Positions 1-64,000 of a DNA stretch of 64,000 nucleotides are shown here, in pieces. The position numbers and the translations under genes are program-made. Origin of the DNA: a virus; the IMG/VR virus record IMGVR_UViG_3300029996_000158; one strand, given 5' to 3'. Each line of letters begins with the position of its first letter. Position 1 is the first letter of the stretch. Below the pieces are notes generated by a model. That model was given only the letters and a program-made list of their open reading frames with translations. It had not been told where the DNA came from and did no database searches.

Positions 1-557
1 CAGCAAAGGCAAATTTAAATCACCCTATACATGGTCCTATTATTAAAGATTATCTAAGAATCATACAATATGGTAATAATAAACTAAATGAGTTAAAACA
101 AGAAATTATGAAAGCAAAAAAAGAAAAGAAAGCTAAGGAAAAATTAGCAAATGAAGTTAAGGTTAAAAAGAGTGATAAAAAACTTAAGAAACCAGTAGTA
201 AAGGTTGAATCATCTAAAAATAGGGTATTCACAACCTATGATTATCCCACCATTGATGGAAAAGAACTTTCTTCTGATTTGAAAAAACGGTATAGAGCAA
301 AAATCAGAAGTTTAATGAAATCCCAAATGACTAAAGAAGAAGCAACTAAGAGAGCAACTTCTTTTATCAAAGAAGAAAGTGTAAAACCCAGAAATACAAA
401 GCAGGAACCCGACAAGGAACCAAAAAGCAAGGTTGGAAAATCAGAGAAAAAAGAAAAGGTTTCTAAGAAAAAAGATTTACAACCAAAGGATTCTTCAAAA
501 TCCAAGAAATCCAATGATAAGCCTAAAAAGAAAAAGGCAAAAAAAGAAGAGGATTAA
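1..557 (+). CDS. Lysine-rich protein, probably 5'-truncated by the window edge
   Basis: The frame of track ORF 108..557 stays open back to nt 3 (AKANLNHPIHGPIIKDYLRIIQYGNNKLNELKQEI-M...), so the start may lie upstream of the window; ATG 108 is the alternative. The body is K/E/S-rich low complexity. It carries a YDYPTIDG...KKRYRAKIR motif; YDYPTIDG recurs in 40943..43300 and a related version (YKYPEDCID...KKYRQQVR) occurs in 2269..2715. Confidence 0.6.
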   Translation, partial: AKANLNHPIHGPIIKDYLRIIQYGNNKLNELKQEIMKAKKEKKAKEKLANEVKVKKSDKKLKKPVVKVESSKNRVFTTYDYPTIDGKELSSDLKKRYRAKIRSLMKSQMTKEEATKRATSFIKEESVKPRNTKQEPDKEPKSKVGKSEKKEKVSKKKDLQPKDSSKSKKSNDKPKKKKAKKEED

Positions 558-584
558 AAGGATTTTGTAGGACCAAATAATAGA

Positions 585-626
585 AAGGTATAGTGGATAA
601 TCCTGCAATTCACTATACCTTTTTTC
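585..626 (+). terminator. Rho-independent terminator candidate
   Basis: 11-bp stem AAGGTATAGTG (585..595) / CACTATACCTT (611..621), followed by a T-run. Confidence 0.6.
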
Positions 627-648
627 ATTGACTAACCCAGAATTTTTA

Positions 649-680
649 TTTGCATAATTAAATATTAAATTTTATATTTG
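649..680 (+). promoter_or_regulatory. Bacteroidota-type promoter (TTTG-N20-TATATTTG)
   Basis: TTTG at 649..652, a 20-nt spacer, then TATATTTG at 673..680. This matches the -33 TTTG / -7 TAnnTTTG consensus and sits about 30 nt upstream of ATG 711. Confidence 0.6.
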
Positions 681-710
681 CATATTAAAATAAAAAAGGA
701 AACAACTACT

Positions 711-1160
711 ATGGCAAAAATAAGAATAACTCCTGCTTTAACCTCAGAAAAAGTATTACTTATGGTTTTAGACATAAACATAGAATCCATTGAGGGAATA
801 CTATTTGACAAGACAAGAGAAAAATGGGAACTTCTATACTATAATTATGGTATCAGTGAGAAGATATTTAGGGAACAAGCTGCAGAGATAGCAAATACTT
901 ATAGATTTATGAAAAATCACATATTAACCTATAATGATATTCCAACCATGATGTTAAAGACTTTAAAGGTTACTTGGTATAATACCTTAAAAAGTACCTT
1001 ATTCATGTTGGAACCTCAATTATTAGAAGAAGAACCATTTGCTTTATATGCAATAAATAAGCTTTGGGATATATTTCTAGAGATTGATTATATTAGAGAA
1101 GATAATTTTATTTACCCATTAGATTTAAAGAACTATGTTAAAAAATTTGGACTTAATTGA
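711..1160 (+). CDS. Hypothetical protein
   Basis: Track ORF 678..1160 begins at a TTG inside the -7 box. The first ATG (711, MAKIRITP...) is the more likely start. No motif recognised. Confidence 0.6.
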   Translation: MAKIRITPALTSEKVLLMVLDINIESIEGILFDKTREKWELLYYNYGISEKIFREQAAEIANTYRFMKNHILTYNDIPTMMLKTLKVTWYNTLKSTLFMLEPQLLEEEPFALYAINKLWDIFLEIDYIREDNFIYPLDLKNYVKKFGLN

Positions 1161-1398
1161 TTTTGAGGTTAAAAACAGTTCTAATTTAACCCATATTTCC
1201 TGGAAAAGAGATATTGGACCCACAACAAAGGGAACCTTAAAAGTTTCGTTTCACAATGGTCTAAAATATGAATACTATGGTGTACCAAAATCATTAGTAG
1301 ACCAACTATATGAAATCGAAAAAACTAATGGTTCAGTTGGCTCTGCATTTCATAATCTTATTGTTAGTAACAAATCAATAAAATATCACAAATTATGA
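1135..1398 (+). CDS. KTSC domain protein
   Basis: KVSFHNGLKYEYYGVPKSLVDQLYEIEKTNGSVGSAFHNLI fits the KTSC pattern (F..G..Y.Y..VP......L....S.G..F...I). Confidence 0.7.
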   Translation: MLKNLDLIDFEVKNSSNLTHISWKRDIGPTTKGTLKVSFHNGLKYEYYGVPKSLVDQLYEIEKTNGSVGSAFHNLIVSNKSIKYHKL

Positions 1399-1832
1399 TT
1401 AAAGAGGATTTTAATCCAGATTTTAATGATGATGACTTATTAGTGGATATAACTTTTAAGGTAGTGAAATTTATATTCAAAACAATTGCAATATTGGGAG
1501 TTTTCATTGTATTTGGTAGAATATCTCAAAGTAGTCAAAATAATGAAGAATATACACCCATTACATTTACTAATGTTGACCCCAATATTCCAGCAAGTGA
1601 AATTAAGTCAAGAGATTATACTAATAGAACAGTAACTTATAGAGAATATGGAACTCCACCCCCAAGTGTATTATATGATAAATCAGATTATAGTAATAAA
1701 GGATTTGTTATAAAAGCAAATAATGGGGTGGAAATAAATACTGGATTAACCAAAGATGATATTATACAACAAGTAATGGACGATGCTGATATACATGATT
1801 TGATAGAATACTATGGTGATGAACTAAGGTAA
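1395..1832 (+). CDS. Hypothetical membrane protein
   Basis: ATGA start/stop overlap with the previous gene. One hydrophobic helix (FIFKTIAILGVFIVFG). Confidence 0.6.
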   Translation: MIKEDFNPDFNDDDLLVDITFKVVKFIFKTIAILGVFIVFGRISQSSQNNEEYTPITFTNVDPNIPASEIKSRDYTNRTVTYREYGTPPPSVLYDKSDYSNKGFVIKANNGVEINTGLTKDDIIQQVMDDADIHDLIEYYGDELR

Positions 1833-1857
1833 TCTCTACTTTATCATAATCCTAGAA

Positions 1858-1933
1858 TTTATTATATAAAATATTTGCATAATAAAATAAAGCATTATAT
1901 ATTTGCATTAAATAATAATTAAATAAAAAGGAT
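1858..1933 (+). promoter_or_regulatory. Conserved early-promoter cassette, copy A
   Basis: 76 nt identical to 6900..6975. It contains TTTG (1874..1877), a 20-nt spacer and TATATTTG (1898..1905), and ends at ATG 1934. Confidence 0.7.
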
Positions 1934-2161
1934 ATGGCAAAGAAACCCAAATCAAAAATTAACCTATCGGATTATACTTATGAATTTAAGGAAATCCTGA
2001 AAGCACACAGAAATTGTTGCCCATACCATCATTACCAAAAACAAGGAGATAATGGGTTAAACTATACCATAAAATGTGGTGCTAATCATGAAGTTTGCAA
2101 TGACAATTGCTGGTATATTCAGAACTTCAAAGAAGAACTGAAAACATTTATCCCAGAGTAA
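1934..2161 (+). CDS. Small Cys/His-rich protein (possible zinc-binding)
   Basis: 75 aa with NCCPYHHY...KCGANHEVCNDNCW. It is the first gene behind promoter cassette A. Confidence 0.6.
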   Translation: MAKKPKSKINLSDYTYEFKEILKAHRNCCPYHHYQKQGDNGLNYTIKCGANHEVCNDNCWYIQNFKEELKTFIPE

Positions 2162-2185
2162 ACCCCAAGAATTTTAATTAAAAAA

Positions 2186-2217
2186 TTTTTCTATATTAAA
2201 AAATTGAATTATATTTG
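2186..2217 (+). promoter_or_regulatory. Weak promoter candidate
   Basis: TATATTTG at 2210..2217, but only TTTT (not TTTG) at the -33 position. It lies upstream of ATG 2269. Confidence 0.35.
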
Positions 2218-2268
2218 TATCGAAAAAATTAATTATCTATTATTTATAAACAACTAAAACTTAAAGTC

Positions 2269-2715
2269 ATGGAAAAGAACGAAAAGAAAATCCCAACAAC
2301 TGCTGAATTCATTAATGAAGTTCAGAATGCATTAAACGGTGAAAAAACACAAGAGGTAAAGAAAACCAAATCCAAAAAAGAACCCAAAGAAGTAAAGGCT
2401 CAAAAGAAAGAAGACAAAACTTCTAAAAAGAAAACCAAAAAGAACGAAAAGATACTAAAAGAAGTAAAGGCTCAAAATGAGGTAAACTTGGTGGAAGAGG
2501 TAATATCCAAAAGGGAAGTAAAATATAAATACCCGGAGGATTGCATTGATACCTTATCAAGAAAGAAATATAGACAACAGGTAAGGAATAAACTTCACCA
2601 ATTGGAATTGGAAATGTACAGAATTCAGGATAAGCAATCCAAGGAATTCAAGAGAAAATCTAAGGAATATGAATCCTATAAAAAAGAAGTTCTAAAAGAA
2701 GGTGCAGCTGCATAA
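2269..2715 (+). CDS. Lysine-rich protein, likely paralogue of 1..557
   Basis: K-rich N-terminal half followed by KYKYPEDCIDTLSRKKYRQQVRNKL. This resembles YDYPTIDGKELSSDLKKRYRAKIRSL in the first gene. Confidence 0.6.
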   Translation: MEKNEKKIPTTAEFINEVQNALNGEKTQEVKKTKSKKEPKEVKAQKKEDKTSKKKTKKNEKILKEVKAQNEVNLVEEVISKREVKYKYPEDCIDTLSRKKYRQQVRNKLHQLELEMYRIQDKQSKEFKRKSKEYESYKKEVLKEGAAA

Positions 2716-2849
2716 AGAATAAATAGAGTGGGTGGATGAAATAGTTATTATTTGTTTAATGTTTAAGCAACACTATTACTTTTGACTTTCACTTTCTTCA
2801 TTCACCCACTCATTATATAATTAATATACCTTAATAAAAATCCAGGGTT

Positions 2850-3119
2850 ATGTATGAGCTACCAGAAAAGGTTATTAAAAAATCTAATGAGGAACTTATA
2901 GATATACATAAAAAATGTATAACTAATTATCTTATCCAAAGGCAAATAAAAATCACTAGAAGGAGACAATTATTCATTATTTATGACCATTATATAAGTC
3001 ATAAGAATATAAGAATGTTCTTTTATAGACCAATAAAGTTATTTGTATATGCTTTGGTAACAAATAGGTTGGAAGAAATAAGTAATTACATATATAAGAC
3101 AAAAAAAAATGTTCACTGA
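2850..3119 (+). CDS. Hypothetical protein
   Basis: Track ORF. It ends in an A9 homopolymer (3101..3109) that also contains the ATG of the next ORF. Confidence 0.45.
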   Translation: MYELPEKVIKKSNEELIDIHKKCITNYLIQRQIKITRRRQLFIIYDHYISHKNIRMFFYRPIKLFVYALVTNRLEEISNYIYKTKKNVH

Positions 3120-3486
3120 TTTAGTATCAACTTTTACTCTGGATAAAACCAGGATTATATACCCAAATTTTGCAACTAATAATCTTGATATTAGGAAAAT
3201 CATGGTAAAGGATTTATTCAAACCCTGGGATACTAAGGGTAATAATACATATCCAGATTTTTATATAAGAGGGTATTACTATAATGAGGACCATCATAGT
3301 AGGAATATATTTAGAATTGATGATACTGGTACCCATTATTTATATATCACTGGAGTCCCAAAAGGAACCCCAAAAAATAGTAATGCCCTAAATGTATTCA
3401 AATTACTAAATGCACAATATATGACTTATTTTGAGGATTCAGAAATAGGATATTTAATTCAAATAACACAGATATGGAAAAAATGA
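3109..3486 (+). CDS. Hypothetical protein
   Basis: Track ORF, co-directional and overlapping both neighbours by a few nt. No motif recognised. Confidence 0.55.
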   Translation: MFTDLVSTFTLDKTRIIYPNFATNNLDIRKIMVKDLFKPWDTKGNNTYPDFYIRGYYYNEDHHSRNIFRIDDTGTHYLYITGVPKGTPKNSNALNVFKLLNAQYMTYFEDSEIGYLIQITQIWKK

Positions 3487-3713
3487 GTTTACTTAAATTG
3501 ATATGTGCTCAAATAATGGCAAATTATAATAATGGCATATATCCCCATAATTTATATGAACGTAGAGGACCAAAATTTAATCCCAATTATACAGTTAAGG
3601 ATAAAGATTCAATGAGGCAAGAAAGGGAATTTAATATAAATGGGGTTAAGGTAATGGCATATTCCAGGAAAGATGCAATACAACGTTTAAAACATAAAAA
3701 TAAAAGAAAATGA
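3474..3713 (+). CDS. Hypothetical protein
   Basis: Track ORF with an ATGA overlap with the next gene. Confidence 0.5.
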   Translation: MEKMSLLKLICAQIMANYNNGIYPHNLYERRGPKFNPNYTVKDKDSMRQEREFNINGVKVMAYSRKDAIQRLKHKNKRK

Positions 3714-4102
3714 AAACTAAGGATTATGTAAGGTTATTCAAATTGGATAAACCATTTTATGAATTTAGTAGAGAAAAGTTCCTAAACAAACTAGGGGAAG
3801 AGTTTAGTCAAAGAATTGAAGAAACTAGATTGGATAGGCAAAAAAGGAATCTAGAATTTACATTCTCTATTTTTAATAAAATTGTAAAGGAAATAGAAAT
3901 AAAATTCTGGTCAATATCCAATAAAAAACATGGGTTGCCTTTTTCGGAAAAATTATTCTCTTCATTTTTTGCTGGGTGGATAATCCCAATCCGAAAAAAA
4001 TATTTCCCAAAGGAGGACCAAGAATTAACCATAAAATGGGAAAAGAGAAAATTGGAAGAATCCAAGGAACCCCAAAAAAAAACCAAATACCAATACTCCT
4101 AA
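3710..4102 (+). CDS. Hypothetical protein
   Basis: Track ORF, translationally coupled to the previous gene. The two antisense track ORFs across it are rejected. Confidence 0.55.
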   Translation: MKTKDYVRLFKLDKPFYEFSREKFLNKLGEEFSQRIEETRLDRQKRNLEFTFSIFNKIVKEIEIKFWSISNKKHGLPFSEKLFSSFFAGWIIPIRKKYFPKEDQELTIKWEKRKLEESKEPQKKTKYQYS

Positions 4103-4372
4103 AAAACCTAAAAATAATAAATCCTCTTCTCACAAGACTAGTAATTAGGTTCTAGGAATTTTATAATTTTGGAGTAAATAAAAACAATTACCTAATAACC
4201 AATAGGTTAGGCCTTAAAATCCTAAAACAAAAATTAATTGTAGATACTAAACATATAGGTCTGAATATCATAGTTATTGGTAATGTAATCATTGATAAAA
4301 TTGGGATTATTGGTATTAGGATTACCCAACAAAAAATCCCAATAAATTGCCAAAAGAAATAATCAGAAATTT

Positions 4373-4409
4373 AATAGTGGGTACCTTAATTAGTTTACCC
4401 ACTATTTTT
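4373..4409 (+). terminator. Rho-independent terminator candidate
   Basis: Stem AATAGTGGGTA (4373..4383) / TACCCACTATT (4396..4406), followed by TTT. Confidence 0.6.
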
Positions 4410-4457
4410 CTGTGTATTTTAACCATATTGAATAATAAGTAAAAATCCTATATAATC

Positions 4458-5315
4458 ATGGCAAAAAAAGATTTAAATCAAAATCATCAAAGAGTACCAA
4501 GACCAATGGGTATAACCCAGCTAATGAATGAGTACCATAAAACTAATGATAAAAAATTATTAGATATGGTTCAAACTTTTATGATACAACAATGGATTAT
4601 AAATAATGGTAGAGTATGCGGGAATAGTTTTTCTATATTAGAATTAAGTAAATTTCTATTATGTGAACCTGAAAGGATAAGGAAGAGAATGGTAGAAATG
4701 CTAGTGGAAACCAATTTATGGGATAAAGAAAAACAAGATAGATTAATGGATTCACTAGTAGGGCAAAATCTTGTATGGTTATTAGAAGATAGGATGGAAG
4801 TAGAGGGTCAATTAAACTTATTGAAAAAATCCCAGGGGGATAAATACACTCCATTTGTTACCTCAGAGCTCAATAAAACTCTTGGGTTAAAATTAAGTAC
4901 TTCAACAAATTTACAATCTTTCATTAAGGCTTTGTCTGGTGGAAATAGTTATGTAAACATATTCAATAATAATCAGGTAAACCAAACTCAAAATAATACA
5001 ATAACATATGATGATGCTCTTAAGATAGTTCAGGAAGAAAGTACCAAATTCCTAAATAGTGACAAAGAGTTGAAATATATAGAAGCTAATTATGATATTG
5101 ATAGTTTACCAGAAGTAGTTGCAACTAAACAACTTGGGATAGATACCTCAAAGGAGGGTCTCACTATAAGTAATTCAGAAATTAATCAAACCATAGATAC
5201 TTATTATAAAGAACTGGATAAAGATGAAACCCCACATGATGTTAGAAGGGAAATAGAATTGCAAATAGATAAAGAAGCTATAGACCCAGAGATGGACATA
5301 TACCCAAATAACTAA
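4458..5315 (+). CDS. Hypothetical protein
   Basis: 285-aa ORF downstream of terminator 4373..4409. No motif recognised. Confidence 0.65.
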   Translation: MAKKDLNQNHQRVPRPMGITQLMNEYHKTNDKKLLDMVQTFMIQQWIINNGRVCGNSFSILELSKFLLCEPERIRKRMVEMLVETNLWDKEKQDRLMDSLVGQNLVWLLEDRMEVEGQLNLLKKSQGDKYTPFVTSELNKTLGLKLSTSTNLQSFIKALSGGNSYVNIFNNNQVNQTQNNTITYDDALKIVQEESTKFLNSDKELKYIEANYDIDSLPEVVATKQLGIDTSKEGLTISNSEINQTIDTYYKELDKDETPHDVRREIELQIDKEAIDPEMDIYPNN

Positions 5316-5398
5316 CCCCTATTTTATTATATTAAATATTTGCATAATAAAATAAAGCATTATATATTTGCATTAAATAATAATTAAATAAAAAGGAT
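5316..5398 (+). promoter_or_regulatory. Conserved early-promoter cassette, copy B
   Basis: 83 nt with one mismatch versus 6893..6975. TTTG (5339..5342), a 20-nt spacer, TATATTTG (5363..5370); ends at ATG 5399. Confidence 0.7.
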
Positions 5399-5959
5399 AT
5401 GGAACTAAACCTAAAAGAATCATATAATTTACTCAAAACTCTAATCAAAGAACATTGGGTAATATATGATTTTCCTGGTGGACTGGAATTAATAACTTCG
5501 GTTCATCTTAAAGCTAATGAACTTAGTTTTATAACCAAATCAAAACTTATAGTATACCCAGGAAAAAGAATATACATATTAAATTCTAAGAATACCCCAT
5601 TAAGACTTTTCAATAATGTATCATCAAAATTCCTTGATTTTAACATAGTTACTATAGATGTTAGTGATATTACAAAATATAAATATTTTGGTATTATAAA
5701 ACTAATTGAACCAATGGATATAGGTTCAGATATAAATAAACTACCAGAGACCATATTTATAGAGGAGGGGATTATTGACGATACATATCTTAAATATACT
5801 TTGATGGTAGATGTAGTTGAAGAAAACATTGGGGAAAAAGAATACAAGAAATATTACATAGTTAAATACATAGACCATAACTTTAATCTACATTTTAAAA
5901 AATATAAACCAGAGGACCTAATAAGATTAACATTTATATCACCATTAAAACTTAAATAA
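5399..5959 (+). CDS. Hypothetical protein
   Basis: Track ORF directly behind promoter cassette B. Confidence 0.6.
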   Translation: MELNLKESYNLLKTLIKEHWVIYDFPGGLELITSVHLKANELSFITKSKLIVYPGKRIYILNSKNTPLRLFNNVSSKFLDFNIVTIDVSDITKYKYFGIIKLIEPMDIGSDINKLPETIFIEEGIIDDTYLKYTLMVDVVEENIGEKEYKKYYIVKYIDHNFNLHFKKYKPEDLIRLTFISPLKLK

Positions 5960-5960
5960 T

Positions 5961-6563
5961 ATGTACGAAACTCAAAAACTGATTAGTAGAAAAAGAGGTA
6001 GATATCTTATCGATGATGAGAAATTATTCAATTGTATAAATAATCTATCAAAAGAATATCATATAGATAACTATAAACTTCACAAAAGGGTGTACGAAAC
6101 TTATAAACATAATAGTTCACTATATGATATTATGCCTGAATTATTATTTAATAAAACTCTATTGTTAGCTTTACATATAGCTAATAAACAATATATAAAA
6201 CCAGTAAGGTTATGCAAAATAATTATCATTGACCTATATTATATATCTAGGAATGGGTTTATAGATTATCCAGAATTAGAAAAACCCATCTTGGAGTCAA
6301 TAAAAAAATGTATAAATATGGGTTATCTTCATAATTCATTAACCCCATTACTAAATGGTGATGTATTTCTTAGAAACCTTTATACAATGATATATTCACA
6401 AAATATGTCAAAAAATGACTTAATACAAAATTGGTCAAACATAATATATGATTGCTTATACTTATTCTCAAAAGATGAACAATCATTCAATATGGTTAGA
6501 AATACAATTATCAGGGACCTGGAAAAGTTTAGAGAAGAAAAGAGATTATGCAATCAAAAATAA
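5961..6563 (+). CDS. Hypothetical protein
   Basis: Track ORF that starts 1 nt after the previous stop. Confidence 0.6.
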   Translation: MYETQKLISRKRGRYLIDDEKLFNCINNLSKEYHIDNYKLHKRVYETYKHNSSLYDIMPELLFNKTLLLALHIANKQYIKPVRLCKIIIIDLYYISRNGFIDYPELEKPILESIKKCINMGYLHNSLTPLLNGDVFLRNLYTMIYSQNMSKNDLIQNWSNIIYDCLYLFSKDEQSFNMVRNTIIRDLEKFREEKRLCNQK

Positions 6564-6763
6564 TACCATTTGATGTAATACAACAAATCCTGGAATTAAA
6601 TTATGACATATCAACAATGCGTAAAGATAATGTTCCGCTTAGTCAAATATCCTCATATTTAAGACAAAAAGAGAAAGAGATTAAAGTAAATTACCAATTA
6701 GATGATATAGACTTAGCTTTGATAAGATTCAACATGTTCAGAAATTTTAACCTGGATTCATAA
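6548..6763 (+). CDS. Hypothetical protein
   Basis: Track ORF with a 16-nt overlap with the previous gene. It is followed by a strong terminator. Confidence 0.5.
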   Translation: MQSKIIPFDVIQQILELNYDISTMRKDNVPLSQISSYLRQKEKEIKVNYQLDDIDLALIRFNMFRNFNLDS

Positions 6764-6782
6764 TATTAGTTAGTTAAACTTT

Positions 6783-6812
6783 GGTAGGGAATATTCCCTA
6801 CCATTTTTTTTT
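6783..6812 (+). terminator. Rho-independent terminator
   Basis: Perfect 20-nt palindrome GGTAGGGAATATTCCCTACC (6783..6802), followed by a T9 run. Confidence 0.75.
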
Positions 6813-6892
6813 GTTCCATTCTAGAAACTTATATATCTTAATCTTAGGAAAAGAAAAGCAAACAAAACCCAAATTCTGGAACCAAGAATAAA

Positions 6893-6975
6893 CCCCTATT
6901 TTATTATATAAAATATTTGCATAATAAAATAAAGCATTATATATTTGCATTAAATAATAATTAAATAAAAAGGAT
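6893..6975 (+). promoter_or_regulatory. Conserved early-promoter cassette, copy C
   Basis: TTTG (6916..6919), a 20-nt spacer, TATATTTG (6940..6947); ends at ATG 6976. Near-identical to copies A and B. Confidence 0.7.
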
Positions 6976-7374
6976 ATGGAAACAACAGAACAAAAAATTA
7001 ACTTGCAACTAAACATTGATGATTACAAATTCTTTGAAACCACTCAATCATTTGATGATGACCAAACCTATTCAAATTTGATACAGGGGTTTATGGATGA
7101 CCTTGATTATAAATTGAAAAACATGAATGATTCAGAAGATGAACCAGTAGATGAAGAACTTTATGATAAGATTATTCCAAACAAAAAACTAAAATTACAA
7201 ATATCAATTAATATTGATGTTCCAGAAAAAGAAGCTAATAGTATCATATCTGATATACGATTTATCTATGATAGAAATTCTTTGGTAAAAGACATATATG
7301 ATATGCTAAATGAATCATCTCTAAATATCCAGGACATAAATAAAGTAATAGATATTGTCAGGTCAAAATTCTAA
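6976..7374 (+). CDS. Hypothetical acidic protein
   Basis: Track ORF directly behind promoter cassette C. D/E-rich. Confidence 0.6.
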   Translation: METTEQKINLQLNIDDYKFFETTQSFDDDQTYSNLIQGFMDDLDYKLKNMNDSEDEPVDEELYDKIIPNKKLKLQISINIDVPEKEANSIISDIRFIYDRNSLVKDIYDMLNESSLNIQDINKVIDIVRSKF

Positions 7375-7393
7375 CCAATAAATTCTAACTAAT

Positions 7394-7657
7394 ATGCAAT
7401 TTAGTAGCTTTATAACCAATAAAATCATTAAAAAACTTATTGAATGGGACCCAGAATTATGGTGGGTAGATATATTACATAATTCTAACTTTAACTTTTT
7501 CAAGGATTTACAAAATCTGTTAAACTCATATAAAAACCATATAGATATTATATTCTATCGTAATGATGAACAAATATATTTCATTGAACATGGAACAGAA
7601 AATCCTTGTCATACTTTTAGGGTAGATGATGTAACCTTTTATATAATAATTAAATAA
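7394..7657 (+). CDS. Hypothetical protein
   Basis: Track ORF in a tightly packed co-directional array. Confidence 0.5.
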   Translation: MQFSSFITNKIIKKLIEWDPELWWVDILHNSNFNFFKDLQNLLNSYKNHIDIIFYRNDEQIYFIEHGTENPCHTFRVDDVTFYIIIK

Positions 7658-7664
7658 CACTAAT

Positions 7665-8027
7665 ATGATAAAGAGATTAGTTAACAAAGTAGACCCAAGT
7701 GAATTTTTATCGGATTACACATATAATGCACTTATATACCTATGTGATTCAGGAAAAGAATTTGCTAATTGTTTGAATAATATCCAAGAACATAATTTTA
7801 AAAAGGAAGCTATAGATTCCCAAATACACAATATGTTCAAACAGGTTCATTTAGAAAACCAAATACATAATTCAGACTTTGGTGCTTTTAAAATAAATGG
7901 GGAAATATACCCATCTATAAAATTCAAACTAAAAGAAGATTTAATACATGACTGGTTCTTAATTGGTACTCCAAATGCTATAATATTATTAGCAAATAAT
8001 CCATTATATGAAACTGAACAAAACTAA
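7665..8027 (+). CDS. Hypothetical protein
   Basis: Track ORF in a tightly packed co-directional array. Confidence 0.55.
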   Translation: MIKRLVNKVDPSEFLSDYTYNALIYLCDSGKEFANCLNNIQEHNFKKEAIDSQIHNMFKQVHLENQIHNSDFGAFKINGEIYPSIKFKLKEDLIHDWFLIGTPNAIILLANNPLYETEQN

Positions 8028-8032
8028 ATATC

Positions 8033-8371
8033 ATGAAACTATCCACAAAAATCCAAAAACTCTTTGATGATACATTCAAAGGGAAAGATTATTATAAATT
8101 CCTCAATCTGTTATCCACTTATGATAACAGATTCCATACCATAGTAATAAAGGTAGATATGGAATCTATGGAACTAATACAAAAGCTAAGATTAATATCA
8201 TTTCTCATATTATCATCTATATTTAAATATAAGACTGATACCTTTGAACGCATTGGAGAAATAGAAACTGAATTCTTAGTAATAAGGTCCTATCAAGATA
8301 GAAAATACCAAATGAATACAATCTTATTCAAAGACTCTGGAATTATCCAAATAAGCATACTGGAAATATGA
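8033..8371 (+). CDS. Hypothetical protein
   Basis: Track ORF with an ATGA overlap with the next gene. Confidence 0.55.
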   Translation: MKLSTKIQKLFDDTFKGKDYYKFLNLLSTYDNRFHTIVIKVDMESMELIQKLRLISFLILSSIFKYKTDTFERIGEIETEFLVIRSYQDRKYQMNTILFKDSGIIQISILEI

Positions 8372-8622
8372 AACTGTTAGCTCATCTCATATATCTATTA
8401 AATGAACAAGGGGTAGGTAATACATTTTACCTATCCCCAATCATTAAAAAAATCCTAGATAACCACTATGAACAAGAAAGAAAAGCTAAGTTATCAACAA
8501 TGAAGGTATACATTAGGAAGTTTACAAATAATGGTTATCTTAAAAAAGAACCAGGACATTATATCCTATTAAAACCAATCCCAACAGATTTAACTACCAC
8601 AATTATAAGAACTTGGAAATGA
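8368..8622 (+). CDS. Hypothetical protein (weak winged-helix resemblance)
   Basis: Small basic protein. STMKVYIRKFTNNGYLKKEPGHYILLKP looks like a recognition helix plus wing; this is weak. Confidence 0.45.
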   Translation: MKLLAHLIYLLNEQGVGNTFYLSPIIKKILDNHYEQERKAKLSTMKVYIRKFTNNGYLKKEPGHYILLKPIPTDLTTTIIRTWK

Positions 8623-8981
8623 ACTCAGACCTAAAAATTACTTTATCAAGGGTAATAGAAAAACCATTACAAATCAATGGTATAGATACTGAAACCCAAT
8701 ACATTCATGAACTATTCAAACGTTTGGTATTCTATGAATTACTAAACAAACTAAACCTAAAAGACCTATACTATTATAGGGACAATGTCAAATACTGCCC
8801 AGGTAAGGTAGAGATAAACTTCGTACTAAACAAGGAAGAACTAGACCTATTAATAAACCAAATATCCAGTATGGATAATGTACAACAAACCTATATAAAA
8901 TTTCAAAAAGAACTAAGCAATCTAAGCAAGGAAGAACAAAAAGAATTATTAGAGTTAATAATCAGAAGAAATAATATCTAA
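8613..8981 (+). CDS. Hypothetical protein
   Basis: Track ORF with a 10-nt overlap with the previous gene. Confidence 0.55.
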   Translation: MEMNSDLKITLSRVIEKPLQINGIDTETQYIHELFKRLVFYELLNKLNLKDLYYYRDNVKYCPGKVEINFVLNKEELDLLINQISSMDNVQQTYIKFQKELSNLSKEEQKELLELIIRRNNI

Positions 8982-9012
8982 GTCTCTAGAACTCAAAATA
9001 AAAAAGCAAATT

Positions 9013-9549
9013 ATGGAAGATTTAAACCTATTATCAGAAAATATAATAAACCAAATCCTAAGTAAAATAACCCAGATAAATTGGAATGAAGACCAGGTAG
9101 ATACAACCCTAAACCAAATATCCCAGATAGAAAAAGAACTAAATCTAGACCATGACCTAATCCTACTACCAAACTTCCCATATATAAAGGGTTACCTAGA
9201 CGATTACAAATTCCTGATAATTCTAGAGAATAAAAGATATATCCTCCTCCAAGATATACCAAACCAATTATATGACTATCTAGAACAAATAGAATTAATA
9301 CCAATCCAAGGATATAAAACCACCTACCAAGACCTAGAATACAAATACAAATACCACATCAAGTTCCGAACCCAAATAAACCAAATAAAGAACCAAGTAT
9401 CCGATAAAACCGAATCCCTGATAGAGAACCTAATAATAACCAACAACCTAGAAAATATAAACATAGACCTAGTGATTAAATCCGATAAAGAACCTAATAA
9501 TATCCCCGAACAAAAACCAACAAAAGAACTTAATCCCAAGACTAAGTAA
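9013..9549 (+). CDS. Hypothetical protein
   Basis: Track ORF, the last gene before the non-coding island. The antisense track ORFs across it are rejected. Confidence 0.55.
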   Translation: MEDLNLLSENIINQILSKITQINWNEDQVDTTLNQISQIEKELNLDHDLILLPNFPYIKGYLDDYKFLIILENKRYILLQDIPNQLYDYLEQIELIPIQGYKTTYQDLEYKYKYHIKFRTQINQIKNQVSDKTESLIENLIITNNLENINIDLVIKSDKEPNNIPEQKPTKELNPKTK

Positions 9550-9656
9550 ATAGGATTAAATACTATCAGGTACCCAGAACAAAATAAAGAACCAAATCCC
9601 AAGACCTAAGAATAAGAACCAACCCCAAACAAAAAATTAATAAAAATAAATAATAT

Positions 9657-9728
9657 AAAGGAACCTAATATAAATACCTCTATATAATAAACTTATAAAT
9701 ATAAGGTATCTAAGGTTCCTTTTTTGTT
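9657..9728 (+). terminator. Extended hairpin / terminator candidate
   Basis: AAAGGAACCT (9657..9666) pairs with AGGTTCCTTT (9713..9722), with an inner ATACCT/AGGTAT pairing. Followed by a T-run. Confidence 0.5.
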
Positions 9729-10111
9729 TCAGGATTATTAAATCCCAGTATAAAAATAGACCTTCCCAAAAAATTGAAAAAACCTATTTCTAAGCTCAAA
9801 ACTAATATCAAAATAGCTCACTTTTGAGCCCAAAGCCGGGATGTTTTTCGGTAGCTCTAGGAAGTTCCAAGGAGTACTGTTCCCACCTACCCAAAGGCTA
9901 CCTTGTGGCCCTTATTTTAGGGCCCAAAAGGCTGCCCAGAGGTACCTAAAAAGCCCTAAAACCCCTACCTAAAATTGCCTAAAAGGCAACCTAAAATCCA
10001 AATCTAGGTACCTAAGAATCCTTATCTAGGACCTTCAAGGATTAAAGCCCAAATGACGACATACCTCTATATATCATACAAAACATATACTATTCAAAAT
10101 CCCAAGAAATA

Positions 10112-10371
10112 AATTGCCTAAATCCGAATCCGAATCCGAACCTTAACCCAATACTCCCTCTAATATAATATATATATTATATAATAAAGTACTTAGGATT
10201 CAAGGCCTTGAAATTATTTAGGATTCTGAAAGAATACTGATATACTATAGTATTGAGTACTATCATGCTTTAAATTAAAATCCTAATCCTACTAGGCCTT
10301 AAATTTACTTTATATTATTATATAATATATATATATAATATAAGGGTTCGGATTTATTAATTTAGGCAATT
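10112..10371. repeat. About 260-bp imperfect inverted repeat centred on ATACTATAGTAT (10242..10253)
   Basis: The arms share these blocks in mirror order: AATTGCCTAAAT (10112..10123) / ATTTAGGCAATT (10360..10371), ATCCGAACC(C)TTA, TATATATATATTATATAATA, AAAGTA, AAGGCCT, TAGGATT. Confidence 0.7.
10121..10140. repeat. Hexamer tandem repeat (AATCCG)x3.3
   Basis: aatccgaatccgaatccgaa read directly, inside the left arm of the large inverted repeat. Confidence 0.8.
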
Positions 10372-10741
10372 CTGGGTACCCAGAATTATTAGGTTTAGGT
10401 ACCTATATTTAGGGATTTTGGGTTCTGGTTTATAATCGGATTTTGTTTTCAGGTACCTAGAATAGGTAATTTATTTTAGGATTTAGGGCCCAAAAGTATC
10501 TGGGATTTTTAAAATTTCCCATCAACAATGTGCAAAAGATTTAAGGCCCTTTGGGTTATTTTCAATAAACATCTTAGTAAGTTATTAGTATAAAGTTAAG
10601 AGTTAATATTAAAACTAATAAATAAGTTCTAGAAGGTATATTAAAATTAATGATAAGTAGACCATATAGTGGAGATATGAGATATCAAGTATATTTTAGA
10701 GGATTAAAAATTAAGGCTTAATTCAAGGCCCCGAATTTTTA

Positions 10742-10773
10742 TTTGCATATTATTATATTATATATTATATTTG
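10742..10773 (+). promoter_or_regulatory. Bacteroidota-type promoter
   Basis: TTTG (10742..10745), a 20-nt spacer, TATATTTG (10766..10773), upstream of ATG 10827. Confidence 0.6.
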
Positions 10774-10826
10774 CATTGCAATTAAATGCAATAATATTAT
10801 TTAACAACACTTAAACATTAAACACA

Positions 10827-11192
10827 ATGATTACAATCAAAAGTCATTTTTCATTCTCAGGAATCAATATTCCTAGTACAGTTACTTGTTCAATTACCTC
10901 TTATTTTAAGGGGGACACCTTTATCCAGGACATTGATTTCCCAACCACATTAATCACAGAGCCTCTGGGACAAAATTACATTAAAACAATAATAAAAAAC
11001 AATCTAGAGACTCTAGAAAACTACCTAACCCAGTTAAGACAATATCCTAATGACTCAGAAATTGCCTCGGAAACAATAGAACTATTCAATGCAATAAAAC
11101 AAATAAATAAACACTTATTGCCCAATAACCAAATATTTGACCTAGACTCATATAACCCAACAATACAAAACCTTTTAAATAACTTAAAATAA
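10827..11192 (+). CDS. Hypothetical protein
   Basis: Track ORF, the first gene behind promoter 10742..10773. Confidence 0.6.
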   Translation: MITIKSHFSFSGINIPSTVTCSITSYFKGDTFIQDIDFPTTLITEPLGQNYIKTIIKNNLETLENYLTQLRQYPNDSEIASETIELFNAIKQINKHLLPNNQIFDLDSYNPTIQNLLNNLK

Positions 11193-11200
11193 TAACCACT

Positions 11201-11623
11201 ATGGATGCTCTAGAACTTAACAATCAAATTGCACAATTAATCACAGATTTCATCGCTTATATCCCCACAATAGGGGAATTCGACCCAAGCAATGAAAGAC
11301 CTAACAAGGATTTCATTCCAATCCTAGAACTTGCAAACCTAAATTACACATTGCACCCAAATGATCACTCCTCACAATTAAATATAACGCTTAGAAATAC
11401 AATGGATTCTAAGGAAGAGGAATTCAATGAATATCTACAAAATAGAATCGGTGAATATGTTCAAGGTTTCATTGAAAAGTTAACACAATTAACAGGATTA
11501 CATCAAATCCCAGTTAATAATACCCAATTAAAAATATATCAACACCCAAGAATGGGGGATACCTTAACATATCATGAATCAGATTTCAATTATTATATTA
11601 CTTATTCACAATATTTAGACTAA
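11201..11623 (+). CDS. Hypothetical protein
   Basis: Track ORF; a terminator follows at 11657. Confidence 0.6.
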   Translation: MDALELNNQIAQLITDFIAYIPTIGEFDPSNERPNKDFIPILELANLNYTLHPNDHSSQLNITLRNTMDSKEEEFNEYLQNRIGEYVQGFIEKLTQLTGLHQIPVNNTQLKIYQHPRMGDTLTYHESDFNYYITYSQYLD

Positions 11624-11656
11624 GTTTCCATAATAATAACATAATCCTGAATGACT

Positions 11657-11686
11657 GGGAGACCTAAAAAGTCTCCCTTTCTTTTT
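11657..11686 (+). terminator. Rho-independent terminator
   Basis: GGGAGAC (11657..11663), a 7-nt loop, GTCTCCC (11671..11677), then TTTCTTTTT. Confidence 0.7.
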
Positions 11687-11900
11687 GTGAATCAGAAAAT
11701 TCCTACCAACAAAGGCCCAAACCGAAAAGAGCCTTTACCTTATGACAATTATTGTAATCCTGATTTTAAGAATCACCCAATAAATTACTTCCTACGCCCT
11801 ATAACACATCCTGACCCAATATTCAGGAACTCAATCCTACACTTACCCACTGGGAGCAAAATTATTATATAATATATGATTGGAATAAAAATATAATTAT

Positions 11901-11908
11901 TATATTTG
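11901..11908 (+). promoter_or_regulatory. -7 box TATATTTG (no clear -33 element)
   Basis: TATATTTG lies 33 nt upstream of ATG 11941. The -33 position lacks TTTG. Confidence 0.35.
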
Positions 11909-11940
11909 CATTGTATTATTAACAACTAAAATTTATTTTT

Positions 11941-12498
11941 ATGGAAACAAAAAATTATTTAGAGAGAGTAAACGAATTAAATGCAATTGCAACTAATTTA
12001 TTTATGGGACCCACAAAACCCAATTACAAACTTGCCATAATTACGACCATAGACTATGCAGGAGCCTATGGACTTGCATTACCTGGCAGCCTAAACCTTA
12101 TTAATAACGAATACTTCGAAATAACGGGTAATCCAGAACTCGAGGGTTACTTTGCCCAAGTAACCTCCTTACCCTTTACCACTCAGGAAAACCTAAAACG
12201 ACAAATCGCTTTAATAATAAATTACAACATAATTTACCTAAATAACTGGTTAAACTCCAATCCTGACGATGGGGACTATTTCGACTATATACCTAGCTTA
12301 ATCGACCAAATGCTCCAACTAATAAACTTAGGCTTTAAAACCTTGGACACTTTTAAAACGGAATACAACCATATTTACGAAAAACTCCAAACACAAATTA
12401 ATAAATATAACGAAATGGACCCCGAAAACGGTGCAAACCATATTAACCTAAATACCTTCACCTTAACCGAAGGTTACATGATACATATGCACCTATAA
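11941..12498 (+). CDS. Hypothetical protein
   Basis: Track ORF. It is noticeably richer in C and in CpG than the flanking early genes. Confidence 0.6.
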   Translation: METKNYLERVNELNAIATNLFMGPTKPNYKLAIITTIDYAGAYGLALPGSLNLINNEYFEITGNPELEGYFAQVTSLPFTTQENLKRQIALIINYNIIYLNNWLNSNPDDGDYFDYIPSLIDQMLQLINLGFKTLDTFKTEYNHIYEKLQTQINKYNEMDPENGANHINLNTFTLTEGYMIHMHL

Positions 12499-12515
12499 AA
12501 AACCTAAACCCAATT

Positions 12516-12547
12516 AGGAGCCCTCAACAATGGGCTCCTTTTATTTT
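12516..12547 (+). terminator. Rho-independent terminator
   Basis: AGGAGCCC (12516..12523) / GGGCTCCT (12532..12539), followed by TTTTATTTT. Confidence 0.7.
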
Positions 12548-12601
12548 CGCCTTAAAGGGACCACCTACGCCCTTTAAGCAAAATTAGCAAATTTTATCAA
12601 T

Positions 12602-12646
12602 CGCTTGAATCCTTATATCGCTTGAAAATAACCACATACGCTTGAA
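12602..12646 (+). promoter_or_regulatory. Three direct CGCTTGAA repeats (candidate protein-binding sites)
   Basis: CGCTTGAA at 12602..12609, 12619..12626 and 12639..12646, with start-to-start spacing of 17 and 20 bp. Confidence 0.5.
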
Positions 12647-13030
12647 AACCTTTTACTATCTAATCTTTCCTTATCTATCAAAGAAACAAGGCAATATATA
12701 AACCCTATTCTAGAGCCTCAAAGAATTTAAACATATTTACTCTAATGGCCATAATTCTATTATTTCTAAGAAATATTACTTCCTACCTGATTTACTACAT
12801 ACCCAATCCTAAATATATAACCCAATATAAATACCAACAAATCGATTTCCTAAAACTATACATACCTAATCAGATAATTAATATATTGCTAACAACGCAT
12901 GTGCACCTTTCAGGCATACCAACAATGGTTCCCATCAACAAGGGCCTAATCTTACTAACGCCTTCAGACCCCCGTGGCAAATTTGTAAAAAATTGTAAAA
13001 AGAAATAAAAATAAAAATTATTTATTTTCA

Positions 13031-13082
13031 TTCTAAATAATTTTTTATTTAGAAAATTTCTAAATAATTTTTTTCTAAATAA
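13031..13082 (+). promoter_or_regulatory. TTCTAAATAA repeats (3 direct, 1 inverted) upstream of a promoter
   Basis: TTCTAAATAA at 13031, 13058 and 13073. An inverted copy TTATTTAGAA lies near 13046. The promoter at 13100 follows immediately. Confidence 0.5.
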
Positions 13083-13099
13083 TAATTTTTATTTTTTAA

Positions 13100-13130
13100 C
13101 TTGCACAATAAAAATAAAAGCCCTATATTT
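13100..13130 (+). promoter_or_regulatory. Bacteroidota-type promoter
   Basis: TTG (13100..13102), a 20-nt spacer, TATATTTG (13123..13130), upstream of ATG 13212. Confidence 0.55.
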
Positions 13131-13211
13131 GTAACGTAATCGAAAGGGAGATATTTCCTAATTCATTACACATTATTATATTATTGTTTAACTTTCTAAT
13201 TTTTTTTATTT

Positions 13212-13571
13212 ATGGAAACAAAAAATTTTATCGACGAATTATTAACAAGTGACGTATTTGTTAAAAATTCAAATGGAAAAAAATCCTCAATTTATAAGAG
13301 GGAATTATTTGCGGGATTGTTGGACGACGACAAAAAAAAATTACGTAGAAAGTTACGTAAAACTTTACAAAACAAATTTTTAGCCACATTTTTAACAATT
13401 CGTAAAAATGAAACTGAATTGAAAAAATTGTCAAAAATTTGGGTTGAATACGCAAACAAAGTATATAATAATATAGATATTGTTTGCGAATCAAATACAG
13501 ATATTGAAACGCAAAAACTAATTAAGCAATTTTTGGAATCAATGAAAAATTGTGCTGCAAAAACAAAATAA
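13212..13571 (+). CDS. Hypothetical basic protein
   Basis: Track ORF behind promoter 13100..13130. K/R-rich (KKKLRRKLRKTLQNK). Confidence 0.6.
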   Translation: METKNFIDELLTSDVFVKNSNGKKSSIYKRELFAGLLDDDKKKLRRKLRKTLQNKFLATFLTIRKNETELKKLSKIWVEYANKVYNNIDIVCESNTDIETQKLIKQFLESMKNCAAKTK

Positions 13572-13626
13572 ATTTCTAATTGAGTAGGGGGATAAACTCC
13601 CCTACTCCAAAAATCAAAAAAAAATA

Positions 13627-13944
13627 ATGAAAAGGGAAAATAAACGTTATATTAACTTTGTCAGAAAGGAAATACAAAACGAATTAGATATTTTTCAAAG
13701 TTTTTTTTCAACTCCAATTTTTGAAAAAAAAGTTGTGTATAAAGACGGGGATAAGATTTATATTTGCTTTCGTGATAATGAAAAGTTTTTAGAAAAATTT
13801 AATCAAAATTTTTACAAAGACTTAAAAAGAAAAATTCTTATCTCGATTCGTTCTAAACTAATTCGTGATAAAAAATTTAAGTTAAAACGATTGGTCAATT
13901 TTGAAAAACAAAATATTACTGCAATCATTTATGAAACTCTTTAA
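13627..13944 (+). CDS. Hypothetical basic protein
   Basis: Track ORF, followed by strong terminator 14011..14040. Confidence 0.6.
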   Translation: MKRENKRYINFVRKEIQNELDIFQSFFSTPIFEKKVVYKDGDKIYICFRDNEKFLEKFNQNFYKDLKRKILISIRSKLIRDKKFKLKRLVNFEKQNITAIIYETL

Positions 13945-14010
13945 TGATTTATAATAAGGAAAGGTTATTTATCGAAATGGAATAATATTTTTTAGTTAAT
14001 TAAGTTAATA

Positions 14011-14040
14011 AGGGGGACAAAATTTGTCCCCTATTTTTTT
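14011..14040 (+). terminator. Rho-independent terminator
   Basis: GGGGACAAA (14013..14021) / TTTGTCCCC (14023..14031), followed by a T7 run. Confidence 0.75.
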
Positions 14041-14406
14041 ACATTATTTTGTTAAATATTGGACACCCTACCCCCCTCTAAATGCCACTACCCAAACAGC
14101 CTATAGTAATGGGCCCACTGGGGGATTGAACTACTGAACAACTAAGGTAACGAACAACTAAAAGAACTTTAAGAACAAGGAGAATAAGGAACCCCAAAAA
14201 AATCTGAACACCCCCTATCCCATTTCATAAACCAAAACCCAAATTATCCCTCAAGCCCAATTTCAAAAAAAAATCCAATCCCATATATAGTAATGGGTTC
14301 CCAAAAATCCTTATAAATCCAAACCTTATTTCAATTAAAAAGGGCTACCTCTAAGAAAATATAAATATATCTTCAAAGAGATAACCCTAAAATAAAAACT
14401 AAAACT

Positions 14407-14643
14407 CTAGAAAAGAATATAAAGAATAAATCCTATGCCATATAAAATAACCATAACTGAATTCCATAAATCCTTATTGAATACTTTATTCAAATGGTCA
14501 AATACAATTGAGATTAGGTTTAATATTAAAACCAGGGAAAGGATTACTACCAATATAATGGATTTCTCATCACCAGCAAAATATTGCATTAGGAAAAACC
14601 CAAAAGAAAATCCAAAGAATAGATTTATAATATCTCTTGTCAT
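14407..14643 (-). CDS. Small membrane protein
   Basis: 78 aa with 2-3 hydrophobic helices (LFFGFSFGFFLMQYF, IILVVILSLVLILNLISIVF, VMVILYGIGFILYILF). 4-nt overlap with the upstream gene. Confidence 0.6.
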   Translation of the reverse strand: MTRDIINLFFGFSFGFFLMQYFAGDEKSIILVVILSLVLILNLISIVFDHLNKVFNKDLWNSVMVILYGIGFILYILF

Positions 14644-14939
14644 CCTACTACCTTTATATCAAATAAACCTTCAATTTCCTCTATGGTAATTCCAAGGGAT
14701 TCCAATTCCAATCTAAGGATATCAAATTCCTCATCTGTAGTTTCAGATATACTGGTTTCCGATAAATGCCTGAATGTAATATAATTATTAAAGGATAGGA
14801 TATTCCTATTATTATCTACACTTAATAGGACCTTGAAATTAATTGCCATATCAGATGATATAGAATTTATAATTCCAATAAATTTACTAAATTTAGCTGT
14901 ACCTTTGATGGTAACTAAGGTTCCTTTTTCTAATTCCAT
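14640..14939 (-). CDS. Hypothetical protein
   Basis: Track ORF in a tightly packed minus-strand array. Confidence 0.6.
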   Translation of the reverse strand: MELEKGTLVTIKGTAKFSKFIGIINSISSDMAINFKVLLSVDNNRNILSFNNYITFRHLSETSISETTDEEFDILRLELESLGITIEEIEGLFDIKVVG

Positions 14940-14942
14940 AAT

Positions 14943-15140
14943 TTATAAACTTTTTTTAAAAAATCCACTATCAATTAATTCAACTATAATAATTACTATC
15001 AATGATGCTGGACTAAGGACTACAAGGAATAAACCCCATAATAAATCCCTAATAGTACATTTATCATTCCATTTTAATTTAATTAGAATAGCTGAAACTA
15101 TTATTACACTAAGTATGCAGTATATTATAACCAAGGTCAT
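14943..15140 (-). CDS. Small membrane protein
   Basis: 65 aa with two hydrophobic helices (LVIIYCILSVIIVSAILI, LLWGLFLVVLSPASLIVIIIV). Confidence 0.55.
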   Translation of the reverse strand: MTLVIIYCILSVIIVSAILIKLKWNDKCTIRDLLWGLFLVVLSPASLIVIIIVELIDSGFFKKSL

Positions 15141-15143
15141 TGC

Positions 15144-15914
15144 TTATTCCTCCCATTCTATCTTTTGTATTCTAATAACATTAGCTGTGGTTTCTCTTGC
15201 AATTTTCTCGGCAGTTTCTTTATCATATATAGCTTCTTTATGAATAATTATCCATCCCTCTTTCTCCTGGGGGAGCATCATTAAGTCATGGTTATGACAT
15301 TTTCCTGATTCATATAACCCATCTTTGGTATAGCTGTATACAGACTCGCTATAAGTGCCTTCATTTACCAAGGCCACAATAGAAAAGTCTTGCCCGTCAT
15401 AAAGATACTTTCTGTCAAAGCAAATAATCCTTGCCTTTCTTCCATCTCTCGTGCAGACTGGTTTGCCTGCTTTGGCTGCTTCAAGGTTAAATTCTTTTAA
15501 GTTTAATTTCTTTTCTTTCATATCTTCTTTGTTTTGTTTAATCTCTACAAATATCTCATCTTTTAGGCATGAATATGCAGGTTGATGGTTTATATAGTAA
15601 CTCAATTTGCAGTTTCTTGAAAAATTATCATAAAAAGCACAATTATTACAAAGAGAATCAGGGACCTTTATTTTCTGATATGATTTATTCTCTACCATAA
15701 TTGGATTCCCAACCTTTTCAAGTTTCCTAAAAACTACGGATTTATAATCTTTCCTATAAGGTGGTAAACAATTTCCTATTATATTAAGTACATTATTACA
15801 ACAAATATTATTATGAGTATTGAAATGGCATATAATACACCCATACCCAGTATTCTCAATACATTGGTACCAATTATCCTGATAATTAAATATTTCACCT
15901 ATTTTTCGTTCCAT
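15144..15914 (-). CDS. Hypothetical Cys-rich protein
   Basis: 256 aa. The N-terminal half has many Cys (CIENTGYGCIICHFNTHNNICCNN...CNNCAFYDNFSRNC). The C-terminal half (AGKPVCTRDGRKARIICFDRK...) has no function I can name. Confidence 0.65.
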   Translation of the reverse strand: MERKIGEIFNYQDNWYQCIENTGYGCIICHFNTHNNICCNNVLNIIGNCLPPYRKDYKSVVFRKLEKVGNPIMVENKSYQKIKVPDSLCNNCAFYDNFSRNCKLSYYINHQPAYSCLKDEIFVEIKQNKEDMKEKKLNLKEFNLEAAKAGKPVCTRDGRKARIICFDRKYLYDGQDFSIVALVNEGTYSESVYSYTKDGLYESGKCHNHDLMMLPQEKEGWIIIHKEAIYDKETAEKIARETTANVIRIQKIEWEE

Positions 15915-16234
15915 AATTCCAATTGTTTCCTTTCTCTTTTTTCCTGTAATTCATATACATTTTCATATAAGTCTCTAATCTTCTTAAAGGTAATTTTAAT
16001 TTTTCTAGAACCTTCTAGTTTTACACTTACCCTTTCCATATAACCTCTAGTTTCAAAATTACTTCTATATCCCAAAACTGTTGTATGTGAATAACCAAGG
16101 TCATTTATTAAATCCATAAAATCAAATTTTTCACCTACTGGTATTTGATTAAATCTTTTCCTAAGGATATCAAATTTACTCATAATATTAATTGTTTTAT
16201 ATTGAATATGTCTACTATATCTCAATTTGGTCAT
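15899..16234 (-). CDS. Hypothetical protein (weak winged-helix resemblance)
   Basis: Track ORF. ATG 16234 abuts the T-run of the upstream terminator, so the internal ATG at 16183 (MSKFDIL...) is an alternative start. DLINDLGYSHTTVLGYRSNFETRGYMERV is HTH-like. Confidence 0.55.
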   Translation of the reverse strand: MTKLRYSRHIQYKTINIMSKFDILRKRFNQIPVGEKFDFMDLINDLGYSHTTVLGYRSNFETRGYMERVSVKLEGSRKIKITFKKIRDLYENVYELQEKRERKQLELWNEK

Positions 16235-16266
16235 AAAAAAATTCCTCTACTTGGAATAGAGGAATT
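16235..16266 (-). terminator. Rho-independent terminator (minus strand)
   Basis: AATTCCTCTA (16240..16249) / TAGAGGAATT (16257..16266). The plus-strand A-run at 16235..16240 reads as a T-run on the minus strand. Confidence 0.7.
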
Positions 16267-16300
16267 GAATAGTAAAAGAAGGAAGAACCAAATACTTCTT

Positions 16301-16777
16301 TTATCTTAAAATTTCAATATTAATACATTCTAATCCCCAAGATTCTTCCATACTGGGGTCAAAATTACCAGTTGTAGAGATTTGTAAGCCACCAAACATA
16401 AATTTTTTACCAGTAGAACTTTGGGAAGTAGAAGTAAGGTATACAGTAGTAAAATTTCTTTGTAAATCATTAGCATTACTGGGGTCAAAATCAATACCGT
16501 GTAAATCAACATATTTATTGTCACTTACCATAATATTACAATATCTTTCTGAAGTAACAATATTCTGAATAACAGAACATGCAAATAGACGTATCAATGG
16601 TGTATTATCACTTCTAGTAACATATATATCAAATGCAATATCACTTGGAGTTAGAGATTTGGCTGACCCACTATTGAATACATTGGTCAAATAAAATCCC
16701 ATTTCTGGGGTAAGGCTATCAAGTTTTACTTCAAACCCATCTAACTCTTCTTTGGGTATAATTGGAATTATTAACAT
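16301..16777 (-). CDS. Hypothetical protein
   Basis: 158-aa track ORF followed on the minus strand by terminator 16235..16266. No motif recognised. Confidence 0.65.
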   Translation of the reverse strand: MLIIPIIPKEELDGFEVKLDSLTPEMGFYLTNVFNSGSAKSLTPSDIAFDIYVTRSDNTPLIRLFACSVIQNIVTSERYCNIMVSDNKYVDLHGIDFDPSNANDLQRNFTTVYLTSTSQSSTGKKFMFGGLQISTTGNFDPSMEESWGLECINIEILR

Positions 16778-16917
16778 ATTATTTTCTTTTTTTTTGGGTT
16801 ATTATTTGGTTCTTCATATCAGAATAGTATATAAAAAAAAATACCACCCAGATTTTCGCAAACCCAGATGGTAGGAACAGTGAAACAATAGACATTCAGG
16901 AATGAGTAATACTATGG

Positions 16918-17121
16918 TTATTTTTTAAAAAGTGTTATTACTGTATATAATAGTAAACTAAGAATTAATATTGGGGATATCATAAATACAGTAGTCATTA
17001 TAAAAAAGTGTCTTAAGTTATTCTTTACACCTTTTACACCTGATTTTCTAACAGTATAATCTATTGCTACTGTTAATATTAACCCAATAAAGTATATCAG
17101 AATTAGAATCTTTATTCCCAT
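16918..17121 (-). CDS. Small membrane protein
   Basis: 67 aa with two hydrophobic helices (ILILIYFIGLILTVAI, FFIMTTVFMISPILILSLLLYTVI). Confidence 0.55.
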   Translation of the reverse strand: MGIKILILIYFIGLILTVAIDYTVRKSGVKGVKNNLRHFFIMTTVFMISPILILSLLLYTVITLFKK

Positions 17122-17122
17122 A

Positions 17123-17332
17123 TTATACTGTTGCTAGAAATATTAAAAATAATGCCCCAATAACCAAAGCCATAATTACACAAGGTAAGAAAAAAGTTCT
17201 GAAATTTGAGAATTCTTCGTCCATTCCTTTAAATACAAGCCAAAAATTCCCAAAATTCCTAGTACTTTCACTTATTGCTTTGGCATATCGTATTCTAATT
17301 ATATACCTTATCATTCCACCTAAACCATTCAT
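17123..17332 (-). CDS. Small membrane protein
   Basis: 69 aa with a C-terminal hydrophobic helix (FFLPCVIMALVIGALFLIFLATV). 4-nt overlap with the upstream gene. Confidence 0.55.
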   Translation of the reverse strand: MNGLGGMIRYIIRIRYAKAISESTRNFGNFWLVFKGMDEEFSNFRTFFLPCVIMALVIGALFLIFLATV

Positions 17333-17649
17333 AGATATTTTTCCTCCACCTTTTTAAGTTTATTGTATAATTTAATTACTGATTCATTTGGTAATTTCCC
17401 CAATCCTTCATTAATTTTACTTAAGATTCTTGGTATTCTTTCCATAGATAACAAATAATTGTATTTATCTTCATCAAAAAGTTCAACCTTAAACTTAGAA
17501 GTAACAATACTGATAATATTAAGGTTATTATCTATGGTCATACCATTACTAAGTTTGTATTTATTACCTTTCAATACTGATTCTACTAAAGCTTTTTCAT
17601 AATGAGCTTGTCCAGTTACTAATAAAGCATCTTTTTCTTTAAGTTTCAT
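17329..17649 (-). CDS. Hypothetical protein
   Basis: First gene of the minus-strand cassette; track ORF. Confidence 0.6.
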   Translation of the reverse strand: MKLKEKDALLVTGQAHYEKALVESVLKGNKYKLSNGMTIDNNLNIISIVTSKFKVELFDEDKYNYLLSMERIPRILSKINEGLGKLPNESVIKLYNKLKKVEEKYL

Positions 17650-17740
17650 AATTTTGCATTATATAATTAAATTCAATAAGAAGTAGTATTTCGCAATACC
17701 TTTGTTGTATAATATATAACCTCTAAAACTTATAAAAATC

Positions 17741-18751
17741 ATGGGTAAATTAAGAGTACTTGGAGTATGTGGAGCTCAAGGAGCTTTATTATTCCCATTT
17801 AAAAAGTATTTAATTGGTAATATTGAACCAAGAGCAGTATTTCATACAAAAAATGAAGAACAATGGAAATTAAATTTTGGTGAAATACCTTTCAAAAGAG
17901 ACCCTGAATCATTTAAAGGCCAAGTAGATATTATAATTGGTTCCCCTTCTTGTGGTCATTCTAGTGTTTTTAGTTATTCAAGGAAGAAAACCCTTGGTAA
18001 ACCAAAAGAAGATAAAACTTTGAATCTATTTTTAACCTCTTTGAGCATGTTTAAACCCAAAATATTCTTAATGGAAAACCTTCCAAAACTTTTTGATTTA
18101 ATTCCAAGAGAAGAATGGGAAGCAAAATTGCAAAATTATCACTTAATTGTTCATTGCCATTCAGTATTTGACTTTGGTAATTCACAAAAATCACGAAAAA
18201 GACTGATTTTAATTGGTATAATGAAGGATTCTGACATAAAAATATCCAATTTTGAGGATATTTTTCCAGTATCAACCCCAATTTTAGTATCAGAAATTGA
18301 AAAATTAGTGAGAAAGGACTTAAATTTCAGAGAAAATGATGATAAAAAGCTAGCTATGTATCATCATTCTGATAAATCCAAGAAAACTTTAACAGTAAAA
18401 GAAGTAAAAAACTTATGGTTAGGTGAATTTAAGAAGGAATATAAATGGCCAATGAAAAATACCAAAATGAAAACATTACCAGGAGTGTATAGGAATAGAA
18501 AAAACAGTTATCCATTAACTGTAAGACCATCAAATAGGCAATTTAATCCCAATGGTGATATTATGGGGTTAGAGGAATATCGGATTATTATGGGATTCCC
18601 AAAAAGGTTCAAGGTATATATGGATATGAATAATTTAAATTATTGGCTCAATAAAGGAAGAAATACATTAACAAAAGGCTCAGTTTATGAGGTTGGAATA
18701 TGGTTTAAAAAATGCCTAAAAAAACAATTCAGGAATATGGAAACCCCCTAA
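17741..18751 (+). CDS. DNA (cytosine-5) methyltransferase-like protein
   Basis: The C5-MTase motif order is visible. Motif I VLGVCGAQGAL; IV IIIGSPSCGHSS (catalytic Cys, SC instead of PC); VI FLMENLPKL; VIII SQKSRKRLILIG; IX/X IMGFPKRF...TLTKGSVYEVG. Confidence 0.65.
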   Translation: MGKLRVLGVCGAQGALLFPFKKYLIGNIEPRAVFHTKNEEQWKLNFGEIPFKRDPESFKGQVDIIIGSPSCGHSSVFSYSRKKTLGKPKEDKTLNLFLTSLSMFKPKIFLMENLPKLFDLIPREEWEAKLQNYHLIVHCHSVFDFGNSQKSRKRLILIGIMKDSDIKISNFEDIFPVSTPILVSEIEKLVRKDLNFRENDDKKLAMYHHSDKSKKTLTVKEVKNLWLGEFKKEYKWPMKNTKMKTLPGVYRNRKNSYPLTVRPSNRQFNPNGDIMGLEEYRIIMGFPKRFKVYMDMNNLNYWLNKGRNTLTKGSVYEVGIWFKKCLKKQFRNMETP

Positions 18752-18784
18752 CGCGTACGTATGCGCTTATCTTTAATTAATATA

Positions 18785-18821
18785 AATATATAGATAGATA
18801 TTATATATCTATCTATATATT
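18785..18821. repeat. Inverted repeat, 16-bp arms with a 5-bp spacer
   Basis: AATATATAGATAGATA (18785..18800) / TATCTATCTATATATT (18806..18821), checked base by base. Confidence 0.85.
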
Positions 18822-18980
18822 ACGTATGCACGCTATTATAAGGTTACGTGTACACGTGTGCGTAATATATTTATACCCTCTAAAAGGGTAAATAAATATA
18901 TTTTACTCTTTTTAGAGGAGGGAATAAATCAAAAAGAATAAGGGGAACTATTGGTAATAAATCCGAAAAATTTTTATGTT

Positions 18981-19646
18981 ATGAAAATCCTATGGTCAAT
19001 TCTTAAAATCCTAATCCCAATTGTTTTATGTTTGTTGATTGGTTATTACTTTGGTTCATTGAAACATAAATCTGGTTCACAACCAATAAACCAAAAACCA
19101 GATACGGTTTATATTGATAAGCCTTTTGTTCCAGAGGAACCATTTGATGAACCAAAAGAACCTGAAGTTATTTATGTTCATACTTTGGACACAATAGAAA
19201 TTCTAAATATCATTTACCATAATGATACAATAAAACTATTATACCCTGATTCAAGTTTTATTTCAGTATCATCTCAGTTTCTTTCTCAATTCCCAAATTC
19301 AAGTAAGCTAATCCAATTTCTTCTAACTGATACTGATTTAAAACTTGTATTATTAAACACAGATGGAAAGCTCTTTGAAAAGGTTTGTTCAATTGATACT
19401 GATAATTACTCATACAATTATCTTGGGGATAATATGACTCAAAAAAGAAAATCATTCATCAAAAGATTTTCACCATTAACTGAACTTCAATGGAGACCAT
19501 TCAACAATTTATGGGATTTGAATTTAGGTTTAAAATACAATACCAGTAAATTTAATTATGAACTTGGGTTAAATCTATTTTATTACCCAAGGATTAAAAC
19601 AAATCCTGGAACAGATTTATACTTCAAATTAAGTTATCAATTCTAA
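18981..19646 (+). CDS. Secreted/membrane-anchored beta-rich protein of unknown function
   Basis: The track ORF starts at TTG 18951. ATG 18981 (MKILWSILKILIPIVLCLLIGYYFGS) gives an N-terminal hydrophobic helix. The C-terminus ...DLYFKLSYQF ends in Phe like an outer-membrane beta-signal. The stop lies 2 nt before terL. Confidence 0.55.
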   Translation: MKILWSILKILIPIVLCLLIGYYFGSLKHKSGSQPINQKPDTVYIDKPFVPEEPFDEPKEPEVIYVHTLDTIEILNIIYHNDTIKLLYPDSSFISVSSQFLSQFPNSSKLIQFLLTDTDLKLVLLNTDGKLFEKVCSIDTDNYSYNYLGDNMTQKRKSFIKRFSPLTELQWRPFNNLWDLNLGLKYNTSKFNYELGLNLFYYPRIKTNPGTDLYFKLSYQF

Positions 19647-19648
19647 TC

Positions 19649-21151
19649 ATGGCAAAATTAAAAGAAGATAAAAGCTTAAACCAGGAGCAGATAAGGATTT
19701 TATCTAGAGTAGCAAAAGATGTATTTTTATTCTCTACCTTTGTTTGGGTAGTTAACCCAGTACTAGGTATGGTAAAATTTCTTTTATACCCATACCAAAA
19801 ATCAGTTCTCTATCAATTCCTGAAACATAGGTTTAACATAATCCTAAAATTTAGGCAAGCTGGAATTACAGAATTGATTGCTATGTATTGTTTATGGTTA
19901 GCTATGTATCACCCAAACAAAAAGATAAACATCATATCAATCAAGGATACCATAGCAAAAAAGGTTCTTAAGAAAATTAAGTTCATGTATAAGAATCTAC
20001 CTTGGTATCTTCAAACCCCAATCATAAATGGTAGGGTAGGGGAATTTGGTAGTACAACTACCATGGAATTCTCAAATGGTTCAATTATAGAATCAATCCC
20101 TACTTCAGAACAAGCTGGTCGTTCAGAATCTCTATCTTTACTTGTTATAGATGAAGCTGCTGCAGTAAGATGGGCTAACCAAATTTGGGCAGCAGCTTTC
20201 CCTACTCTTTCTACTGGTGGTTCAGCAATCATTAATTCTACTCCATTAGGAGTTGGTGGATTTTATCATTCAAGTTGGGTAGATGCTATATCTGGTGGTA
20301 ATCCAATGAATCCAATCAGATTATATTGGCAAATGCACCCAGATAGAGATGATAAATGGTACCAAGAAATGGCATCTGCACTTGGTCCAAGAAGAACTGC
20401 CCAAGAAATAGATGGTGACTTCTTATCCTCTGGTAATACAGTATTTGATATGGCTGATATCAAGGGTATTGAAGAAATGCTATCTGAATATCCTCCAATA
20501 TTAACAAAAATGGGGGGTCAATATAGGGAATTCAATGAGGTAGACCCAGATAAGGAATATTTCATTGGTGCAGACTGTTCAACTGGTAGAGCAACTGACT
20601 ATTCCTCTTTCACCTGTATGGATAAATCAGGGGAAGAACAAGTAATTTATAAAGGAAGATTACCTCTAGATAGATATGCTAAGTTACTTGGTGATACTGG
20701 AATGAAATTTAATAATGCACTTCTAGCACCCGAAACAAATGATATAGGGGCAGCTGTTACTGCAATGCTTCAAGCTGAAGGATATCCAAATCTTTATTAC
20801 TATACCAAAATCCTTAAAAAGAAAGGTAAGAGTAGACCAGAGGAAGAAAAAATCCCTGGTTGGTTAACAACAACCAAAAATAGAACAGTTATAATAGAAG
20901 GTTTGGAAGAAGATGTAAGAAAAGAAAATGTAATCATCAAGGACCCATTCTTTATCCAAGAATCATATACCTTCATATATGATGCAAATGGTAGACCAGT
21001 TGCAAGAGGTAAACATAGGTCATCAGCATCTTCAGCTTCAGATATAGATATGGATGACCAAACCTATTCAGATGATGATATATTTGGTAAAGCCATAACT
21101 AATCATATAAGGAAGTCAAATCAATACAATGGATACGTATTACCCCAATAA
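19649..21151 (+). CDS. terL: Terminase large subunit
   Basis: RQAGITELIA (Walker A-like), LSLLVIDEAA (Walker B), and IGADCSTGRATDYSS and LAPETNDIG (RNase H-like nuclease acidic residues). 500 aa. Confidence 0.85.
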   Translation: MAKLKEDKSLNQEQIRILSRVAKDVFLFSTFVWVVNPVLGMVKFLLYPYQKSVLYQFLKHRFNIILKFRQAGITELIAMYCLWLAMYHPNKKINIISIKDTIAKKVLKKIKFMYKNLPWYLQTPIINGRVGEFGSTTTMEFSNGSIIESIPTSEQAGRSESLSLLVIDEAAAVRWANQIWAAAFPTLSTGGSAIINSTPLGVGGFYHSSWVDAISGGNPMNPIRLYWQMHPDRDDKWYQEMASALGPRRTAQEIDGDFLSSGNTVFDMADIKGIEEMLSEYPPILTKMGGQYREFNEVDPDKEYFIGADCSTGRATDYSSFTCMDKSGEEQVIYKGRLPLDRYAKLLGDTGMKFNNALLAPETNDIGAAVTAMLQAEGYPNLYYYTKILKKKGKSRPEEEKIPGWLTTTKNRTVIIEGLEEDVRKENVIIKDPFFIQESYTFIYDANGRPVARGKHRSSASSASDIDMDDQTYSDDDIFGKAITNHIRKSNQYNGYVLPQ

Positions 21152-21160
21152 TAAAAATCT

Positions 21161-22630
21161 ATGAATTTATTTGCATGGTTTAGGAAAAAACCAGTACCAC
21201 AACAATTGGTAAACCAAGATAAGAAGAAAGATGATTCATCAATACCACCTGGTAGAGTATCAGTCCCCAATGAACCATCATTCAATAATCTAATAAGTGT
21301 AATGGGAGTTAAGGACTTGGTATTACCAAGTTTTAGGACTGAAATAATTCCACTTATAAGAGATTTATATAAAGTTAATCCAGATGTTAGTATAGCTTTA
21401 CAAGATATGTTTAAGTTATCTAATACTGGTCATACCATATCATTTCCAAATAATACTCCAGAGGAATCAGAGAAAATGAGTTCACATTTGAAAAAAGCAA
21501 GTAAAAGGTGGACTAATTATACTGCTGGTATTGATGGTTTGGTAAATAAATTTATGGTACAATGTTTAATAGGTGGTGCAATATCCATTGAAGCTGTACC
21601 AAATAATAACCTAGATGGTATATCAACTATAGTATTTGTAAACCCAGAATCAATTATCTTTAGAAGATTGGGTAATGGAGTATACCACCCATATCAAAAA
21701 AATCCATACTCTCCACAAAACGAAAAACCTGATTACATAAAACTTAATACTGAAACTTATTTATATGTTGGTATGTATAATGATACTGATGAACCATATG
21801 GAATACCACCATTTATGGCTGCATTAGATTCATTAAAAGGTCAACATGAAATGAGGGTCAATTTTAAGAATATCATGGAAGTAATGGGTATGGTTGGCTT
21901 CTTGGAAGCTAAAATGCAAAAACCCCAAAGATTACCATCAGAAAGTATAGAAAAATACCAAGACCGATTAGTTGGATTATTAAAACAACTAAAAGTGAAT
22001 TTGATGAATGGTATGAAAGATGGTATAGTAACTGGGTTTATTGATGACCATGAATTCAAATTAAATTCAACTACCCAAAACCTACAAAATTTAGATAAAC
22101 CCTGGACCATGAATCAGCAATCTGTTGCAAATGGTTTAGGGGTTAGTGGTAATTTAATAGGAGTAACTTCAAATACTACTGAAGGTGGTGCTGGTATTTT
22201 ATTATCAAAGATTATCTCCCAGTTAAAGAATTTACAAACCCTTACTTCTTTTGTATTAGAATTTATTTACTCTCTAGAATTACGTCTAGCTGGTCTTCCA
22301 AATAAAGGAATTAAAGTTACATTTGGAACTACCACAATATCTGATGAAGTAAAAGTTCAACAAGGGCTAGAATATAAAATTAGAAATTTAACCTCTCTTT
22401 ATAATCAAGGAATAATTGGGCAAGAAAAATTTGCTTGGGAAATGGGTTATGATAAACCCGACCAAAAAGAACCAAGAATTAAACCAGAAGAATCCAATCA
22501 AGTATCATCACCAGGTGATAATGCAAAGAAACAAAAAAGGGAGGCAGATAAAGATACCTCGGATAGAAAAACAAGGGATAAAAATAATCCAAATCCTAAA
22601 AGGGCTGACCAAGATACAAGAAAACGATAA
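21161..22630 (+). CDS. Portal protein (positional call)
   Basis: 489-aa ORF immediately after terL, with a charged C-terminal tail. Called from position and size, not from a motif. Confidence 0.7.
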   Translation: MNLFAWFRKKPVPQQLVNQDKKKDDSSIPPGRVSVPNEPSFNNLISVMGVKDLVLPSFRTEIIPLIRDLYKVNPDVSIALQDMFKLSNTGHTISFPNNTPEESEKMSSHLKKASKRWTNYTAGIDGLVNKFMVQCLIGGAISIEAVPNNNLDGISTIVFVNPESIIFRRLGNGVYHPYQKNPYSPQNEKPDYIKLNTETYLYVGMYNDTDEPYGIPPFMAALDSLKGQHEMRVNFKNIMEVMGMVGFLEAKMQKPQRLPSESIEKYQDRLVGLLKQLKVNLMNGMKDGIVTGFIDDHEFKLNSTTQNLQNLDKPWTMNQQSVANGLGVSGNLIGVTSNTTEGGAGILLSKIISQLKNLQTLTSFVLEFIYSLELRLAGLPNKGIKVTFGTTTISDEVKVQQGLEYKIRNLTSLYNQGIIGQEKFAWEMGYDKPDQKEPRIKPEESNQVSSPGDNAKKQKREADKDTSDRKTRDKNNPNPKRADQDTRKR

Positions 22631-22642
22631 ATAATAAATATT

Positions 22643-24097
22643 ATGCCAAATTATGTTGATACCATGGTACTTGGAAATGGACATAGTATATTAATGTCCC
22701 ATGTACCTAACCATCATGAAGAAATTTCTAATAGGTTTTTTAGTGAAGCTAAACCTAATAAAGATTCAATAGACCAATTTGGTCTATTCGGTTCAGGGGC
22801 TAATTATAATACTTTTTATCAAGATGTAGACCCAGAAGATTTATATCCCAGTGATGAAGAGTTTATAGAACCAATGTTTAGGTTACTTTCAGCTTGTATA
22901 GTTTCTAAGAACTATATGCCAACTGAATTTCCAAAAAGTGTTCTTAAAGCTTCAATGAATCTTTTAGTTGGTCAAACAGTAAATTGTGACCATGAAACTG
23001 ATATAGCAAATGCTATTGGCTCTGTTAAATCAGTTTCATGGCAAGAATCATATACAGTTGATGGAGTAACTATTCCTGCTGGTATAAATGGGGTATTAAA
23101 AATAGATGGTAAATCTAATCCAAGAATTGCAAGAGGTATAAATATGGACCCACCGTCTATACATTCAAATTCAGTAACAGTTCAATTTGAATGGAAACCT
23201 TCTCATAGTTTTGAAAAAGAGTGGGAATTTTATGATAAATTAGGTACCATAGCTGAAGATGGTACAATGGTAAGAAGAATTGCCACAAGAATTATATCAT
23301 ATAAGGAAACTTCATTAGTATCCCATGGAGCTGACCCATTTGCTCAACTAATAAAAGATAATAAAATAAATAACCCAGCTTATGCTGGTTCTGTTTATTA
23401 TTCATTTTCAGAAGCCCCTATAAAGAAAGAAGACCTTCCAAAGAAACTCTCTTTCTTTGAATTCAAAGGGGCCCATGAAGTTGATATAATGTACAATACC
23501 AGTAAATTTATTAATGAAAATAATAATACTAACCCAAAAGATAAACCTATAATGAATGAATTAGAAAAATTTCTAGAATCATTATTTGGTGATGGTATGT
23601 TAACTCTACAAGAGGGGGCAACCATTAGTCAAGAAATGGTTCTCTCTCAGATTAGAACAATTGTATCTGAGAATTCTAGTTTATCTGAAGCTAAAACAAA
23701 TGCTGAGGATAATATTGATAAATTAAATGGTGAAATAAATACCTTAAAAGAAACCATTGAATCAAATAAATTGATGGTTACTATTGGTACTAATTATTTA
23801 ACTGAGGTAAGAAATAATGCAATTTCCTCCTATAAAAAGCTTGTTGGTGAAGATAAAGTAGATGAAAATATTATCTCTTTATTGGAATCCAATACTACAA
23901 GTATTGAGACTCTTATATCACTTACCAAAACCTATGATTTACAATTAGAAGAAAAATTCCCCATTGTTTGTAAAGAATGTGGTTCTAAAAATGTAAGCAG
24001 AGCTTCTTCAGTAACAAAAGATGATGAATCAGAAGTTAAAAATTCTGAGGATTTAAGCTCTACAATTAAAAATCTTGCTGATTCCAAATTAAAATAA
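22643..24097 (+). CDS. Scaffolding protein, possibly fused to prohead protease (positional call)
   Basis: It lies between the portal and capsid genes. The C-terminal half is coiled-coil-like (SLSEAKTNAEDNIDKLNGEINTLKETIESNKL). The N-terminal globular half is unassigned. Confidence 0.5.
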   Translation: MPNYVDTMVLGNGHSILMSHVPNHHEEISNRFFSEAKPNKDSIDQFGLFGSGANYNTFYQDVDPEDLYPSDEEFIEPMFRLLSACIVSKNYMPTEFPKSVLKASMNLLVGQTVNCDHETDIANAIGSVKSVSWQESYTVDGVTIPAGINGVLKIDGKSNPRIARGINMDPPSIHSNSVTVQFEWKPSHSFEKEWEFYDKLGTIAEDGTMVRRIATRIISYKETSLVSHGADPFAQLIKDNKINNPAYAGSVYYSFSEAPIKKEDLPKKLSFFEFKGAHEVDIMYNTSKFINENNNTNPKDKPIMNELEKFLESLFGDGMLTLQEGATISQEMVLSQIRTIVSENSSLSEAKTNAEDNIDKLNGEINTLKETIESNKLMVTIGTNYLTEVRNNAISSYKKLVGEDKVDENIISLLESNTTSIETLISLTKTYDLQLEEKFPIVCKECGSKNVSRASSVTKDDESEVKNSEDLSSTIKNLADSKLK

Positions 24098-24109
24098 TAT
24101 AAGAAGACT

Positions 24110-24589
24110 ATGATGCCTTATGTAAATCCCGAAGCAATGACTGCTGTTGGGAGTAAAACTAAACAAACAGTAATTTATAAAAGTGAGTCTCATAAATTGC
24201 ATCAAGCATTCCCAGTGAAGAAGGGGGAGACTATACTTCAAGGTCAACCAGTACAATTGAATACTGATGGTACCATACAAGCTTATTTTGGTACTGGTAT
24301 TTATTTGGGTATTGCTGTTACAGATACCCAATATCCTGCTTATCCTGTTGGGGAAAAAATTCCTGAGGTAACGGTAATGGTAGAAGCCTTTGCTATTGTA
24401 TATGGAGTAGCTGGTGAAGTAATGGCTACATGTGGTGCTGTACTTCCCAATAAACTTGATGAAGATAGCATATATGTAACTTATATGTTGGATGATGAAA
24501 CTTCTTCAACAACAAAAGCTAATCCTAAATTTGTTAACTTGAATACTGCAGCTGCTGTTGATGATTTAATTGCAGTAATGGTTCGATAA
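24110..24589 (+). CDS. Head-associated protein (decoration-like)
   Basis: Small ORF directly upstream of the capsid gene. G/V/A-rich beta-type sequence (GQPVQLNTDGTIQAY, GIAVTD, VMVEAFAIVYGVAG) is reminiscent of DUF2190-type proteins. Confidence 0.4.
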   Translation: MMPYVNPEAMTAVGSKTKQTVIYKSESHKLHQAFPVKKGETILQGQPVQLNTDGTIQAYFGTGIYLGIAVTDTQYPAYPVGEKIPEVTVMVEAFAIVYGVAGEVMATCGAVLPNKLDEDSIYVTYMLDDETSSTTKANPKFVNLNTAAAVDDLIAVMVR

Positions 24590-24606
24590 AAAACATTAAA
24601 AACAAT

Positions 24607-25722
24607 ATGGAAGATATAACTAAAATGAAAGCACAAGACTTCACCAAAGAGTTGAGGTCAATTGTACAACTTTTGGATGCTACTCGTGCTGGTCACCAAA
24701 ATCAAAGACCTGTTGATATTTCACTAAGTGAATTAGTAACAAATCGTTATGGACTATCAATTCAGGATTATTATGATAAGATTGGCATTAATCCTAAAAA
24801 GGATACTATGCAGAATATCTTTACAATGCCTGACCAAGATATCCGTTGGATTGTTCCTGAAATTATCCGTGAAGCTATTTATTTAGGTATTAAGGAAGCA
24901 CCCTTCTACCCTAATATCATTTCTTCTGACCAAGCTATCAATGGTTTACAAGCAATCATGCCTATGATTAATCCTTCAGATGCTGCACCTGCAAGAGTTA
25001 ATGAGGCTGAAACAATTCCTCTTGGGGATGTAAGCTTTGGTCAAAAAACAGTAAGACTTTTCAAAATTGGTAAAGGTTTCAAAATTACTGAAGAGGTTAA
25101 GAATTATGTATCTCTTGATGTAATGGGGATTTTTATCCGTGACTTTGGTATTCAATTGGGTTATGCCCTTGATACTTTGGCTATGGATGTACTAATCAAT
25201 GGTAATCAAGCTGATGGTTCTGAATCTGCACCAGTAATTGGAGTAAATACTACTGCAGAAGGTATTACTTATAAAGACCTCCTTAGAACTTGGGTTCGTG
25301 GTTCTCGTCTTGGTCGTACATTCCGTACTTTGATTGGGGATGAATCAGTAGCAATTGATATTCTTGACCTTCCTGAATTCAAAATCAAAATGTATGGTCA
25401 ACCTCAATCCACAATGAATTTGAAAACTCCTGTTCCCAGCAGTTCTGATTTCTATATTCACCCGGGAGTACCCGAAAACAATGTATTGTTAGTAGACCCC
25501 CGTTCTGCATTGATTAAACTTACAGCTCGTCAATTGATGATTGAATCTGAAAAGATTGTATCTAATCAAACTGAAGCTGTATATGCTACTATCACTACTG
25601 GTTTCTCCAAGATGTACAGAGATGCTTCAATATTGATTGATTCTACTAAGGAATTTAGTACAAATGGATTCCCTGAATGGATGAATATTGACCCCTATAT
25701 TACTGTAAACATTGAACAGTAA
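24607..25722 (+). CDS. Major capsid protein (positional call)
   Basis: 371 aa, after the scaffold/decoration genes and followed by hairpin 25752..25788. Size and slot are typical of HK97-fold capsid genes. Confidence 0.7.
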   Translation: MEDITKMKAQDFTKELRSIVQLLDATRAGHQNQRPVDISLSELVTNRYGLSIQDYYDKIGINPKKDTMQNIFTMPDQDIRWIVPEIIREAIYLGIKEAPFYPNIISSDQAINGLQAIMPMINPSDAAPARVNEAETIPLGDVSFGQKTVRLFKIGKGFKITEEVKNYVSLDVMGIFIRDFGIQLGYALDTLAMDVLINGNQADGSESAPVIGVNTTAEGITYKDLLRTWVRGSRLGRTFRTLIGDESVAIDILDLPEFKIKMYGQPQSTMNLKTPVPSSSDFYIHPGVPENNVLLVDPRSALIKLTARQLMIESEKIVSNQTEAVYATITTGFSKMYRDASILIDSTKEFSTNGFPEWMNIDPYITVNIEQ

Positions 25723-25751
25723 TCCCTCTTTCATAAATATATAAACAAAAG

Positions 25752-25788
25752 ATACCTGGTATTCCATAAATAAATGGGTACCAGGTAT
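25752..25788 (+). terminator. Hairpin / attenuator after the capsid gene
   Basis: ATACCTGGTA (25752..25761) / TACCAGGTAT (25779..25788). The downstream T-tract is weak. Confidence 0.5.
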
Positions 25789-25818
25789 TACAATTTAATT
25801 CTTTAAATCAAATCAATT

Positions 25819-26223
25819 ATGAGTACAAAAGTAAAAGTGGGTACAAAAGCTTATATATTTCACGACCCCTCAACTGGTATTACAGTTAAAAAAGGTGAAA
25901 TAAAAGAGTTAACAGTTGCCCAATATAATTCCAAAAGAATCCGTTCTGCTATCAATGGTGGTCATTTGGTAATTACAAATGAAAATATTGAAAAAGAGAT
26001 TCAGAAAGATGTAAAGGTTGATAATAAAAAAGCCATTGAAAAATTTAAAGAAATGGTAGAATCTGGTATGACCAGTGAAAAAATTGCAAAGGCTTTTAAT
26101 TTAGATACCTTAAAAACAATGGCAGCTTCTTTCGATATTGAAGTAACAGATGAAGATACTAAACTATCCATTGTTGAGGCTTTATTGGAAGAAGAAGAGG
26201 AAGAAGAATCCCAAGAAGATTAA
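25819..26223 (+). CDS. Hypothetical protein with acidic C-terminus
   Basis: Track ORF; C-terminal LLEEEEEEESQED. Confidence 0.6.
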   Translation: MSTKVKVGTKAYIFHDPSTGITVKKGEIKELTVAQYNSKRIRSAINGGHLVITNENIEKEIQKDVKVDNKKAIEKFKEMVESGMTSEKIAKAFNLDTLKTMAASFDIEVTDEDTKLSIVEALLEEEEEEESQED

Positions 26224-26235
26224 AAAAATTAAACT

Positions 26236-27114
26236 ATGGTAGTTGATTTTATATTCAACACTGTAGGGTTAAAATCAAATTTTATAAACCTATCATATGA
26301 AGTCCCAGATGAGTATACCTACTCCTGGGACTTTGGTGATGGGGGAACCTCAACTGAATTGAACCCTACACATGAATATCAGAAAATGGGTTTTTATAGG
26401 GTTTCAATGTCAATTGTTGATTCCAATAATAGACCAGTAGAAAAGGTAACAAAAACTGTTTTGATATCTGATAAAGTAAAAACCCATTTATCAAACAGTA
26501 TATATGTGTTGATTAATACTTATATACCTTATTCAATATTTGGAAAGGTACCATCAAGTGTTAAACAACAATTTATTGAGAAATGGCAATTATATATTCA
26601 GCCACTAGTAAATCATGAAATTCCAGTAGAAGATTTTAATAATGAACTTTATTATGAAGCTCTAGAAAATCAATTAATAATGGAATTGGCTGCTTATGAT
26701 TATATGATATTAAACATTCAAAATGTAATCAATGCTACTTCTCAAACCATTATAAAAGATAATTCACAAGGTTCAGAATGTGGGGGGGAATATTCTTCCC
26801 AAAGTTCTGGTTCCTCATCAGATACATCCTCTGCATCTGGAGGTTCAATAAAAAAGATTGTAACTGGACCAACAGAAGTAGAATATTTTAATGATACAGA
26901 ATCTGAAAAAGATTTTATATCAAACATAACCAAAGCAACCCAACCAGGGGGTTTCATAGATATACTGAAACAAAATTTATGTATGCTAGCAGGAAGGTTA
27001 GATATATATCTACCAATCTGTGAAAACCAAACTATGGTTGTAGTACCAAGAGTGGTAAATAGAAGGAGACCAAGATTATTAGATGGTCCAGACCCATTAG
27101 AAGTATTGAGGTAA
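26236..27114 (+). CDS. PKD-domain protein
   Basis: YTYSWDFGDGGTSTELNPTHEYQKMGFYRVSMSIVD is the PKD signature (WDFGDG...H.Y...G.Y.V). A Ser-rich linker SSQSSGSSSDTSSASGG follows. Confidence 0.7.
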   Translation: MVVDFIFNTVGLKSNFINLSYEVPDEYTYSWDFGDGGTSTELNPTHEYQKMGFYRVSMSIVDSNNRPVEKVTKTVLISDKVKTHLSNSIYVLINTYIPYSIFGKVPSSVKQQFIEKWQLYIQPLVNHEIPVEDFNNELYYEALENQLIMELAAYDYMILNIQNVINATSQTIIKDNSQGSECGGEYSSQSSGSSSDTSSASGGSIKKIVTGPTEVEYFNDTESEKDFISNITKATQPGGFIDILKQNLCMLAGRLDIYLPICENQTMVVVPRVVNRRRPRLLDGPDPLEVLR

Positions 27115-27115
27115 T

Positions 27116-27679
27116 ATGCCAAAAATTAGCAGAATGTCCCAAAAAGATTGGGATAAATATAAATCCATAATAAATAACTTCATAGATGTAGATGCTGGTA
27201 AACAACCATTTCTATGGTTAAGAAAAATAAACCAACCATTAGCTTTTGGTGAAGATGTTGGAGTTAAATATGTACCTTATCAATTAGAAGGGTTATTCCA
27301 ATATAATTTTATTAAAACCTGGGCATCATCTGGAAGAAATTCCATTTCTGGTGAACTAGATAATGGTAATTTGGTTTTATATATTTCTGCTAATCTTCTA
27401 AGGGAAAACAGTTTGTTGAATAAATATGGGTATTGGGATTTTAATTGGTCCGAAGATAGGTTTATATTAAATGGAAAGGTATATAAACCATCTGGAGATA
27501 CCCAAGTTGCACAAGCTTCAGATGAAGCCCTTTTATTCTTTATCATATTAGATAGAGAAGACCCACAAGAGAATGAAGATATTTTACAATCTTATGTATC
27601 AGATACTACCATAATAAGTTCTGGAAAACAATCCATAATAAGAAATACAAATGGTAGAAAAGTTTATGAAATAATTTGA
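27116..27679 (+). CDS. Hypothetical structural-module protein
   Basis: Track ORF that starts 1 nt after the previous stop. Confidence 0.6.
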   Translation: MPKISRMSQKDWDKYKSIINNFIDVDAGKQPFLWLRKINQPLAFGEDVGVKYVPYQLEGLFQYNFIKTWASSGRNSISGELDNGNLVLYISANLLRENSLLNKYGYWDFNWSEDRFILNGKVYKPSGDTQVAQASDEALLFFIILDREDPQENEDILQSYVSDTTIISSGKQSIIRNTNGRKVYEII

Positions 27680-27680
27680 T

Positions 27681-28043
27681 ATGGAAAATCAAGTAGTACA
27701 ACAACCATTTTGGGCAGATTTTAAAATTAAAGTAGGTTTATATGCAAAACAAGAAGAAAATGGGGAGACCAAAAAAGTATTGATTGACCCAAAAGATATA
27801 CAGTTTAAATTTACTTATAAAGATGCAAAGGATAACCAGTTGGTTGCTAGTTATGATGGTACTACAAGAGTAAATCATAAGATTGAAGATAATCATATTA
27901 TAGTGATTGTAAATTCAAATACCTTTCAATGTGGGATATTAAGGGTAACTAGAGCATTCAATACCCCAGATTCTGATTTTAATGATGGGATTTGGGATTA
28001 TGGAGATAAAACTGAATATACCAATATAGAAATTGTATCATGA
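27681..28043 (+). CDS. Hypothetical structural-module protein
   Basis: Track ORF with an ATGA overlap with the next gene. Confidence 0.6.
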   Translation: MENQVVQQPFWADFKIKVGLYAKQEENGETKKVLIDPKDIQFKFTYKDAKDNQLVASYDGTTRVNHKIEDNHIIVIVNSNTFQCGILRVTRAFNTPDSDFNDGIWDYGDKTEYTNIEIVS

Positions 28044-29446
28044 ATGTTATTATAGAAGAAGAGGTATTAGTTCCAGATGTACCAATAATAGAGGAGCAAG
28101 TACTTTATCCTTCAAACCCAATTTCTGTAGAAGAAGAGGTATTAGTTCCAGCTATTGTTCAAGAAGTACAAAGACAATATAAATTAGACCCATTATGGGA
28201 TAGTCTTGAAGAAACTCCAAAAAACCATATACAGATGATTGTATATAAGGGGAGAGATGAAGATTATGATGTGTCTTTTTGGTTTTATGACCAAAATATA
28301 CGTGTAGATTGGGGTGATGGTATTATTGAAGATTTTGTAAATAGTAAGGCTGGACTTGATAGAGTAAATCATAAATTTGTTGATGGAAGTGGTAAGTTAG
28401 ATAGTAATGGTGAAAGATTTTGGTTTGTAGATATTACTATCATTAAAGATAATATTGCTTACAATACTTTTAACTTATCAAACTATAACAATAATCGAGA
28501 TTATAGTAAATCCATTATAAAAGCAGTATCAATAAATAGAGAAGGGTTGTATACCAATTTGATAATTTCTGATATTTCCCAACAATATCCTCCCTATGTA
28601 GAATATGTAAGAGTTCATGGTAACTATATAATTTTCAGGAATGATAATTTGAGTTCCAAATTTATAAAAGAGATAAGATTTGATAGTAAGGATATAAGGT
28701 TTGAAAAATTACTTGGGAGTACCTTTCCAAATAATTATCCAGGTTATCCAATAAATATATTTAATCATAAGCTAATAGGCTCATATGGTAATGCTGTATT
28801 TGCTAATGCATATTCCCCTATATTATTAAATAAATCTTATGACTTGCGTAAATTTACTTTTTTCTCTCTATCAAGTTTGTTTGAAGGTAATACAATTGTA
28901 GAAGAAATATATTTACCAGAAATTTGTAGTGAGAATTGGAAGTCACTTGGTTATATGTTAAAAGGTTGTATAAGACTTAGAAAATTAGTTTTCCCAAAAG
29001 ACCATACATTATTCTCCTATATAAATGATTTAACAGCTTCTTTTGGGTTATTATATAATTTAGAAGAAATAGAAAATTTCCCAAATGAGAGTATTGGGAA
29101 ATTTTCTGATAAAGCCATAATATGTACTGGATTTAATTTTTTTAAATATAGTATGGGTTTTGGTAATGATAAGATAAAATTGAGGTGTTTTATTGCCAAT
29201 GATTCATATATAAATTCATTACAATTCAGCAATGAATCACCATTTGATTATGGGAGTACTCATATAAATTTATTAAGAGCCAAATTTGAAAAAGATAGCT
29301 TATTATCATTATTTAATAGGTTACCAGATTTTACAAATTCAAATAGTAGAACTATTAACATAGTAGATAATCCGGGGACATCTGAACTTATGGAAGAAGA
29401 TATAAAGATAGCTACGGATAAAAATTGGGTTGTAATTACCAAATGA
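28040..29446 (+). CDS. BspA-type leucine-rich-repeat protein (fibre / receptor-binding candidate)
   Basis: It has a VDWGDG PKD-like core. The C-terminal half shows LRR periodicity (LFEGNTIVEEIYLPE, MLKGCIRLRKLVFPK). A 24-nt direct repeat gives EEEVLVP twice at the N-terminus. Confidence 0.55.
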   Translation: MNVIIEEEVLVPDVPIIEEQVLYPSNPISVEEEVLVPAIVQEVQRQYKLDPLWDSLEETPKNHIQMIVYKGRDEDYDVSFWFYDQNIRVDWGDGIIEDFVNSKAGLDRVNHKFVDGSGKLDSNGERFWFVDITIIKDNIAYNTFNLSNYNNNRDYSKSIIKAVSINREGLYTNLIISDISQQYPPYVEYVRVHGNYIIFRNDNLSSKFIKEIRFDSKDIRFEKLLGSTFPNNYPGYPINIFNHKLIGSYGNAVFANAYSPILLNKSYDLRKFTFFSLSSLFEGNTIVEEIYLPEICSENWKSLGYMLKGCIRLRKLVFPKDHTLFSYINDLTASFGLLYNLEEIENFPNESIGKFSDKAIICTGFNFFKYSMGFGNDKIKLRCFIANDSYINSLQFSNESPFDYGSTHINLLRAKFEKDSLLSLFNRLPDFTNSNSRTINIVDNPGTSELMEEDIKIATDKNWVVITK

Positions 29447-29447
29447 T

Positions 29448-29642
29448 ATGAAACATTTAGTATCAAAAGAAGGATTCCTATTTGTGAACAAGGATTTTAC
29501 AAATGGAGTAATAATAGCAAGGGAATTATTTATACCAGATGATTATAATCTGGATTTATATATGGAATTACCAGAACAAGAAGCATTAGAATTACAAGAA
29601 AAATATAATATAGAAAATGGGAACTATTATAATAACAGGTAA
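29448..29642 (+). CDS. Hypothetical protein
   Basis: 64-aa track ORF that starts 1 nt after the previous stop. Confidence 0.45.
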   Translation: MKHLVSKEGFLFVNKDFTNGVIIARELFIPDDYNLDLYMELPEQEALELQEKYNIENGNYYNNR

Positions 29643-30486
29643 TAAAGGAAATGGAGGGGGACTCCCACCCCAACAAAAAATCGACGTGGTGGCGGAGGGG
29701 ATTAAATTCTCTTATTCTACATTCGAGGAAGTACCCGAAGTATTCGATTTCTCGAATGTGACGGATTTGTCATTCATTTTTGACAACTGCAAATCTCTAA
29801 TTTCTTTACCTTCAAACTTAAATTGGGGGAAAATGACTAATGTTGTGGCGGCTTTTCGTGGCACAACAAGTCTAAATGATGAAGTAAATATAGAGCCGTT
29901 AGATGTGCCGTCATTAGAAGGAATTTTTCAGAGAAGTAATATAAGTAAGATCTTAAATTTATCCGTTCAAAGTGCATATACCGCATTTAACGCCTTTGAA
30001 AGTTCAAAACTAACGGAAATAGGCAATATCGATTTACCGGATATCGTCACCGCAACATACGCTTTTTCAAATATTCCTATCGTTCATTTCCCGAAGATAA
30101 ATATTCCGAAAATTGCTAATTGTAGCTTTATATTCTATAATAACCAATCCATGCAATCTCTTGAATACTGGGATTTTTCGAACGTAACAGAAGCAACAAA
30201 CATGTTCAAGGGCTGCTCGGCTTTATCGTCGATAGGCGATATCATCTTCTTACATACAGCTCTATCACTGGCAGATTCACCGAATATCGATGAAGAGACT
30301 TTGAATCGATTCGGAGGATTTGCCAATGCTGCCGGAGAAAGCGGTGTAGCTCCATTAAAAACTTTGGGACTACCGGCAGCTACGTTGACATTTAACACGG
30401 CTGTACAAACTTATTTGGAAACAGAAGGTATCATAGCGAAACTGACAGATGAGAATTGGACGGTTAATTTCGCCGATTCGATGTAA
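29617..30486 (+). CDS. DUF285 / BspA-family repeat protein (receptor-binding candidate)
   Basis: Repeat units FDFSNVTDLSFIFDNCKSLISLP, WGKMTNVVAAFRGTTSLN and WDFSNVTEATNMFKGCSALSSIG. It lies in a CpG-rich compositional island. Confidence 0.65.
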   Translation: MGTIIITGNKGNGGGLPPQQKIDVVAEGIKFSYSTFEEVPEVFDFSNVTDLSFIFDNCKSLISLPSNLNWGKMTNVVAAFRGTTSLNDEVNIEPLDVPSLEGIFQRSNISKILNLSVQSAYTAFNAFESSKLTEIGNIDLPDIVTATYAFSNIPIVHFPKINIPKIANCSFIFYNNQSMQSLEYWDFSNVTEATNMFKGCSALSSIGDIIFLHTALSLADSPNIDEETLNRFGGFANAAGESGVAPLKTLGLPAATLTFNTAVQTYLETEGIIAKLTDENWTVNFADSM

Positions 30487-30543
30487 ACGGGAAAATGAAC
30501 AAAAGAACACAATCGAACAAAACCACATAAAAAACAAATACCC

Positions 30544-30780
30544 ATGAATATAGAAGAAAAAACCTATCAAAAGATTACTCCTGCAACGGAAGGTAATTAC
30601 CTGACTACCTACCAAGAAGGCGATGATATAAAGACTTACGAGGGAGTAAAAGCGATGTACACGCCAGCAGACTTCGACGCTTCGTCCGTAAGGGAGATTA
30701 CACCGGAGCAACATCTAAGCTACCAAAAAGCCAAAGAACAGGCTTTGCAAGAGGAAACAGAACAGGGAAATAATGCTTAA
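30544..30780 (+). CDS. Hypothetical acidic protein
   Basis: 78-aa track ORF inside the same CpG-rich island. Confidence 0.5.
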   Translation: MNIEEKTYQKITPATEGNYLTTYQEGDDIKTYEGVKAMYTPADFDASSVREITPEQHLSYQKAKEQALQEETEQGNNA

Positions 30781-30884
30781 TAATATGGTTTTATCAAAAT
30801 GATAAATATGTTAGAAAGAAGAGTAATATTTAGCAGTAGTGAACCTGATACCACTAGTAACCAATTAACCAGTACGATAATTCA

Positions 30885-31145
30885 ATGAAAAATCAAGGTA
30901 GAAAAAGTATAACACTAAGTCTTCAAGTTAGTGTAATTGGTAATATACCAAGTGGTAATTTTAAACTTGGTTCACCAAAGGAGGTATTTCTTATAAAGAA
31001 TTTAACTGATGATACCTTAACATTAACAGTTAAACCTGCTGGTAATGAAGAGTTTATAGAAACTAAAGTATACCCTGGTTGGAATCCAGAAATTATATCT
31101 GAAATTCAGGGTGCCCAAGAAAATCAACTTCAATATGGGTATTAA
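30885..31145 (+). CDS. Hypothetical protein
   Basis: Track ORF in which the AT-rich composition resumes. Confidence 0.55.
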   Translation: MKNQGRKSITLSLQVSVIGNIPSGNFKLGSPKEVFLIKNLTDDTLTLTVKPAGNEEFIETKVYPGWNPEIISEIQGAQENQLQYGY

Positions 31146-31284
31146 ATAAAAAAAATGTCCCAACTTATTATTGGGGTAGGAGGAAGTCAGAAACAAAATG
31201 CTAATTTACCAACAAATGCGATTATATCTGATATGGTAAAGGCAATAGTAGTAACTGAATCTTAAGAAGTTTATTAGTAAATCA

Positions 31285-31314
31285 ATCCAGGTGGGATTCC
31301 CACCTGGATTTTAT
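31285..31314 (+). terminator. Rho-independent terminator
   Basis: ATCCAGGTGGGA (31285..31296) / TCCCACCTGGAT (31298..31309), followed by TTTTA. Confidence 0.7.
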
Positions 31315-31328
31315 CAATTTAATAAGTT

Positions 31329-31643
31329 ATGCCAGAAAGTAAAGCAAACATAATTGCTGAAATACCATGGAATGATGGTTCAGGTGATAAACTTTATGTT
31401 AGTTATGATAATAATGAAAAATCTCAAGTTATAAGCATAACATCTGATTATAATACTGGTTCAGACCCAAGAGATTTAATTGTAACTATACAAACTAATA
31501 CACCAAATGTGGAACCAACTAGTCAAGTAAAATTTTCTCTTCTAGTTACTCAAACAATAGATAATACAAGAGTAGTAGCCACATTTGATAACAAAAAATC
31601 CTTATATTCAAATACTTCTTCCCAATATGTAAAACAATCCTAA
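31329..31643 (+). CDS. Hypothetical protein, tandem paralogue 1
   Basis: IPWNDGSGDKLYVSYD ... VVATFDNKKSLY mirrors IPWGDGTNQYFYLDF ... IVATFDSNVSIY of the next gene. Confidence 0.6.
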   Translation: MPESKANIIAEIPWNDGSGDKLYVSYDNNEKSQVISITSDYNTGSDPRDLIVTIQTNTPNVEPTSQVKFSLLVTQTIDNTRVVATFDNKKSLYSNTSSQYVKQS

Positions 31644-31647
31644 TATT

Positions 31648-31935
31648 ATGGAGTATAAAATATCAATACCATGGGGAGATGGTACTAATCAATATTTTTA
31701 TCTTGATTTTTCTAAAATACAGGAAAATGACCAAGTCTTGGTTACATCAGATAAAAATACCATGGGTATTCAAAGAGTAAAAGTTATTGGGTTCAAAGGA
31801 ATATCAGAAAAAGTTGATAATAATCAACCAATAGCTTATTTACAAGTATTACAACAAACAGATAATAGTATAGTAGCCACATTTGACAGTAATGTGAGCA
31901 TATATGATGATAATAAAGCTTCATTTAAATATTAA
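31648..31935 (+). CDS. Hypothetical protein, tandem paralogue 2
   Basis: See 31329..31643; shared N- and C-terminal blocks. Confidence 0.6.
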   Translation: MEYKISIPWGDGTNQYFYLDFSKIQENDQVLVTSDKNTMGIQRVKVIGFKGISEKVDNNQPIAYLQVLQQTDNSIVATFDSNVSIYDDNKASFKY

Positions 31936-31955
31936 CCATAAAAAAATAAAATATT

Positions 31956-32660
31956 ATGCCAGAATTTAAAGACATATCAACATTTAATTCAGTAGTACCA
32001 GTTGGTACTGAAAAAATACAGGTATCAGCAGCTAATTGTGTAACCTTAATGGAAATTGCTAATCTTGGGAGTAAAACAGAGTGGTATAGCAATTTAGATA
32101 AAAGAATTACCCAAAATAGAGAAGATATGTTGGCTAATTATGAATTAGCCAATCAGGCTAATAATAAAGCAGTTGAAGCTATGGGTGATGCAGAAAGTGC
32201 ATTAAATGGAGTATCAGCTGTTAGGTCACAAATAGTTTCAATATCTAATGGATACAAAGCTTTATCAAGTTATAATAATATCACCAGTACTATTACTACG
32301 GTTACACTAGTTGGTAATAATGTTAATTTCATAAATAATACGTCAATTAAAACCATAATACTAAGCATTGACCAATGGGGAGCGAACCTTGGTTCGCTCC
32401 AAGACTCAGTAATATATATTCCTAGACGTAATGGAGTAGGGGGAATAGTTGAATGGAGTACTCCTAATAAGGTTAGTGGTATATATGGTAATCTTACTGA
32501 AGTAGAGATGATGGTTTCAAGTTTAAATAACTGTTGGGTAAGATACCAAATAAATGTAGTAAAGAGTAAAAATGGGTCTGGTATGACTGGGTATGAATTG
32601 GTAATTATTGGTGATGTATTATTACCCAATCCCAATAAAGAAGTAATCGAACAAATGTAA
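31956..32660 (+). CDS. Hypothetical protein (fibre-like, weak)
   Basis: Coiled-coil-like stretch NREDMLANYELANQANNKAVEAMGDAESALNGVSAV, then a beta-rich C-terminus. The antisense track ORF is rejected. Confidence 0.55.
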   Translation: MPEFKDISTFNSVVPVGTEKIQVSAANCVTLMEIANLGSKTEWYSNLDKRITQNREDMLANYELANQANNKAVEAMGDAESALNGVSAVRSQIVSISNGYKALSSYNNITSTITTVTLVGNNVNFINNTSIKTIILSIDQWGANLGSLQDSVIYIPRRNGVGGIVEWSTPNKVSGIYGNLTEVEMMVSSLNNCWVRYQINVVKSKNGSGMTGYELVIIGDVLLPNPNKEVIEQM

Positions 32661-32672
32661 TACATATCCATT

Positions 32673-32852
32673 ATGAAAAAATTAATTAAATCACCATACT
32701 TTTGGCTAATCATTTATTTGATAGCCATGTTTATAGTAATTGCATTTCTTTGGAAATATCTTCCAATATGGGAATCATTATTGCTTATATTATGGTCTAC
32801 ATGTTCTCTAGTAGCTGGTTATTTAGTTGCTAGGTTTCTTTATAAACATTAA
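32673..32852 (+). CDS. Small two-helix membrane protein (below the ORF-track cutoff)
   Basis: Hand translation gives MKKLIKSPYFWLIIYLIAMFIVIAFLWKYLPIWESLLLILWSTCSLVAGYLVARFLYKH (59 aa). It fills the 32661..32867 gap. Confidence 0.45.
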   Translation: MKKLIKSPYFWLIIYLIAMFIVIAFLWKYLPIWESLLLILWSTCSLVAGYLVARFLYKH

Positions 32853-32867
32853 AAATAAAACTCTTCT

Positions 32868-33461
32868 ATGGTTAAAAGAATTCCCCATTTATCAATACCA
32901 TCAATTGGAAGGTTACCAATTGAAATAAAATTGTATGGTGATTGGAATAAAGCCATAGAATTGGTTGATAATCTTGGTCCCAGTATTCAAAAAGGATATG
33001 ATATAGCAGTAAATAAATTTTCAAGAGATTTATTGAAGATTGTATTGTTTTCTATAGCTACTGGAACTCCTCCAAAAGGTACAGGTATAAATTGGGAACC
33101 TCATAGTCCTGCTACTATTAGAAGATATGGGGAACACCCAATTTATTACCTTACTGGTACCTATTATAGGGCAATAGGATTATTTAAATATAAAGATAAA
33201 ACACTTGTTGGATTACCAAAATCAAAAGGAAGGTCATCATCTGGTGGTATAACTCTTGGTGAATTAGCAAAAATTCTTGAATATGGAACAGGGGGTAGAG
33301 GTGGTGGTAAATCATCAAATACCATACCCCCAAGACCTTTATGGAATCCATCAATAAAAGCAGTTGGTGGAAAAGAAAGGTTAAGGTCAATGATTATAAA
33401 AAATATAAGAAAACAATTATATGGTTTTGGTATAAGAGCCAACCAAGTTAGATGGAGGTAA
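32868..33461 (+). CDS. Head-tail joining / virion morphogenesis protein candidate
   Basis: NWEPHSPATIRRYG...YYLTGTYYRAI...EYGTGG...IPPRPLW resembles HK97 gp10 / Mu G-type proteins. Confidence 0.4.
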   Translation: MVKRIPHLSIPSIGRLPIEIKLYGDWNKAIELVDNLGPSIQKGYDIAVNKFSRDLLKIVLFSIATGTPPKGTGINWEPHSPATIRRYGEHPIYYLTGTYYRAIGLFKYKDKTLVGLPKSKGRSSSGGITLGELAKILEYGTGGRGGGKSSNTIPPRPLWNPSIKAVGGKERLRSMIIKNIRKQLYGFGIRANQVRWR

Positions 33462-33465
33462 TAAT

Positions 33466-34125
33466 ATGATAAACTCACAGGAAATCATAGAAAGGTCAAT
33501 ATATCAAGCCTTGCTTAATGCTTCTATAAAACTTGGATATTCACTAGACCCAAATAATTATTTACCCATAAGTATTGAAAACCAAAAAAGGTTTAAAGAA
33601 GACATGGATAAATTAAATAAATATATTTGGGTATTTGGTACTGGGAATAATCAATCCAAGGATAAGAAACTTACCCCAAGGATAGTAGTTAATGCAAGGG
33701 GTTTTTACCCTGGTGGAATTGGTTTACCCAAGTTACTTATACAAAAAGAGGAAGGAATAGGATTTACAGCAACGGAAGAACCATACGAAACCATAGACCA
33801 ATTTATAGATATACATCTAATAGCTAATAACCAAGAAGACCTAAGATTATTACATCAGGTAATGTTTTATAGTATTCCACAAAGGGGTTATTTAAAACCT
33901 TATAATGTAGATGAATTTTTATTTTCTGGTAATATATTTTTGGAATTGGTAAACTTCTTTGATATCCCTAATTTAGATTTTGGGTTATTAGAAAAAGTTT
34001 ACCAATTCATTATTCAGGATTGTGTAATAAATGAAACTACTGAAAAAGCAGACCTTGTACCAATCACGGATATAACACTTTTATTAGATAATTATGGATA
34101 TAACCTAATAGAAGTTTCAAAATAG
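33466..34125 (+). CDS. Hypothetical tail protein (slot upstream of the sheath gene)
   Basis: Track ORF immediately upstream of the sheath gene. No motif recognised. Confidence 0.55.
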   Translation: MINSQEIIERSIYQALLNASIKLGYSLDPNNYLPISIENQKRFKEDMDKLNKYIWVFGTGNNQSKDKKLTPRIVVNARGFYPGGIGLPKLLIQKEEGIGFTATEEPYETIDQFIDIHLIANNQEDLRLLHQVMFYSIPQRGYLKPYNVDEFLFSGNIFLELVNFFDIPNLDFGLLEKVYQFIIQDCVINETTEKADLVPITDITLLLDNYGYNLIEVSK

Positions 34126-34154
34126 ATAATCATTAATCCCAAAATATAAAAAGT

Positions 34155-36038
34155 ATGCCTAATACACCTAGAGTTGAATTCAACTTTCAAAACAACAATG
34201 TACAGCAATCTGTACCATTATTAGGGGTATCCCATGTAATGGCTCGTACTACTAAGGGTCCTTTCAATCAACCAGATGAGGTTTTTTCAACCTATCCTCA
34301 ATTCCAAAGAGTGTATGGGGAAGAAATAGTTCCTGATGGTTCTATTTCAAATATTATGAAAGCCTTTGAAATAGGTTCAAAGATTAGGGTATCAAGAGTA
34401 GCTGGTGCAGAAACTACTGTAGCAAAAGGACAAGCTAAAACCTATACCATTAGTTCCACCACTGGAGAAGGTACAACTGGTTCACAAACCAAAATTACAA
34501 TCAAATTGGAAGACCCTAATAGTGATGATACAATATCAATGATATTGAATATCAATACTAAAGAAGCTGGTAGTCCAATTATTGATGATACTGGTTATGG
34601 TTTGAATAGAAATTTTTATGGTAGATTTTATGCCCAAGAGGGACCCACCACAAAAATTTATTTCCAACAATTTAAAGCCTATACAACCATTGATAATGAC
34701 CCAGATGGTGAACATGATTATAAGATACAGATAGCTACAGAAGATATCCTATCTACTAATCAATTCTTCTCTGGTTCAAAAGCTGGTTCTTCAAGTGTAT
34801 TTGTAGAATCCCAAGTTTTACAGGATTTTATTAATAATACCCCCAATATAGAATTGGCTTTAGCTTCAGATGAATCAACAGCATCATTTGATGATGAATT
34901 TAATAATAAGCTAAAAGCCCAGGGTATAAATGGGGTAGTTTCCATTCTTGCTAGTTATTCTAATTGGCAAGGTTCAGTATTATTTGATAATGTTGCAATA
35001 AGTACTACTTCGTCACCTCTAGTAATTATAAATGAGGGTGATAATGGAGGTAAATCAAGTGCAGCTACTTGGGTTGAAGCTTACCAAGCTTTGAAAAGTT
35101 ATTCCGATGGATATCAGTTAATAGCTTCCCATATACACCAAAATGATATGGTTAAAGCTAAAGAATCTGGTTCTGGAGTAGACCCAGACCCCAATGGTTG
35201 GAAAACTGCCTATGTAGAAATTGCCAAAGATGTAGTTGCAAATTTCGAAACTGTATTATATGTGGAAGTTCCCAAATATGATTCAGATGGTAATGTACAA
35301 TCTCCTGATGGTATCCTAAATCAATTAGAAACTTTGGTACCTCAAATTGGGTATGCTAAGAATATTGCATACTATGCTGGTGGTATTAAGTATTATGATG
35401 CAAATGGGGCCTTACAAAACTGTGACCTTCTTGGTTCAGTAATTGGGTTAGGAGATGTTTCTGCTTCCCAATATGGTCCTTGGTATTCATTCTCTGGTAT
35501 GAACCGAGGAGTAATTGCTTCTGCATTAGGTCCAGTAACTGAGAATTTAGGGGGCCCAAGCAAAATAGAAGAACTTCAAAAATTAGCAGAATGGTATTGC
35601 AATCTTTTTGTAATAAAAGATACTAGAACCCAAGGAAAAAGAACCATGCTTTGGCATGGATTCACTTCTAATCCTAAATCAGATTCAGAAAAATTCCTTT
35701 CAATTGTAAGGTTGAACCTTTATCTCAAAAAGAATTTAAGACCTATTCTTGAAAGTTATTTGGAAGAACCAAATACCTGGTCTACTTGGCAAAGTATTTA
35801 TTATGAAGCCAAAAAAATCCTTGATGATTTAATTGGTACTGCCATCACTGAATATACCTGGATGGGTGACCAAGATGCTCAATCCTATGATGATTTGGTA
35901 GTAAATAATGAAGCTGATGTAAGACAAGGAAAATATCATATTGTATTGAAATACAAAGAGATTGTTCCTTTGCAAGAAGTAACTATGGATATTGTAATTG
36001 ATTCTGTATCTAAGGATGTAAATATATCAGCAGAGTAA
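34155..36038 (+). CDS. Tail sheath protein
   Basis: 627 aa. LLGVSHVMARTTKGPFNQPDEVFSTYPQFQRVYG matches the conserved sheath N-terminal block. It is followed directly by the tube gene. Confidence 0.85.
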   Translation: MPNTPRVEFNFQNNNVQQSVPLLGVSHVMARTTKGPFNQPDEVFSTYPQFQRVYGEEIVPDGSISNIMKAFEIGSKIRVSRVAGAETTVAKGQAKTYTISSTTGEGTTGSQTKITIKLEDPNSDDTISMILNINTKEAGSPIIDDTGYGLNRNFYGRFYAQEGPTTKIYFQQFKAYTTIDNDPDGEHDYKIQIATEDILSTNQFFSGSKAGSSSVFVESQVLQDFINNTPNIELALASDESTASFDDEFNNKLKAQGINGVVSILASYSNWQGSVLFDNVAISTTSSPLVIINEGDNGGKSSAATWVEAYQALKSYSDGYQLIASHIHQNDMVKAKESGSGVDPDPNGWKTAYVEIAKDVVANFETVLYVEVPKYDSDGNVQSPDGILNQLETLVPQIGYAKNIAYYAGGIKYYDANGALQNCDLLGSVIGLGDVSASQYGPWYSFSGMNRGVIASALGPVTENLGGPSKIEELQKLAEWYCNLFVIKDTRTQGKRTMLWHGFTSNPKSDSEKFLSIVRLNLYLKKNLRPILESYLEEPNTWSTWQSIYYEAKKILDDLIGTAITEYTWMGDQDAQSYDDLVVNNEADVRQGKYHIVLKYKEIVPLQEVTMDIVIDSVSKDVNISAE

Positions 36039-36059
36039 AATTATTAAAGATATAAGATT

Positions 36060-36524
36060 ATGCCAGCTCAAGTAAAAAATCCAAGAAAAAAATTCTTATG
36101 GTCCATAGAATTTCCCTCACATCCCATAAATGCTTATCTTTTTCAAAGTGTAACCTTACCTGAGATTACAATAGAAGAAGTAGAACATGGGGATGTAAAC
36201 CGTTCAGTTAAAACTGGTGGTAGAATTTCTGTTGGTACCATGACTGCCCAAAAACTTGAAACTACTTCTGGTTCTGATACCTGGTTCTGGGATTGGTTAT
36301 TCTCAGTTCAGGATATGATTAATGGTGGTGGTTTAACCCCAAGTCAATATTGGCAAACCGTAATCGTAAAAGAATTAGCAGAAGATGGAGTATCAGTCCT
36401 AAATAAATGGGTATTAACTGAAGTATGGCCCACTAGAGTAAATGGGCAAGAATTAGACCGTATGAGTTCTGATAATTCAATTGAAGAAATAGAGTTCTCA
36501 GTAGGTACTTGTGATAAACTATAA
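36060..36524 (+). CDS. Tail tube protein (T4 gp19 / contractile-injection-system tube family)
   Basis: FLWSIEFPSHPINAYLFQSVTLPEITIEEVEHGD...KTGGRISVGTMTAQKL...WFWDW...VLNKWVLTEVWPTRVNGQELDRMSSDNSIEEIEFSV follows the gp19/Afp1-type tube pattern. Confidence 0.85.
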   Translation: MPAQVKNPRKKFLWSIEFPSHPINAYLFQSVTLPEITIEEVEHGDVNRSVKTGGRISVGTMTAQKLETTSGSDTWFWDWLFSVQDMINGGGLTPSQYWQTVIVKELAEDGVSVLNKWVLTEVWPTRVNGQELDRMSSDNSIEEIEFSVGTCDKL

Positions 36525-36536
36525 TTGCTTTGATGA

Positions 36537-36579
36537 AAAGGGAGAGCTCATATATTATTGGGTTCTCCCTTTGTTTTTT
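36537..36579 (+). terminator. Rho-independent terminator
   Basis: AAAGGGAGA (36537..36545) / TCTCCCTTT (36564..36572), followed by GTTTTTT. Confidence 0.65.
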
Positions 36580-36603
36580 ATAACCATTTAAACTCAACAC
36601 AAC

Positions 36604-37380
36604 ATGGAAAAAGAAGAATTAACAGGTTACACAGTAACATTTACAGCACCTTCTGGATATGAATATACCATTAGGGAGCAAAATGGAGCAGATGATGATA
36701 TTCTATCAAACCCATCAGAAGCTTCAACATTAATAAATATTTCAAGGTTTATAGCTGGTATAGTAACTGATACCAATTCTACACCAAATAGAAAATTAAC
36801 TGTAGAACAAGCCCATGTAATGCCTTCATTGGATAGATATGCAATCCTAATAAAATCAAGGATTTTATCTAATGGAGAAGACCTAGAATTTGAATATGAT
36901 TGGGGCCCTGATGGTGGAGGAAAAAGTACTTATTGCCAACCTTTGGAAGAATATCTATTCAATTATTCAGAAGAAATTACTGATGATATTTTGGCTAGTA
37001 AACCTTATGCTATAAAACCTTATCCTTTAAAAAATAAAACTAAAGATATAGCTTTCACATTATCATCTGGTAAAGAGGTTAAATTTGACCTATTAACTGG
37101 AGCTAGTGAATCTTATTTAGTTAATTTACCATTAGAACAAAGAACCCAAAATAAAGCTCTAGTAGCAAGGAATTTATGCCTATTAGTAGAAGGGAAATGG
37201 GAAAAAGTAACCTCCTTTCATTTATTCTCAATGAAGGATATGAGGGAGATAAGAACTAATGTAAAAGCTATAGACCCAGAATTTTCTGGACTTTGTACTC
37301 TAATGAATCCCCATAATGGTATGTCAACTGATATTAATATCATGGCTATCAAGGATTTTTTCTATCCGGGGGAGATTTAG
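36604..37380 (+). CDS. Tail assembly chaperone candidate (positional)
   Basis: The ORF lies between the tube and tape-measure genes. A TTTTTTC slippery heptamer sits just upstream of its stop (see findings). Confidence 0.55.
   Translation: MEKEELTGYTVTFTAPSGYEYTIREQNGADDDILSNPSEASTLINISRFIAGIVTDTNSTPNRKLTVEQAHVMPSLDRYAILIKSRILSNGEDLEFEYDWGPDGGGKSTYCQPLEEYLFNYSEEITDDILASKPYAIKPYPLKNKTKDIAFTLSSGKEVKFDLLTGASESYLVNLPLEQRTQNKALVARNLCLLVEGKWEKVTSFHLFSMKDMREIRTNVKAIDPEFSGLCTLMNPHNGMSTDINIMAIKDFFYPGEI
37356..37362 (+). other. Candidate -1 ribosomal frameshift heptamer T TTT TTC
   Basis: The 0-frame reads gaT TTT TTC. The -1 frame is then open for 50 codons to TAA 37512..37514, 11 nt before the tape-measure ATG. 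Confidence 0.4.
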
Positions 37381-37525
37381 AGAGAGATTTTTTCTATCTA
37401 CACCAAGCAAAAATAAGAATCAGTTTCACTGAATTATTATATCTACCAATCAGACGTCGATTAAAGTTATTAAAATTGGCGTCTGATTATTTTGATTCTC
37501 TAAATAAAAAATAACCCCCAATAAT

Positions 37526-39589
37526 ATGGCTTATACTACCAGTGGAAGTTTAAGAGGTAATTCCTTGGAAATAGGTATTGCTTTAGTACTCCAAGATAGA
37601 TTTTCCAATCAAGCTAAAGATGCCTCTGCTGCAATTAAAAGACTTCATAATGAAGCTAAGATGGCAGTAACAGCAAATCTTCAAACCGCAGAAGGTATTC
37701 TTGGTGGAATATATGATGGATTTGTAGGAGTTGCTTCTGGGATTAAAAATACAGTTTTACAAGGTGCTGAATTTATTGATACCATGACCACTGTATCAGC
37801 TATTACTAATTCTACCAAAGAAGAATTGGAAATGTTGTCAGAAACTGCCCAATCCTTAGGTTTGGAAACCATGTTTGGTTCCCGAGATATTGCTTCTGGT
37901 ATGAAATATTTGGCAATGGCTGGTAATACAGTTGAACAGGTTAATGATATGATTAAAGGTGCAGCCTATGTAGCAAATGCCACTGGTATGGAACTTGGTG
38001 GTAAAGGAGGAGCTGCAGACTTAATCACCAATGTTATGAAGACCTTTAAAATCGAGGGTACAGGTGCTTCAGAATTAATTGGTGACCAATTAACCAAAGC
38101 AACTCTTTCTGCAAATATATCAATGACAGACTTGGCAGAATCAATTAAATATTCTGCAGCTGATATGGTTATTTTGAAGAAAGAACTTCCAGAGGTAGCT
38201 GCAATGATTGGTACTCTTGGTAATGCTGGTATACAAGGTTCAATGGCTGGTACTTCATTGGGTAATATGGCAAGATACCTTATAAAAGCCTTTAACCCAA
38301 AAACTGATGCTTATTCATTCCTACAAAAAATGGGATTATCCCAACAAGATTTTGTAGATGCCAAAGGAGACCTTATAGACTTTGGTGATATAATGGAGAA
38401 GATAAGCAAAGGAGTAGAAAGGTTACCATCAACTGATAGGAGCAAAGCTATTGGTGCTATATTTGGTATTCGTGGTCAAAGAGCAGCAAATGCTATTATG
38501 AATGACCTGGAAGGGTATAGGAATCTATTAGACCAAATCCAGAATAATTCAGCAGGATTTGCAAAATCTATTGTTGATAAGAGAATGAATACTCTGGCTG
38601 GTTCTATAGATAAGGTATCATCTGCATGGGAGAACTTAAAAGTAACATTTGTAGAACAAATTGCTCCCACTTTAATGCCAATATTAAACACTGTATCTTC
38701 AATCATAGAAGCAGTAAGGGAATTTGTATCAACCCCATTTGGTTCAGTAGCTTCTCAGATATTTTTAATATCTACATTTGTGGGATTAGTTGGGACAAAG
38801 GTACTTCAATTAATTACCAAATGGAGGTTATTAAGAACTGATACCCAGATTGGATTTCTCAATATGTTTAGATTAATCAGGGGTGGTTGGAAAGGAGCCA
38901 CCCTTGATTTACAAAACTATATGAGATTACAAGGGTTATTAAATGCCCAGACTACTTATGGGTTACCATATTATGCTTCCATGGCTAAACATCTGGGTAC
39001 TCCAGTTGGTGGTGTAGTATATGACCAAAGAGCTAAAAGATGGAGGTCCTCTGACCAATCAATCACTGGGTTAGGAAAAGGTACTTTCATGTCAGAAAAA
39101 AATGCTACTAAGTACACCGAAAAATATGGTACTGGTAAACAAATTGCTGCTGGGTTTTTTGGTAATACTGCTGGTGCTACCGTAAATGCTACTAAATCCA
39201 CTTGGGGCAAACTATTAAGCCTTGGTTCAAAATTATTTAGTGGCTTAAGTTTGCTTAGTTTGGGGGCTATGGTATTATTCCCATTGATTCAGATGCTTAT
39301 TAATGCCATAAAGGGTAATTCTGAAGAAGTAAAAAAGAATACTTATTCAGTAAATACCTTAGCTGGTAGATATGCTACAGAACAAGAAAGATTAGCAGCT
39401 GGTAAAAGTTTGGATTTAGCTGGTGAAGTAAGGTTATTGAATGAAACCCTAAAAAAATTAGAAAATAGAAAACCAGTTGATTCAACCATTACTATTAGGT
39501 TAGAGGATATTAATGGTAAAGAGATTGCTAAAAAAGTTATTGATTTGAACAATGATTCAAATCAAACCGATGGTATAAAAGCTGGGTAA
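37526..39589 (+). CDS. Tail tape measure protein
   Basis: 687 aa. TMTTVSAITNSTKEELEMLSETAQSLG...MKYLAMAGN...AAYVANATGME is a TP901-type tape-measure core. Gly-rich/hydrophobic segments are also present. Confidence 0.9.
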   Translation: MAYTTSGSLRGNSLEIGIALVLQDRFSNQAKDASAAIKRLHNEAKMAVTANLQTAEGILGGIYDGFVGVASGIKNTVLQGAEFIDTMTTVSAITNSTKEELEMLSETAQSLGLETMFGSRDIASGMKYLAMAGNTVEQVNDMIKGAAYVANATGMELGGKGGAADLITNVMKTFKIEGTGASELIGDQLTKATLSANISMTDLAESIKYSAADMVILKKELPEVAAMIGTLGNAGIQGSMAGTSLGNMARYLIKAFNPKTDAYSFLQKMGLSQQDFVDAKGDLIDFGDIMEKISKGVERLPSTDRSKAIGAIFGIRGQRAANAIMNDLEGYRNLLDQIQNNSAGFAKSIVDKRMNTLAGSIDKVSSAWENLKVTFVEQIAPTLMPILNTVSSIIEAVREFVSTPFGSVASQIFLISTFVGLVGTKVLQLITKWRLLRTDTQIGFLNMFRLIRGGWKGATLDLQNYMRLQGLLNAQTTYGLPYYASMAKHLGTPVGGVVYDQRAKRWRSSDQSITGLGKGTFMSEKNATKYTEKYGTGKQIAAGFFGNTAGATVNATKSTWGKLLSLGSKLFSGLSLLSLGAMVLFPLIQMLINAIKGNSEEVKKNTYSVNTLAGRYATEQERLAAGKSLDLAGEVRLLNETLKKLENRKPVDSTITIRLEDINGKEIAKKVIDLNNDSNQTDGIKAG

Positions 39590-39600
39590 ATTTATTAATT

Positions 39601-40677
39601 ATGGCTAGTTTAGTACACAATATAGTAGATTCTGCAAAAAATAAATTATCTGCTAAGGTAAATAATGCTATTGCTGGTATTACAAATAATGGTTTAGGTC
39701 CTCTGGATAACAAAGCTCTTAGAGCTACATTATTTATTAATAGGGCAAACCCTAAGCTCCCAAAGATAAATTTTCTAGAATATGAGTTTGGTGGGGTAGT
39801 AAGGGATATAAAAGAAACCTTTGGTATAAATCAACAAACTGCTAGACCTACTTCTTCAAGTAGTAAAGATGGTGAAACCAGGTTTAGAAGGGCAACAACT
39901 CCAAATAAAAACCCATTAGTAAATACTCAATTAAAAACCAAGAATAGTAAATCAAATCCAGAAATTTTATCATTACCCTTAAATCAAGGTACCAGAGAAC
40001 TTTATAGAAAATCCATAATCCCAAAAAATAATATTATTATTATAAATGATAATGTAAGCCCCCCAGTATCTATTGTTATTCAAAATAGACCAAATGAGGT
40101 AACAATAGATACTCAAACAAATTGGGTATCAGTAAAATCCATGGGTAGAAATAATCCATTTATGATTTATACTGGTGGTGAAGATACAATTTCATTTGAT
40201 ATATCCTGGTATTCTAGTGACCCAAATAATAGAGAAGATATTTTAACCAAATGTAGGTTATTAGAATCATGGTCTAAAGCAAATGGGTATAGGCAATCAC
40301 CACCTATTCTTAGAATTTCTTGGGGTTCATCTGGTATATTTGATAATGATTTATTTATCCTTTATTCTGCGAGCTACAAATTAAATAATTTTCAAGATAG
40401 GTATAGTGGTAATATACTAAATACTGAAAGTAGTTTTTCAAGGGATATAAACAAATCAATAGATTTGGGATTATTACCAAGTATAGCAACCCAATCATTA
40501 GTATTTAAAAAGGTAACCAGTAAAAACCTTACTCATGCTGATATATGTTCACCAGAAAAATTACAAAAAGTAAAATCAGATGAGATAATGGGAATTCCAG
40601 TACCTATTTCTAACAATATATCAACATTTGACAGTATACCCAAAACCACTATACCCACAGAATTAAAACCATTTTAA
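39601..40677 (+). CDS. Baseplate / tube-initiator region protein (positional)
   Basis: It lies directly after the tape measure, with a beta-rich C-terminal domain (VTIDTQTNWVSVKSMGRNNPFMIYTGGEDTISFDISWY). The function is not recognised. Confidence 0.45.
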   Translation: MASLVHNIVDSAKNKLSAKVNNAIAGITNNGLGPLDNKALRATLFINRANPKLPKINFLEYEFGGVVRDIKETFGINQQTARPTSSSSKDGETRFRRATTPNKNPLVNTQLKTKNSKSNPEILSLPLNQGTRELYRKSIIPKNNIIIINDNVSPPVSIVIQNRPNEVTIDTQTNWVSVKSMGRNNPFMIYTGGEDTISFDISWYSSDPNNREDILTKCRLLESWSKANGYRQSPPILRISWGSSGIFDNDLFILYSASYKLNNFQDRYSGNILNTESSFSRDINKSIDLGLLPSIATQSLVFKKVTSKNLTHADICSPEKLQKVKSDEIMGIPVPISNNISTFDSIPKTTIPTELKPF

Positions 40678-40679
40678 TC

Positions 40680-40937
40680 ATGGCAGATTATAATCCTTAT
40701 TCCAATTCAATAGCTATACTGTTTGATAATGGGGATGTTGTATTGGAGAGACAAATACAAAAGAAAGTAAGTAATACCTTAATACATACTGTAAAAGAAG
40801 GGGAAACTATACAAAGCATAGCTTTTCAGTATTATGGGGATTCTGGGTATTGGGTTCATATATGTGATGTAAATAATATATTTAACCCATTTGTTGAGTT
40901 AGAAGAAGGTATGGAAATTTATATACCATCAATTTAA
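40680..40937 (+). CDS. LysM-domain tail protein (P2 gpX-like)
   Basis: HTVKEGETIQSIAFQYYGDSGYWVHICDVNNIFNPFVELEEGMEIYIP is a LysM fold signature. 85 aa, upstream of the hub gene. Confidence 0.8.
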   Translation: MADYNPYSNSIAILFDNGDVVLERQIQKKVSNTLIHTVKEGETIQSIAFQYYGDSGYWVHICDVNNIFNPFVELEEGMEIYIPSI

Positions 40938-40942
40938 ATATT

Positions 40943-43300
40943 ATGGAAGATAGTGACAACATTTTACTTAATGGTACTGGTACTCCTTATGTAGCTATAT
41001 TTGATAGTAAAAAGAATCCCATTATAGACTCAGTTAGTGGTTTACCCATTGGTGAACTAGTTTCATCATTTACTTATGTATATGATGAAGAAAGAGAAGA
41101 TAATGGTAATATTCATATTATATGCAATAACCCAAATTTAGTAGCTCTACCAGCACTTGGGTATCAAATGAGTTTAAATCTACAATGGGGTTGGGTATTA
41201 TCAGAATCATCAATTTTTTGTGGACCATTAAGGAAGGTTATTATAGTGGGGGTAAAGGTTGAGTTTACTAGTAATGGGGTAGAAATAGATTTAGATATAG
41301 CTGACTCTTCCATTTTGTTAAAGAATACTCCCTCTAATTATTATAAAAATAATACCAAAGGGAAACTATTTTCAGAATATTTGAAATGTTTATTATCTGG
41401 AGTACCACTTCCCTACGTATCTATAACTGATTATAGCTCTTCACAAATTGTTGAATATAAGAAGTTCTTTGCAGTTGTAAGTAAGGATAGAATAACTGAT
41501 TATGAATCTATATCAAAAGAAAATACAGTTGGTAATAGGTATATACTTGGTAATGGTAAAATGAGTAATATTAATGGAGTTCCTACATACCAATTCTTAC
41601 CAAAAAATGAGTCAGTTAACCATAATGACCTTATTCCTATTGTGATTGTTGAATATGATAAAAATTCTAATGAGTCATATGATGAGTGGTATAAAAAGAT
41701 GGATGATTTAGTTAAAAAATACCCAAGTGAATATGGGTATATAAATATTCAACAACCATATAATTATGCTAATATAATAAAGGGTACAAGTAAAAATGTA
41801 TGGTCCCAATTTTTAAATCTGGCAAACAATATACCAAATGGGCCATATTATATGGATGGTAGAGATGGTAAATTAGAAATTCATAATAGAAAGTATAATA
41901 GGCCAATTTCTAAAATATACACCTATTATGGTGGTAATGGGGAGTTATTACATTTTTCAGTAGAATCCAAATTTATAAAAAAATCAGTATCAATATCAAA
42001 GGGTTCTGAAATTTCCCCAGAAGATAAAAGTATAAAATCCAAATCCGAACAATTGGTGAATGTTGAAGAAAAAGTGTTATTTGTAAAAAATTCTTTTTTA
42101 AATACCACGTATGGTTTTATGCCCACAACAGGTGGTGGTACTAATATGTATTTTAATGATTCCAGAGAATTTAGTTATAATGAAAAATTATTACCTGATA
42201 AAAACCGTACATTTTCACAAAAAGTAAATAACCCAAATTCTGACCCAGAAGAAGAAAGGTATATGAAATTCTATGAAAATTTCCCAAAATATGATAGTGT
42301 ATCTGATGGGATAGATTCAAGATATAATGTATCTTTTACTAAAGAGGAACTTAAATCTTATAGAACCATATTAGAAAATAATTTTAATACTCTATTAGAG
42401 CACAAAGAAGGTCTTAATTCAAATTCTTCAGAAAAATCTATATCTGAGGTATTACATGGAATAGTAGATAAATTGCCTCCGTTCCAAGTTAAAAGACAAT
42501 TTTTAGTAAAGTCATATAAAGATAGGCCATTAACGGATTATATGGGAAAAGCTAATTATCCAGTACAAGAATATCATGGGGGTTTTAATTTCGGAGGTAT
42601 AGAAGATGAGAATGATGAACCCTATGGGTTAGTATTAAAAGAAATGAATATACCCCAAAATTCAAGTGGTAAATATGAATATTATGACCTTTATGAATTA
42701 ACTTTTCAGGTAGATGGGTTTAAACTTATAAACCAAGGAGCATTGGATTCTGGAGTTGCTATGGGCAACGATTTAGAGAATAGCATTACAAATCAAATAA
42801 CTGCTTCTGCTACTGTATTAGGAGACCCAACTATTGAATCTTCAATGAATTTCTTAATACAAAATGTATCTGATTTATATTCTGGTACTTGGTATGCAAA
42901 AAAGATAACCCACAATATCAATTCTGGTAGTGGGTATACTTGTGATATAGAATTTGTACAGCAAAGTAAGGTTACTGAGAAAATAACAATAACCTCTGAA
43001 GTATCTACTACTTCAATGGTTAAACAAGTATTAGGTAATTTAGAAGAATACCGTAAAAATTTTACTACTGATAATCTATATAATGTAAGTTTAAGAGATG
43101 TTGCTGAAGTAAAATTAAAAGAAGAAAGGGAAAAATTCCCATTTGGTACCTTAGAAGCTGAGATAAAAGATGGAAAGGTAACTATTAGTAGGACTATGAC
43201 TGATGGTATTAAAGAATATGATTATCCCACCATTGATGGGGAAGATGATTGGAAAAGATTAAATGGTACAATGTTAACCCCAATGTCAGGAGTTTATTAA
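40943..43300 (+). CDS. Baseplate hub protein (P2 gpD / Mu gp44-like)
   Basis: 785 aa between the LysM protein and the spike. GTWYAKKITHNINSGSGYTCDIEF resembles the conserved gpD C-terminal block. An extra C-terminal tail carries YDYPTIDG. Confidence 0.6.
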   Translation: MEDSDNILLNGTGTPYVAIFDSKKNPIIDSVSGLPIGELVSSFTYVYDEEREDNGNIHIICNNPNLVALPALGYQMSLNLQWGWVLSESSIFCGPLRKVIIVGVKVEFTSNGVEIDLDIADSSILLKNTPSNYYKNNTKGKLFSEYLKCLLSGVPLPYVSITDYSSSQIVEYKKFFAVVSKDRITDYESISKENTVGNRYILGNGKMSNINGVPTYQFLPKNESVNHNDLIPIVIVEYDKNSNESYDEWYKKMDDLVKKYPSEYGYINIQQPYNYANIIKGTSKNVWSQFLNLANNIPNGPYYMDGRDGKLEIHNRKYNRPISKIYTYYGGNGELLHFSVESKFIKKSVSISKGSEISPEDKSIKSKSEQLVNVEEKVLFVKNSFLNTTYGFMPTTGGGTNMYFNDSREFSYNEKLLPDKNRTFSQKVNNPNSDPEEERYMKFYENFPKYDSVSDGIDSRYNVSFTKEELKSYRTILENNFNTLLEHKEGLNSNSSEKSISEVLHGIVDKLPPFQVKRQFLVKSYKDRPLTDYMGKANYPVQEYHGGFNFGGIEDENDEPYGLVLKEMNIPQNSSGKYEYYDLYELTFQVDGFKLINQGALDSGVAMGNDLENSITNQITASATVLGDPTIESSMNFLIQNVSDLYSGTWYAKKITHNINSGSGYTCDIEFVQQSKVTEKITITSEVSTTSMVKQVLGNLEEYRKNFTTDNLYNVSLRDVAEVKLKEEREKFPFGTLEAEIKDGKVTISRTMTDGIKEYDYPTIDGEDDWKRLNGTMLTPMSGVY

Positions 43301-43302
43301 TT

Positions 43303-43941
43303 ATGGCAAGTATAGCTGAAATAATACAGAGATATGGAGTAGAGTACATTGGAAGATTCTATTCAACTTACCGTGGAGTAGTAATTGATAATGTAGATGA
43401 TACTCATATGAATAAGCTAAGCCTATATATACCATCTATTCAAGGTGGTATGAATGTAGTAGCTTTACCCAAATTATCTGGTCTTGGTGGGGTAAATTAT
43501 GGGTTTAAATTAATAACCCCACATATTGGAGAAGTTGTATATGTTGAATTTGAAGGGGGTGACCCATTAAAACCTTTATGGTCCCCACATGGTTGGGCAA
43601 ATGGGGAAACCCCAGAAGATTTAAAGGATAATAATTCAATAGGATTAGTTACCCCAGGAGGCAATAAAATATATATAAAAGATATTGATGGGGAACTTTA
43701 TATACAAACCAATTCCAAAGTAAACATCTCTATATTGGGTGGCCCAAGTTTAAAGATGACCCAAAAAGGTTTTACCTTTAACTTTGGTGATGATTTTAGT
43801 TTAAAGAAAACTCTTGTTCAAATATTAGATGCTATACTTCAATTAACAGTAACTACTGGAGTTGGTCCTTCTGGTACCCCAATAAATGCTCAAACTTTTA
43901 TTGATATTAAAAATTCACTTGATAATTATTTGGAGGAGTAA
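43303..43941 (+). CDS. Baseplate spike (gpV / gp5 OB-fold family)
   Basis: YRGVVIDNVDD...LSLYIPSIQGG...PHIGEVVYVEFEGGDPLKPLW. ATG 43303 was chosen (MASIAEI, 2 nt after the hub stop); track start 43249 would overlap the hub gene by 52 nt. Confidence 0.75.
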   Translation: MASIAEIIQRYGVEYIGRFYSTYRGVVIDNVDDTHMNKLSLYIPSIQGGMNVVALPKLSGLGGVNYGFKLITPHIGEVVYVEFEGGDPLKPLWSPHGWANGETPEDLKDNNSIGLVTPGGNKIYIKDIDGELYIQTNSKVNISILGGPSLKMTQKGFTFNFGDDFSLKKTLVQILDAILQLTVTTGVGPSGTPINAQTFIDIKNSLDNYLEE

Positions 43942-43947
43942 AAAGAT

Positions 43948-44166
43948 ATGTTAGTAAAACAAACAATAAAGACAGAAATAAAATCTGCATTCACTGAAGT
44001 AATGGACCAATCAGATGATGATAGAGAAGGAGCATTGGATAAAGTATCTGATAAATTAGCAGATGCTATTATTAATGCTATTAAAAGTGCAACCATTACA
44101 TATACTACTGGTCTAGTAACTACAATGGGTCCAGTAACTGGTACATTTGGTAATACAATATCTTAA
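43948..44166 (+). CDS. Hypothetical small baseplate-module protein
   Basis: 72-aa track ORF between the spike and gp25-like genes. Confidence 0.5.
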   Translation: MLVKQTIKTEIKSAFTEVMDQSDDDREGALDKVSDKLADAIINAIKSATITYTTGLVTTMGPVTGTFGNTIS

Positions 44167-44178
44167 TAATTTAGTATT

Positions 44179-44649
44179 ATGAATCTAGAACAACTCAACT
44201 ATATAGGAACTGGTCCATATTTTCCCATAAAATTAACTACAGTATTAGATGAGAATGGGAACCCAGAACAAGTTGTACAACCAGATGGTACAATAGTAAA
44301 TAAAATCTCTTGGAGAAATCTAGAAGGAGGTATTAATCTTATAAAACAAAACCTTACTTCTCTTTTCACATATCAATTAGGTCAAAGGATAAGGCAAGAA
44401 TATTTTGGGTCTAGAGTATGGGAGTGTATTGAAGAACAAAATACTCAAGCCTTATCCTTTATGATAAAAACCTTTGTGAAAAACTCCATAATTTCTTGGG
44501 AACCAAGGATAACAGCTTTGGATGTTCAATCAGAAAGGGTATATGATAAAATCCATATACAAATTAGGTTTGCAATTCAAAATCAAACTGCAGTAAGTGA
44601 ATTAAATTTTGAATATAATCCATCAAATAATACCATCAATGTCAACTAG
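44179..44649 (+). CDS. Baseplate wedge protein (GPW / T4 gp25 family)
   Basis: GPYFPIKL...IKQNLTSLFTYQLGQRIRQEYFGSRVWECIEE matches the gp25 family block. Confidence 0.8.
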   Translation: MNLEQLNYIGTGPYFPIKLTTVLDENGNPEQVVQPDGTIVNKISWRNLEGGINLIKQNLTSLFTYQLGQRIRQEYFGSRVWECIEEQNTQALSFMIKTFVKNSIISWEPRITALDVQSERVYDKIHIQIRFAIQNQTAVSELNFEYNPSNNTINVN

Positions 44650-46399
44650 TAACAATTGGTTAAATCCTTATCAAAGGTCTTTTAATGATATTAAAGCTAA
44701 ATTAATATCCGAATTAAGATTACAAATCCCAGAAATAACCGATTATAGTGAAGGGAATATATTTGTAATCATTATATCCATTTTTGCAGCTATTGCAGAA
44801 GTAATTCATTATTATATTGATAATATGGCAAGAGAAGCATTTCTTCCAACTGCTAGAAGATATTCTTCTTTATATAAACATGCCAAATTAGTTGATTATC
44901 ATATTAAATCTGCAATTCCTGCTACAGTAGATGTTATTTTATATAAAAATGACAATACTCCAATTGGTCAGGATATAACAATCCCCTTAAATACAGAATT
45001 TACATCTTCAGATGGTAAAACCTGGATATCTACAAAAACTGTTATTTGGTATAAAGATTCATATTATGTAACTATACCATTAATACAACAAAAATTAGTA
45101 GGGGAACCTGATAGAATTCAATTAGGAAATATCCTATCACCAGATTCCATAATATATATAACTGATATACCCTCAGACCAAAAATATACTGAGGGTTCAA
45201 TGAACTTATATATTAATGATGAACCCTGGATTTTGGTAAATACCTTTGCCTATTCTTCTTCAAGAGATAAGGTATTTAAGGTAGAGGTAGATGAACAACT
45301 TAGACCATACATAAAATTTGGAGATGGTCAATTTGGTATGAAGCCAGAATATAATGCAACTGTCCAAGCTTCATATTCATTAACTTATGGTTCAGCTGGT
45401 AATATAGCTACCAATAATTTTACTACTGTACCACAAAATATTCAAATCATAGATAGTAAGATTATAATTAACAATGTAATCCCAGCTACTGGTGGTTCTG
45501 ATTATGAAACCTTTAATATGTTAAAAAACCATATCCCATTATCAATAAAAACTCTTGGGGTAGCAATTACCAAAGAAGATTTTGAGGCTATTGCTAAAAT
45601 GGTAGGAGGAGTAGATAAAGCTTATGCAAATTATGTTTGTGGAAGATATGTAGAAATTTATATAACCCCAGATGGTGGAGGGGAAGCTTCTAGTGCATTA
45701 TTAGATTCTGTTGAAAAAACAATATCCAAAAGTAAAGTAATTACTACTAGCATAGAAGTATTATCTACCCATAAATCCCAGGTATTTTTGGATATGACCA
45801 TAACTGGAAAAAAATCATTTAAATCCAATGATATCTCAAATCAAGTAAAGAAAGCTTTAACAACAGCTTATGATTATAACAATTCTGATATAAATAAACC
45901 AGTAAGGTTATCAGATATATATGCTTTAGTTGATAATCAGAGTATGGTAGATTATTTAACTATAAATAGGTTATATCAATTACCATATCCTGAACCCCAA
46001 AAAGCAACCAATCTACCATTGAATATAACCTACTTTGTTCAAAATGTTAATCCTAAAAGTGATTCAGGTACCCAATATATTGTACAAGTAAACACATTCT
46101 TTGGAAATAAGCATTATGATGTTGTAATATTATATTATTTTGAAGATGACTCTGGAAATAATAGAGTATTAGCAGCTGGTAATTATGGTGAATTATTAAG
46201 TGTGAATGATATAATAGGTACCAATGAGCTTTTATTCCAAATCACCATTAATAAACCATCAGAGGAATTAGATTATGAGCAGGGTAGTAGATATACCTTA
46301 AATATACTACCTATGAATCAGGATTTATATCCATTATCATATCAGATTCCAATTATAGAAAATCAAAATATAACCCTATCAATAAATGAAGTCGTTTAA
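44639..46399 (+). CDS. Baseplate protein J (P2 gpJ / T4 gp6 family)
   Basis: SFNDIKAKLISELRLQIPEITDYSEGNIFVIIISIFAAIAEVIHYYIDNMAREAFLPTA is the Baseplate_J N-terminal block. ATG 44639 (MSTSNNW) overlaps the previous stop; the track start is 44609. Confidence 0.8.
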   Translation: MSTSNNWLNPYQRSFNDIKAKLISELRLQIPEITDYSEGNIFVIIISIFAAIAEVIHYYIDNMAREAFLPTARRYSSLYKHAKLVDYHIKSAIPATVDVILYKNDNTPIGQDITIPLNTEFTSSDGKTWISTKTVIWYKDSYYVTIPLIQQKLVGEPDRIQLGNILSPDSIIYITDIPSDQKYTEGSMNLYINDEPWILVNTFAYSSSRDKVFKVEVDEQLRPYIKFGDGQFGMKPEYNATVQASYSLTYGSAGNIATNNFTTVPQNIQIIDSKIIINNVIPATGGSDYETFNMLKNHIPLSIKTLGVAITKEDFEAIAKMVGGVDKAYANYVCGRYVEIYITPDGGGEASSALLDSVEKTISKSKVITTSIEVLSTHKSQVFLDMTITGKKSFKSNDISNQVKKALTTAYDYNNSDINKPVRLSDIYALVDNQSMVDYLTINRLYQLPYPEPQKATNLPLNITYFVQNVNPKSDSGTQYIVQVNTFFGNKHYDVVILYYFEDDSGNNRVLAAGNYGELLSVNDIIGTNELLFQITINKPSEELDYEQGSRYTLNILPMNQDLYPLSYQIPIIENQNITLSINEVV

Positions 46400-47198
46400 A
46401 AGTTTTAAGCAATGGGTATTTCCTAATCTATTCCCAGCTTATTATAAGGATTACGATACTTATAAAGACAAAGATGGGAAAGGTATTTTGGAAAGATTCA
46501 TAGAGGTATGTTCAAATTATCTTGATACTGATATTACACCAGATATAGATAATTTCATGGATATACTAGATGTGGATGTTACCCCTGATATATTTCTGAA
46601 TTATTTTTGGGAATATTTTGATTATATACCCTATGCTTATGGGGTATTAGTAAAAGGTACACCTTTTACTAAAGAAAATGTAGCTAGTTGGTTAAATACT
46701 CCTCAGGGATTTCCAAAAGCAGATACTAGAAGCATTTTAAAATATGCAATATCTTTATATAAAATAAGATGTACCCAAGATTTTTATACAGTACTTGGTA
46801 GATTTTATGGAGTAAGATTCGAATTAGAAGAAATTCTATTCGAGGACGGATATAGTCCCAAACCCAATGACTCTGGTGTTAACTATAGACTTATAGGCGC
46901 TGTATTCGAGGACGTAATAAGTACTTATAGTGGAGATAATGGGTATTATGGTGATTGGAAAGGATTATATCCATATGGGGATTGTACATCATGTACTACT
47001 ATAAAAGCTCATATCTATGTTCCAAAAGGTATGTATGATGCTATTCAAGATAATATTGATAGTGTAAAAAATGCTTTTGTCAATTTACTCAATAAGTATA
47101 TACCCATAAATGTAAAACCATTTACTTTAGATACCATAGAATTAATTTCAGAAATACCAACAATTATACCAATAGAAATAGAATCCCAACAAAATTGA
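46386..47198 (+). CDS. Baseplate protein in the P2 gpI / Mu gp48 slot (positional)
   Basis: It follows the gpJ-like gene with a 14-nt overlap. No motif recognised. Confidence 0.45.
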   Translation: MKSFKSFKQWVFPNLFPAYYKDYDTYKDKDGKGILERFIEVCSNYLDTDITPDIDNFMDILDVDVTPDIFLNYFWEYFDYIPYAYGVLVKGTPFTKENVASWLNTPQGFPKADTRSILKYAISLYKIRCTQDFYTVLGRFYGVRFELEEILFEDGYSPKPNDSGVNYRLIGAVFEDVISTYSGDNGYYGDWKGLYPYGDCTSCTTIKAHIYVPKGMYDAIQDNIDSVKNAFVNLLNKYIPINVKPFTLDTIELISEIPTIIPIEIESQQN

Positions 47199-47205
47199 CC
47201 CAATC

Positions 47206-47838
47206 ATGTTATCAATCCTACTTCAAACTGAAAACCTTAACAATTTAACTGAATCAGTTAATAAAGTTACTGATTCCTCTATTAGAATTGCCCAAGCTGC
47301 AAATGACTTTGGTGCATTAAGAGTAGCTTTTGGTGTATTTATGATTTTTATAATCATAATTGTAATATTGTTTATATGGCAAATATTTGTATTATCTGGC
47401 AAATTGAATACCATATATGGAGCAGCTATTAAAACCACTGAATACTTTGAAACCTCTGCAGAAGGAGATATTGGACCTTCACAAGCCCAAGTAATAGTAA
47501 GAAGAAATTTTAATAGCTTAAGTCAAGCAATTAAATATTACATTCTTAGAATAAGGCTAGAAAACCATATAGACGATAAAAATAAAATAAAAGTAAAAAT
47601 AGATATGTTAGTTAGAAATGAATTTTCAGAACTAACCACATATCTATCAAACTTTAAGTGTAATAAAAAGGTTTTAAGTTTTATAGTAGAAGATGATGAT
47701 ATTCAAATGGTTGAAGATTTTATTTTTGAACAGGTATATATACCAAAAAATGATTTTACCATATCCAATATGGACCAATCAACCTCTATATTTATAAATG
47801 GTCTAAAGCTTTCATATATTAAGAAAATACCACAATGA
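47206..47838 (+). CDS. Membrane protein, holin / lysis-accessory candidate
   Basis: One strong TM helix (FGALRVAFGVFMIFIIIIVILFIWQIFVLSG). ATGA overlap with the amidase gene. Confidence 0.4.
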   Translation: MLSILLQTENLNNLTESVNKVTDSSIRIAQAANDFGALRVAFGVFMIFIIIIVILFIWQIFVLSGKLNTIYGAAIKTTEYFETSAEGDIGPSQAQVIVRRNFNSLSQAIKYYILRIRLENHIDDKNKIKVKIDMLVRNEFSELTTYLSNFKCNKKVLSFIVEDDDIQMVEDFIFEQVYIPKNDFTISNMDQSTSIFINGLKLSYIKKIPQ

Positions 47839-48431
47839 GAAAATTGATAGTTATATTAGACCCAGCACATGGGTCAGATGTAAAAGGTAAACGTTCACCA
47901 GATGGTACCCATTTAGAATATATATGGAGTAGAGAAATATGCAAAAAACTAAAAGATAGGCTTATCCTAAATGATTTTAGGGTTAAATATACAAATGAAA
48001 CAGAAAATGAAATAGGCTTATCAAAGAGAAAAGAAATTGCAAATAATATAAAATCAAGTCCTGGTGAATATAAATTTCTAGTAAGTTTGCATAATAATGC
48101 TGCTGGGGATGGTACCCAATGGTTAAATGCAAAAGGGTTTGAAATTTATACTTCAAAGGGGCAAACCATTTCTGATAAATTTGCAACCATTATTTTTAAT
48201 AATTTAAAAAAGGATTTTCCCGGTATAAATGCAAGAGCAGATTATATTGATGGTGACCCAGATAAGGAAAGTAATTTCACAGTATTAATGGGAAACTATT
48301 ATGCTGTTCTAATAGAATGGTTATTCCAGGATAATAAAGAAGAAGTAATACTTCTAAAAGATAAAACCATTAATTCCAGGTTAGTGGATTCTTTGGTAAA
48401 TTCACTGATAGAAATAGATGAACAATTATAA
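47835..48431 (+). CDS. N-acetylmuramoyl-L-alanine amidase (endolysin, Amidase_3-like)
   Basis: IVILDPAHGSDVKGKRSPDG...EYIWSREICKKLKDRL...GLSKRKEIANN...FLVSLHNNAAG follows the Amidase_3 pattern (DpGHGg.d.Ga...E...n..ia..l...L...R...aN...adlfiSiH.Na). Confidence 0.8.
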   Translation: MRKLIVILDPAHGSDVKGKRSPDGTHLEYIWSREICKKLKDRLILNDFRVKYTNETENEIGLSKRKEIANNIKSSPGEYKFLVSLHNNAAGDGTQWLNAKGFEIYTSKGQTISDKFATIIFNNLKKDFPGINARADYIDGDPDKESNFTVLMGNYYAVLIEWLFQDNKEEVILLKDKTINSRLVDSLVNSLIEIDEQL

Positions 48432-48465
48432 CTCATTCTTTTGTTACCATAGTTGAGTTGATGGT

Positions 48466-48499
48466 GAGGGTAATTTGGGTGACCAAGTTGCCCTCTTTT
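48466..48499 (+). terminator. Terminator at a convergent gene junction
   Basis: GAGGGTAA (48466..48473) / TTGCCCTC (48488..48495, one G-T pair), followed by TTTTA. It also lies directly downstream of the minus-strand gene's stop. Confidence 0.55.
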
Positions 48500-49172
48500 A
48501 GCGTTTAGAAAAATGTTCCTTTGCTTCTTTAATTGTATTCTTAATATGGGTTCTCATATTGCTTATATAATCAGCTGCTCTTTGTGTTTTTGGTAATTCA
48601 AAGTATTCAATTAAATTCAAGGTTGATAATTTACCATGAGCTTCTTTCATTTTTTCTTTGAGAAACATTGGAGGGTCCAATTCTGTAACAAATATCAGAT
48701 ATTCATCAGGGGTTAATTTTTCTCTCATATATTCATGGAGCATATTAGAGAAATTATTTTCTTCTGGTTCATTTTCAATAATATCCTTTTCTTGGTTATC
48801 ATCTTTATCTTCTTTACTATTATCAAATAATTCCTCAAATGAAGTTAATTCTTGATTAAATTCTGCTTGTCTAGTATAAGCATTCCTAAGTAATTTGTTC
48901 TTAAAAATTTGTAAAGAAGTTATTAATGTAGCTTTTAATCTATCTTCGGTATATTTATCCTGATATTTATTATATACATATAAGAATTTATCCCAAAAAT
49001 AACTTTGAATTATATCTTGACTAACATTGAATCTTCTAGAATCAATATTTTTAGATAGCTTTTTAATTAGTGGTTTACAGATTTTATACATTCTTTCAAA
49101 TTCTTCCCTGTTATAATGGGTAAATTCTTTTATCCTATGAATTTCTGAACCATTAGTACCTTGTTTACTCAT
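48498..49172 (-). CDS. RNA polymerase sigma factor-like protein (sigma-70 region 2/4-like)
   Basis: REEFERMYKICKPLIKKLSK......SQDIIQSYFWDKFLYVYNKYQ...LKATLITSLQIFKNKLLRNAYTR resembles region 2. The C-terminal LTPDEYLIFVTEL...RAADYISNMRTHIKNTIKEAKE resembles region 4. It is the only minus-strand gene in this part of the genome. Confidence 0.45.
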   Translation of the reverse strand: MSKQGTNGSEIHRIKEFTHYNREEFERMYKICKPLIKKLSKNIDSRRFNVSQDIIQSYFWDKFLYVYNKYQDKYTEDRLKATLITSLQIFKNKLLRNAYTRQAEFNQELTSFEELFDNSKEDKDDNQEKDIIENEPEENNFSNMLHEYMREKLTPDEYLIFVTELDPPMFLKEKMKEAHGKLSTLNLIEYFELPKTQRAADYISNMRTHIKNTIKEAKEHFSKR

Positions 49173-49200
49173 AACTTAATAGATTAATTATTTAACAATG

Positions 49201-49208
49201 CAAATATA
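49201..49208 (-). promoter_or_regulatory. -7 box TATATTTG on the minus strand
   Basis: Plus-strand CAAATATA at 49201..49208 is TATATTTG on the minus strand, 29 nt upstream of the minus-strand ATG at 49172. No clear -33 TTTG. Confidence 0.4.
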
Positions 49209-49287
49209 TATAATAATTTTATCACTTGTATGAAAATATATCAACTTTTTCACCCTATGTGTTGATTTTTATAAAATTGAAATATAA

Positions 49288-50817
49288 ATGAATCTAGAAA
49301 AGACTACTCATAGATACAACTTTCATATATGTAAAGACATGGCAACTAAATTTAAAAAGAAAATTAATCAGAGTGATAAATTCACTTTTACCATTGACTT
49401 CCAACTAGAAGTTTTAAGGTTCCTAATACAAAATAAGGAATCAGTTTTAATTATTCAAAAAATAAAACCAGGTTACTTTACTCTAATAGAACATTCAATA
49501 ATAATGGAATCATTATTGAAGTTTCATAGAAAATATGGAAAGTTACCAAGTGAAACCTTGTTAAAAGAAACCTGTAACTCATTATTAAGTGGTAAGGACT
49601 TTGTTGATTTAGTTACTAAGGAAGATATCCCAAATATTAATAGGATAATAAATAACCTATATTCAATACCATTAAGGGATTCAGATGTTATAAAGGAGAA
49701 CATATTTAAGTTCATAGCTTATATAGAAATGAAAACCCTAAATGAATCCATGGATTTCACTAATTTTAATCTATATGAGGATTACCAAAATAAGGTATCA
49801 AAAATAATCAGGAATTCAAAACCTCAGAAAAAAGATGAACCATTATATATGGTTGGTGGAACAGTGAAAAGACAATTAATGAGAAGAGTTGACCCAGATA
49901 TAATCCCCACTCCATACTGGCAATTAAATAACCTATCAAATGGTGGAGGATATTCTAAGGGTAGTATATTTGTAATATTAGATAAACCAAAAGCCAAGAA
50001 AACATTTGCATTAATAAATATATCAAGAGGATATCTTACCATGAAAAAGAATGTATTATATATTGATACTGAAAATGGTAAGAATCAAATCATGGAGAGA
50101 ATGGTCCAATCAACTCTTAATAAAACCAAAAAAGAAATTGTATCTGGTGAACAAGATAAACTTGAACAGAGACATATGAGAAAATATAAAAGGTTAGGGG
50201 TTGAATTTATAGTAGAAAGGGTTCCTGCTCTAGTATCAGATGCAAATGTTATTAAAGGTATAATAAAGAAAATAGAAGCAGATACTGGAATAAAGATTCA
50301 CATATTAATGATTGATTATGCAGCTAAATTAGCTTCTATATCAAAAGATAAAGATGATACTGAACGTATAAATAATGTTTATATAGATTTGGATAATCTG
50401 GCTTCAGAATTGGAATTAGAAGCAATTTGGACTGCACAACATGTAAAAAGGGAAGCATCAAAAAGAAAAGGTACTAGATATGAGGATAATGATATTGCAA
50501 GTGCCATATCAATAATAAGAAATGCCCAATGTATTATTGGTTTAAATTCCACTGATGATGAAGAAGAACATGGGATTCAAAGAATGGAGATTGTAGTACA
50601 AAGAGATGGTAAATCCCATGGTAGATGTTTATTTAATTTTGATAGTGATAGGCAAAGATGGAAAGAGTTTTCAAGGGAAGCTAGGGAGAAATATGATAAA
50701 ACTCTTGGTAAAACTGTAGATGAAATGATTAAAAAAGAATCAACCAATGGGGTAGTAAAAAAATCAAATCCAATAGCAGACCCAGAAAAAGCAAATCATA
50801 AAGGAGGAGATATTTAA
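49288..50817 (+). CDS. Replicative DNA helicase (DnaB / T7 gp4 helicase-like)
   Basis: DnaB-like N-terminal domain (FQLEVLRFLIQNKE...HSIIMESLLKFHRKYGKLPS). Deviant Walker A LDKPKAKKT and Walker B ILMIDYAAKL. It sits next to the primase gene. Alternative start at ATG 49339. Confidence 0.65.
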   Translation: MNLEKTTHRYNFHICKDMATKFKKKINQSDKFTFTIDFQLEVLRFLIQNKESVLIIQKIKPGYFTLIEHSIIMESLLKFHRKYGKLPSETLLKETCNSLLSGKDFVDLVTKEDIPNINRIINNLYSIPLRDSDVIKENIFKFIAYIEMKTLNESMDFTNFNLYEDYQNKVSKIIRNSKPQKKDEPLYMVGGTVKRQLMRRVDPDIIPTPYWQLNNLSNGGGYSKGSIFVILDKPKAKKTFALINISRGYLTMKKNVLYIDTENGKNQIMERMVQSTLNKTKKEIVSGEQDKLEQRHMRKYKRLGVEFIVERVPALVSDANVIKGIIKKIEADTGIKIHILMIDYAAKLASISKDKDDTERINNVYIDLDNLASELELEAIWTAQHVKREASKRKGTRYEDNDIASAISIIRNAQCIIGLNSTDDEEEHGIQRMEIVVQRDGKSHGRCLFNFDSDRQRWKEFSREAREKYDKTLGKTVDEMIKKESTNGVVKKSNPIADPEKANHKGGDI

Positions 50818-51773
50818 TGTCAAATTTAACTAACGAGTTCAAAGGTAAACTCAAAAAATATTTTCATGTAAAATTAGGGGCATTTACTTATAGACATGGT
50901 TGGGATAAATGTAAATGCCCATATTGTGGTAGAGATGGTAAATTTGGAATAAATATATCCAGAAATAGGTGCAATTGTTTTAGGTGTGGAGAACACCCTT
51001 CACCCATACAATTAGTAATGTATCTTGAATCAGTAGATACATATGCAGAAGCTATAAAGATACTTAATCAAGCAAAGTATGATGGTTATATATTTAAGGA
51101 AGAAAAGGTAGAATTAAAATCCAGAAAAGATTTATATTTACCAGAGGGATTTAAATTATTAACTGTTGGTAATTCTGAACTTGCTAAATCAGCAAGAAAT
51201 TATGTAACTAAAAGGGGGTTTAATGTAAAAGAAGTTGCTATGTCTGGTTGGGGTTATGGGACTCAGGGTAAATATTTTGGGTATCTCATAATCCCTTTTC
51301 ATGAAAATGGTAAATTAGTGTATTTTAATGCCAGATTATTTATAGGCAATGGTCCAAAATATAATAACCCAGATGTATCAGATACTGGATTAGGTAAATC
51401 CTTTATTATATATAATAAAGATGCCCTTTATATGTATAAAACTGTTTATTTGTGTGAAGGTGCAATAAATGCCCAAACTATGGGAGAAAAAGGAATTGCA
51501 TCTGGTGGAAAAGCAATATCCAGATACCAGGTAAATGAGATTATAAAATCCCCAGTGGAAAGGGTTATCATATTATTTGACCCAGATGCAAAAGATAGAG
51601 CAATAGATTTGGCATTTAAACTTATAAATTATAAAAAGGTAAAAGTTATATTCTTACCAGAAGGTAAAGATGTAAATGATATTGGTAAGAAAAAAACCAT
51701 GAAATTCATATATTCCCAACGATATCTAGATTATCAGGAACTATTAGAATTAAAATTTAAATATAAGATTTAA
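50817..51773 (+). CDS. DNA primase (zinc-binding domain + TOPRIM)
   Basis: CPYCGRDGKFGINISRNRCNCFRCGEH (CxxC...CxxC zinc ribbon). TOPRIM residues in YLCEGAINAQT and ILFDPDAKD. Confidence 0.8.
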   Translation: MSNLTNEFKGKLKKYFHVKLGAFTYRHGWDKCKCPYCGRDGKFGINISRNRCNCFRCGEHPSPIQLVMYLESVDTYAEAIKILNQAKYDGYIFKEEKVELKSRKDLYLPEGFKLLTVGNSELAKSARNYVTKRGFNVKEVAMSGWGYGTQGKYFGYLIIPFHENGKLVYFNARLFIGNGPKYNNPDVSDTGLGKSFIIYNKDALYMYKTVYLCEGAINAQTMGEKGIASGGKAISRYQVNEIIKSPVERVIILFDPDAKDRAIDLAFKLINYKKVKVIFLPEGKDVNDIGKKKTMKFIYSQRYLDYQELLELKFKYKI

Positions 51774-52613
51774 ATGAGAGAACCAAGTATTCACATATCA
51801 AAATCCATTTTCATTAAAATCCTTGAAAAAGAGGGTGTTAAAATTTCCAAATCCAAAATAGATTCCATATTTACTACAGCAAGAAATTATTCCCTGGACC
51901 ATCGTTCAATATTAAAGAATAATAAAAAGAACCAAAAGATATTATCTAGAAGAACTCAATCAACAGTTGGTAATGCAAATATGTTAGCAGATATAATATA
52001 TTCTGTTAGGATAAAATTAAAACATGTGGGAGTTACCAAAATAAAACAAACAGATAATCAATGGGCACAAATAAGGGAATTGGTACCAATCATAGATGAA
52101 TTTTGTTCATATTATAAATTCCTTAATAAAAGACAAGGGTATATTCAATTTGTAGAAATAGGATTAAACTTAATGGGTAATTCAAATAGACCAAATTATA
52201 GTTATTGTGCAAATTGGATGCTACAAAAAGCAAGTTGGATATCAACTTATTATGGGGCAATAAAAGAAATATCAGAAGACAATTATAAAGAAGAAACCAA
52301 TGAAATTTATAATTGTTATATAAATAAGATACTAGAGATGACTGGAATTAACAATAATTATAAGAAAAATCCAACTGATTATGTTAATTTCATTCATGCA
52401 AGAAAATTAGCTGATAAAATTGGGGTTGATTATAAAATATTTATGGATTCCCAATTTGAGGCTTTATCTTTTTGTAATGGTATTCCAAAATTGGAGGATT
52501 TGGGAAATGAAAAAGCCCAACAAAGGTTAACCCAATTTATTTCAAAACATGGTTTAATAATTAGGAAAAAAATCAATTTATCCCAAAATGACTGGGATTC
52601 ATTCAAAAAATAA
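51774..52613 (+). CDS. Hypothetical replication-module protein
   Basis: Track ORF that starts directly after the primase stop. Confidence 0.6.
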   Translation: MREPSIHISKSIFIKILEKEGVKISKSKIDSIFTTARNYSLDHRSILKNNKKNQKILSRRTQSTVGNANMLADIIYSVRIKLKHVGVTKIKQTDNQWAQIRELVPIIDEFCSYYKFLNKRQGYIQFVEIGLNLMGNSNRPNYSYCANWMLQKASWISTYYGAIKEISEDNYKEETNEIYNCYINKILEMTGINNNYKKNPTDYVNFIHARKLADKIGVDYKIFMDSQFEALSFCNGIPKLEDLGNEKAQQRLTQFISKHGLIIRKKINLSQNDWDSFKK

Positions 52614-52618
52614 TTCAT

Positions 52619-54088
52619 ATGGTAGAGATAATAATAAAGAATTGTAATCAATGCCAATTAGGGGGTTCTAGAAAAGAATTAATGAAATTGTATGATACTT
52701 TTAGAATTAAGCATCCAAATGCTTGGCATATTACTAGATTCCAAAAAGGGAAGTATCAATGGGATGGATATATAAAATATATATCAGCATATGGGGAATT
52801 TAAAATAGGTTTATTACCTATGATATATAATACCCTAAAATCTTGGGGTATTGAAGATATAAAGATTACAGATAAAAGAATAATTCCCAATATTAAACCA
52901 ATAATCCCAACTCAATTAGGGGCAAATTATAATCCCATTAAATTATATCCAAGACAAATACAAGCTATAAAAACTTTATTGAATAATAAAGTAGGTGATA
53001 CACCTTTTCTTATATGTGCTGGGGATTATTCTGTTGGATTTGGTAAAACCCTTTTATTCTGTGCTTTATACAAAGCTTATCAAGGAAATTTACCAACAAT
53101 CCTACTTTTAAATGATTCGGATTTGTTCAATCAATTTAAAAGAGAAATTCCTGAACTTTTACCAAATGAGGATATTGCATTTATCCAAGGTTCTAAATGT
53201 AATAGATGGGGTAAATTTAATGTGGCAATGGTCCAAAGTATATCTAAGAATATAAGGAAATATCAACAGAACTTATTGGATATAAGAATGGTTTTAATTG
53301 ATGAAGCAGATATCATAGACAATAAAACATATCAAACAGTTATATCATATCTTTATAATTCTTTTATAAGAATAGGGTTAAGTGGTACCATTTATATGAA
53401 TGAAAGAAAAAGTGGAATTGTTCATAATATGAATGTAAGGCAATTTATTGGGGATGTGGTAGACCAAGTTAAATTATCAGAACAAATTAAAACAGGTAGA
53501 GCAACTAAAGTTATTGTTAAAATGATTTATACTGGTATAGGGGAAAAGGTACCAAATGATTATCAAAGAGAATATAAATTAAATATTATTGAGAATAAAG
53601 AATCCTATAAACTTTCATTTTCTAGAATGCTTTATAATTATAAATATGGAAGGGTTCCAATGGTTATATTATGCAAATTTATTGACCATTGTGAGGATTT
53701 ATATAAATATTATACTGAAAGGATTAATAAAATGGGATTACCTTTAAGGGTAGCCTATTTACATCACAATGTGAAAAATAGAAATAAAATATTAACTGAT
53801 ATAAGAGAAGGGAATATAGATATCCTAATATCTACTACAGTTATTGCAAGAGGTAAAAATATACCAACTTTACAATATCTTCAGAATATTGCATCAATGG
53901 ATTCCCAAGAAAAATCCATTCAAATTTTGGGAAGGTTAGTTAGGAAACATGAATCCAAAAATAAAACCTACCTTGATGATTTTATTTTTGATGGTACCTT
54001 TTTAAAAAGGCATGGCAATCATAGAAAAATTTATTACCAAAAACAAGGGTTTAAGGTATTAAAAATAGAATACACAAAAAAAGTATAA
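52619..54088 (+). CDS. Superfamily 2 DEAD/DEAH-box DNA helicase
   Basis: Motif I GFGKTLL, motif II LIDEAD, motif III SGT, motif VI IQILGRLVRK. Confidence 0.8.
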   Translation: MVEIIIKNCNQCQLGGSRKELMKLYDTFRIKHPNAWHITRFQKGKYQWDGYIKYISAYGEFKIGLLPMIYNTLKSWGIEDIKITDKRIIPNIKPIIPTQLGANYNPIKLYPRQIQAIKTLLNNKVGDTPFLICAGDYSVGFGKTLLFCALYKAYQGNLPTILLLNDSDLFNQFKREIPELLPNEDIAFIQGSKCNRWGKFNVAMVQSISKNIRKYQQNLLDIRMVLIDEADIIDNKTYQTVISYLYNSFIRIGLSGTIYMNERKSGIVHNMNVRQFIGDVVDQVKLSEQIKTGRATKVIVKMIYTGIGEKVPNDYQREYKLNIIENKESYKLSFSRMLYNYKYGRVPMVILCKFIDHCEDLYKYYTERINKMGLPLRVAYLHHNVKNRNKILTDIREGNIDILISTTVIARGKNIPTLQYLQNIASMDSQEKSIQILGRLVRKHESKNKTYLDDFIFDGTFLKRHGNHRKIYYQKQGFKVLKIEYTKKV

Positions 54089-54204
54089 TAGTTAGTTACT
54101 AGTAATATTGGTCAAATTATTAACTAAGTTTAACTTATGATATATAAAAAGTAAATTCTTTGAAGACTAAAAGTAGATTATATTTTAAATATTTAAATAT
54201 TAAT

Positions 54205-54310
54205 CAGGCTATTAGCTATATACATATACAGGCTAATAAATATTTATCAGGCCATAAATATATTCAGGCTATTAGCCTGAATATATTATCTAGGTAGCAA
54301 GCTACCTAGA
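54205..54310. repeat. CAGGCY iterons and two palindromes
   Basis: CAGGCT at 54205, 54229 and 54265, and CAGGCC at 54248. Palindromes are TTCAGGCTATTAGCCTGAA (54263..54281) and TCTAGGTAGC-AA-GCTACCTAGA (54289..54310). Confidence 0.75.
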
Positions 54311-54457
54311 TATTAGCTTATTAGAGTATATGGTCTTTTTTCTTTTCTTTTTTTGGTTACTTTTTTTCTTTTCTTTTTTGAACATAGAAATTTACAAGGT
54401 ACCATAATAAACTTGAAAAAACCTATTATCATTTGGAAAACTTAAAATTCAAAACTA

Positions 54458-54868
54458 ATGGCAAAGAAACAAAAACAAAAAGGGTTAATTAAACTTGAAG
54501 ATACTGATATATTGAAACCAATCGATATTTCTAAAATAGGTTCAAATGGGGACCCATGTTTTGGAAAGGAATATAACCTATCAACCAAGGAATGCAAGAT
54601 GTGTGGGGATTCAGAATTATGCTGCATAAAATTTGCAGCATTAGTTGGGAAAGATAGAAAACAATTGGAAAAAGAGAATGAATTTAAAGACTTAGAAAAT
54701 CTAGTAGATTTAAAAGCAGTATCAAAAACTATTAGATATTTGAAAAGGAAAGATGAATCCAAAAAAACAATCCTTGATAAGATTCAAGCAAAATATGAAT
54801 TGAGCAGGGAAGAAGCTAGAACAATTTATAAATCAGTAATAAACAAACAAAATGGAAAAAAACAATGA
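54458..54868 (+). CDS. Basic protein with Cys cluster (possible zinc ribbon)
   Basis: CFGKEY...CKMCGDSELCC; K-rich. Confidence 0.55.
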   Translation: MAKKQKQKGLIKLEDTDILKPIDISKIGSNGDPCFGKEYNLSTKECKMCGDSELCCIKFAALVGKDRKQLEKENEFKDLENLVDLKAVSKTIRYLKRKDESKKTILDKIQAKYELSREEARTIYKSVINKQNGKKQ

Positions 54869-55376
54869 ATTAATTTTCACAAGGGTAAGAGATGTACAAT
54901 TACCCAAGAGAGCAAATCAACATGATGCAGGAATAGACTTCTTCTGTCCAGTTCTAGATGATGAATTAATCCAAAGAATCAATGAAATTAATCAGGATAA
55001 GAATGTTATTATATCTCCTGATTTTATTATGGTAGCTCCTGGTGCAGATATAACAATCCCATCAGGGGTAAAAGTTTGGATAATGAATAAAGAATCTGCT
55101 TTAGTTGCAGCAAATAAATCTGGATTAGCAACAAAGTTTAGTATTCAATTCACTGCTCAAGTAATAGATGCAGATTACACTGGGGAAATTCATATTGGAA
55201 TAAGGAATCATGGAAAAGACTTCTTTATGATTAAACCTGGTGCAAAGTTAATACAATTCCTACATTTACCAATCATATTATCAGATATCATAGAGGTAGG
55301 TAATGATGGGTATAATGATATTGTTGATGGGAAATCAGATAGGGGAGAAGGAGGATTTGGTTCAACTGGATTTTGA
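54852..55376 (+). CDS. dut: dUTP pyrophosphatase (trimeric dUTPase)
   Basis: All five motifs are present: AGIDF, NKSGLATK, VIDADYTGEI, KLIQF, RGEGGFGSTGF. Confidence 0.9.
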   Translation: MEKNNELIFTRVRDVQLPKRANQHDAGIDFFCPVLDDELIQRINEINQDKNVIISPDFIMVAPGADITIPSGVKVWIMNKESALVAANKSGLATKFSIQFTAQVIDADYTGEIHIGIRNHGKDFFMIKPGAKLIQFLHLPIILSDIIEVGNDGYNDIVDGKSDRGEGGFGSTGF

Positions 55377-55452
55377 TTATGGAAAATACAAATATACAAC
55401 AAGAGTTAAATGATATTTATATCCCTGATTGGTATATTAAAGACTGAGTGAT

Positions 55453-56337
55453 ATGGATTCAAGAGATATAAAAGAAGAACCAAGTATTCCAAAAGATAAT
55501 AAGTATCTGGAATCAATATATGAAATGCAAAAACAACTACTAGATAGTTATATAAGCATTGAAGGGTTACCAAAATACCCATTAAATATAAACACAAAAA
55601 CCAATCAATTAATCCTAAAAGATTTTACTTCAAGGGTAATTGAGGAACTTGCAGAAGCTTATGAGAGTTTATTATTAGTGGAGGAATTAACAATAACAAA
55701 ACAAAATTGGTTCACTATATCATCAACTTCAATTGATTCTTTTGTTGAATGTATGAATCATTTGCAAAATGCAAGTGAAGAAATGGCAGATGCTTTACAT
55801 TTCTTCATTGAGTTGTTAATTTACACTAATATACAACCAGAAGATATTAATTCATACATTGAAAGTAAATTACCAAAGAATAAGAGACAAAACTTCTCAA
55901 ATACACTTGAATATGGGATGGCATTGGGTAAACAATGGTTAACAAATATGAACCAAGTACCAGATGTAAAGAAGAAGAATTTGGTAAACTTAATTCATAA
56001 GTATGAACAAGTAAAGGTTGATTTTGATATACCAGAGTATAATATTAAACTTTTACATTGTGGTGAAGACTACAATTATGAACTTTATAATTCATACAAA
56101 AGTTATCTTTGGGATATAACCTATGAACTGAATATATCAAGGAATTTCCTTAAAAATAAACCATGGAAGCAATCTCAAATGATGACCAATGAATCAGCTT
56201 ATCAAGAGGAGATAGTAAAGTCATTTATATTATTCCTTGGTACATTGAATATAATGGGAGTAAATGGAAGTAATCTGTATTATATTTACTTCAAGAAGAA
56301 TAAGATAAACCAATTCAGAATAAAATCTAAGTATTAA
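55453..56337 (+). CDS. All-alpha NTP pyrophosphohydrolase-like protein (MazG / dimeric dUTPase-dCTPase type)
   Basis: Acidic helix pattern VIEELAEAYE ... ASEEMADALHFFIELL ... NKPWKQ, as in dimeric dUTPase/MazG-like enzymes. At 294 aa it is longer than typical members. Confidence 0.5.
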   Translation: MDSRDIKEEPSIPKDNKYLESIYEMQKQLLDSYISIEGLPKYPLNINTKTNQLILKDFTSRVIEELAEAYESLLLVEELTITKQNWFTISSTSIDSFVECMNHLQNASEEMADALHFFIELLIYTNIQPEDINSYIESKLPKNKRQNFSNTLEYGMALGKQWLTNMNQVPDVKKKNLVNLIHKYEQVKVDFDIPEYNIKLLHCGEDYNYELYNSYKSYLWDITYELNISRNFLKNKPWKQSQMMTNESAYQEEIVKSFILFLGTLNIMGVNGSNLYYIYFKKNKINQFRIKSKY

Positions 56338-57329
56338 TGAAAAGTTTTGTATTTAAAACCGGAGATGAAGCTTGGGCAAGTATAAACAAAATGTTTATTG
56401 AACAAGATGAAAAATTAGGATTATTTTCTGATGGACAAGGGGCTTCAATAACTAATTCACTATATACTTATGGAATGTCAGTATTGATAGAAGAAGCCAA
56501 ATTTGACCCAGAATTTGATTTTGGGAAGATAATGGGTTATACTCAATCTAAATGGAGCAGTTTATTAAATAACTATTTGGACCTTGATTCATTGGATAAA
56601 TTAAAACTACAAATAAGGGAACTTGAAAAAAATAAAGCCATAAACAGAAATTATCATATTGGTTTTAATTTTGCAGATTCTCATGGTAATGGTAAAGGTT
56701 GCTTAGTTTCTGGGATGTTCTCAAGGATGATAGGTATTGATAAACCAAGGCTTACAATAGTAATGAGAGCTTCAGATGTTGTAACAAGGTTACCTTGGGA
56801 TTTATTATTGGCTATAAGAATGGGAGAATATGTTTTTGGTCATACAGAGTTTACCATAGAATTATTTATCCGTTCAGCTTTTGCAGATGATACTAGTTTA
56901 ATGCTTTATAATGGATATGAACCCATAGAACCCATCATTGAGAAAATAAAAAATGAAGAAAGGAGAAAGAGATTAAAGAAAGCATTAAAAAGAGTAAAGA
57001 AAGCATCAGAAAAAGGTGATGACCCAAAATATCAAGCTTATATGAGGGTATATAAGATATTCAGCCCAGAGAAATATGGTAAAGAATTTAAATCACTTTT
57101 TGCTAAGGATTGCATTATTGGTAATTGGGATGGAATACCATTGCCAGAAGTATGCCCCTCTATACTTGTAAGGAATCAAATAAAGAAGGTATACTTAAAA
57201 TTTGTGAACAAGTATAACCTAAATATCTTTTCAAGTGTAGATACCAAAAAGAAACTGATAAAGTTTAAGGAAAGTGATGGTTCCATAACTGATTCAATTG
57301 AAGATTTAGGTGAAGAAGATGAACAATAA
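56337..57329 (+). CDS. Divergent thymidylate-synthase-fold-like protein, paralogue A
   Basis: Its block order resembles ThyA. IRELEKNKAINRNYHIGF resembles LKNDPDSRRIIVSAW. GKGCLVSGMF...LTIVMRASDVVTRLPWDLLL resembles APCHAFFQF...QLYQRSCDVFLGLPFNI. It lacks the PC, QRS and DxH signatures. Confidence 0.4.
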   Translation: MKSFVFKTGDEAWASINKMFIEQDEKLGLFSDGQGASITNSLYTYGMSVLIEEAKFDPEFDFGKIMGYTQSKWSSLLNNYLDLDSLDKLKLQIRELEKNKAINRNYHIGFNFADSHGNGKGCLVSGMFSRMIGIDKPRLTIVMRASDVVTRLPWDLLLAIRMGEYVFGHTEFTIELFIRSAFADDTSLMLYNGYEPIEPIIEKIKNEERRKRLKKALKRVKKASEKGDDPKYQAYMRVYKIFSPEKYGKEFKSLFAKDCIIGNWDGIPLPEVCPSILVRNQIKKVYLKFVNKYNLNIFSSVDTKKKLIKFKESDGSITDSIEDLGEEDEQ

Positions 57330-58074
57330 TATAATTTGGTTTCCAGACCCTCTTCTAGCTTGGGAATATTTTAATGAAGCATTTCTAAGTGGGGAAGGGG
57401 GTCTCCCTTTTGTATTTCATACAACAACTGCTACTTATGTGTATGATTTAGTATTTGGTATAGTAGACCCAAGATTACCAAATAACATTGATTTTGGGAA
57501 ATTATTCAATTATTCCTCAGCAAAATGGACATTACTAGTATCTAATTATTTAGATAGGTATGTTATGGATAATACCAAACGAGAGGTTACTAGTCTACAT
57601 AAAAAGGGGTTGGTATATAATTATTCAATGCCTTTTACCAATAACCATAGTCACGGTAAGAAATGTCTATTATCAGTAGTTTTTAGTAAAAGATGTAATG
57701 AAACTAATCCTACAATATCCGTTTATTTAAGGGCATCTGAAGTAACAAAAAGGTTAATATTTGATTTCCTCCTTATTCAGAGGATAGGGGAATATGTTTA
57801 TGGTAACAATAACTTTAAAATGGTATTCCATGTAAACCAGATGTTCAATGATAATACAGTATTATTAATGTATCATGCTTATAAAGATATTAAAGGCATT
57901 TTAAAGAATAAAAAGGATAAGAGAAGTATAAAACTATTGGAAAATTTAAATATTTTTCTAGAGAAGCCAATAGATAGCATAAAATATAAAATCCATAAAA
58001 GGGTTGCAAAAGTTTTACAAAAGGGTATAAAAAAACCAAAAACATTAGTTAAGGATTGCAAACTACCATTTTGA
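57310..58074 (+). CDS. Divergent thymidylate-synthase-fold-like protein, paralogue B
   Basis: It parallels 56337..57329: DFGKLFNYSSAKWTLLVSNYLD, HGKKCLLSVVF, ISVYLRASEVTKRLIFDFLLIQRIGEYVYG. Confidence 0.4.
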   Translation: MKKMNNNIIWFPDPLLAWEYFNEAFLSGEGGLPFVFHTTTATYVYDLVFGIVDPRLPNNIDFGKLFNYSSAKWTLLVSNYLDRYVMDNTKREVTSLHKKGLVYNYSMPFTNNHSHGKKCLLSVVFSKRCNETNPTISVYLRASEVTKRLIFDFLLIQRIGEYVYGNNNFKMVFHVNQMFNDNTVLLMYHAYKDIKGILKNKKDKRSIKLLENLNIFLEKPIDSIKYKIHKRVAKVLQKGIKKPKTLVKDCKLPF

Positions 58075-58119
58075 TAACATAGAAATCTATTCTTATTAAA
58101 CCAATTAAACTTATTAGAT

Positions 58120-58854
58120 ATGAGAATTTATGATGATTGCTATGAATTAATGTCTGAGATGGGCAGAAATTTATGGGAAATGGGTTCTATAGTTAAACCT
58201 AAAACCTATCAAAATAAATCAATAGAAGGCAATGATAATTTTATAACAAAAGAACTTATTTGTGAACAATATTGCTTAACTAGAATGCCAGACCCAGAAT
58301 TTTTATTTACATATACAAAATGTAGAGAATGGGCAGATTTAGAGTTTCAAGAAAGAATATCCAATATGGAATGTAATCCAGGTGAAGCTTGGAAATTACG
58401 TAAAGATGTATGGGAAGAATTTTTGAATGATGAGGGTAAATTTGATTATACCTATTCAGAAAGAATGTTTTTAAATTTACCAAGGTTGATAGATTTATTA
58501 AAATCAGACAATGATACTAGAAAAGCAGTATTACCTATATTTAATGGTAATTATGAGGATGATACTGATTATTATAATGGTAAAAAACGTATCCCTTGTT
58601 CAATGTATTATGATTTTTTAGTAAGAGAAAATCAGAAAGGAGAAAAGGTATTAAATATTTGTTATCATCAAAGAAGTTCTGATTTTATAACCCATTTTGG
58701 TAATGATGTTTATCTTGCCTGGAAACTTATGGAATATGTTGCCAATAATATTGGGGTAAAAGCTGGTTATTTATACCATACAATAGATTCTATACATTCC
58801 TATAAAAAGGACTGGATTTTATTAAAAACATCATTAAATGATTTAAGAAGGTAA
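58120..58854 (+). CDS. Thymidylate synthase family enzyme (TS or pyrimidine hydroxymethylase; specificity unresolved)
   Basis: LLKSDNDTRKAVLPIFN, RIPCSMYYDF (catalytic PC), ICYHQRSSDFITHFGND (QRSxD), DSIHSY (DxHxY). Confidence 0.75.
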   Translation: MRIYDDCYELMSEMGRNLWEMGSIVKPKTYQNKSIEGNDNFITKELICEQYCLTRMPDPEFLFTYTKCREWADLEFQERISNMECNPGEAWKLRKDVWEEFLNDEGKFDYTYSERMFLNLPRLIDLLKSDNDTRKAVLPIFNGNYEDDTDYYNGKKRIPCSMYYDFLVRENQKGEKVLNICYHQRSSDFITHFGNDVYLAWKLMEYVANNIGVKAGYLYHTIDSIHSYKKDWILLKTSLNDLRR

Positions 58855-58861
58855 TATATAT

Positions 58862-61800
58862 ATGAAAACCAGGTATCATATAATAAAGAATCGCAATGAA
58901 TTAGAAAAATTAGTAGAAGCATGCCTAAAAACTGGGTATGCTTCTGTTGACTTTGAAACTAATGCTGAACCAATATACAATGATACATTTAAACCAACCA
59001 TATTATCAGTAACTTTTCAACCTGGTTCTGGGGTATCAATCCCTTTACAACATTTTGAATGTGATAAGTTACATGTTAATAAAACTTGGTTAGAATGGTT
59101 AACTTATTTTGGTAGAAATGTAATTGAAAATCCAAATATAGTAAAGATAGCTTGGAACTGGAAATTTGATAATCAGATATTCCAAAGGTATAATATATAT
59201 TCAAGAGGTACTGTAATAGATGGGATGCTTGCTAAATACCTTTTAAATGAGGAAAGACCAAATGGTTTAAAGGATATGGTAAGAAGGTTTTTACCAGAAT
59301 TTTCTGATTATGAGAAATATGATTCCTTTGATTCAATCCCATGGTCAAAGAAACCCTTAAAAAAACTATGTGAATATGGTTGTATGGATACTGATTTTAC
59401 TTTTAGATTATCCATATTCTTTGAATCATTCCTAATCAAAAAAGGGTTTTATAATTTGTATAGGAATCTTATAATGTCAGCAAGTAAGGTATTACAAAGT
59501 GCTGAAAAAGCTGGTTTACCATTTGATATAGAATTAAATACCAAATTAAGGGAAAAATATAATAACCTTATAAATGAATATAATACCAAATTAAGGTCAA
59601 TAAGAACAGTTCAGAGATATCAAAATTATATAATAAAGAAAAGAAAAGAAGATTATATTGAAACTCTAGAAAATGAAATAGAAGAATTAAGGGAAGAGGG
59701 AAAAGATAGACAAGTAAAAACAAGGGAACAAAAATTATCCAGAATAATAGCTGGGGAGTATACAACAAAAAGTGAATTAAAATTAATTGAACCCATAAAC
59801 TTTAGTTCACAAAAACAAATGGTGGATTTATTATATAATTCTAATCATGGGTTTAAGTTACCAATAATTGCTTATACAATTGATAAACATAAAAAACCAA
59901 CAAATAACCCATCAACCGCAGAAGATATTTTAATAAAATTAAAAGAACATGATAAATCTGGGTTTATTGATACTCTTTTAGATTTAAGAGGAGTACAAAC
60001 AATAAATTCTACTTTTATTGTTGGGTTAGGGGATTTAGTACAAAGTGATAATAGAGTACACCCAACCTTTCTTATTCATGGTTGTGTATCATGTAATACT
60101 AAATTGATAGGTAAAGAAAATGATATAAGGATAGAGGATATATGTCCTAAAGAAGTAGGGGTATTAAATGTAGAAGATAAGGATATATGGGTATTATCTC
60201 ATGAGGGTACTTGGGAACAAGTAACACATACCATAAATAAGGGCAAACAACCCTTATATAAAATCACTACTAAAGATGGTGATATATTAAGGTGTACAAA
60301 GGAACATAAACTTTTAACACCAAAGGGGTGGAAGAGGGTATCATATATATTTAAGCATAACCTAAACGTGGTAATGTATGATACTTCAAAATTAGATATA
60401 ACTAAACCAATTGTAGGTAAAAAATATGATGAGATAATATTTAGGGATATACCAGGTTGGGATGGGTACATAGCTTCATCAGAGGGCAAAATATATTCAG
60501 TAAAAATCCCAGGTGGAAGGGGTATGTTGGATTATAATCATCCACATGAATTAGTTCCAAGGGAATGGAAACCTGGGAGGTTAAGAGTGTATCTGAGGAA
60601 TAACTCTAAAAAGAAGTATTCTTTCTCAGTGTCCCATTTGGTATGGATGGCTTTTAATAATAAGTTACATATACCAGAAAAGATGGTAATAGACCATATA
60701 AATTGTAATACTCTTGATAATAGACCTGAGAATCTACAGTGTATAACCTATTCAGAAAATATAAAGAGAGCTTATACATGTACTAGAACAGCATTTACTA
60801 GTAATGGTATTAATGGTACTAATAAATTTAATACACTGACCATTTCTAAAGTACTAGAAGATTATCAGAATGGGCATACTCAAGCAGAAATATGTGAAAG
60901 GTATAATATATCCCAAAAACAGGTATCAGGTATAGTTAATGGTCAGAGGAGAAAAGATATATATCTAACAAAATTGGTATCAATGGAATATGAGGGGGAG
61001 AAGACCATATATGATTTATCAGTAAATGATAAGCATAGTTATATAACTAGGTCGAACTTTATAAACTCCAATACAGTTAGCGGAAGATTGTCAAGTAGAA
61101 ATCCCAATGGTCAAAATATACCAAAGACCATGGTAAATCCAGATGTTAAATTGCAATTTATTCCCCCAAAAAATCAATTATTCCTATGTTATGATTATTC
61201 ACAAGCTGAATTGAGAATATTAGCACATTTAGCAAATGAAGATACAATGTTGGAGTGGTTTAGAACTGGAAGGGATATCCATCTTGCTTCAGCCTGTAAA
61301 AAATATCATGAGGATTATGATAAAATAATTAAGATATATCAAGATGAACAGCATCCTGAATATAAATTATGGAAAAAGAGGAGAAAGCAAGCGAAGACTA
61401 TAAATTTTGGGATAGTTTATGAACAATCAGCTGCAAAATTAGCTGAAAGTTTATCTACTCCAGAAGAACCAGTATCAAAAGAAGAAGGTCAACAATTTCT
61501 AGATGATTACTTTAAAACCTTCCCAAAAATAAAAAAATTCATGGAAAGACAACATAAGTTCATGGAAAAACATGGATATTGTGTTTCACTTTTTGGTAGA
61601 AGGAGAAGATGTCCAAAAGTATATTCAGAGAATTATGGGGAATATCTTGAAGCATTAAGACAAAGCACAAACATGCCATGTCAAAGTGCAGCTTCAGATA
61701 TGGCACTATTTGCTTCTGTTATTGTATATAATAAAGTAAAAAAAGGGGAATTACCCCCAATGAAAGAAGTAAATACTGTACATGACTCTGTATATCAATT

Positions 61801-62107
61801 TATTTTACCTAAATATATTACACCAGATACCATATATAATATATGGGATATATGCAGAAACCCATCTACAAAGGAATATTTTGGATTCTCAATTGATGAT
61901 GTAGATATGTCAATGGATTTTACTATTGGTAGAAATATGGCAGAGGAATTACCATATATTCCCGGGTATGATTATAATAAATTACTAAGAGATGATTTTG
62001 ATATAGATGAGTATTATAAAGAGTATAATAAGTATCGGGATATATCAATATCTGAATACCCCAATAAATTCAAAAAATACTTTAAGGAATCATGGAGAAA
62101 AAGGTAA
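58862..62107 (+). CDS. polA: Family A DNA polymerase with 3'-5' exonuclease, interrupted by an intein
   Basis: Exo motifs SVDFETN, NWKFDNQIF and YGCMDTDF. Pol motif A LCYDYSQAELRILAHL, motif B RRKQAKTINFGIVYEQS, motif C VHDSVYQF. The TGRLSS block (TVSGRLSSRNPNGQNIP) is separated from HPTFLIHG by a 330-aa insert. Confidence 0.9.
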   Translation: MKTRYHIIKNRNELEKLVEACLKTGYASVDFETNAEPIYNDTFKPTILSVTFQPGSGVSIPLQHFECDKLHVNKTWLEWLTYFGRNVIENPNIVKIAWNWKFDNQIFQRYNIYSRGTVIDGMLAKYLLNEERPNGLKDMVRRFLPEFSDYEKYDSFDSIPWSKKPLKKLCEYGCMDTDFTFRLSIFFESFLIKKGFYNLYRNLIMSASKVLQSAEKAGLPFDIELNTKLREKYNNLINEYNTKLRSIRTVQRYQNYIIKKRKEDYIETLENEIEELREEGKDRQVKTREQKLSRIIAGEYTTKSELKLIEPINFSSQKQMVDLLYNSNHGFKLPIIAYTIDKHKKPTNNPSTAEDILIKLKEHDKSGFIDTLLDLRGVQTINSTFIVGLGDLVQSDNRVHPTFLIHGCVSCNTKLIGKENDIRIEDICPKEVGVLNVEDKDIWVLSHEGTWEQVTHTINKGKQPLYKITTKDGDILRCTKEHKLLTPKGWKRVSYIFKHNLNVVMYDTSKLDITKPIVGKKYDEIIFRDIPGWDGYIASSEGKIYSVKIPGGRGMLDYNHPHELVPREWKPGRLRVYLRNNSKKKYSFSVSHLVWMAFNNKLHIPEKMVIDHINCNTLDNRPENLQCITYSENIKRAYTCTRTAFTSNGINGTNKFNTLTISKVLEDYQNGHTQAEICERYNISQKQVSGIVNGQRRKDIYLTKLVSMEYEGEKTIYDLSVNDKHSYITRSNFINSNTVSGRLSSRNPNGQNIPKTMVNPDVKLQFIPPKNQLFLCYDYSQAELRILAHLANEDTMLEWFRTGRDIHLASACKKYHEDYDKIIKIYQDEQHPEYKLWKKRRKQAKTINFGIVYEQSAAKLAESLSTPEEPVSKEEGQQFLDDYFKTFPKIKKFMERQHKFMEKHGYCVSLFGRRRRCPKVYSENYGEYLEALRQSTNMPCQSAASDMALFASVIVYNKVKKGELPPMKEVNTVHDSVYQFILPKYITPDTIYNIWDICRNPSTKEYFGFSIDDVDMSMDFTIGRNMAEELPYIPGYDYNKLLRDDFDIDEYYKEYNKYRDISISEYPNKFKKYFKESWRKR
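60083..61072 (+). mobile_element. Intein (330 aa) with nested HNH homing endonuclease
   Basis: It starts at Cys408 (CVSCNTKL, block A) and has block B DILRCTKEHKLLT (TxxH). It ends ...IYDLSVNDKHSYITRSNFINSN, followed by Thr (+1). The interior holds WDGYIASSEGKIYS (NUMOD4-like), IDHINCNTLDNRPENLQCITYSENIKRA (HNH) and an HTH (AEICERYNISQKQVSGIV). Confidence 0.8.
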
Positions 62108-62532
62108 AATTAAGTGAGATAAACGATAATATAATAAAGGTAAAATATAAGGGAAAAATCCTAATTATAAATATCTCAGAAGAACTTTCAATTAATGAGA
62201 ATATAATTAACAGTCAATTAAAAAATATTCCCTCTAACTATGCCTTTTTATGCTCTATACGTGATGATTATATTAAAAAGAGGGATAGATTAGAAAGGGA
62301 AAAAGACCTTGCATATAGTGAGGCTTGGTTGTTTTATAAAACCTCAGATAGTAAGATAAATAATGATACCGTATCTCATAAAGCTTTAACTAATAGAAAA
62401 TATAAGTCTGTTGAGGATAAGTATTTAAAAGCTGTAGATAAAGCAAATAGGTTAATAAGTATATGTAAAGCATATGAATCAAGAGAAAGAATAATACAAA
62501 CTATATCAGCAAACTTAAGAAAACAACAATAA
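62092..62532 (+). CDS. Hypothetical protein (possible UvsY-like recombination mediator)
   Basis: 146-aa helical protein next to the gp32-like SSB. Its loose resemblance to T4 UvsY in size and block order was judged by eye only. Confidence 0.3.
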   Translation: MEKKVKLSEINDNIIKVKYKGKILIINISEELSINENIINSQLKNIPSNYAFLCSIRDDYIKKRDRLEREKDLAYSEAWLFYKTSDSKINNDTVSHKALTNRKYKSVEDKYLKAVDKANRLISICKAYESRERIIQTISANLRKQQ

Positions 62533-62543
62533 AACAAAAAATT

Positions 62544-62915
62544 ATGAGAGTAGATTTAAATCTTATCAGTTCATCAGTTGCAAAGGAACTTAGCAAACAT
62601 TTAATCGGGTTACCATCAGAGAATAGGGTATTACTAGCATTACCAGATGAAGAAAAGAAAGTAGGTAATATAATATTACCAGGAAATGTAACTGAGGGAG
62701 TACCTAAATTAGGAGTTATAGTAAAAAGAGGTCCTATAACAGAAGAATATAATAGTTATTTGGATTCAGTAGAGATTGGTAATATTATATTCTTTGGTAA
62801 TTATGCTGGTAAAGAGATAGAACCTTCATTTACAGAGAATTATGAAATACCTAAATTGAAATTCACAGTACTATCTTTAAATGAGATTATATATTGGGAA
62901 CCTCAAAATAATTAA
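62544..62915 (+). CDS. groES: Co-chaperonin GroES / T4 gp31-like
   Basis: ENRVLLALPDEEKKVGNIILPGNVTEGVPKLGVIVKRGP...IGNIIFFGNYAGKEIE follows the Cpn10 pattern. Confidence 0.65.
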   Translation: MRVDLNLISSSVAKELSKHLIGLPSENRVLLALPDEEKKVGNIILPGNVTEGVPKLGVIVKRGPITEEYNSYLDSVEIGNIIFFGNYAGKEIEPSFTENYEIPKLKFTVLSLNEIIYWEPQNN

Positions 62916-62918
62916 AAT

Positions 62919-63725
62919 ATGGGAAAGAAAAAAGTTAAAAAACCATCATCAACCATGAGTACAAGGGAGAGAATGATGGCAAGGAAAAAACAATTTGAAA
63001 CAAAGGGTTCAAATTCTGGTATTATTTACCCAAAAGAGGGTACAATGAGATTAAGATTAATATCTCAGGGACCAGATAAAGAACTTGGTTTGGAGATTAT
63101 TCAATTCTATCTTGGTAAAGAAAAAGGTGGTATAATTTCACCAGCTACTTTTGATGAACCATGCCCATTCATGGAAAAATACAGGGAACTAAAATCCTCA
63201 TCAGATGAAGATGACCAAAAGTTAGCAAAGAATCTTTCCCCAAGAAAAAGATATATAATGGGTTGTACCTGTTATAAAGATAATAATGGAAAGGAAATAG
63301 ACCAAGATAGGATTAGAAAACCAATATTATTCCCAAATTCAGTATATAGGGATATAACTGATTTATACCTTGATGAAGATGATTGGGGAGATATGACTGA
63401 CCCAGAAAATGGTTATGATATTAAAATAACAAGGTCTGGTAATGGTTTAATGGACACTACATATTCAGTATCCCCATGCCCAAATAGGAAACCTCTAAAA
63501 CCAAAATACGTAGAAGATATGGATTTAGAGGAAATAATAAGGGGTCATATAAAATCTTATGATGAATTGGAGGAAATGCTAGATGAGTATTTAAATGGGT
63601 CATCAAGTTCAAAAGATGACGATGATGACTTATCAGTAAAACCAAAGAAAAAAGATAAAGATTCAAAAAAGAAAAAAAAGAAGAAAGAAAAGAGTTATGA
63701 TGACGATGATGACTTACCATTTTAA
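62919..63725 (+). CDS. Single-stranded DNA-binding protein (T4 gp32-like)
   Basis: Block order resembles gp32 (MRLRLISQGPD, EPCPFMEKY, KRYIMGCTCYKD, DMTDPENGYDIKITRSG...YSVSPC). It has an acidic/basic low-complexity tail ending DDDDDLPF. Confidence 0.6.
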   Translation: MGKKKVKKPSSTMSTRERMMARKKQFETKGSNSGIIYPKEGTMRLRLISQGPDKELGLEIIQFYLGKEKGGIISPATFDEPCPFMEKYRELKSSSDEDDQKLAKNLSPRKRYIMGCTCYKDNNGKEIDQDRIRKPILFPNSVYRDITDLYLDEDDWGDMTDPENGYDIKITRSGNGLMDTTYSVSPCPNRKPLKPKYVEDMDLEEIIRGHIKSYDELEEMLDEYLNGSSSSKDDDDDLSVKPKKKDKDSKKKKKKKEKSYDDDDDLPF

Positions 63726-63751
63726 TTAGTTTGAGATAATTCCTTTTCTAT

Positions 63752-63787
63752 AAAGCCAGGGTAATTATTATTCTGGCTTTATTTTTC
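63752..63787 (+). terminator. Rho-independent terminator
   Basis: AAAGCCAG (63752..63759) / CTGGCTTT (63773..63780), followed by ATTTTT. Confidence 0.65.
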
Positions 63788-63809
63788 TAAATTCAAAAAA
63801 AACTTAATT

Positions 63810-64000
63810 ATGACACTTGAAGATTTAAAATTATTAGTAGAAAAACATCATGAGAGTATTATCCATGATATTGAAGCTTTAATCCTTGAATATAATACTA
63901 GACCATTACCTAAAACTGGTTATAAATATAAAAGAAATATATATGATAGATTGAAAGATAAAGAATATTTATCTCCAAACAAATTACTAGACACCACTTT
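63810..64000 (+). CDS. Hypothetical protein, 3'-truncated by the window edge
   Basis: ATG 63810 opens MTLEDLKLLVEKHHESIIHDIEALILEYNTRPLPKTGYKYKRNIYDRLKDKEYLSPNKLLDTT... with no stop before the window ends. Confidence 0.5.
   Translation, partial: MTLEDLKLLVEKHHESIIHDIEALILEYNTRPLPKTGYKYKRNIYDRLKDKEYLSPNKLLDTT

Follow-up and report, generated by a model that had tools for sequence, protein, structure and literature searches.

A candidate pre-replicative module for cytosine-nucleotide modification beside the DNA polymerase gene of a gut phage

The window analyzed here is a stretch of 64,000 nucleotides from IMG/VR virus record IMGVR_UViG_3300029996_000158, a gut phage in which a five-gene cluster sits immediately 5' of the DNA polymerase gene. 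All five open reading frames of the initial annotation were found at their coordinates on the plus strand: a trimeric dUTPase (Dut, 54852..55376), an all-alpha NTP pyrophosphohydrolase (PPase, 55453..56337) of the dimeric dUTPase/dCTPase family, two divergent thymidylate synthase (TS)-fold proteins, and a TS-family enzyme from a clade of its own, referred to here as TS' (ORF5, 58120..58854). The two divergent proteins, paralogue A (56337..57329, 330 amino acids) and paralogue B (57310..58074, 254 amino acids), are together called the X family. The PPase stop and the paralogue A start overlap by 1 nt, and the start of paralogue B overlaps the end of paralogue A by 20 nt. The DNA polymerase I gene (58862..62107, plus strand) encodes a family A enzyme with an intein and an HNH endonuclease (DNA_pol_A_exo1, DNA_pol_A, Intein_splicing, and HNH_3 in Pfam for the identical protein). 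No gene for a glycosyltransferase, a DNA-level modifier, or a kinase was found in the window. Residue numbers follow ThyA except where the numbering of a paralogue is named.

The assignment of 54852..55376 to the trimeric dUTPases holds (PF00692, 6e-12; phrog_135, 4e-27), and the protein matches 56 solved trimeric dUTPases in the PDB (best 1.8e-14), with the C-terminal motif V RGEGGFGSTG included. Of 80 related loci, 71 encode Dut, which is missing from more distant phages with the module and is an accessory part of the cluster. The PPase likewise belongs to the all-alpha pyrophosphohydrolases, as had been proposed, matching Pfam dUTPase_2 (PF08761) at 31.2 bits, where the cut-off is 22.9 bits, and the PHROGs family "nucleotide pyrophosphohydrolase" (phrog_12184, 1e-20). 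The T4 dCTPase gp56 also matches PF08761, and BLASTP aligns the PPase with gp56 at the C-terminal motif (1e-3) and with gp73 of C. perfringens phage CPD4 (1e-24). In the loci compared, the PPase gene is invariably directly upstream of X. Because of this gene order and its family membership, the PPase is a candidate dCTPase supplying dCMP to the TS-fold enzymes.

TS' matches Pfam Thymidylat_synt (PF00303, 2e-12) and phrog_160 (8e-25), and had been described as matching ThyA. The catalytic core does align, and residues C146, R166, S167, D169, H207, Y94, W80, and E58 are retained when the sequence is mapped onto E. coli ThyA, T4 gp42, RB69 gp48, SPO1 gp29, and the PaMx74 TS; the functional match, however, fails. 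Position 177, which the initial annotation had singled out for base specificity, is Asp and not Asn, while H147 is replaced by Ser, L143 by Arg, and G173 by His. The C-terminal tail, required in ThyA for the closed state and hydride transfer, is missing, and the NCBIfam ThyA equivalog score of 41.7 is far under the cut-off of 174.6. On these grounds ThyA was ruled out as the identity of TS'. Its RIPC and RSSD...HFGND signature is found in 120 of 120 close homologues, and its top PDB sequence match is AfhB (8e-9), with MilA matched at 2e-3. Asp177 in TS homologues gives a preference for dCMP, and viral contigs with modified cytosine carry TS homologues with Asp177 and a residue other than His at 147 (PMC8670742; PMC13326640). 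TS' is predicted from its sequence to act on dCMP.

The PPase-X-TS'-PolA order is kept in 79 of 80 IMG/VR loci and recurs in distant metagenomic phages, with PolA as the conserved neighbor downstream of TS' in related loci. The PPase/X/TS' module is also present in cultured phages of Clostridium, Pseudomonas, Serratia, Yersinia, and Gordonia, CPD4 and PMBT14/Almagne among them, where it is mostly preceded by a gene annotated as thymidylate kinase. In Serbin, Almagne, HippoPololi, and P744 the X and TS' genes either overlap or directly adjoin each other. Relatives encode a P-loop NMP-kinase-like protein past the position at which the window ends, and some have IspD-like and LicD genes inserted between TS' and PolA, the products of which could decorate a hydroxyl acceptor. 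In five relatives a canonical ThyA (L/V143, H147, G173, N177, and C-terminal tail) is encoded within the same cluster beside X and TS', so X and TS' are not the dTMP synthase and have another job. The initial annotation had reasoned that three TS-fold genes exceed the needs of dTMP supply; plain supply is indeed not indicated, but the number reflects lineage-specific duplication within a conserved two-gene pair, X and an Arg143/Asp177 TS, found widely among phages.

If the cluster nevertheless served ordinary nucleotide supply, TS', with or without X, would be an unusual thymidylate-producing system or act only on pool intermediates, and the virion DNA would be canonical. Automated annotations as thymidylate synthase, dUTPase, and thymidylate kinase fit such a role, the window has no downstream DNA-modifying transferase, and the methyltransferase-like gene and GATC avoidance described below suggest that ordinary cytosines face host enzymes. 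This explanation is very unlikely in view of Asp177 and Ser147 in TS', the corresponding Asp in X, ThyA equivalog scores far under the cut-offs, the additional true ThyA of relatives, and the published metagenomic association of Asp177 TS homologues with modified-cytosine contigs.

Paralogues A and B are related to each other as claimed (BLASTP 1e-38, 32% identity over 249 residues), although neither matches any family in Pfam or NCBIfam. The proposed TS-like block order was borne out by profile-profile comparison of X with a TS alignment in hhalign (probability 94%, E 1.2e-7, 204 columns), and AlphaFold2 models of both paralogues, searched with Foldseek as had been suggested, match only TS-superfamily structures in the PDB. 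For paralogue B (pLDDT 94.0, pTM 0.91) the matches include MilA (2.5e-6), T4 dCMP hydroxymethylase (6e-6), and AfhB (1e-4), while for paralogue A (pLDDT 87.7) the best 50 PDB matches are all from the TS superfamily, the first being AfhB (9iqu, 3.9e-5). P-C, Q-R-S, and D-x-H are missing as literal strings, as noted initially, but the description of A and B as degenerate is wrong because functional equivalents of the TS catalytic residues are kept (Cys146, Arg166, acidic 169 as Glu or Asp, and Asp at 177) and are the most conserved positions. In paralogue A these are Cys122, Arg144, Asp147, and Asp155, equivalent to ThyA C146, R166, D169, and N177. Among 110 diverse relatives, clustered at 50% identity, the invariant residues in paralogue B numbering are Y80, C119, R141, and D152, the last three of which align to ThyA Cys146, Arg166, and Asn177 (as Asp); this mapping was made at approximately 10% identity and is supported by the Arg-to-Asp distance, which is exactly +11 residues. 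Paralogue A retains the ancestral C-terminal extension, and the two genes arose by lineage-specific duplication of one ancestral X gene.

X is a second, undescribed class of TS-fold enzyme that is also found in cultured phages. The presence of the Cys, the phosphate-binding Arg, the acidic residue at 169, and Asp177 suggests that X binds a cytosine nucleotide, so that all three TS-like proteins look suited to cytosine and not to uracil. X could be an obligate partner of TS', as translational coupling of the genes suggests, or could carry out a further C5-tailoring step. Alternatively, TS' alone would do the chemistry, and the X paralogues would have no catalytic role, keeping the TS fold as regulatory or scaffold subunits or as decoys that bind nucleotides. 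By hhalign and secondary-structure comparison, X has no counterpart of the Arg126/Arg127 loop or of His207 and lacks most of the small folate-binding domain; it also evolves faster (identity is about 50% between B-type copies and about 70% between the TS' copies), and the tight translational coupling of X and TS' points to a stoichiometric complex. However, the sole absolute invariants in the 110 relatives are the nucleophile Cys, the phosphate-clamp Arg, the base-specificity Asp, and one Tyr, a pattern typical of an active enzyme that argues against a pseudoenzyme and makes a non-catalytic X rather unlikely.

Based on sequence comparison and structural models, the cluster is read as a pre-replicative cytosine-nucleotide modification module, built like T4 gp56/gp42/gp1 from different TS-superfamily enzymes, with a probability of roughly 0.55. 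The phage would thus probably make a modified cytosine for its own DNA, and the T4-like pathway most likely yields a C5-modified dCMP. The PPase would hydrolyze dCTP, and possibly dUTP as well, to the monophosphate, while Dut would hold dUTP low. TS' would then hold dCMP via Asp177, Cys146 would attack C6, and a one-carbon unit would be added at C5. Since TS' has neither the C-terminal tail nor the hydrophobic Leu143, capture of the exocyclic methylene by water or another nucleophile seems likelier than reduction to methyl, and the product may be of the hydroxymethyl type; this assignment is weakened because Arg143 and His173 match neither the published "methyl" nor the "hydroxymethyl" code. 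Paralogues A and B would also bind the cytosine nucleotide, as partner of TS' or for extra C5 tailoring, and the P-loop NMP-kinase-like protein would phosphorylate the product before incorporation into DNA by the phage PolA (58862..62107), which would draw on the nucleotide pool of the cluster. A non-canonical pyrimidine pathway resembling T4 gp42/gp56, as first proposed, is therefore backed by sequence, structure prediction, and comparison, with the points on ThyA, degeneracy, and three genes revised. No chemical data for this phage or any module carrier were found in the searchable literature, which counts against this reading, as does the failure to find a glycosyltransferase, DNA-level modifier, or kinase gene in the window.

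A tentative alternative, along the lines of phages Xp12 and PaMx74, is that TS' is a dCMP methyltransferase producing 5-methyl-dCMP, with 5mC replacing C, X as an accessory subunit, and, in relatives with a cytidine/dCMP deaminase beside TS', part of the 5-methyl-dCTP deaminated to dTTP. The published signature of 5mC-replacing phages (10.1101/2024.12.05.627091) is an Asp177 TS homologue that shares its neighborhood with PolA, an all-alpha PPase, and a dCMP-deaminase-like gene, and five of seven Asp177 TS homologues with such a neighborhood made 5mdCMP, a type to which the PaMx74 TS is cited as homologous (bioRxiv 10.1101/2024.12.05.627091). The deaminase adjoins TS' in Serbin, P744, Almagne, HippoPololi, and locus L015, but the window has no deaminase gene and the 80 closest loci give a single match. 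In addition, phage PaMx74 lacks an X gene and its TS resembles ThyA, with Gly173, LPYD, and a long tail at the C terminus, while TS' has His173, Arg143, and no tail of the kind that ThyA needs for the closed state and hydride transfer.

Outside the cluster, 17741..18751 (plus strand) encodes a C5 cytosine DNA methyltransferase-like protein (PF00145, 1.2e-15; TIGR00675, 3e-9, under the TIGR00675 cut-off) with the motifs GSPSCGHS and ENLP. Relatives also carry such a gene, and the GenBank title of one relative names a DNA cytosine methyltransferase. This gene counts against full substitution because its substrate would be gone if every cytosine were C5-substituted, and it is more easily reconciled with 5mC than with 5hmC. 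GATC is nearly eliminated from the window (2 observed, 170 expected), which implies that at least one restriction specificity can still reach the DNA. Enzymes of the DpnII/MboI type tolerate 5mC, and avoidance of GATC only would suit such enzymes under the 5mC alternative. Both observations, the gene and the extreme avoidance of GATC, speak against protection throughout the DNA.

Among known systems, SPO1 gp29 dUMP hydroxymethylase is likewise a TS-fold enzyme in a phage replication module, but it keeps Asn177, and hence acts on uracil, and has Asp143 and a long C-terminal extension. The CMP hydroxymethylase MilA (PDB 5jnh, 5b6d), the top Foldseek match of paralogue B, has Asp177; it differs in its bacterial antibiotic pathway, ribonucleotide substrate, Asp143, and larger size, and the TM-scores are only 0.47. 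The 5-hydroxy-dCMP synthases, which are flavin-dependent (AfhB of phage HY126, PDB 9iqu and 9iqc; RB69 gp48; DLP3 gp80), share the compact, tail-less, Asp177 TS fold, and AfhB tops both the TS' sequence matches and the paralogue A structure matches. Their diagnostic D169N is missing here, where TS' has Asp169 and X has Glu or Asp, and TS' retains Trp80, unlike RB69 gp48. The 5mC pathway of Xanthomonas phage Xp12 and Pseudomonas phage PaMx74, which consists of an Asp177 dCMP methyltransferase, a 5mC-selective deaminase, and a MazG-like PPase, similarly groups PolA in one neighborhood with an Asp177 TS homologue and an all-alpha PPase; the adjacent deaminase is shared by cultured X/TS' carriers and not by the window, and the PaMx74 TS differs from TS' in its Gly173, its tail, and the lack of an X partner. 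The T4 hydroxymethylcytosine pathway comprises gp56 dCTPase/dUTPase, gp42 dCMP hydroxymethylase, gp1 dNMP kinase, and the td ThyA. Unlike T4, this phage has Arg143 instead of Asp/Glu and His173 instead of Gly in TS', an invariably present second TS-fold family, X, with two copies in this cluster, a C5 DNA methyltransferase-like gene, no glucosyltransferase found, and a polymerase of family A and not family B. As in T4, there is a PF08761 all-alpha pyrophosphatase and a compact TS-fold enzyme whose 177/179 residue is Asp and which lacks a C-terminal tail, the genes adjoin the replicative polymerase, and relatives of this phage have a kinase gene and, in some cases, a separate canonical ThyA corresponding to td.

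The five plus-strand genes that the initial annotation placed in front of the DNA polymerase are all present and tightly packed, with overlaps of 1 nt between the pyrophosphatase gene (ORF2) and paralogue A and of 20 nt between paralogues A and B, and with 7 nt between the end of the fifth gene (ORF5, here called TS') and the gene for the family A DNA polymerase (PolA). The window has a G+C content of ~29% and carries phage genes for a baseplate wedge, an endolysin, a DnaB-like helicase, a primase, a second helicase, a gp32-like SSB and the polymerase itself; neither tRNAs nor Rfam families were found in its 64 kb. Metagenomes from the human gut and elsewhere contain many near-identical or related contigs (75-86 kb), and the closest GenBank entries, the uncultured "Phage DP SC_2_H4_2017" and "SC_6_H4_2017", come from human faeces.

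Paralogues A (56337-57329, +) and B (57310-58074, +) match each other by BLASTP at 1e-38, which bears out their earlier description as paralogues. Neither has a match in Pfam or NCBIfam, the only PHROG matched by A is of unknown function, and PDB sequence searches with A, B or the family profile returned nothing meaningful (citrate synthase and centrin, E > 0.2). The fold of this family, designated X, was uncovered only by structure prediction and profile-profile comparison. Given diverse alignments as input, AlphaFold2 produced models with a pLDDT of 94.0 and a pTM of 0.91 for B and a pLDDT of 87.7 for A, and for both models the best 50 Foldseek matches in the PDB all belong to the thymidylate synthase (TS) superfamily. 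The matches of B include MilA (2.5e-6), T4 dCMP hydroxymethylase (6e-6) and AfhB (1e-4), and the best match of A is AfhB (3.9e-5), with modest TM-scores of 0.4-0.57 for the two proteins. Alignment of the X profile with TS by hhalign (probability 94%, E 1.2e-7) places Cys119, Arg141, Glu144, Asp152 and Trp73 of B on Cys146, Arg166, Asp169, Asn177 and Trp80 of E. coli ThyA, respectively; the Arg126/Arg127 segment of the dimer interface is gapped in X, the His207 position is Leu, and a basic residue replaces Gly at position 173, as it also does in TS'. The small, folate-binding domain is much reduced and for the most part lost. The profile and structure comparisons suggested by the initial annotation thus gave a TS fold for both paralogues, and X belongs to the superfamily at the level of the fold only.

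The same annotation had called the two paralogues degenerate, and this is refuted by the residues conserved at TS catalytic positions in 110 relatives. Searched exhaustively with the profile, 1.84 billion representative proteins yield only 244 clusters of the X family, and in the 110 full-length representatives only Tyr80, Cys119, Arg141 and Asp152 (B numbering) are absolutely invariant, with Glu144, Lys72, Trp73 and Tyr68 nearly so. Judged from the sequences, such conservation is expected of a functioning enzyme whose nucleophile is a Cys and whose specificity residue is of the cytosine type, and A and B are best described as members of a predicted new TS-fold clade and not as degenerate copies. 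The break of B into pieces of 200 and 68 aa in a near-identical JGI contig was considered as a sign of decay and rejected as an assembly artefact, since a run of N lies there between duplicated stretches. Flavin-dependent 5-hydroxy-dCMP synthases are marked by D169N (PMC13326640); in the 110 X relatives the equivalent of Asp169 is Glu in 103, Asp in 4 and Gln in 2. Longer members of the family (365-483 aa) contain no informative domain fusions, and the more distant members likewise have no Pfam domain. In a neighbor-joining tree the A and B clades are sisters nested within the X family, A having the longer branch, so the duplication that produced them is lineage-specific.

ThyA has a hydrophobic Leu143, owes its specificity for uracil to Asn177 and closes its active site with a C-terminal tail. 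The fifth gene, TS' (58120-58854, +), had been reported as a match to ThyA across the catalytic core, and this stands in part: the protein matches PF00303 (2e-12) and phrog_160 (8e-25), and an alignment with E. coli ThyA, T4 gp42, RB69 gp48, SPO1 gp29 and PaMx74 TS shows that Cys146, Arg166, Ser167, Asp169, His207, Tyr94, Arg126, Glu58 and Trp80 are kept, but the likeness fails at Asn177, His147, Leu143, Gly173, the C-terminal tail and the NCBIfam ThyA equivalog cut-offs (TIGR03283, 41.7 vs 174.6; NF002495, 32 vs 327). Three independent alignments give Asp at position 177 and Ser at 147. The base-specificity site singled out earlier is therefore occupied as in T4 gp42 (Asp179), and the spacing from Arg166 to Asp177 is exactly +11, the same as to Asn177 in ThyA and Asp179 in gp42. 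Position 143 is Arg, position 173 is His, and the protein terminates ~25 residues past Tyr209, without the tail. The motifs RIPC and RSSD...HFGND occur in 120/120 of the closest homologues, and Arg143 is found in TS', in the same 120/120 and in all members from cultured phages. TS' is a TS-family enzyme, but judged from these residues it is not ThyA.

Asp177 confers a preference for dCMP on TS homologues (PMC13326640), and the TS homologues of cytosine-modified viral contigs combine Asp177 with a residue other than His at 147 (PMC8670742); under these rules the Asp177/Ser147 pair predicts that TS' acts on dCMP. The product is less easily read, since Leu143 versus Asp/Glu143 correlates with methyl versus hydroxymethyl products (PMC13326640) and the Arg of TS' fits neither code. 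AfhB is the top PDB sequence match, but a 5-hydroxy-dCMP synthase was rejected because D169N is absent and Asp169 is kept. The case for a methylase of the PaMx74 type loses weight through His173 and the lack of the tail. TS' thus fails the defining residue tests of four groups, namely ThyA, the gp42-type hydroxymethylases, the AfhB-type hydroxylases and the PaMx74-type methylases.

ORF2 (55453-56337, +) had been read as an all-alpha NTP pyrophosphohydrolase, and it exceeds the gathering threshold of PF08761 (31.2 bits, cut-off 22.9); the PHROGs label is "nucleotide pyrophosphohydrolase" (1e-20). The T4 dCTPase/dUTPase gp56 also scores above the cut-off (25.4 bits, 2e-5), and the two proteins have a C-terminal motif in common. 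The adjoining gene (54852-55376, +) encodes a trimeric dUTPase (Dut), as proposed, with PF00692 at 6e-12 and a match to 56 dUTPases of solved structure that takes in the C-terminal P-loop-like motif V; in motif II, as read from the sequence itself, Lys stands where Arg is usual. Because a second pure dUTPase would be redundant beside Dut, the economical inference is that ORF2 is a candidate dCTPase. Just upstream of Dut, and overlapping it, lies a conserved ORF of 136 aa (54458-54868, +) with the Cys-rich segment CFGKEYNLSTKECKMCGDSELCC, whose sole match is phrog_13400 (unknown function, 1e-3).

The order pyrophosphatase-X-TS' was found in 79 of 80 IMG/VR loci drawn from at least 476 matching stretches, the lone exception being a truncated contig. 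X is present in two copies in 67 of these loci and in one copy in 12, and trimeric Dut in 71. In metagenomic phages at a greater distance X is single, stands directly after the PF08761 gene in every case and usually precedes TS' and PolA, and in some relatives (L002, L003) a Cpn10 gene lies between X and TS'. Five loci (L029, L031, L032, L033, L081) contain a canonical ThyA of 305-325 aa inside the same cluster, with Leu/Val143, His147, Gln165, Gly173, Asn177 and the tail ...IKAPLSVG, for example in the order PPase-A-ThyA-B-TS'-PolA, so that up to four TS-fold genes stand in a row. The cluster is a hotspot for the gain of TS-fold genes, and the presence of ThyA alongside TS' and X in relatives argues that dTMP synthesis is not the task of the latter two in the phage. 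An IspD-like cytidylyltransferase and a LicD-family transferase are encoded between TS' and PolA in 11/80 loci and in GenBank MT121964 (L013, 7428-9048; PF01128 1e-26, PF04991 8e-39); they are candidates for the transfer of a phospho-alcohol of the ribitol-phosphate or phosphocholine type onto a hydroxyl of modified DNA, or may alternatively be a host cell-wall moron.

Although tblastn with B found only uncultured gut phages, matches to TS' and HMM searches of the genes adjoining it revealed the module in cultured phages: Clostridium perfringens CPD4 (L016, 2421-5192), Pseudomonas Almagne and PMBT14, Serratia Serbin, Yersinia vB_YenM_P744 and Gordonia HippoPololi (L018, L019, L021 and L022 are loci of these other cultured carriers). 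The order there is a thymidylate-kinase-like gene, a PF08761 pyrophosphatase, X-like, TS', sometimes a cytidine/dCMP deaminase, and PolA. X-like proteins were recognized by HMM in CPD4 (8e-64), Almagne (3e-19) and HippoPololi (8e-9), and the Arg143/His173/Asp177 signature of TS' was verified in the same three phages; X is annotated as "hypothetical protein" in most records and as "pyrimidine hmase synthase" in P744. The X gene of these genomes overlaps or directly adjoins that for TS', a hint of partners translated together. A deaminase gene occurs in most of the cultured-phage loci, and this speaks for a 5-methylcytosine pathway like that of Xp12 or PaMx74: phages that replace cytosine with 5mC have a neighborhood of Asp177 TS, deaminase, pyrophosphatase and PolA, in which the deaminase converts 5mdCTP to dTTP (bioRxiv 2024.12.05.627091). 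The TS of PaMx74, on the other hand, resembles ThyA in its Gly173 and its tail and is not accompanied by X, and such a pathway is considered unlikely here, if still a serious contender.

The logic of the cluster appears to work like the pre-replicative route of T4 gp56, gp42 and gp1. The pyrophosphatase would supply dCMP, on which TS' would carry out Cys146-dependent chemistry at C5; the absent tail and the non-hydrophobic residue 143 suggest a product of the hydroxymethyl type. X, whose conservation is evident from the alignment, may act as a second TS-fold enzyme that binds a cytosine nucleotide, either as an obligate partner of TS' or in a further tailoring step. A kinase, seen only in relatives, and then PolA would carry out the last steps of incorporation into DNA. 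A bolder reading, given roughly one chance in five, is that X and TS' form an unrecognised two-component TS-superfamily system, possibly a heterodimer, that places on C5 of dCMP a substituent other than the three known ones, methyl, hydroxymethyl and hydroxy. The exocyclic methylene may be captured by a nucleophile other than water, or a non-folate cofactor may be used, the latter because a basic residue replaces Gly173 in both proteins and the small domain of X is mostly lost. In relatives, the IspD-like and LicD proteins would then decorate the product further. Such a two-component system would add a class to the known hypermodifications of phage DNA, one spread among phages of Clostridium, Pseudomonas, Serratia, Yersinia and Gordonia and abundant human-gut phages.

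Evidence against the proposed route comes from a divergent C5 cytosine DNA methyltransferase-like gene in the window (17741-18751, +; PF00145 1.2e-15, motifs GSPSCGHS and ENLP), which is also found in relatives, one GenBank title naming a DNA cytosine methyltransferase. In the parts of the window that carry annotation, those outside the structural block at ~20-44 kb, neither a glycosyltransferase nor another DNA-level modifier was seen. GATC occurs twice where a maximal-order Markov model predicts ~170 (O/E 0.01, z = -12.9), and other C-containing 4-mer palindromes are not avoided (O/E 0.8-1.1). The depletion is a sign of strong selection by a host endonuclease with GATC specificity. This could fit cytosines that are protected from most enzymes, with adenine-methylation-sensitive GATC endonucleases still acting, but one dominant host system that attacks unmodified DNA could explain it just as well. 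ATGCAT is also low in the window (2 vs 12.4).

Several other features accompany the cluster. PolA (58862-62107, +) is interrupted at roughly 60080-61010 by an intein with an HNH_3 endonuclease; the polymerases of relatives range from 750 to 1399 aa with varying intein content, and in one relative (L003) RecA, too, is split by an intein, this one with a LAGLIDADG endonuclease. Downstream of PolA are genes for a Cpn10/GroES-like co-chaperonin (62544-62915, +) and for the gp32-like SSB (62919-63725, +), which has an acidic C-terminal tail. At 9600-10830, ~1.2 kb without an ORF contain dense short direct and inverted repeats with GGTACC and GGGCCC, the left half C-rich, the right half G-rich and the center, at ~10170-10340, AT-rich and palindromic; the region has no tRNA or Rfam match and may be a replication origin, a terminus of the genome or a hub of regulation. 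GC skew is strongly negative at 8000-17000 (to -0.26) and positive elsewhere in the window, and the listed ORFs of the negative block are mostly on the plus strand up to ~14 kb.

To our knowledge, the pre-replicative pyrimidine modifications known so far all begin with a single characterised branch of the TS family; what is new here is two uncharacterised, co-inherited branches, X and TS', within a familiar pathway logic. Neither a description of the X family nor a nucleoside analysis of any module carrier was found in the literature searched. Phage DNA base modifications affect the action of restriction and CRISPR on phage DNA, and work on 5hmC, 5hoC and the 5mC deaminase has yielded enzymes for epigenetic sequencing. 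Because X has no Pfam model, it is invisible to domain-based association screens such as MetaGPA. This may explain why some TS homologues give no product when expressed alone, as was the case for 2/7 that gave no 5mdCMP (bioRxiv 2024.12.05.627091), and one could speculate that those homologues need an X partner. At least 476 IMG/VR stretches contain the module, as do phages that are easy to culture, among them CPD4, a C. perfringens phage used in biocontrol work; which base these phages make, and why they have two TS-fold proteins, can therefore be answered directly with existing assays.

Compared with known systems, TS' resembles the dCMP hydroxymethylases of the T4 gp42 type in having Asp at 177/179, the catalytic Cys and no C-terminal tail, but has Arg143 in place of the Asp/Glu that is the published correlate of hydroxymethylation (PMC13326640). 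The ThyA found beside TS' and X in relatives parallels td and gp42 of T4. Asp177 is also common to TS' and the dCMP methyltransferases of Xp12 and PaMx74, whose Gly173 and tail are not found in TS'; the deaminase of those phages is absent from the window but present in other carriers of the module. The 5-hydroxy-dCMP synthases AfhB and RB69 gp48 are set apart by D169N, which neither TS' nor X has. Within the superfamily of TS and dCMP hydroxymethylase, X keeps the fold, the Cys and the equivalent of the phosphate-binding Arg166, but has no PF00303 match and lacks the Arg126'/Arg127' pair and His207.
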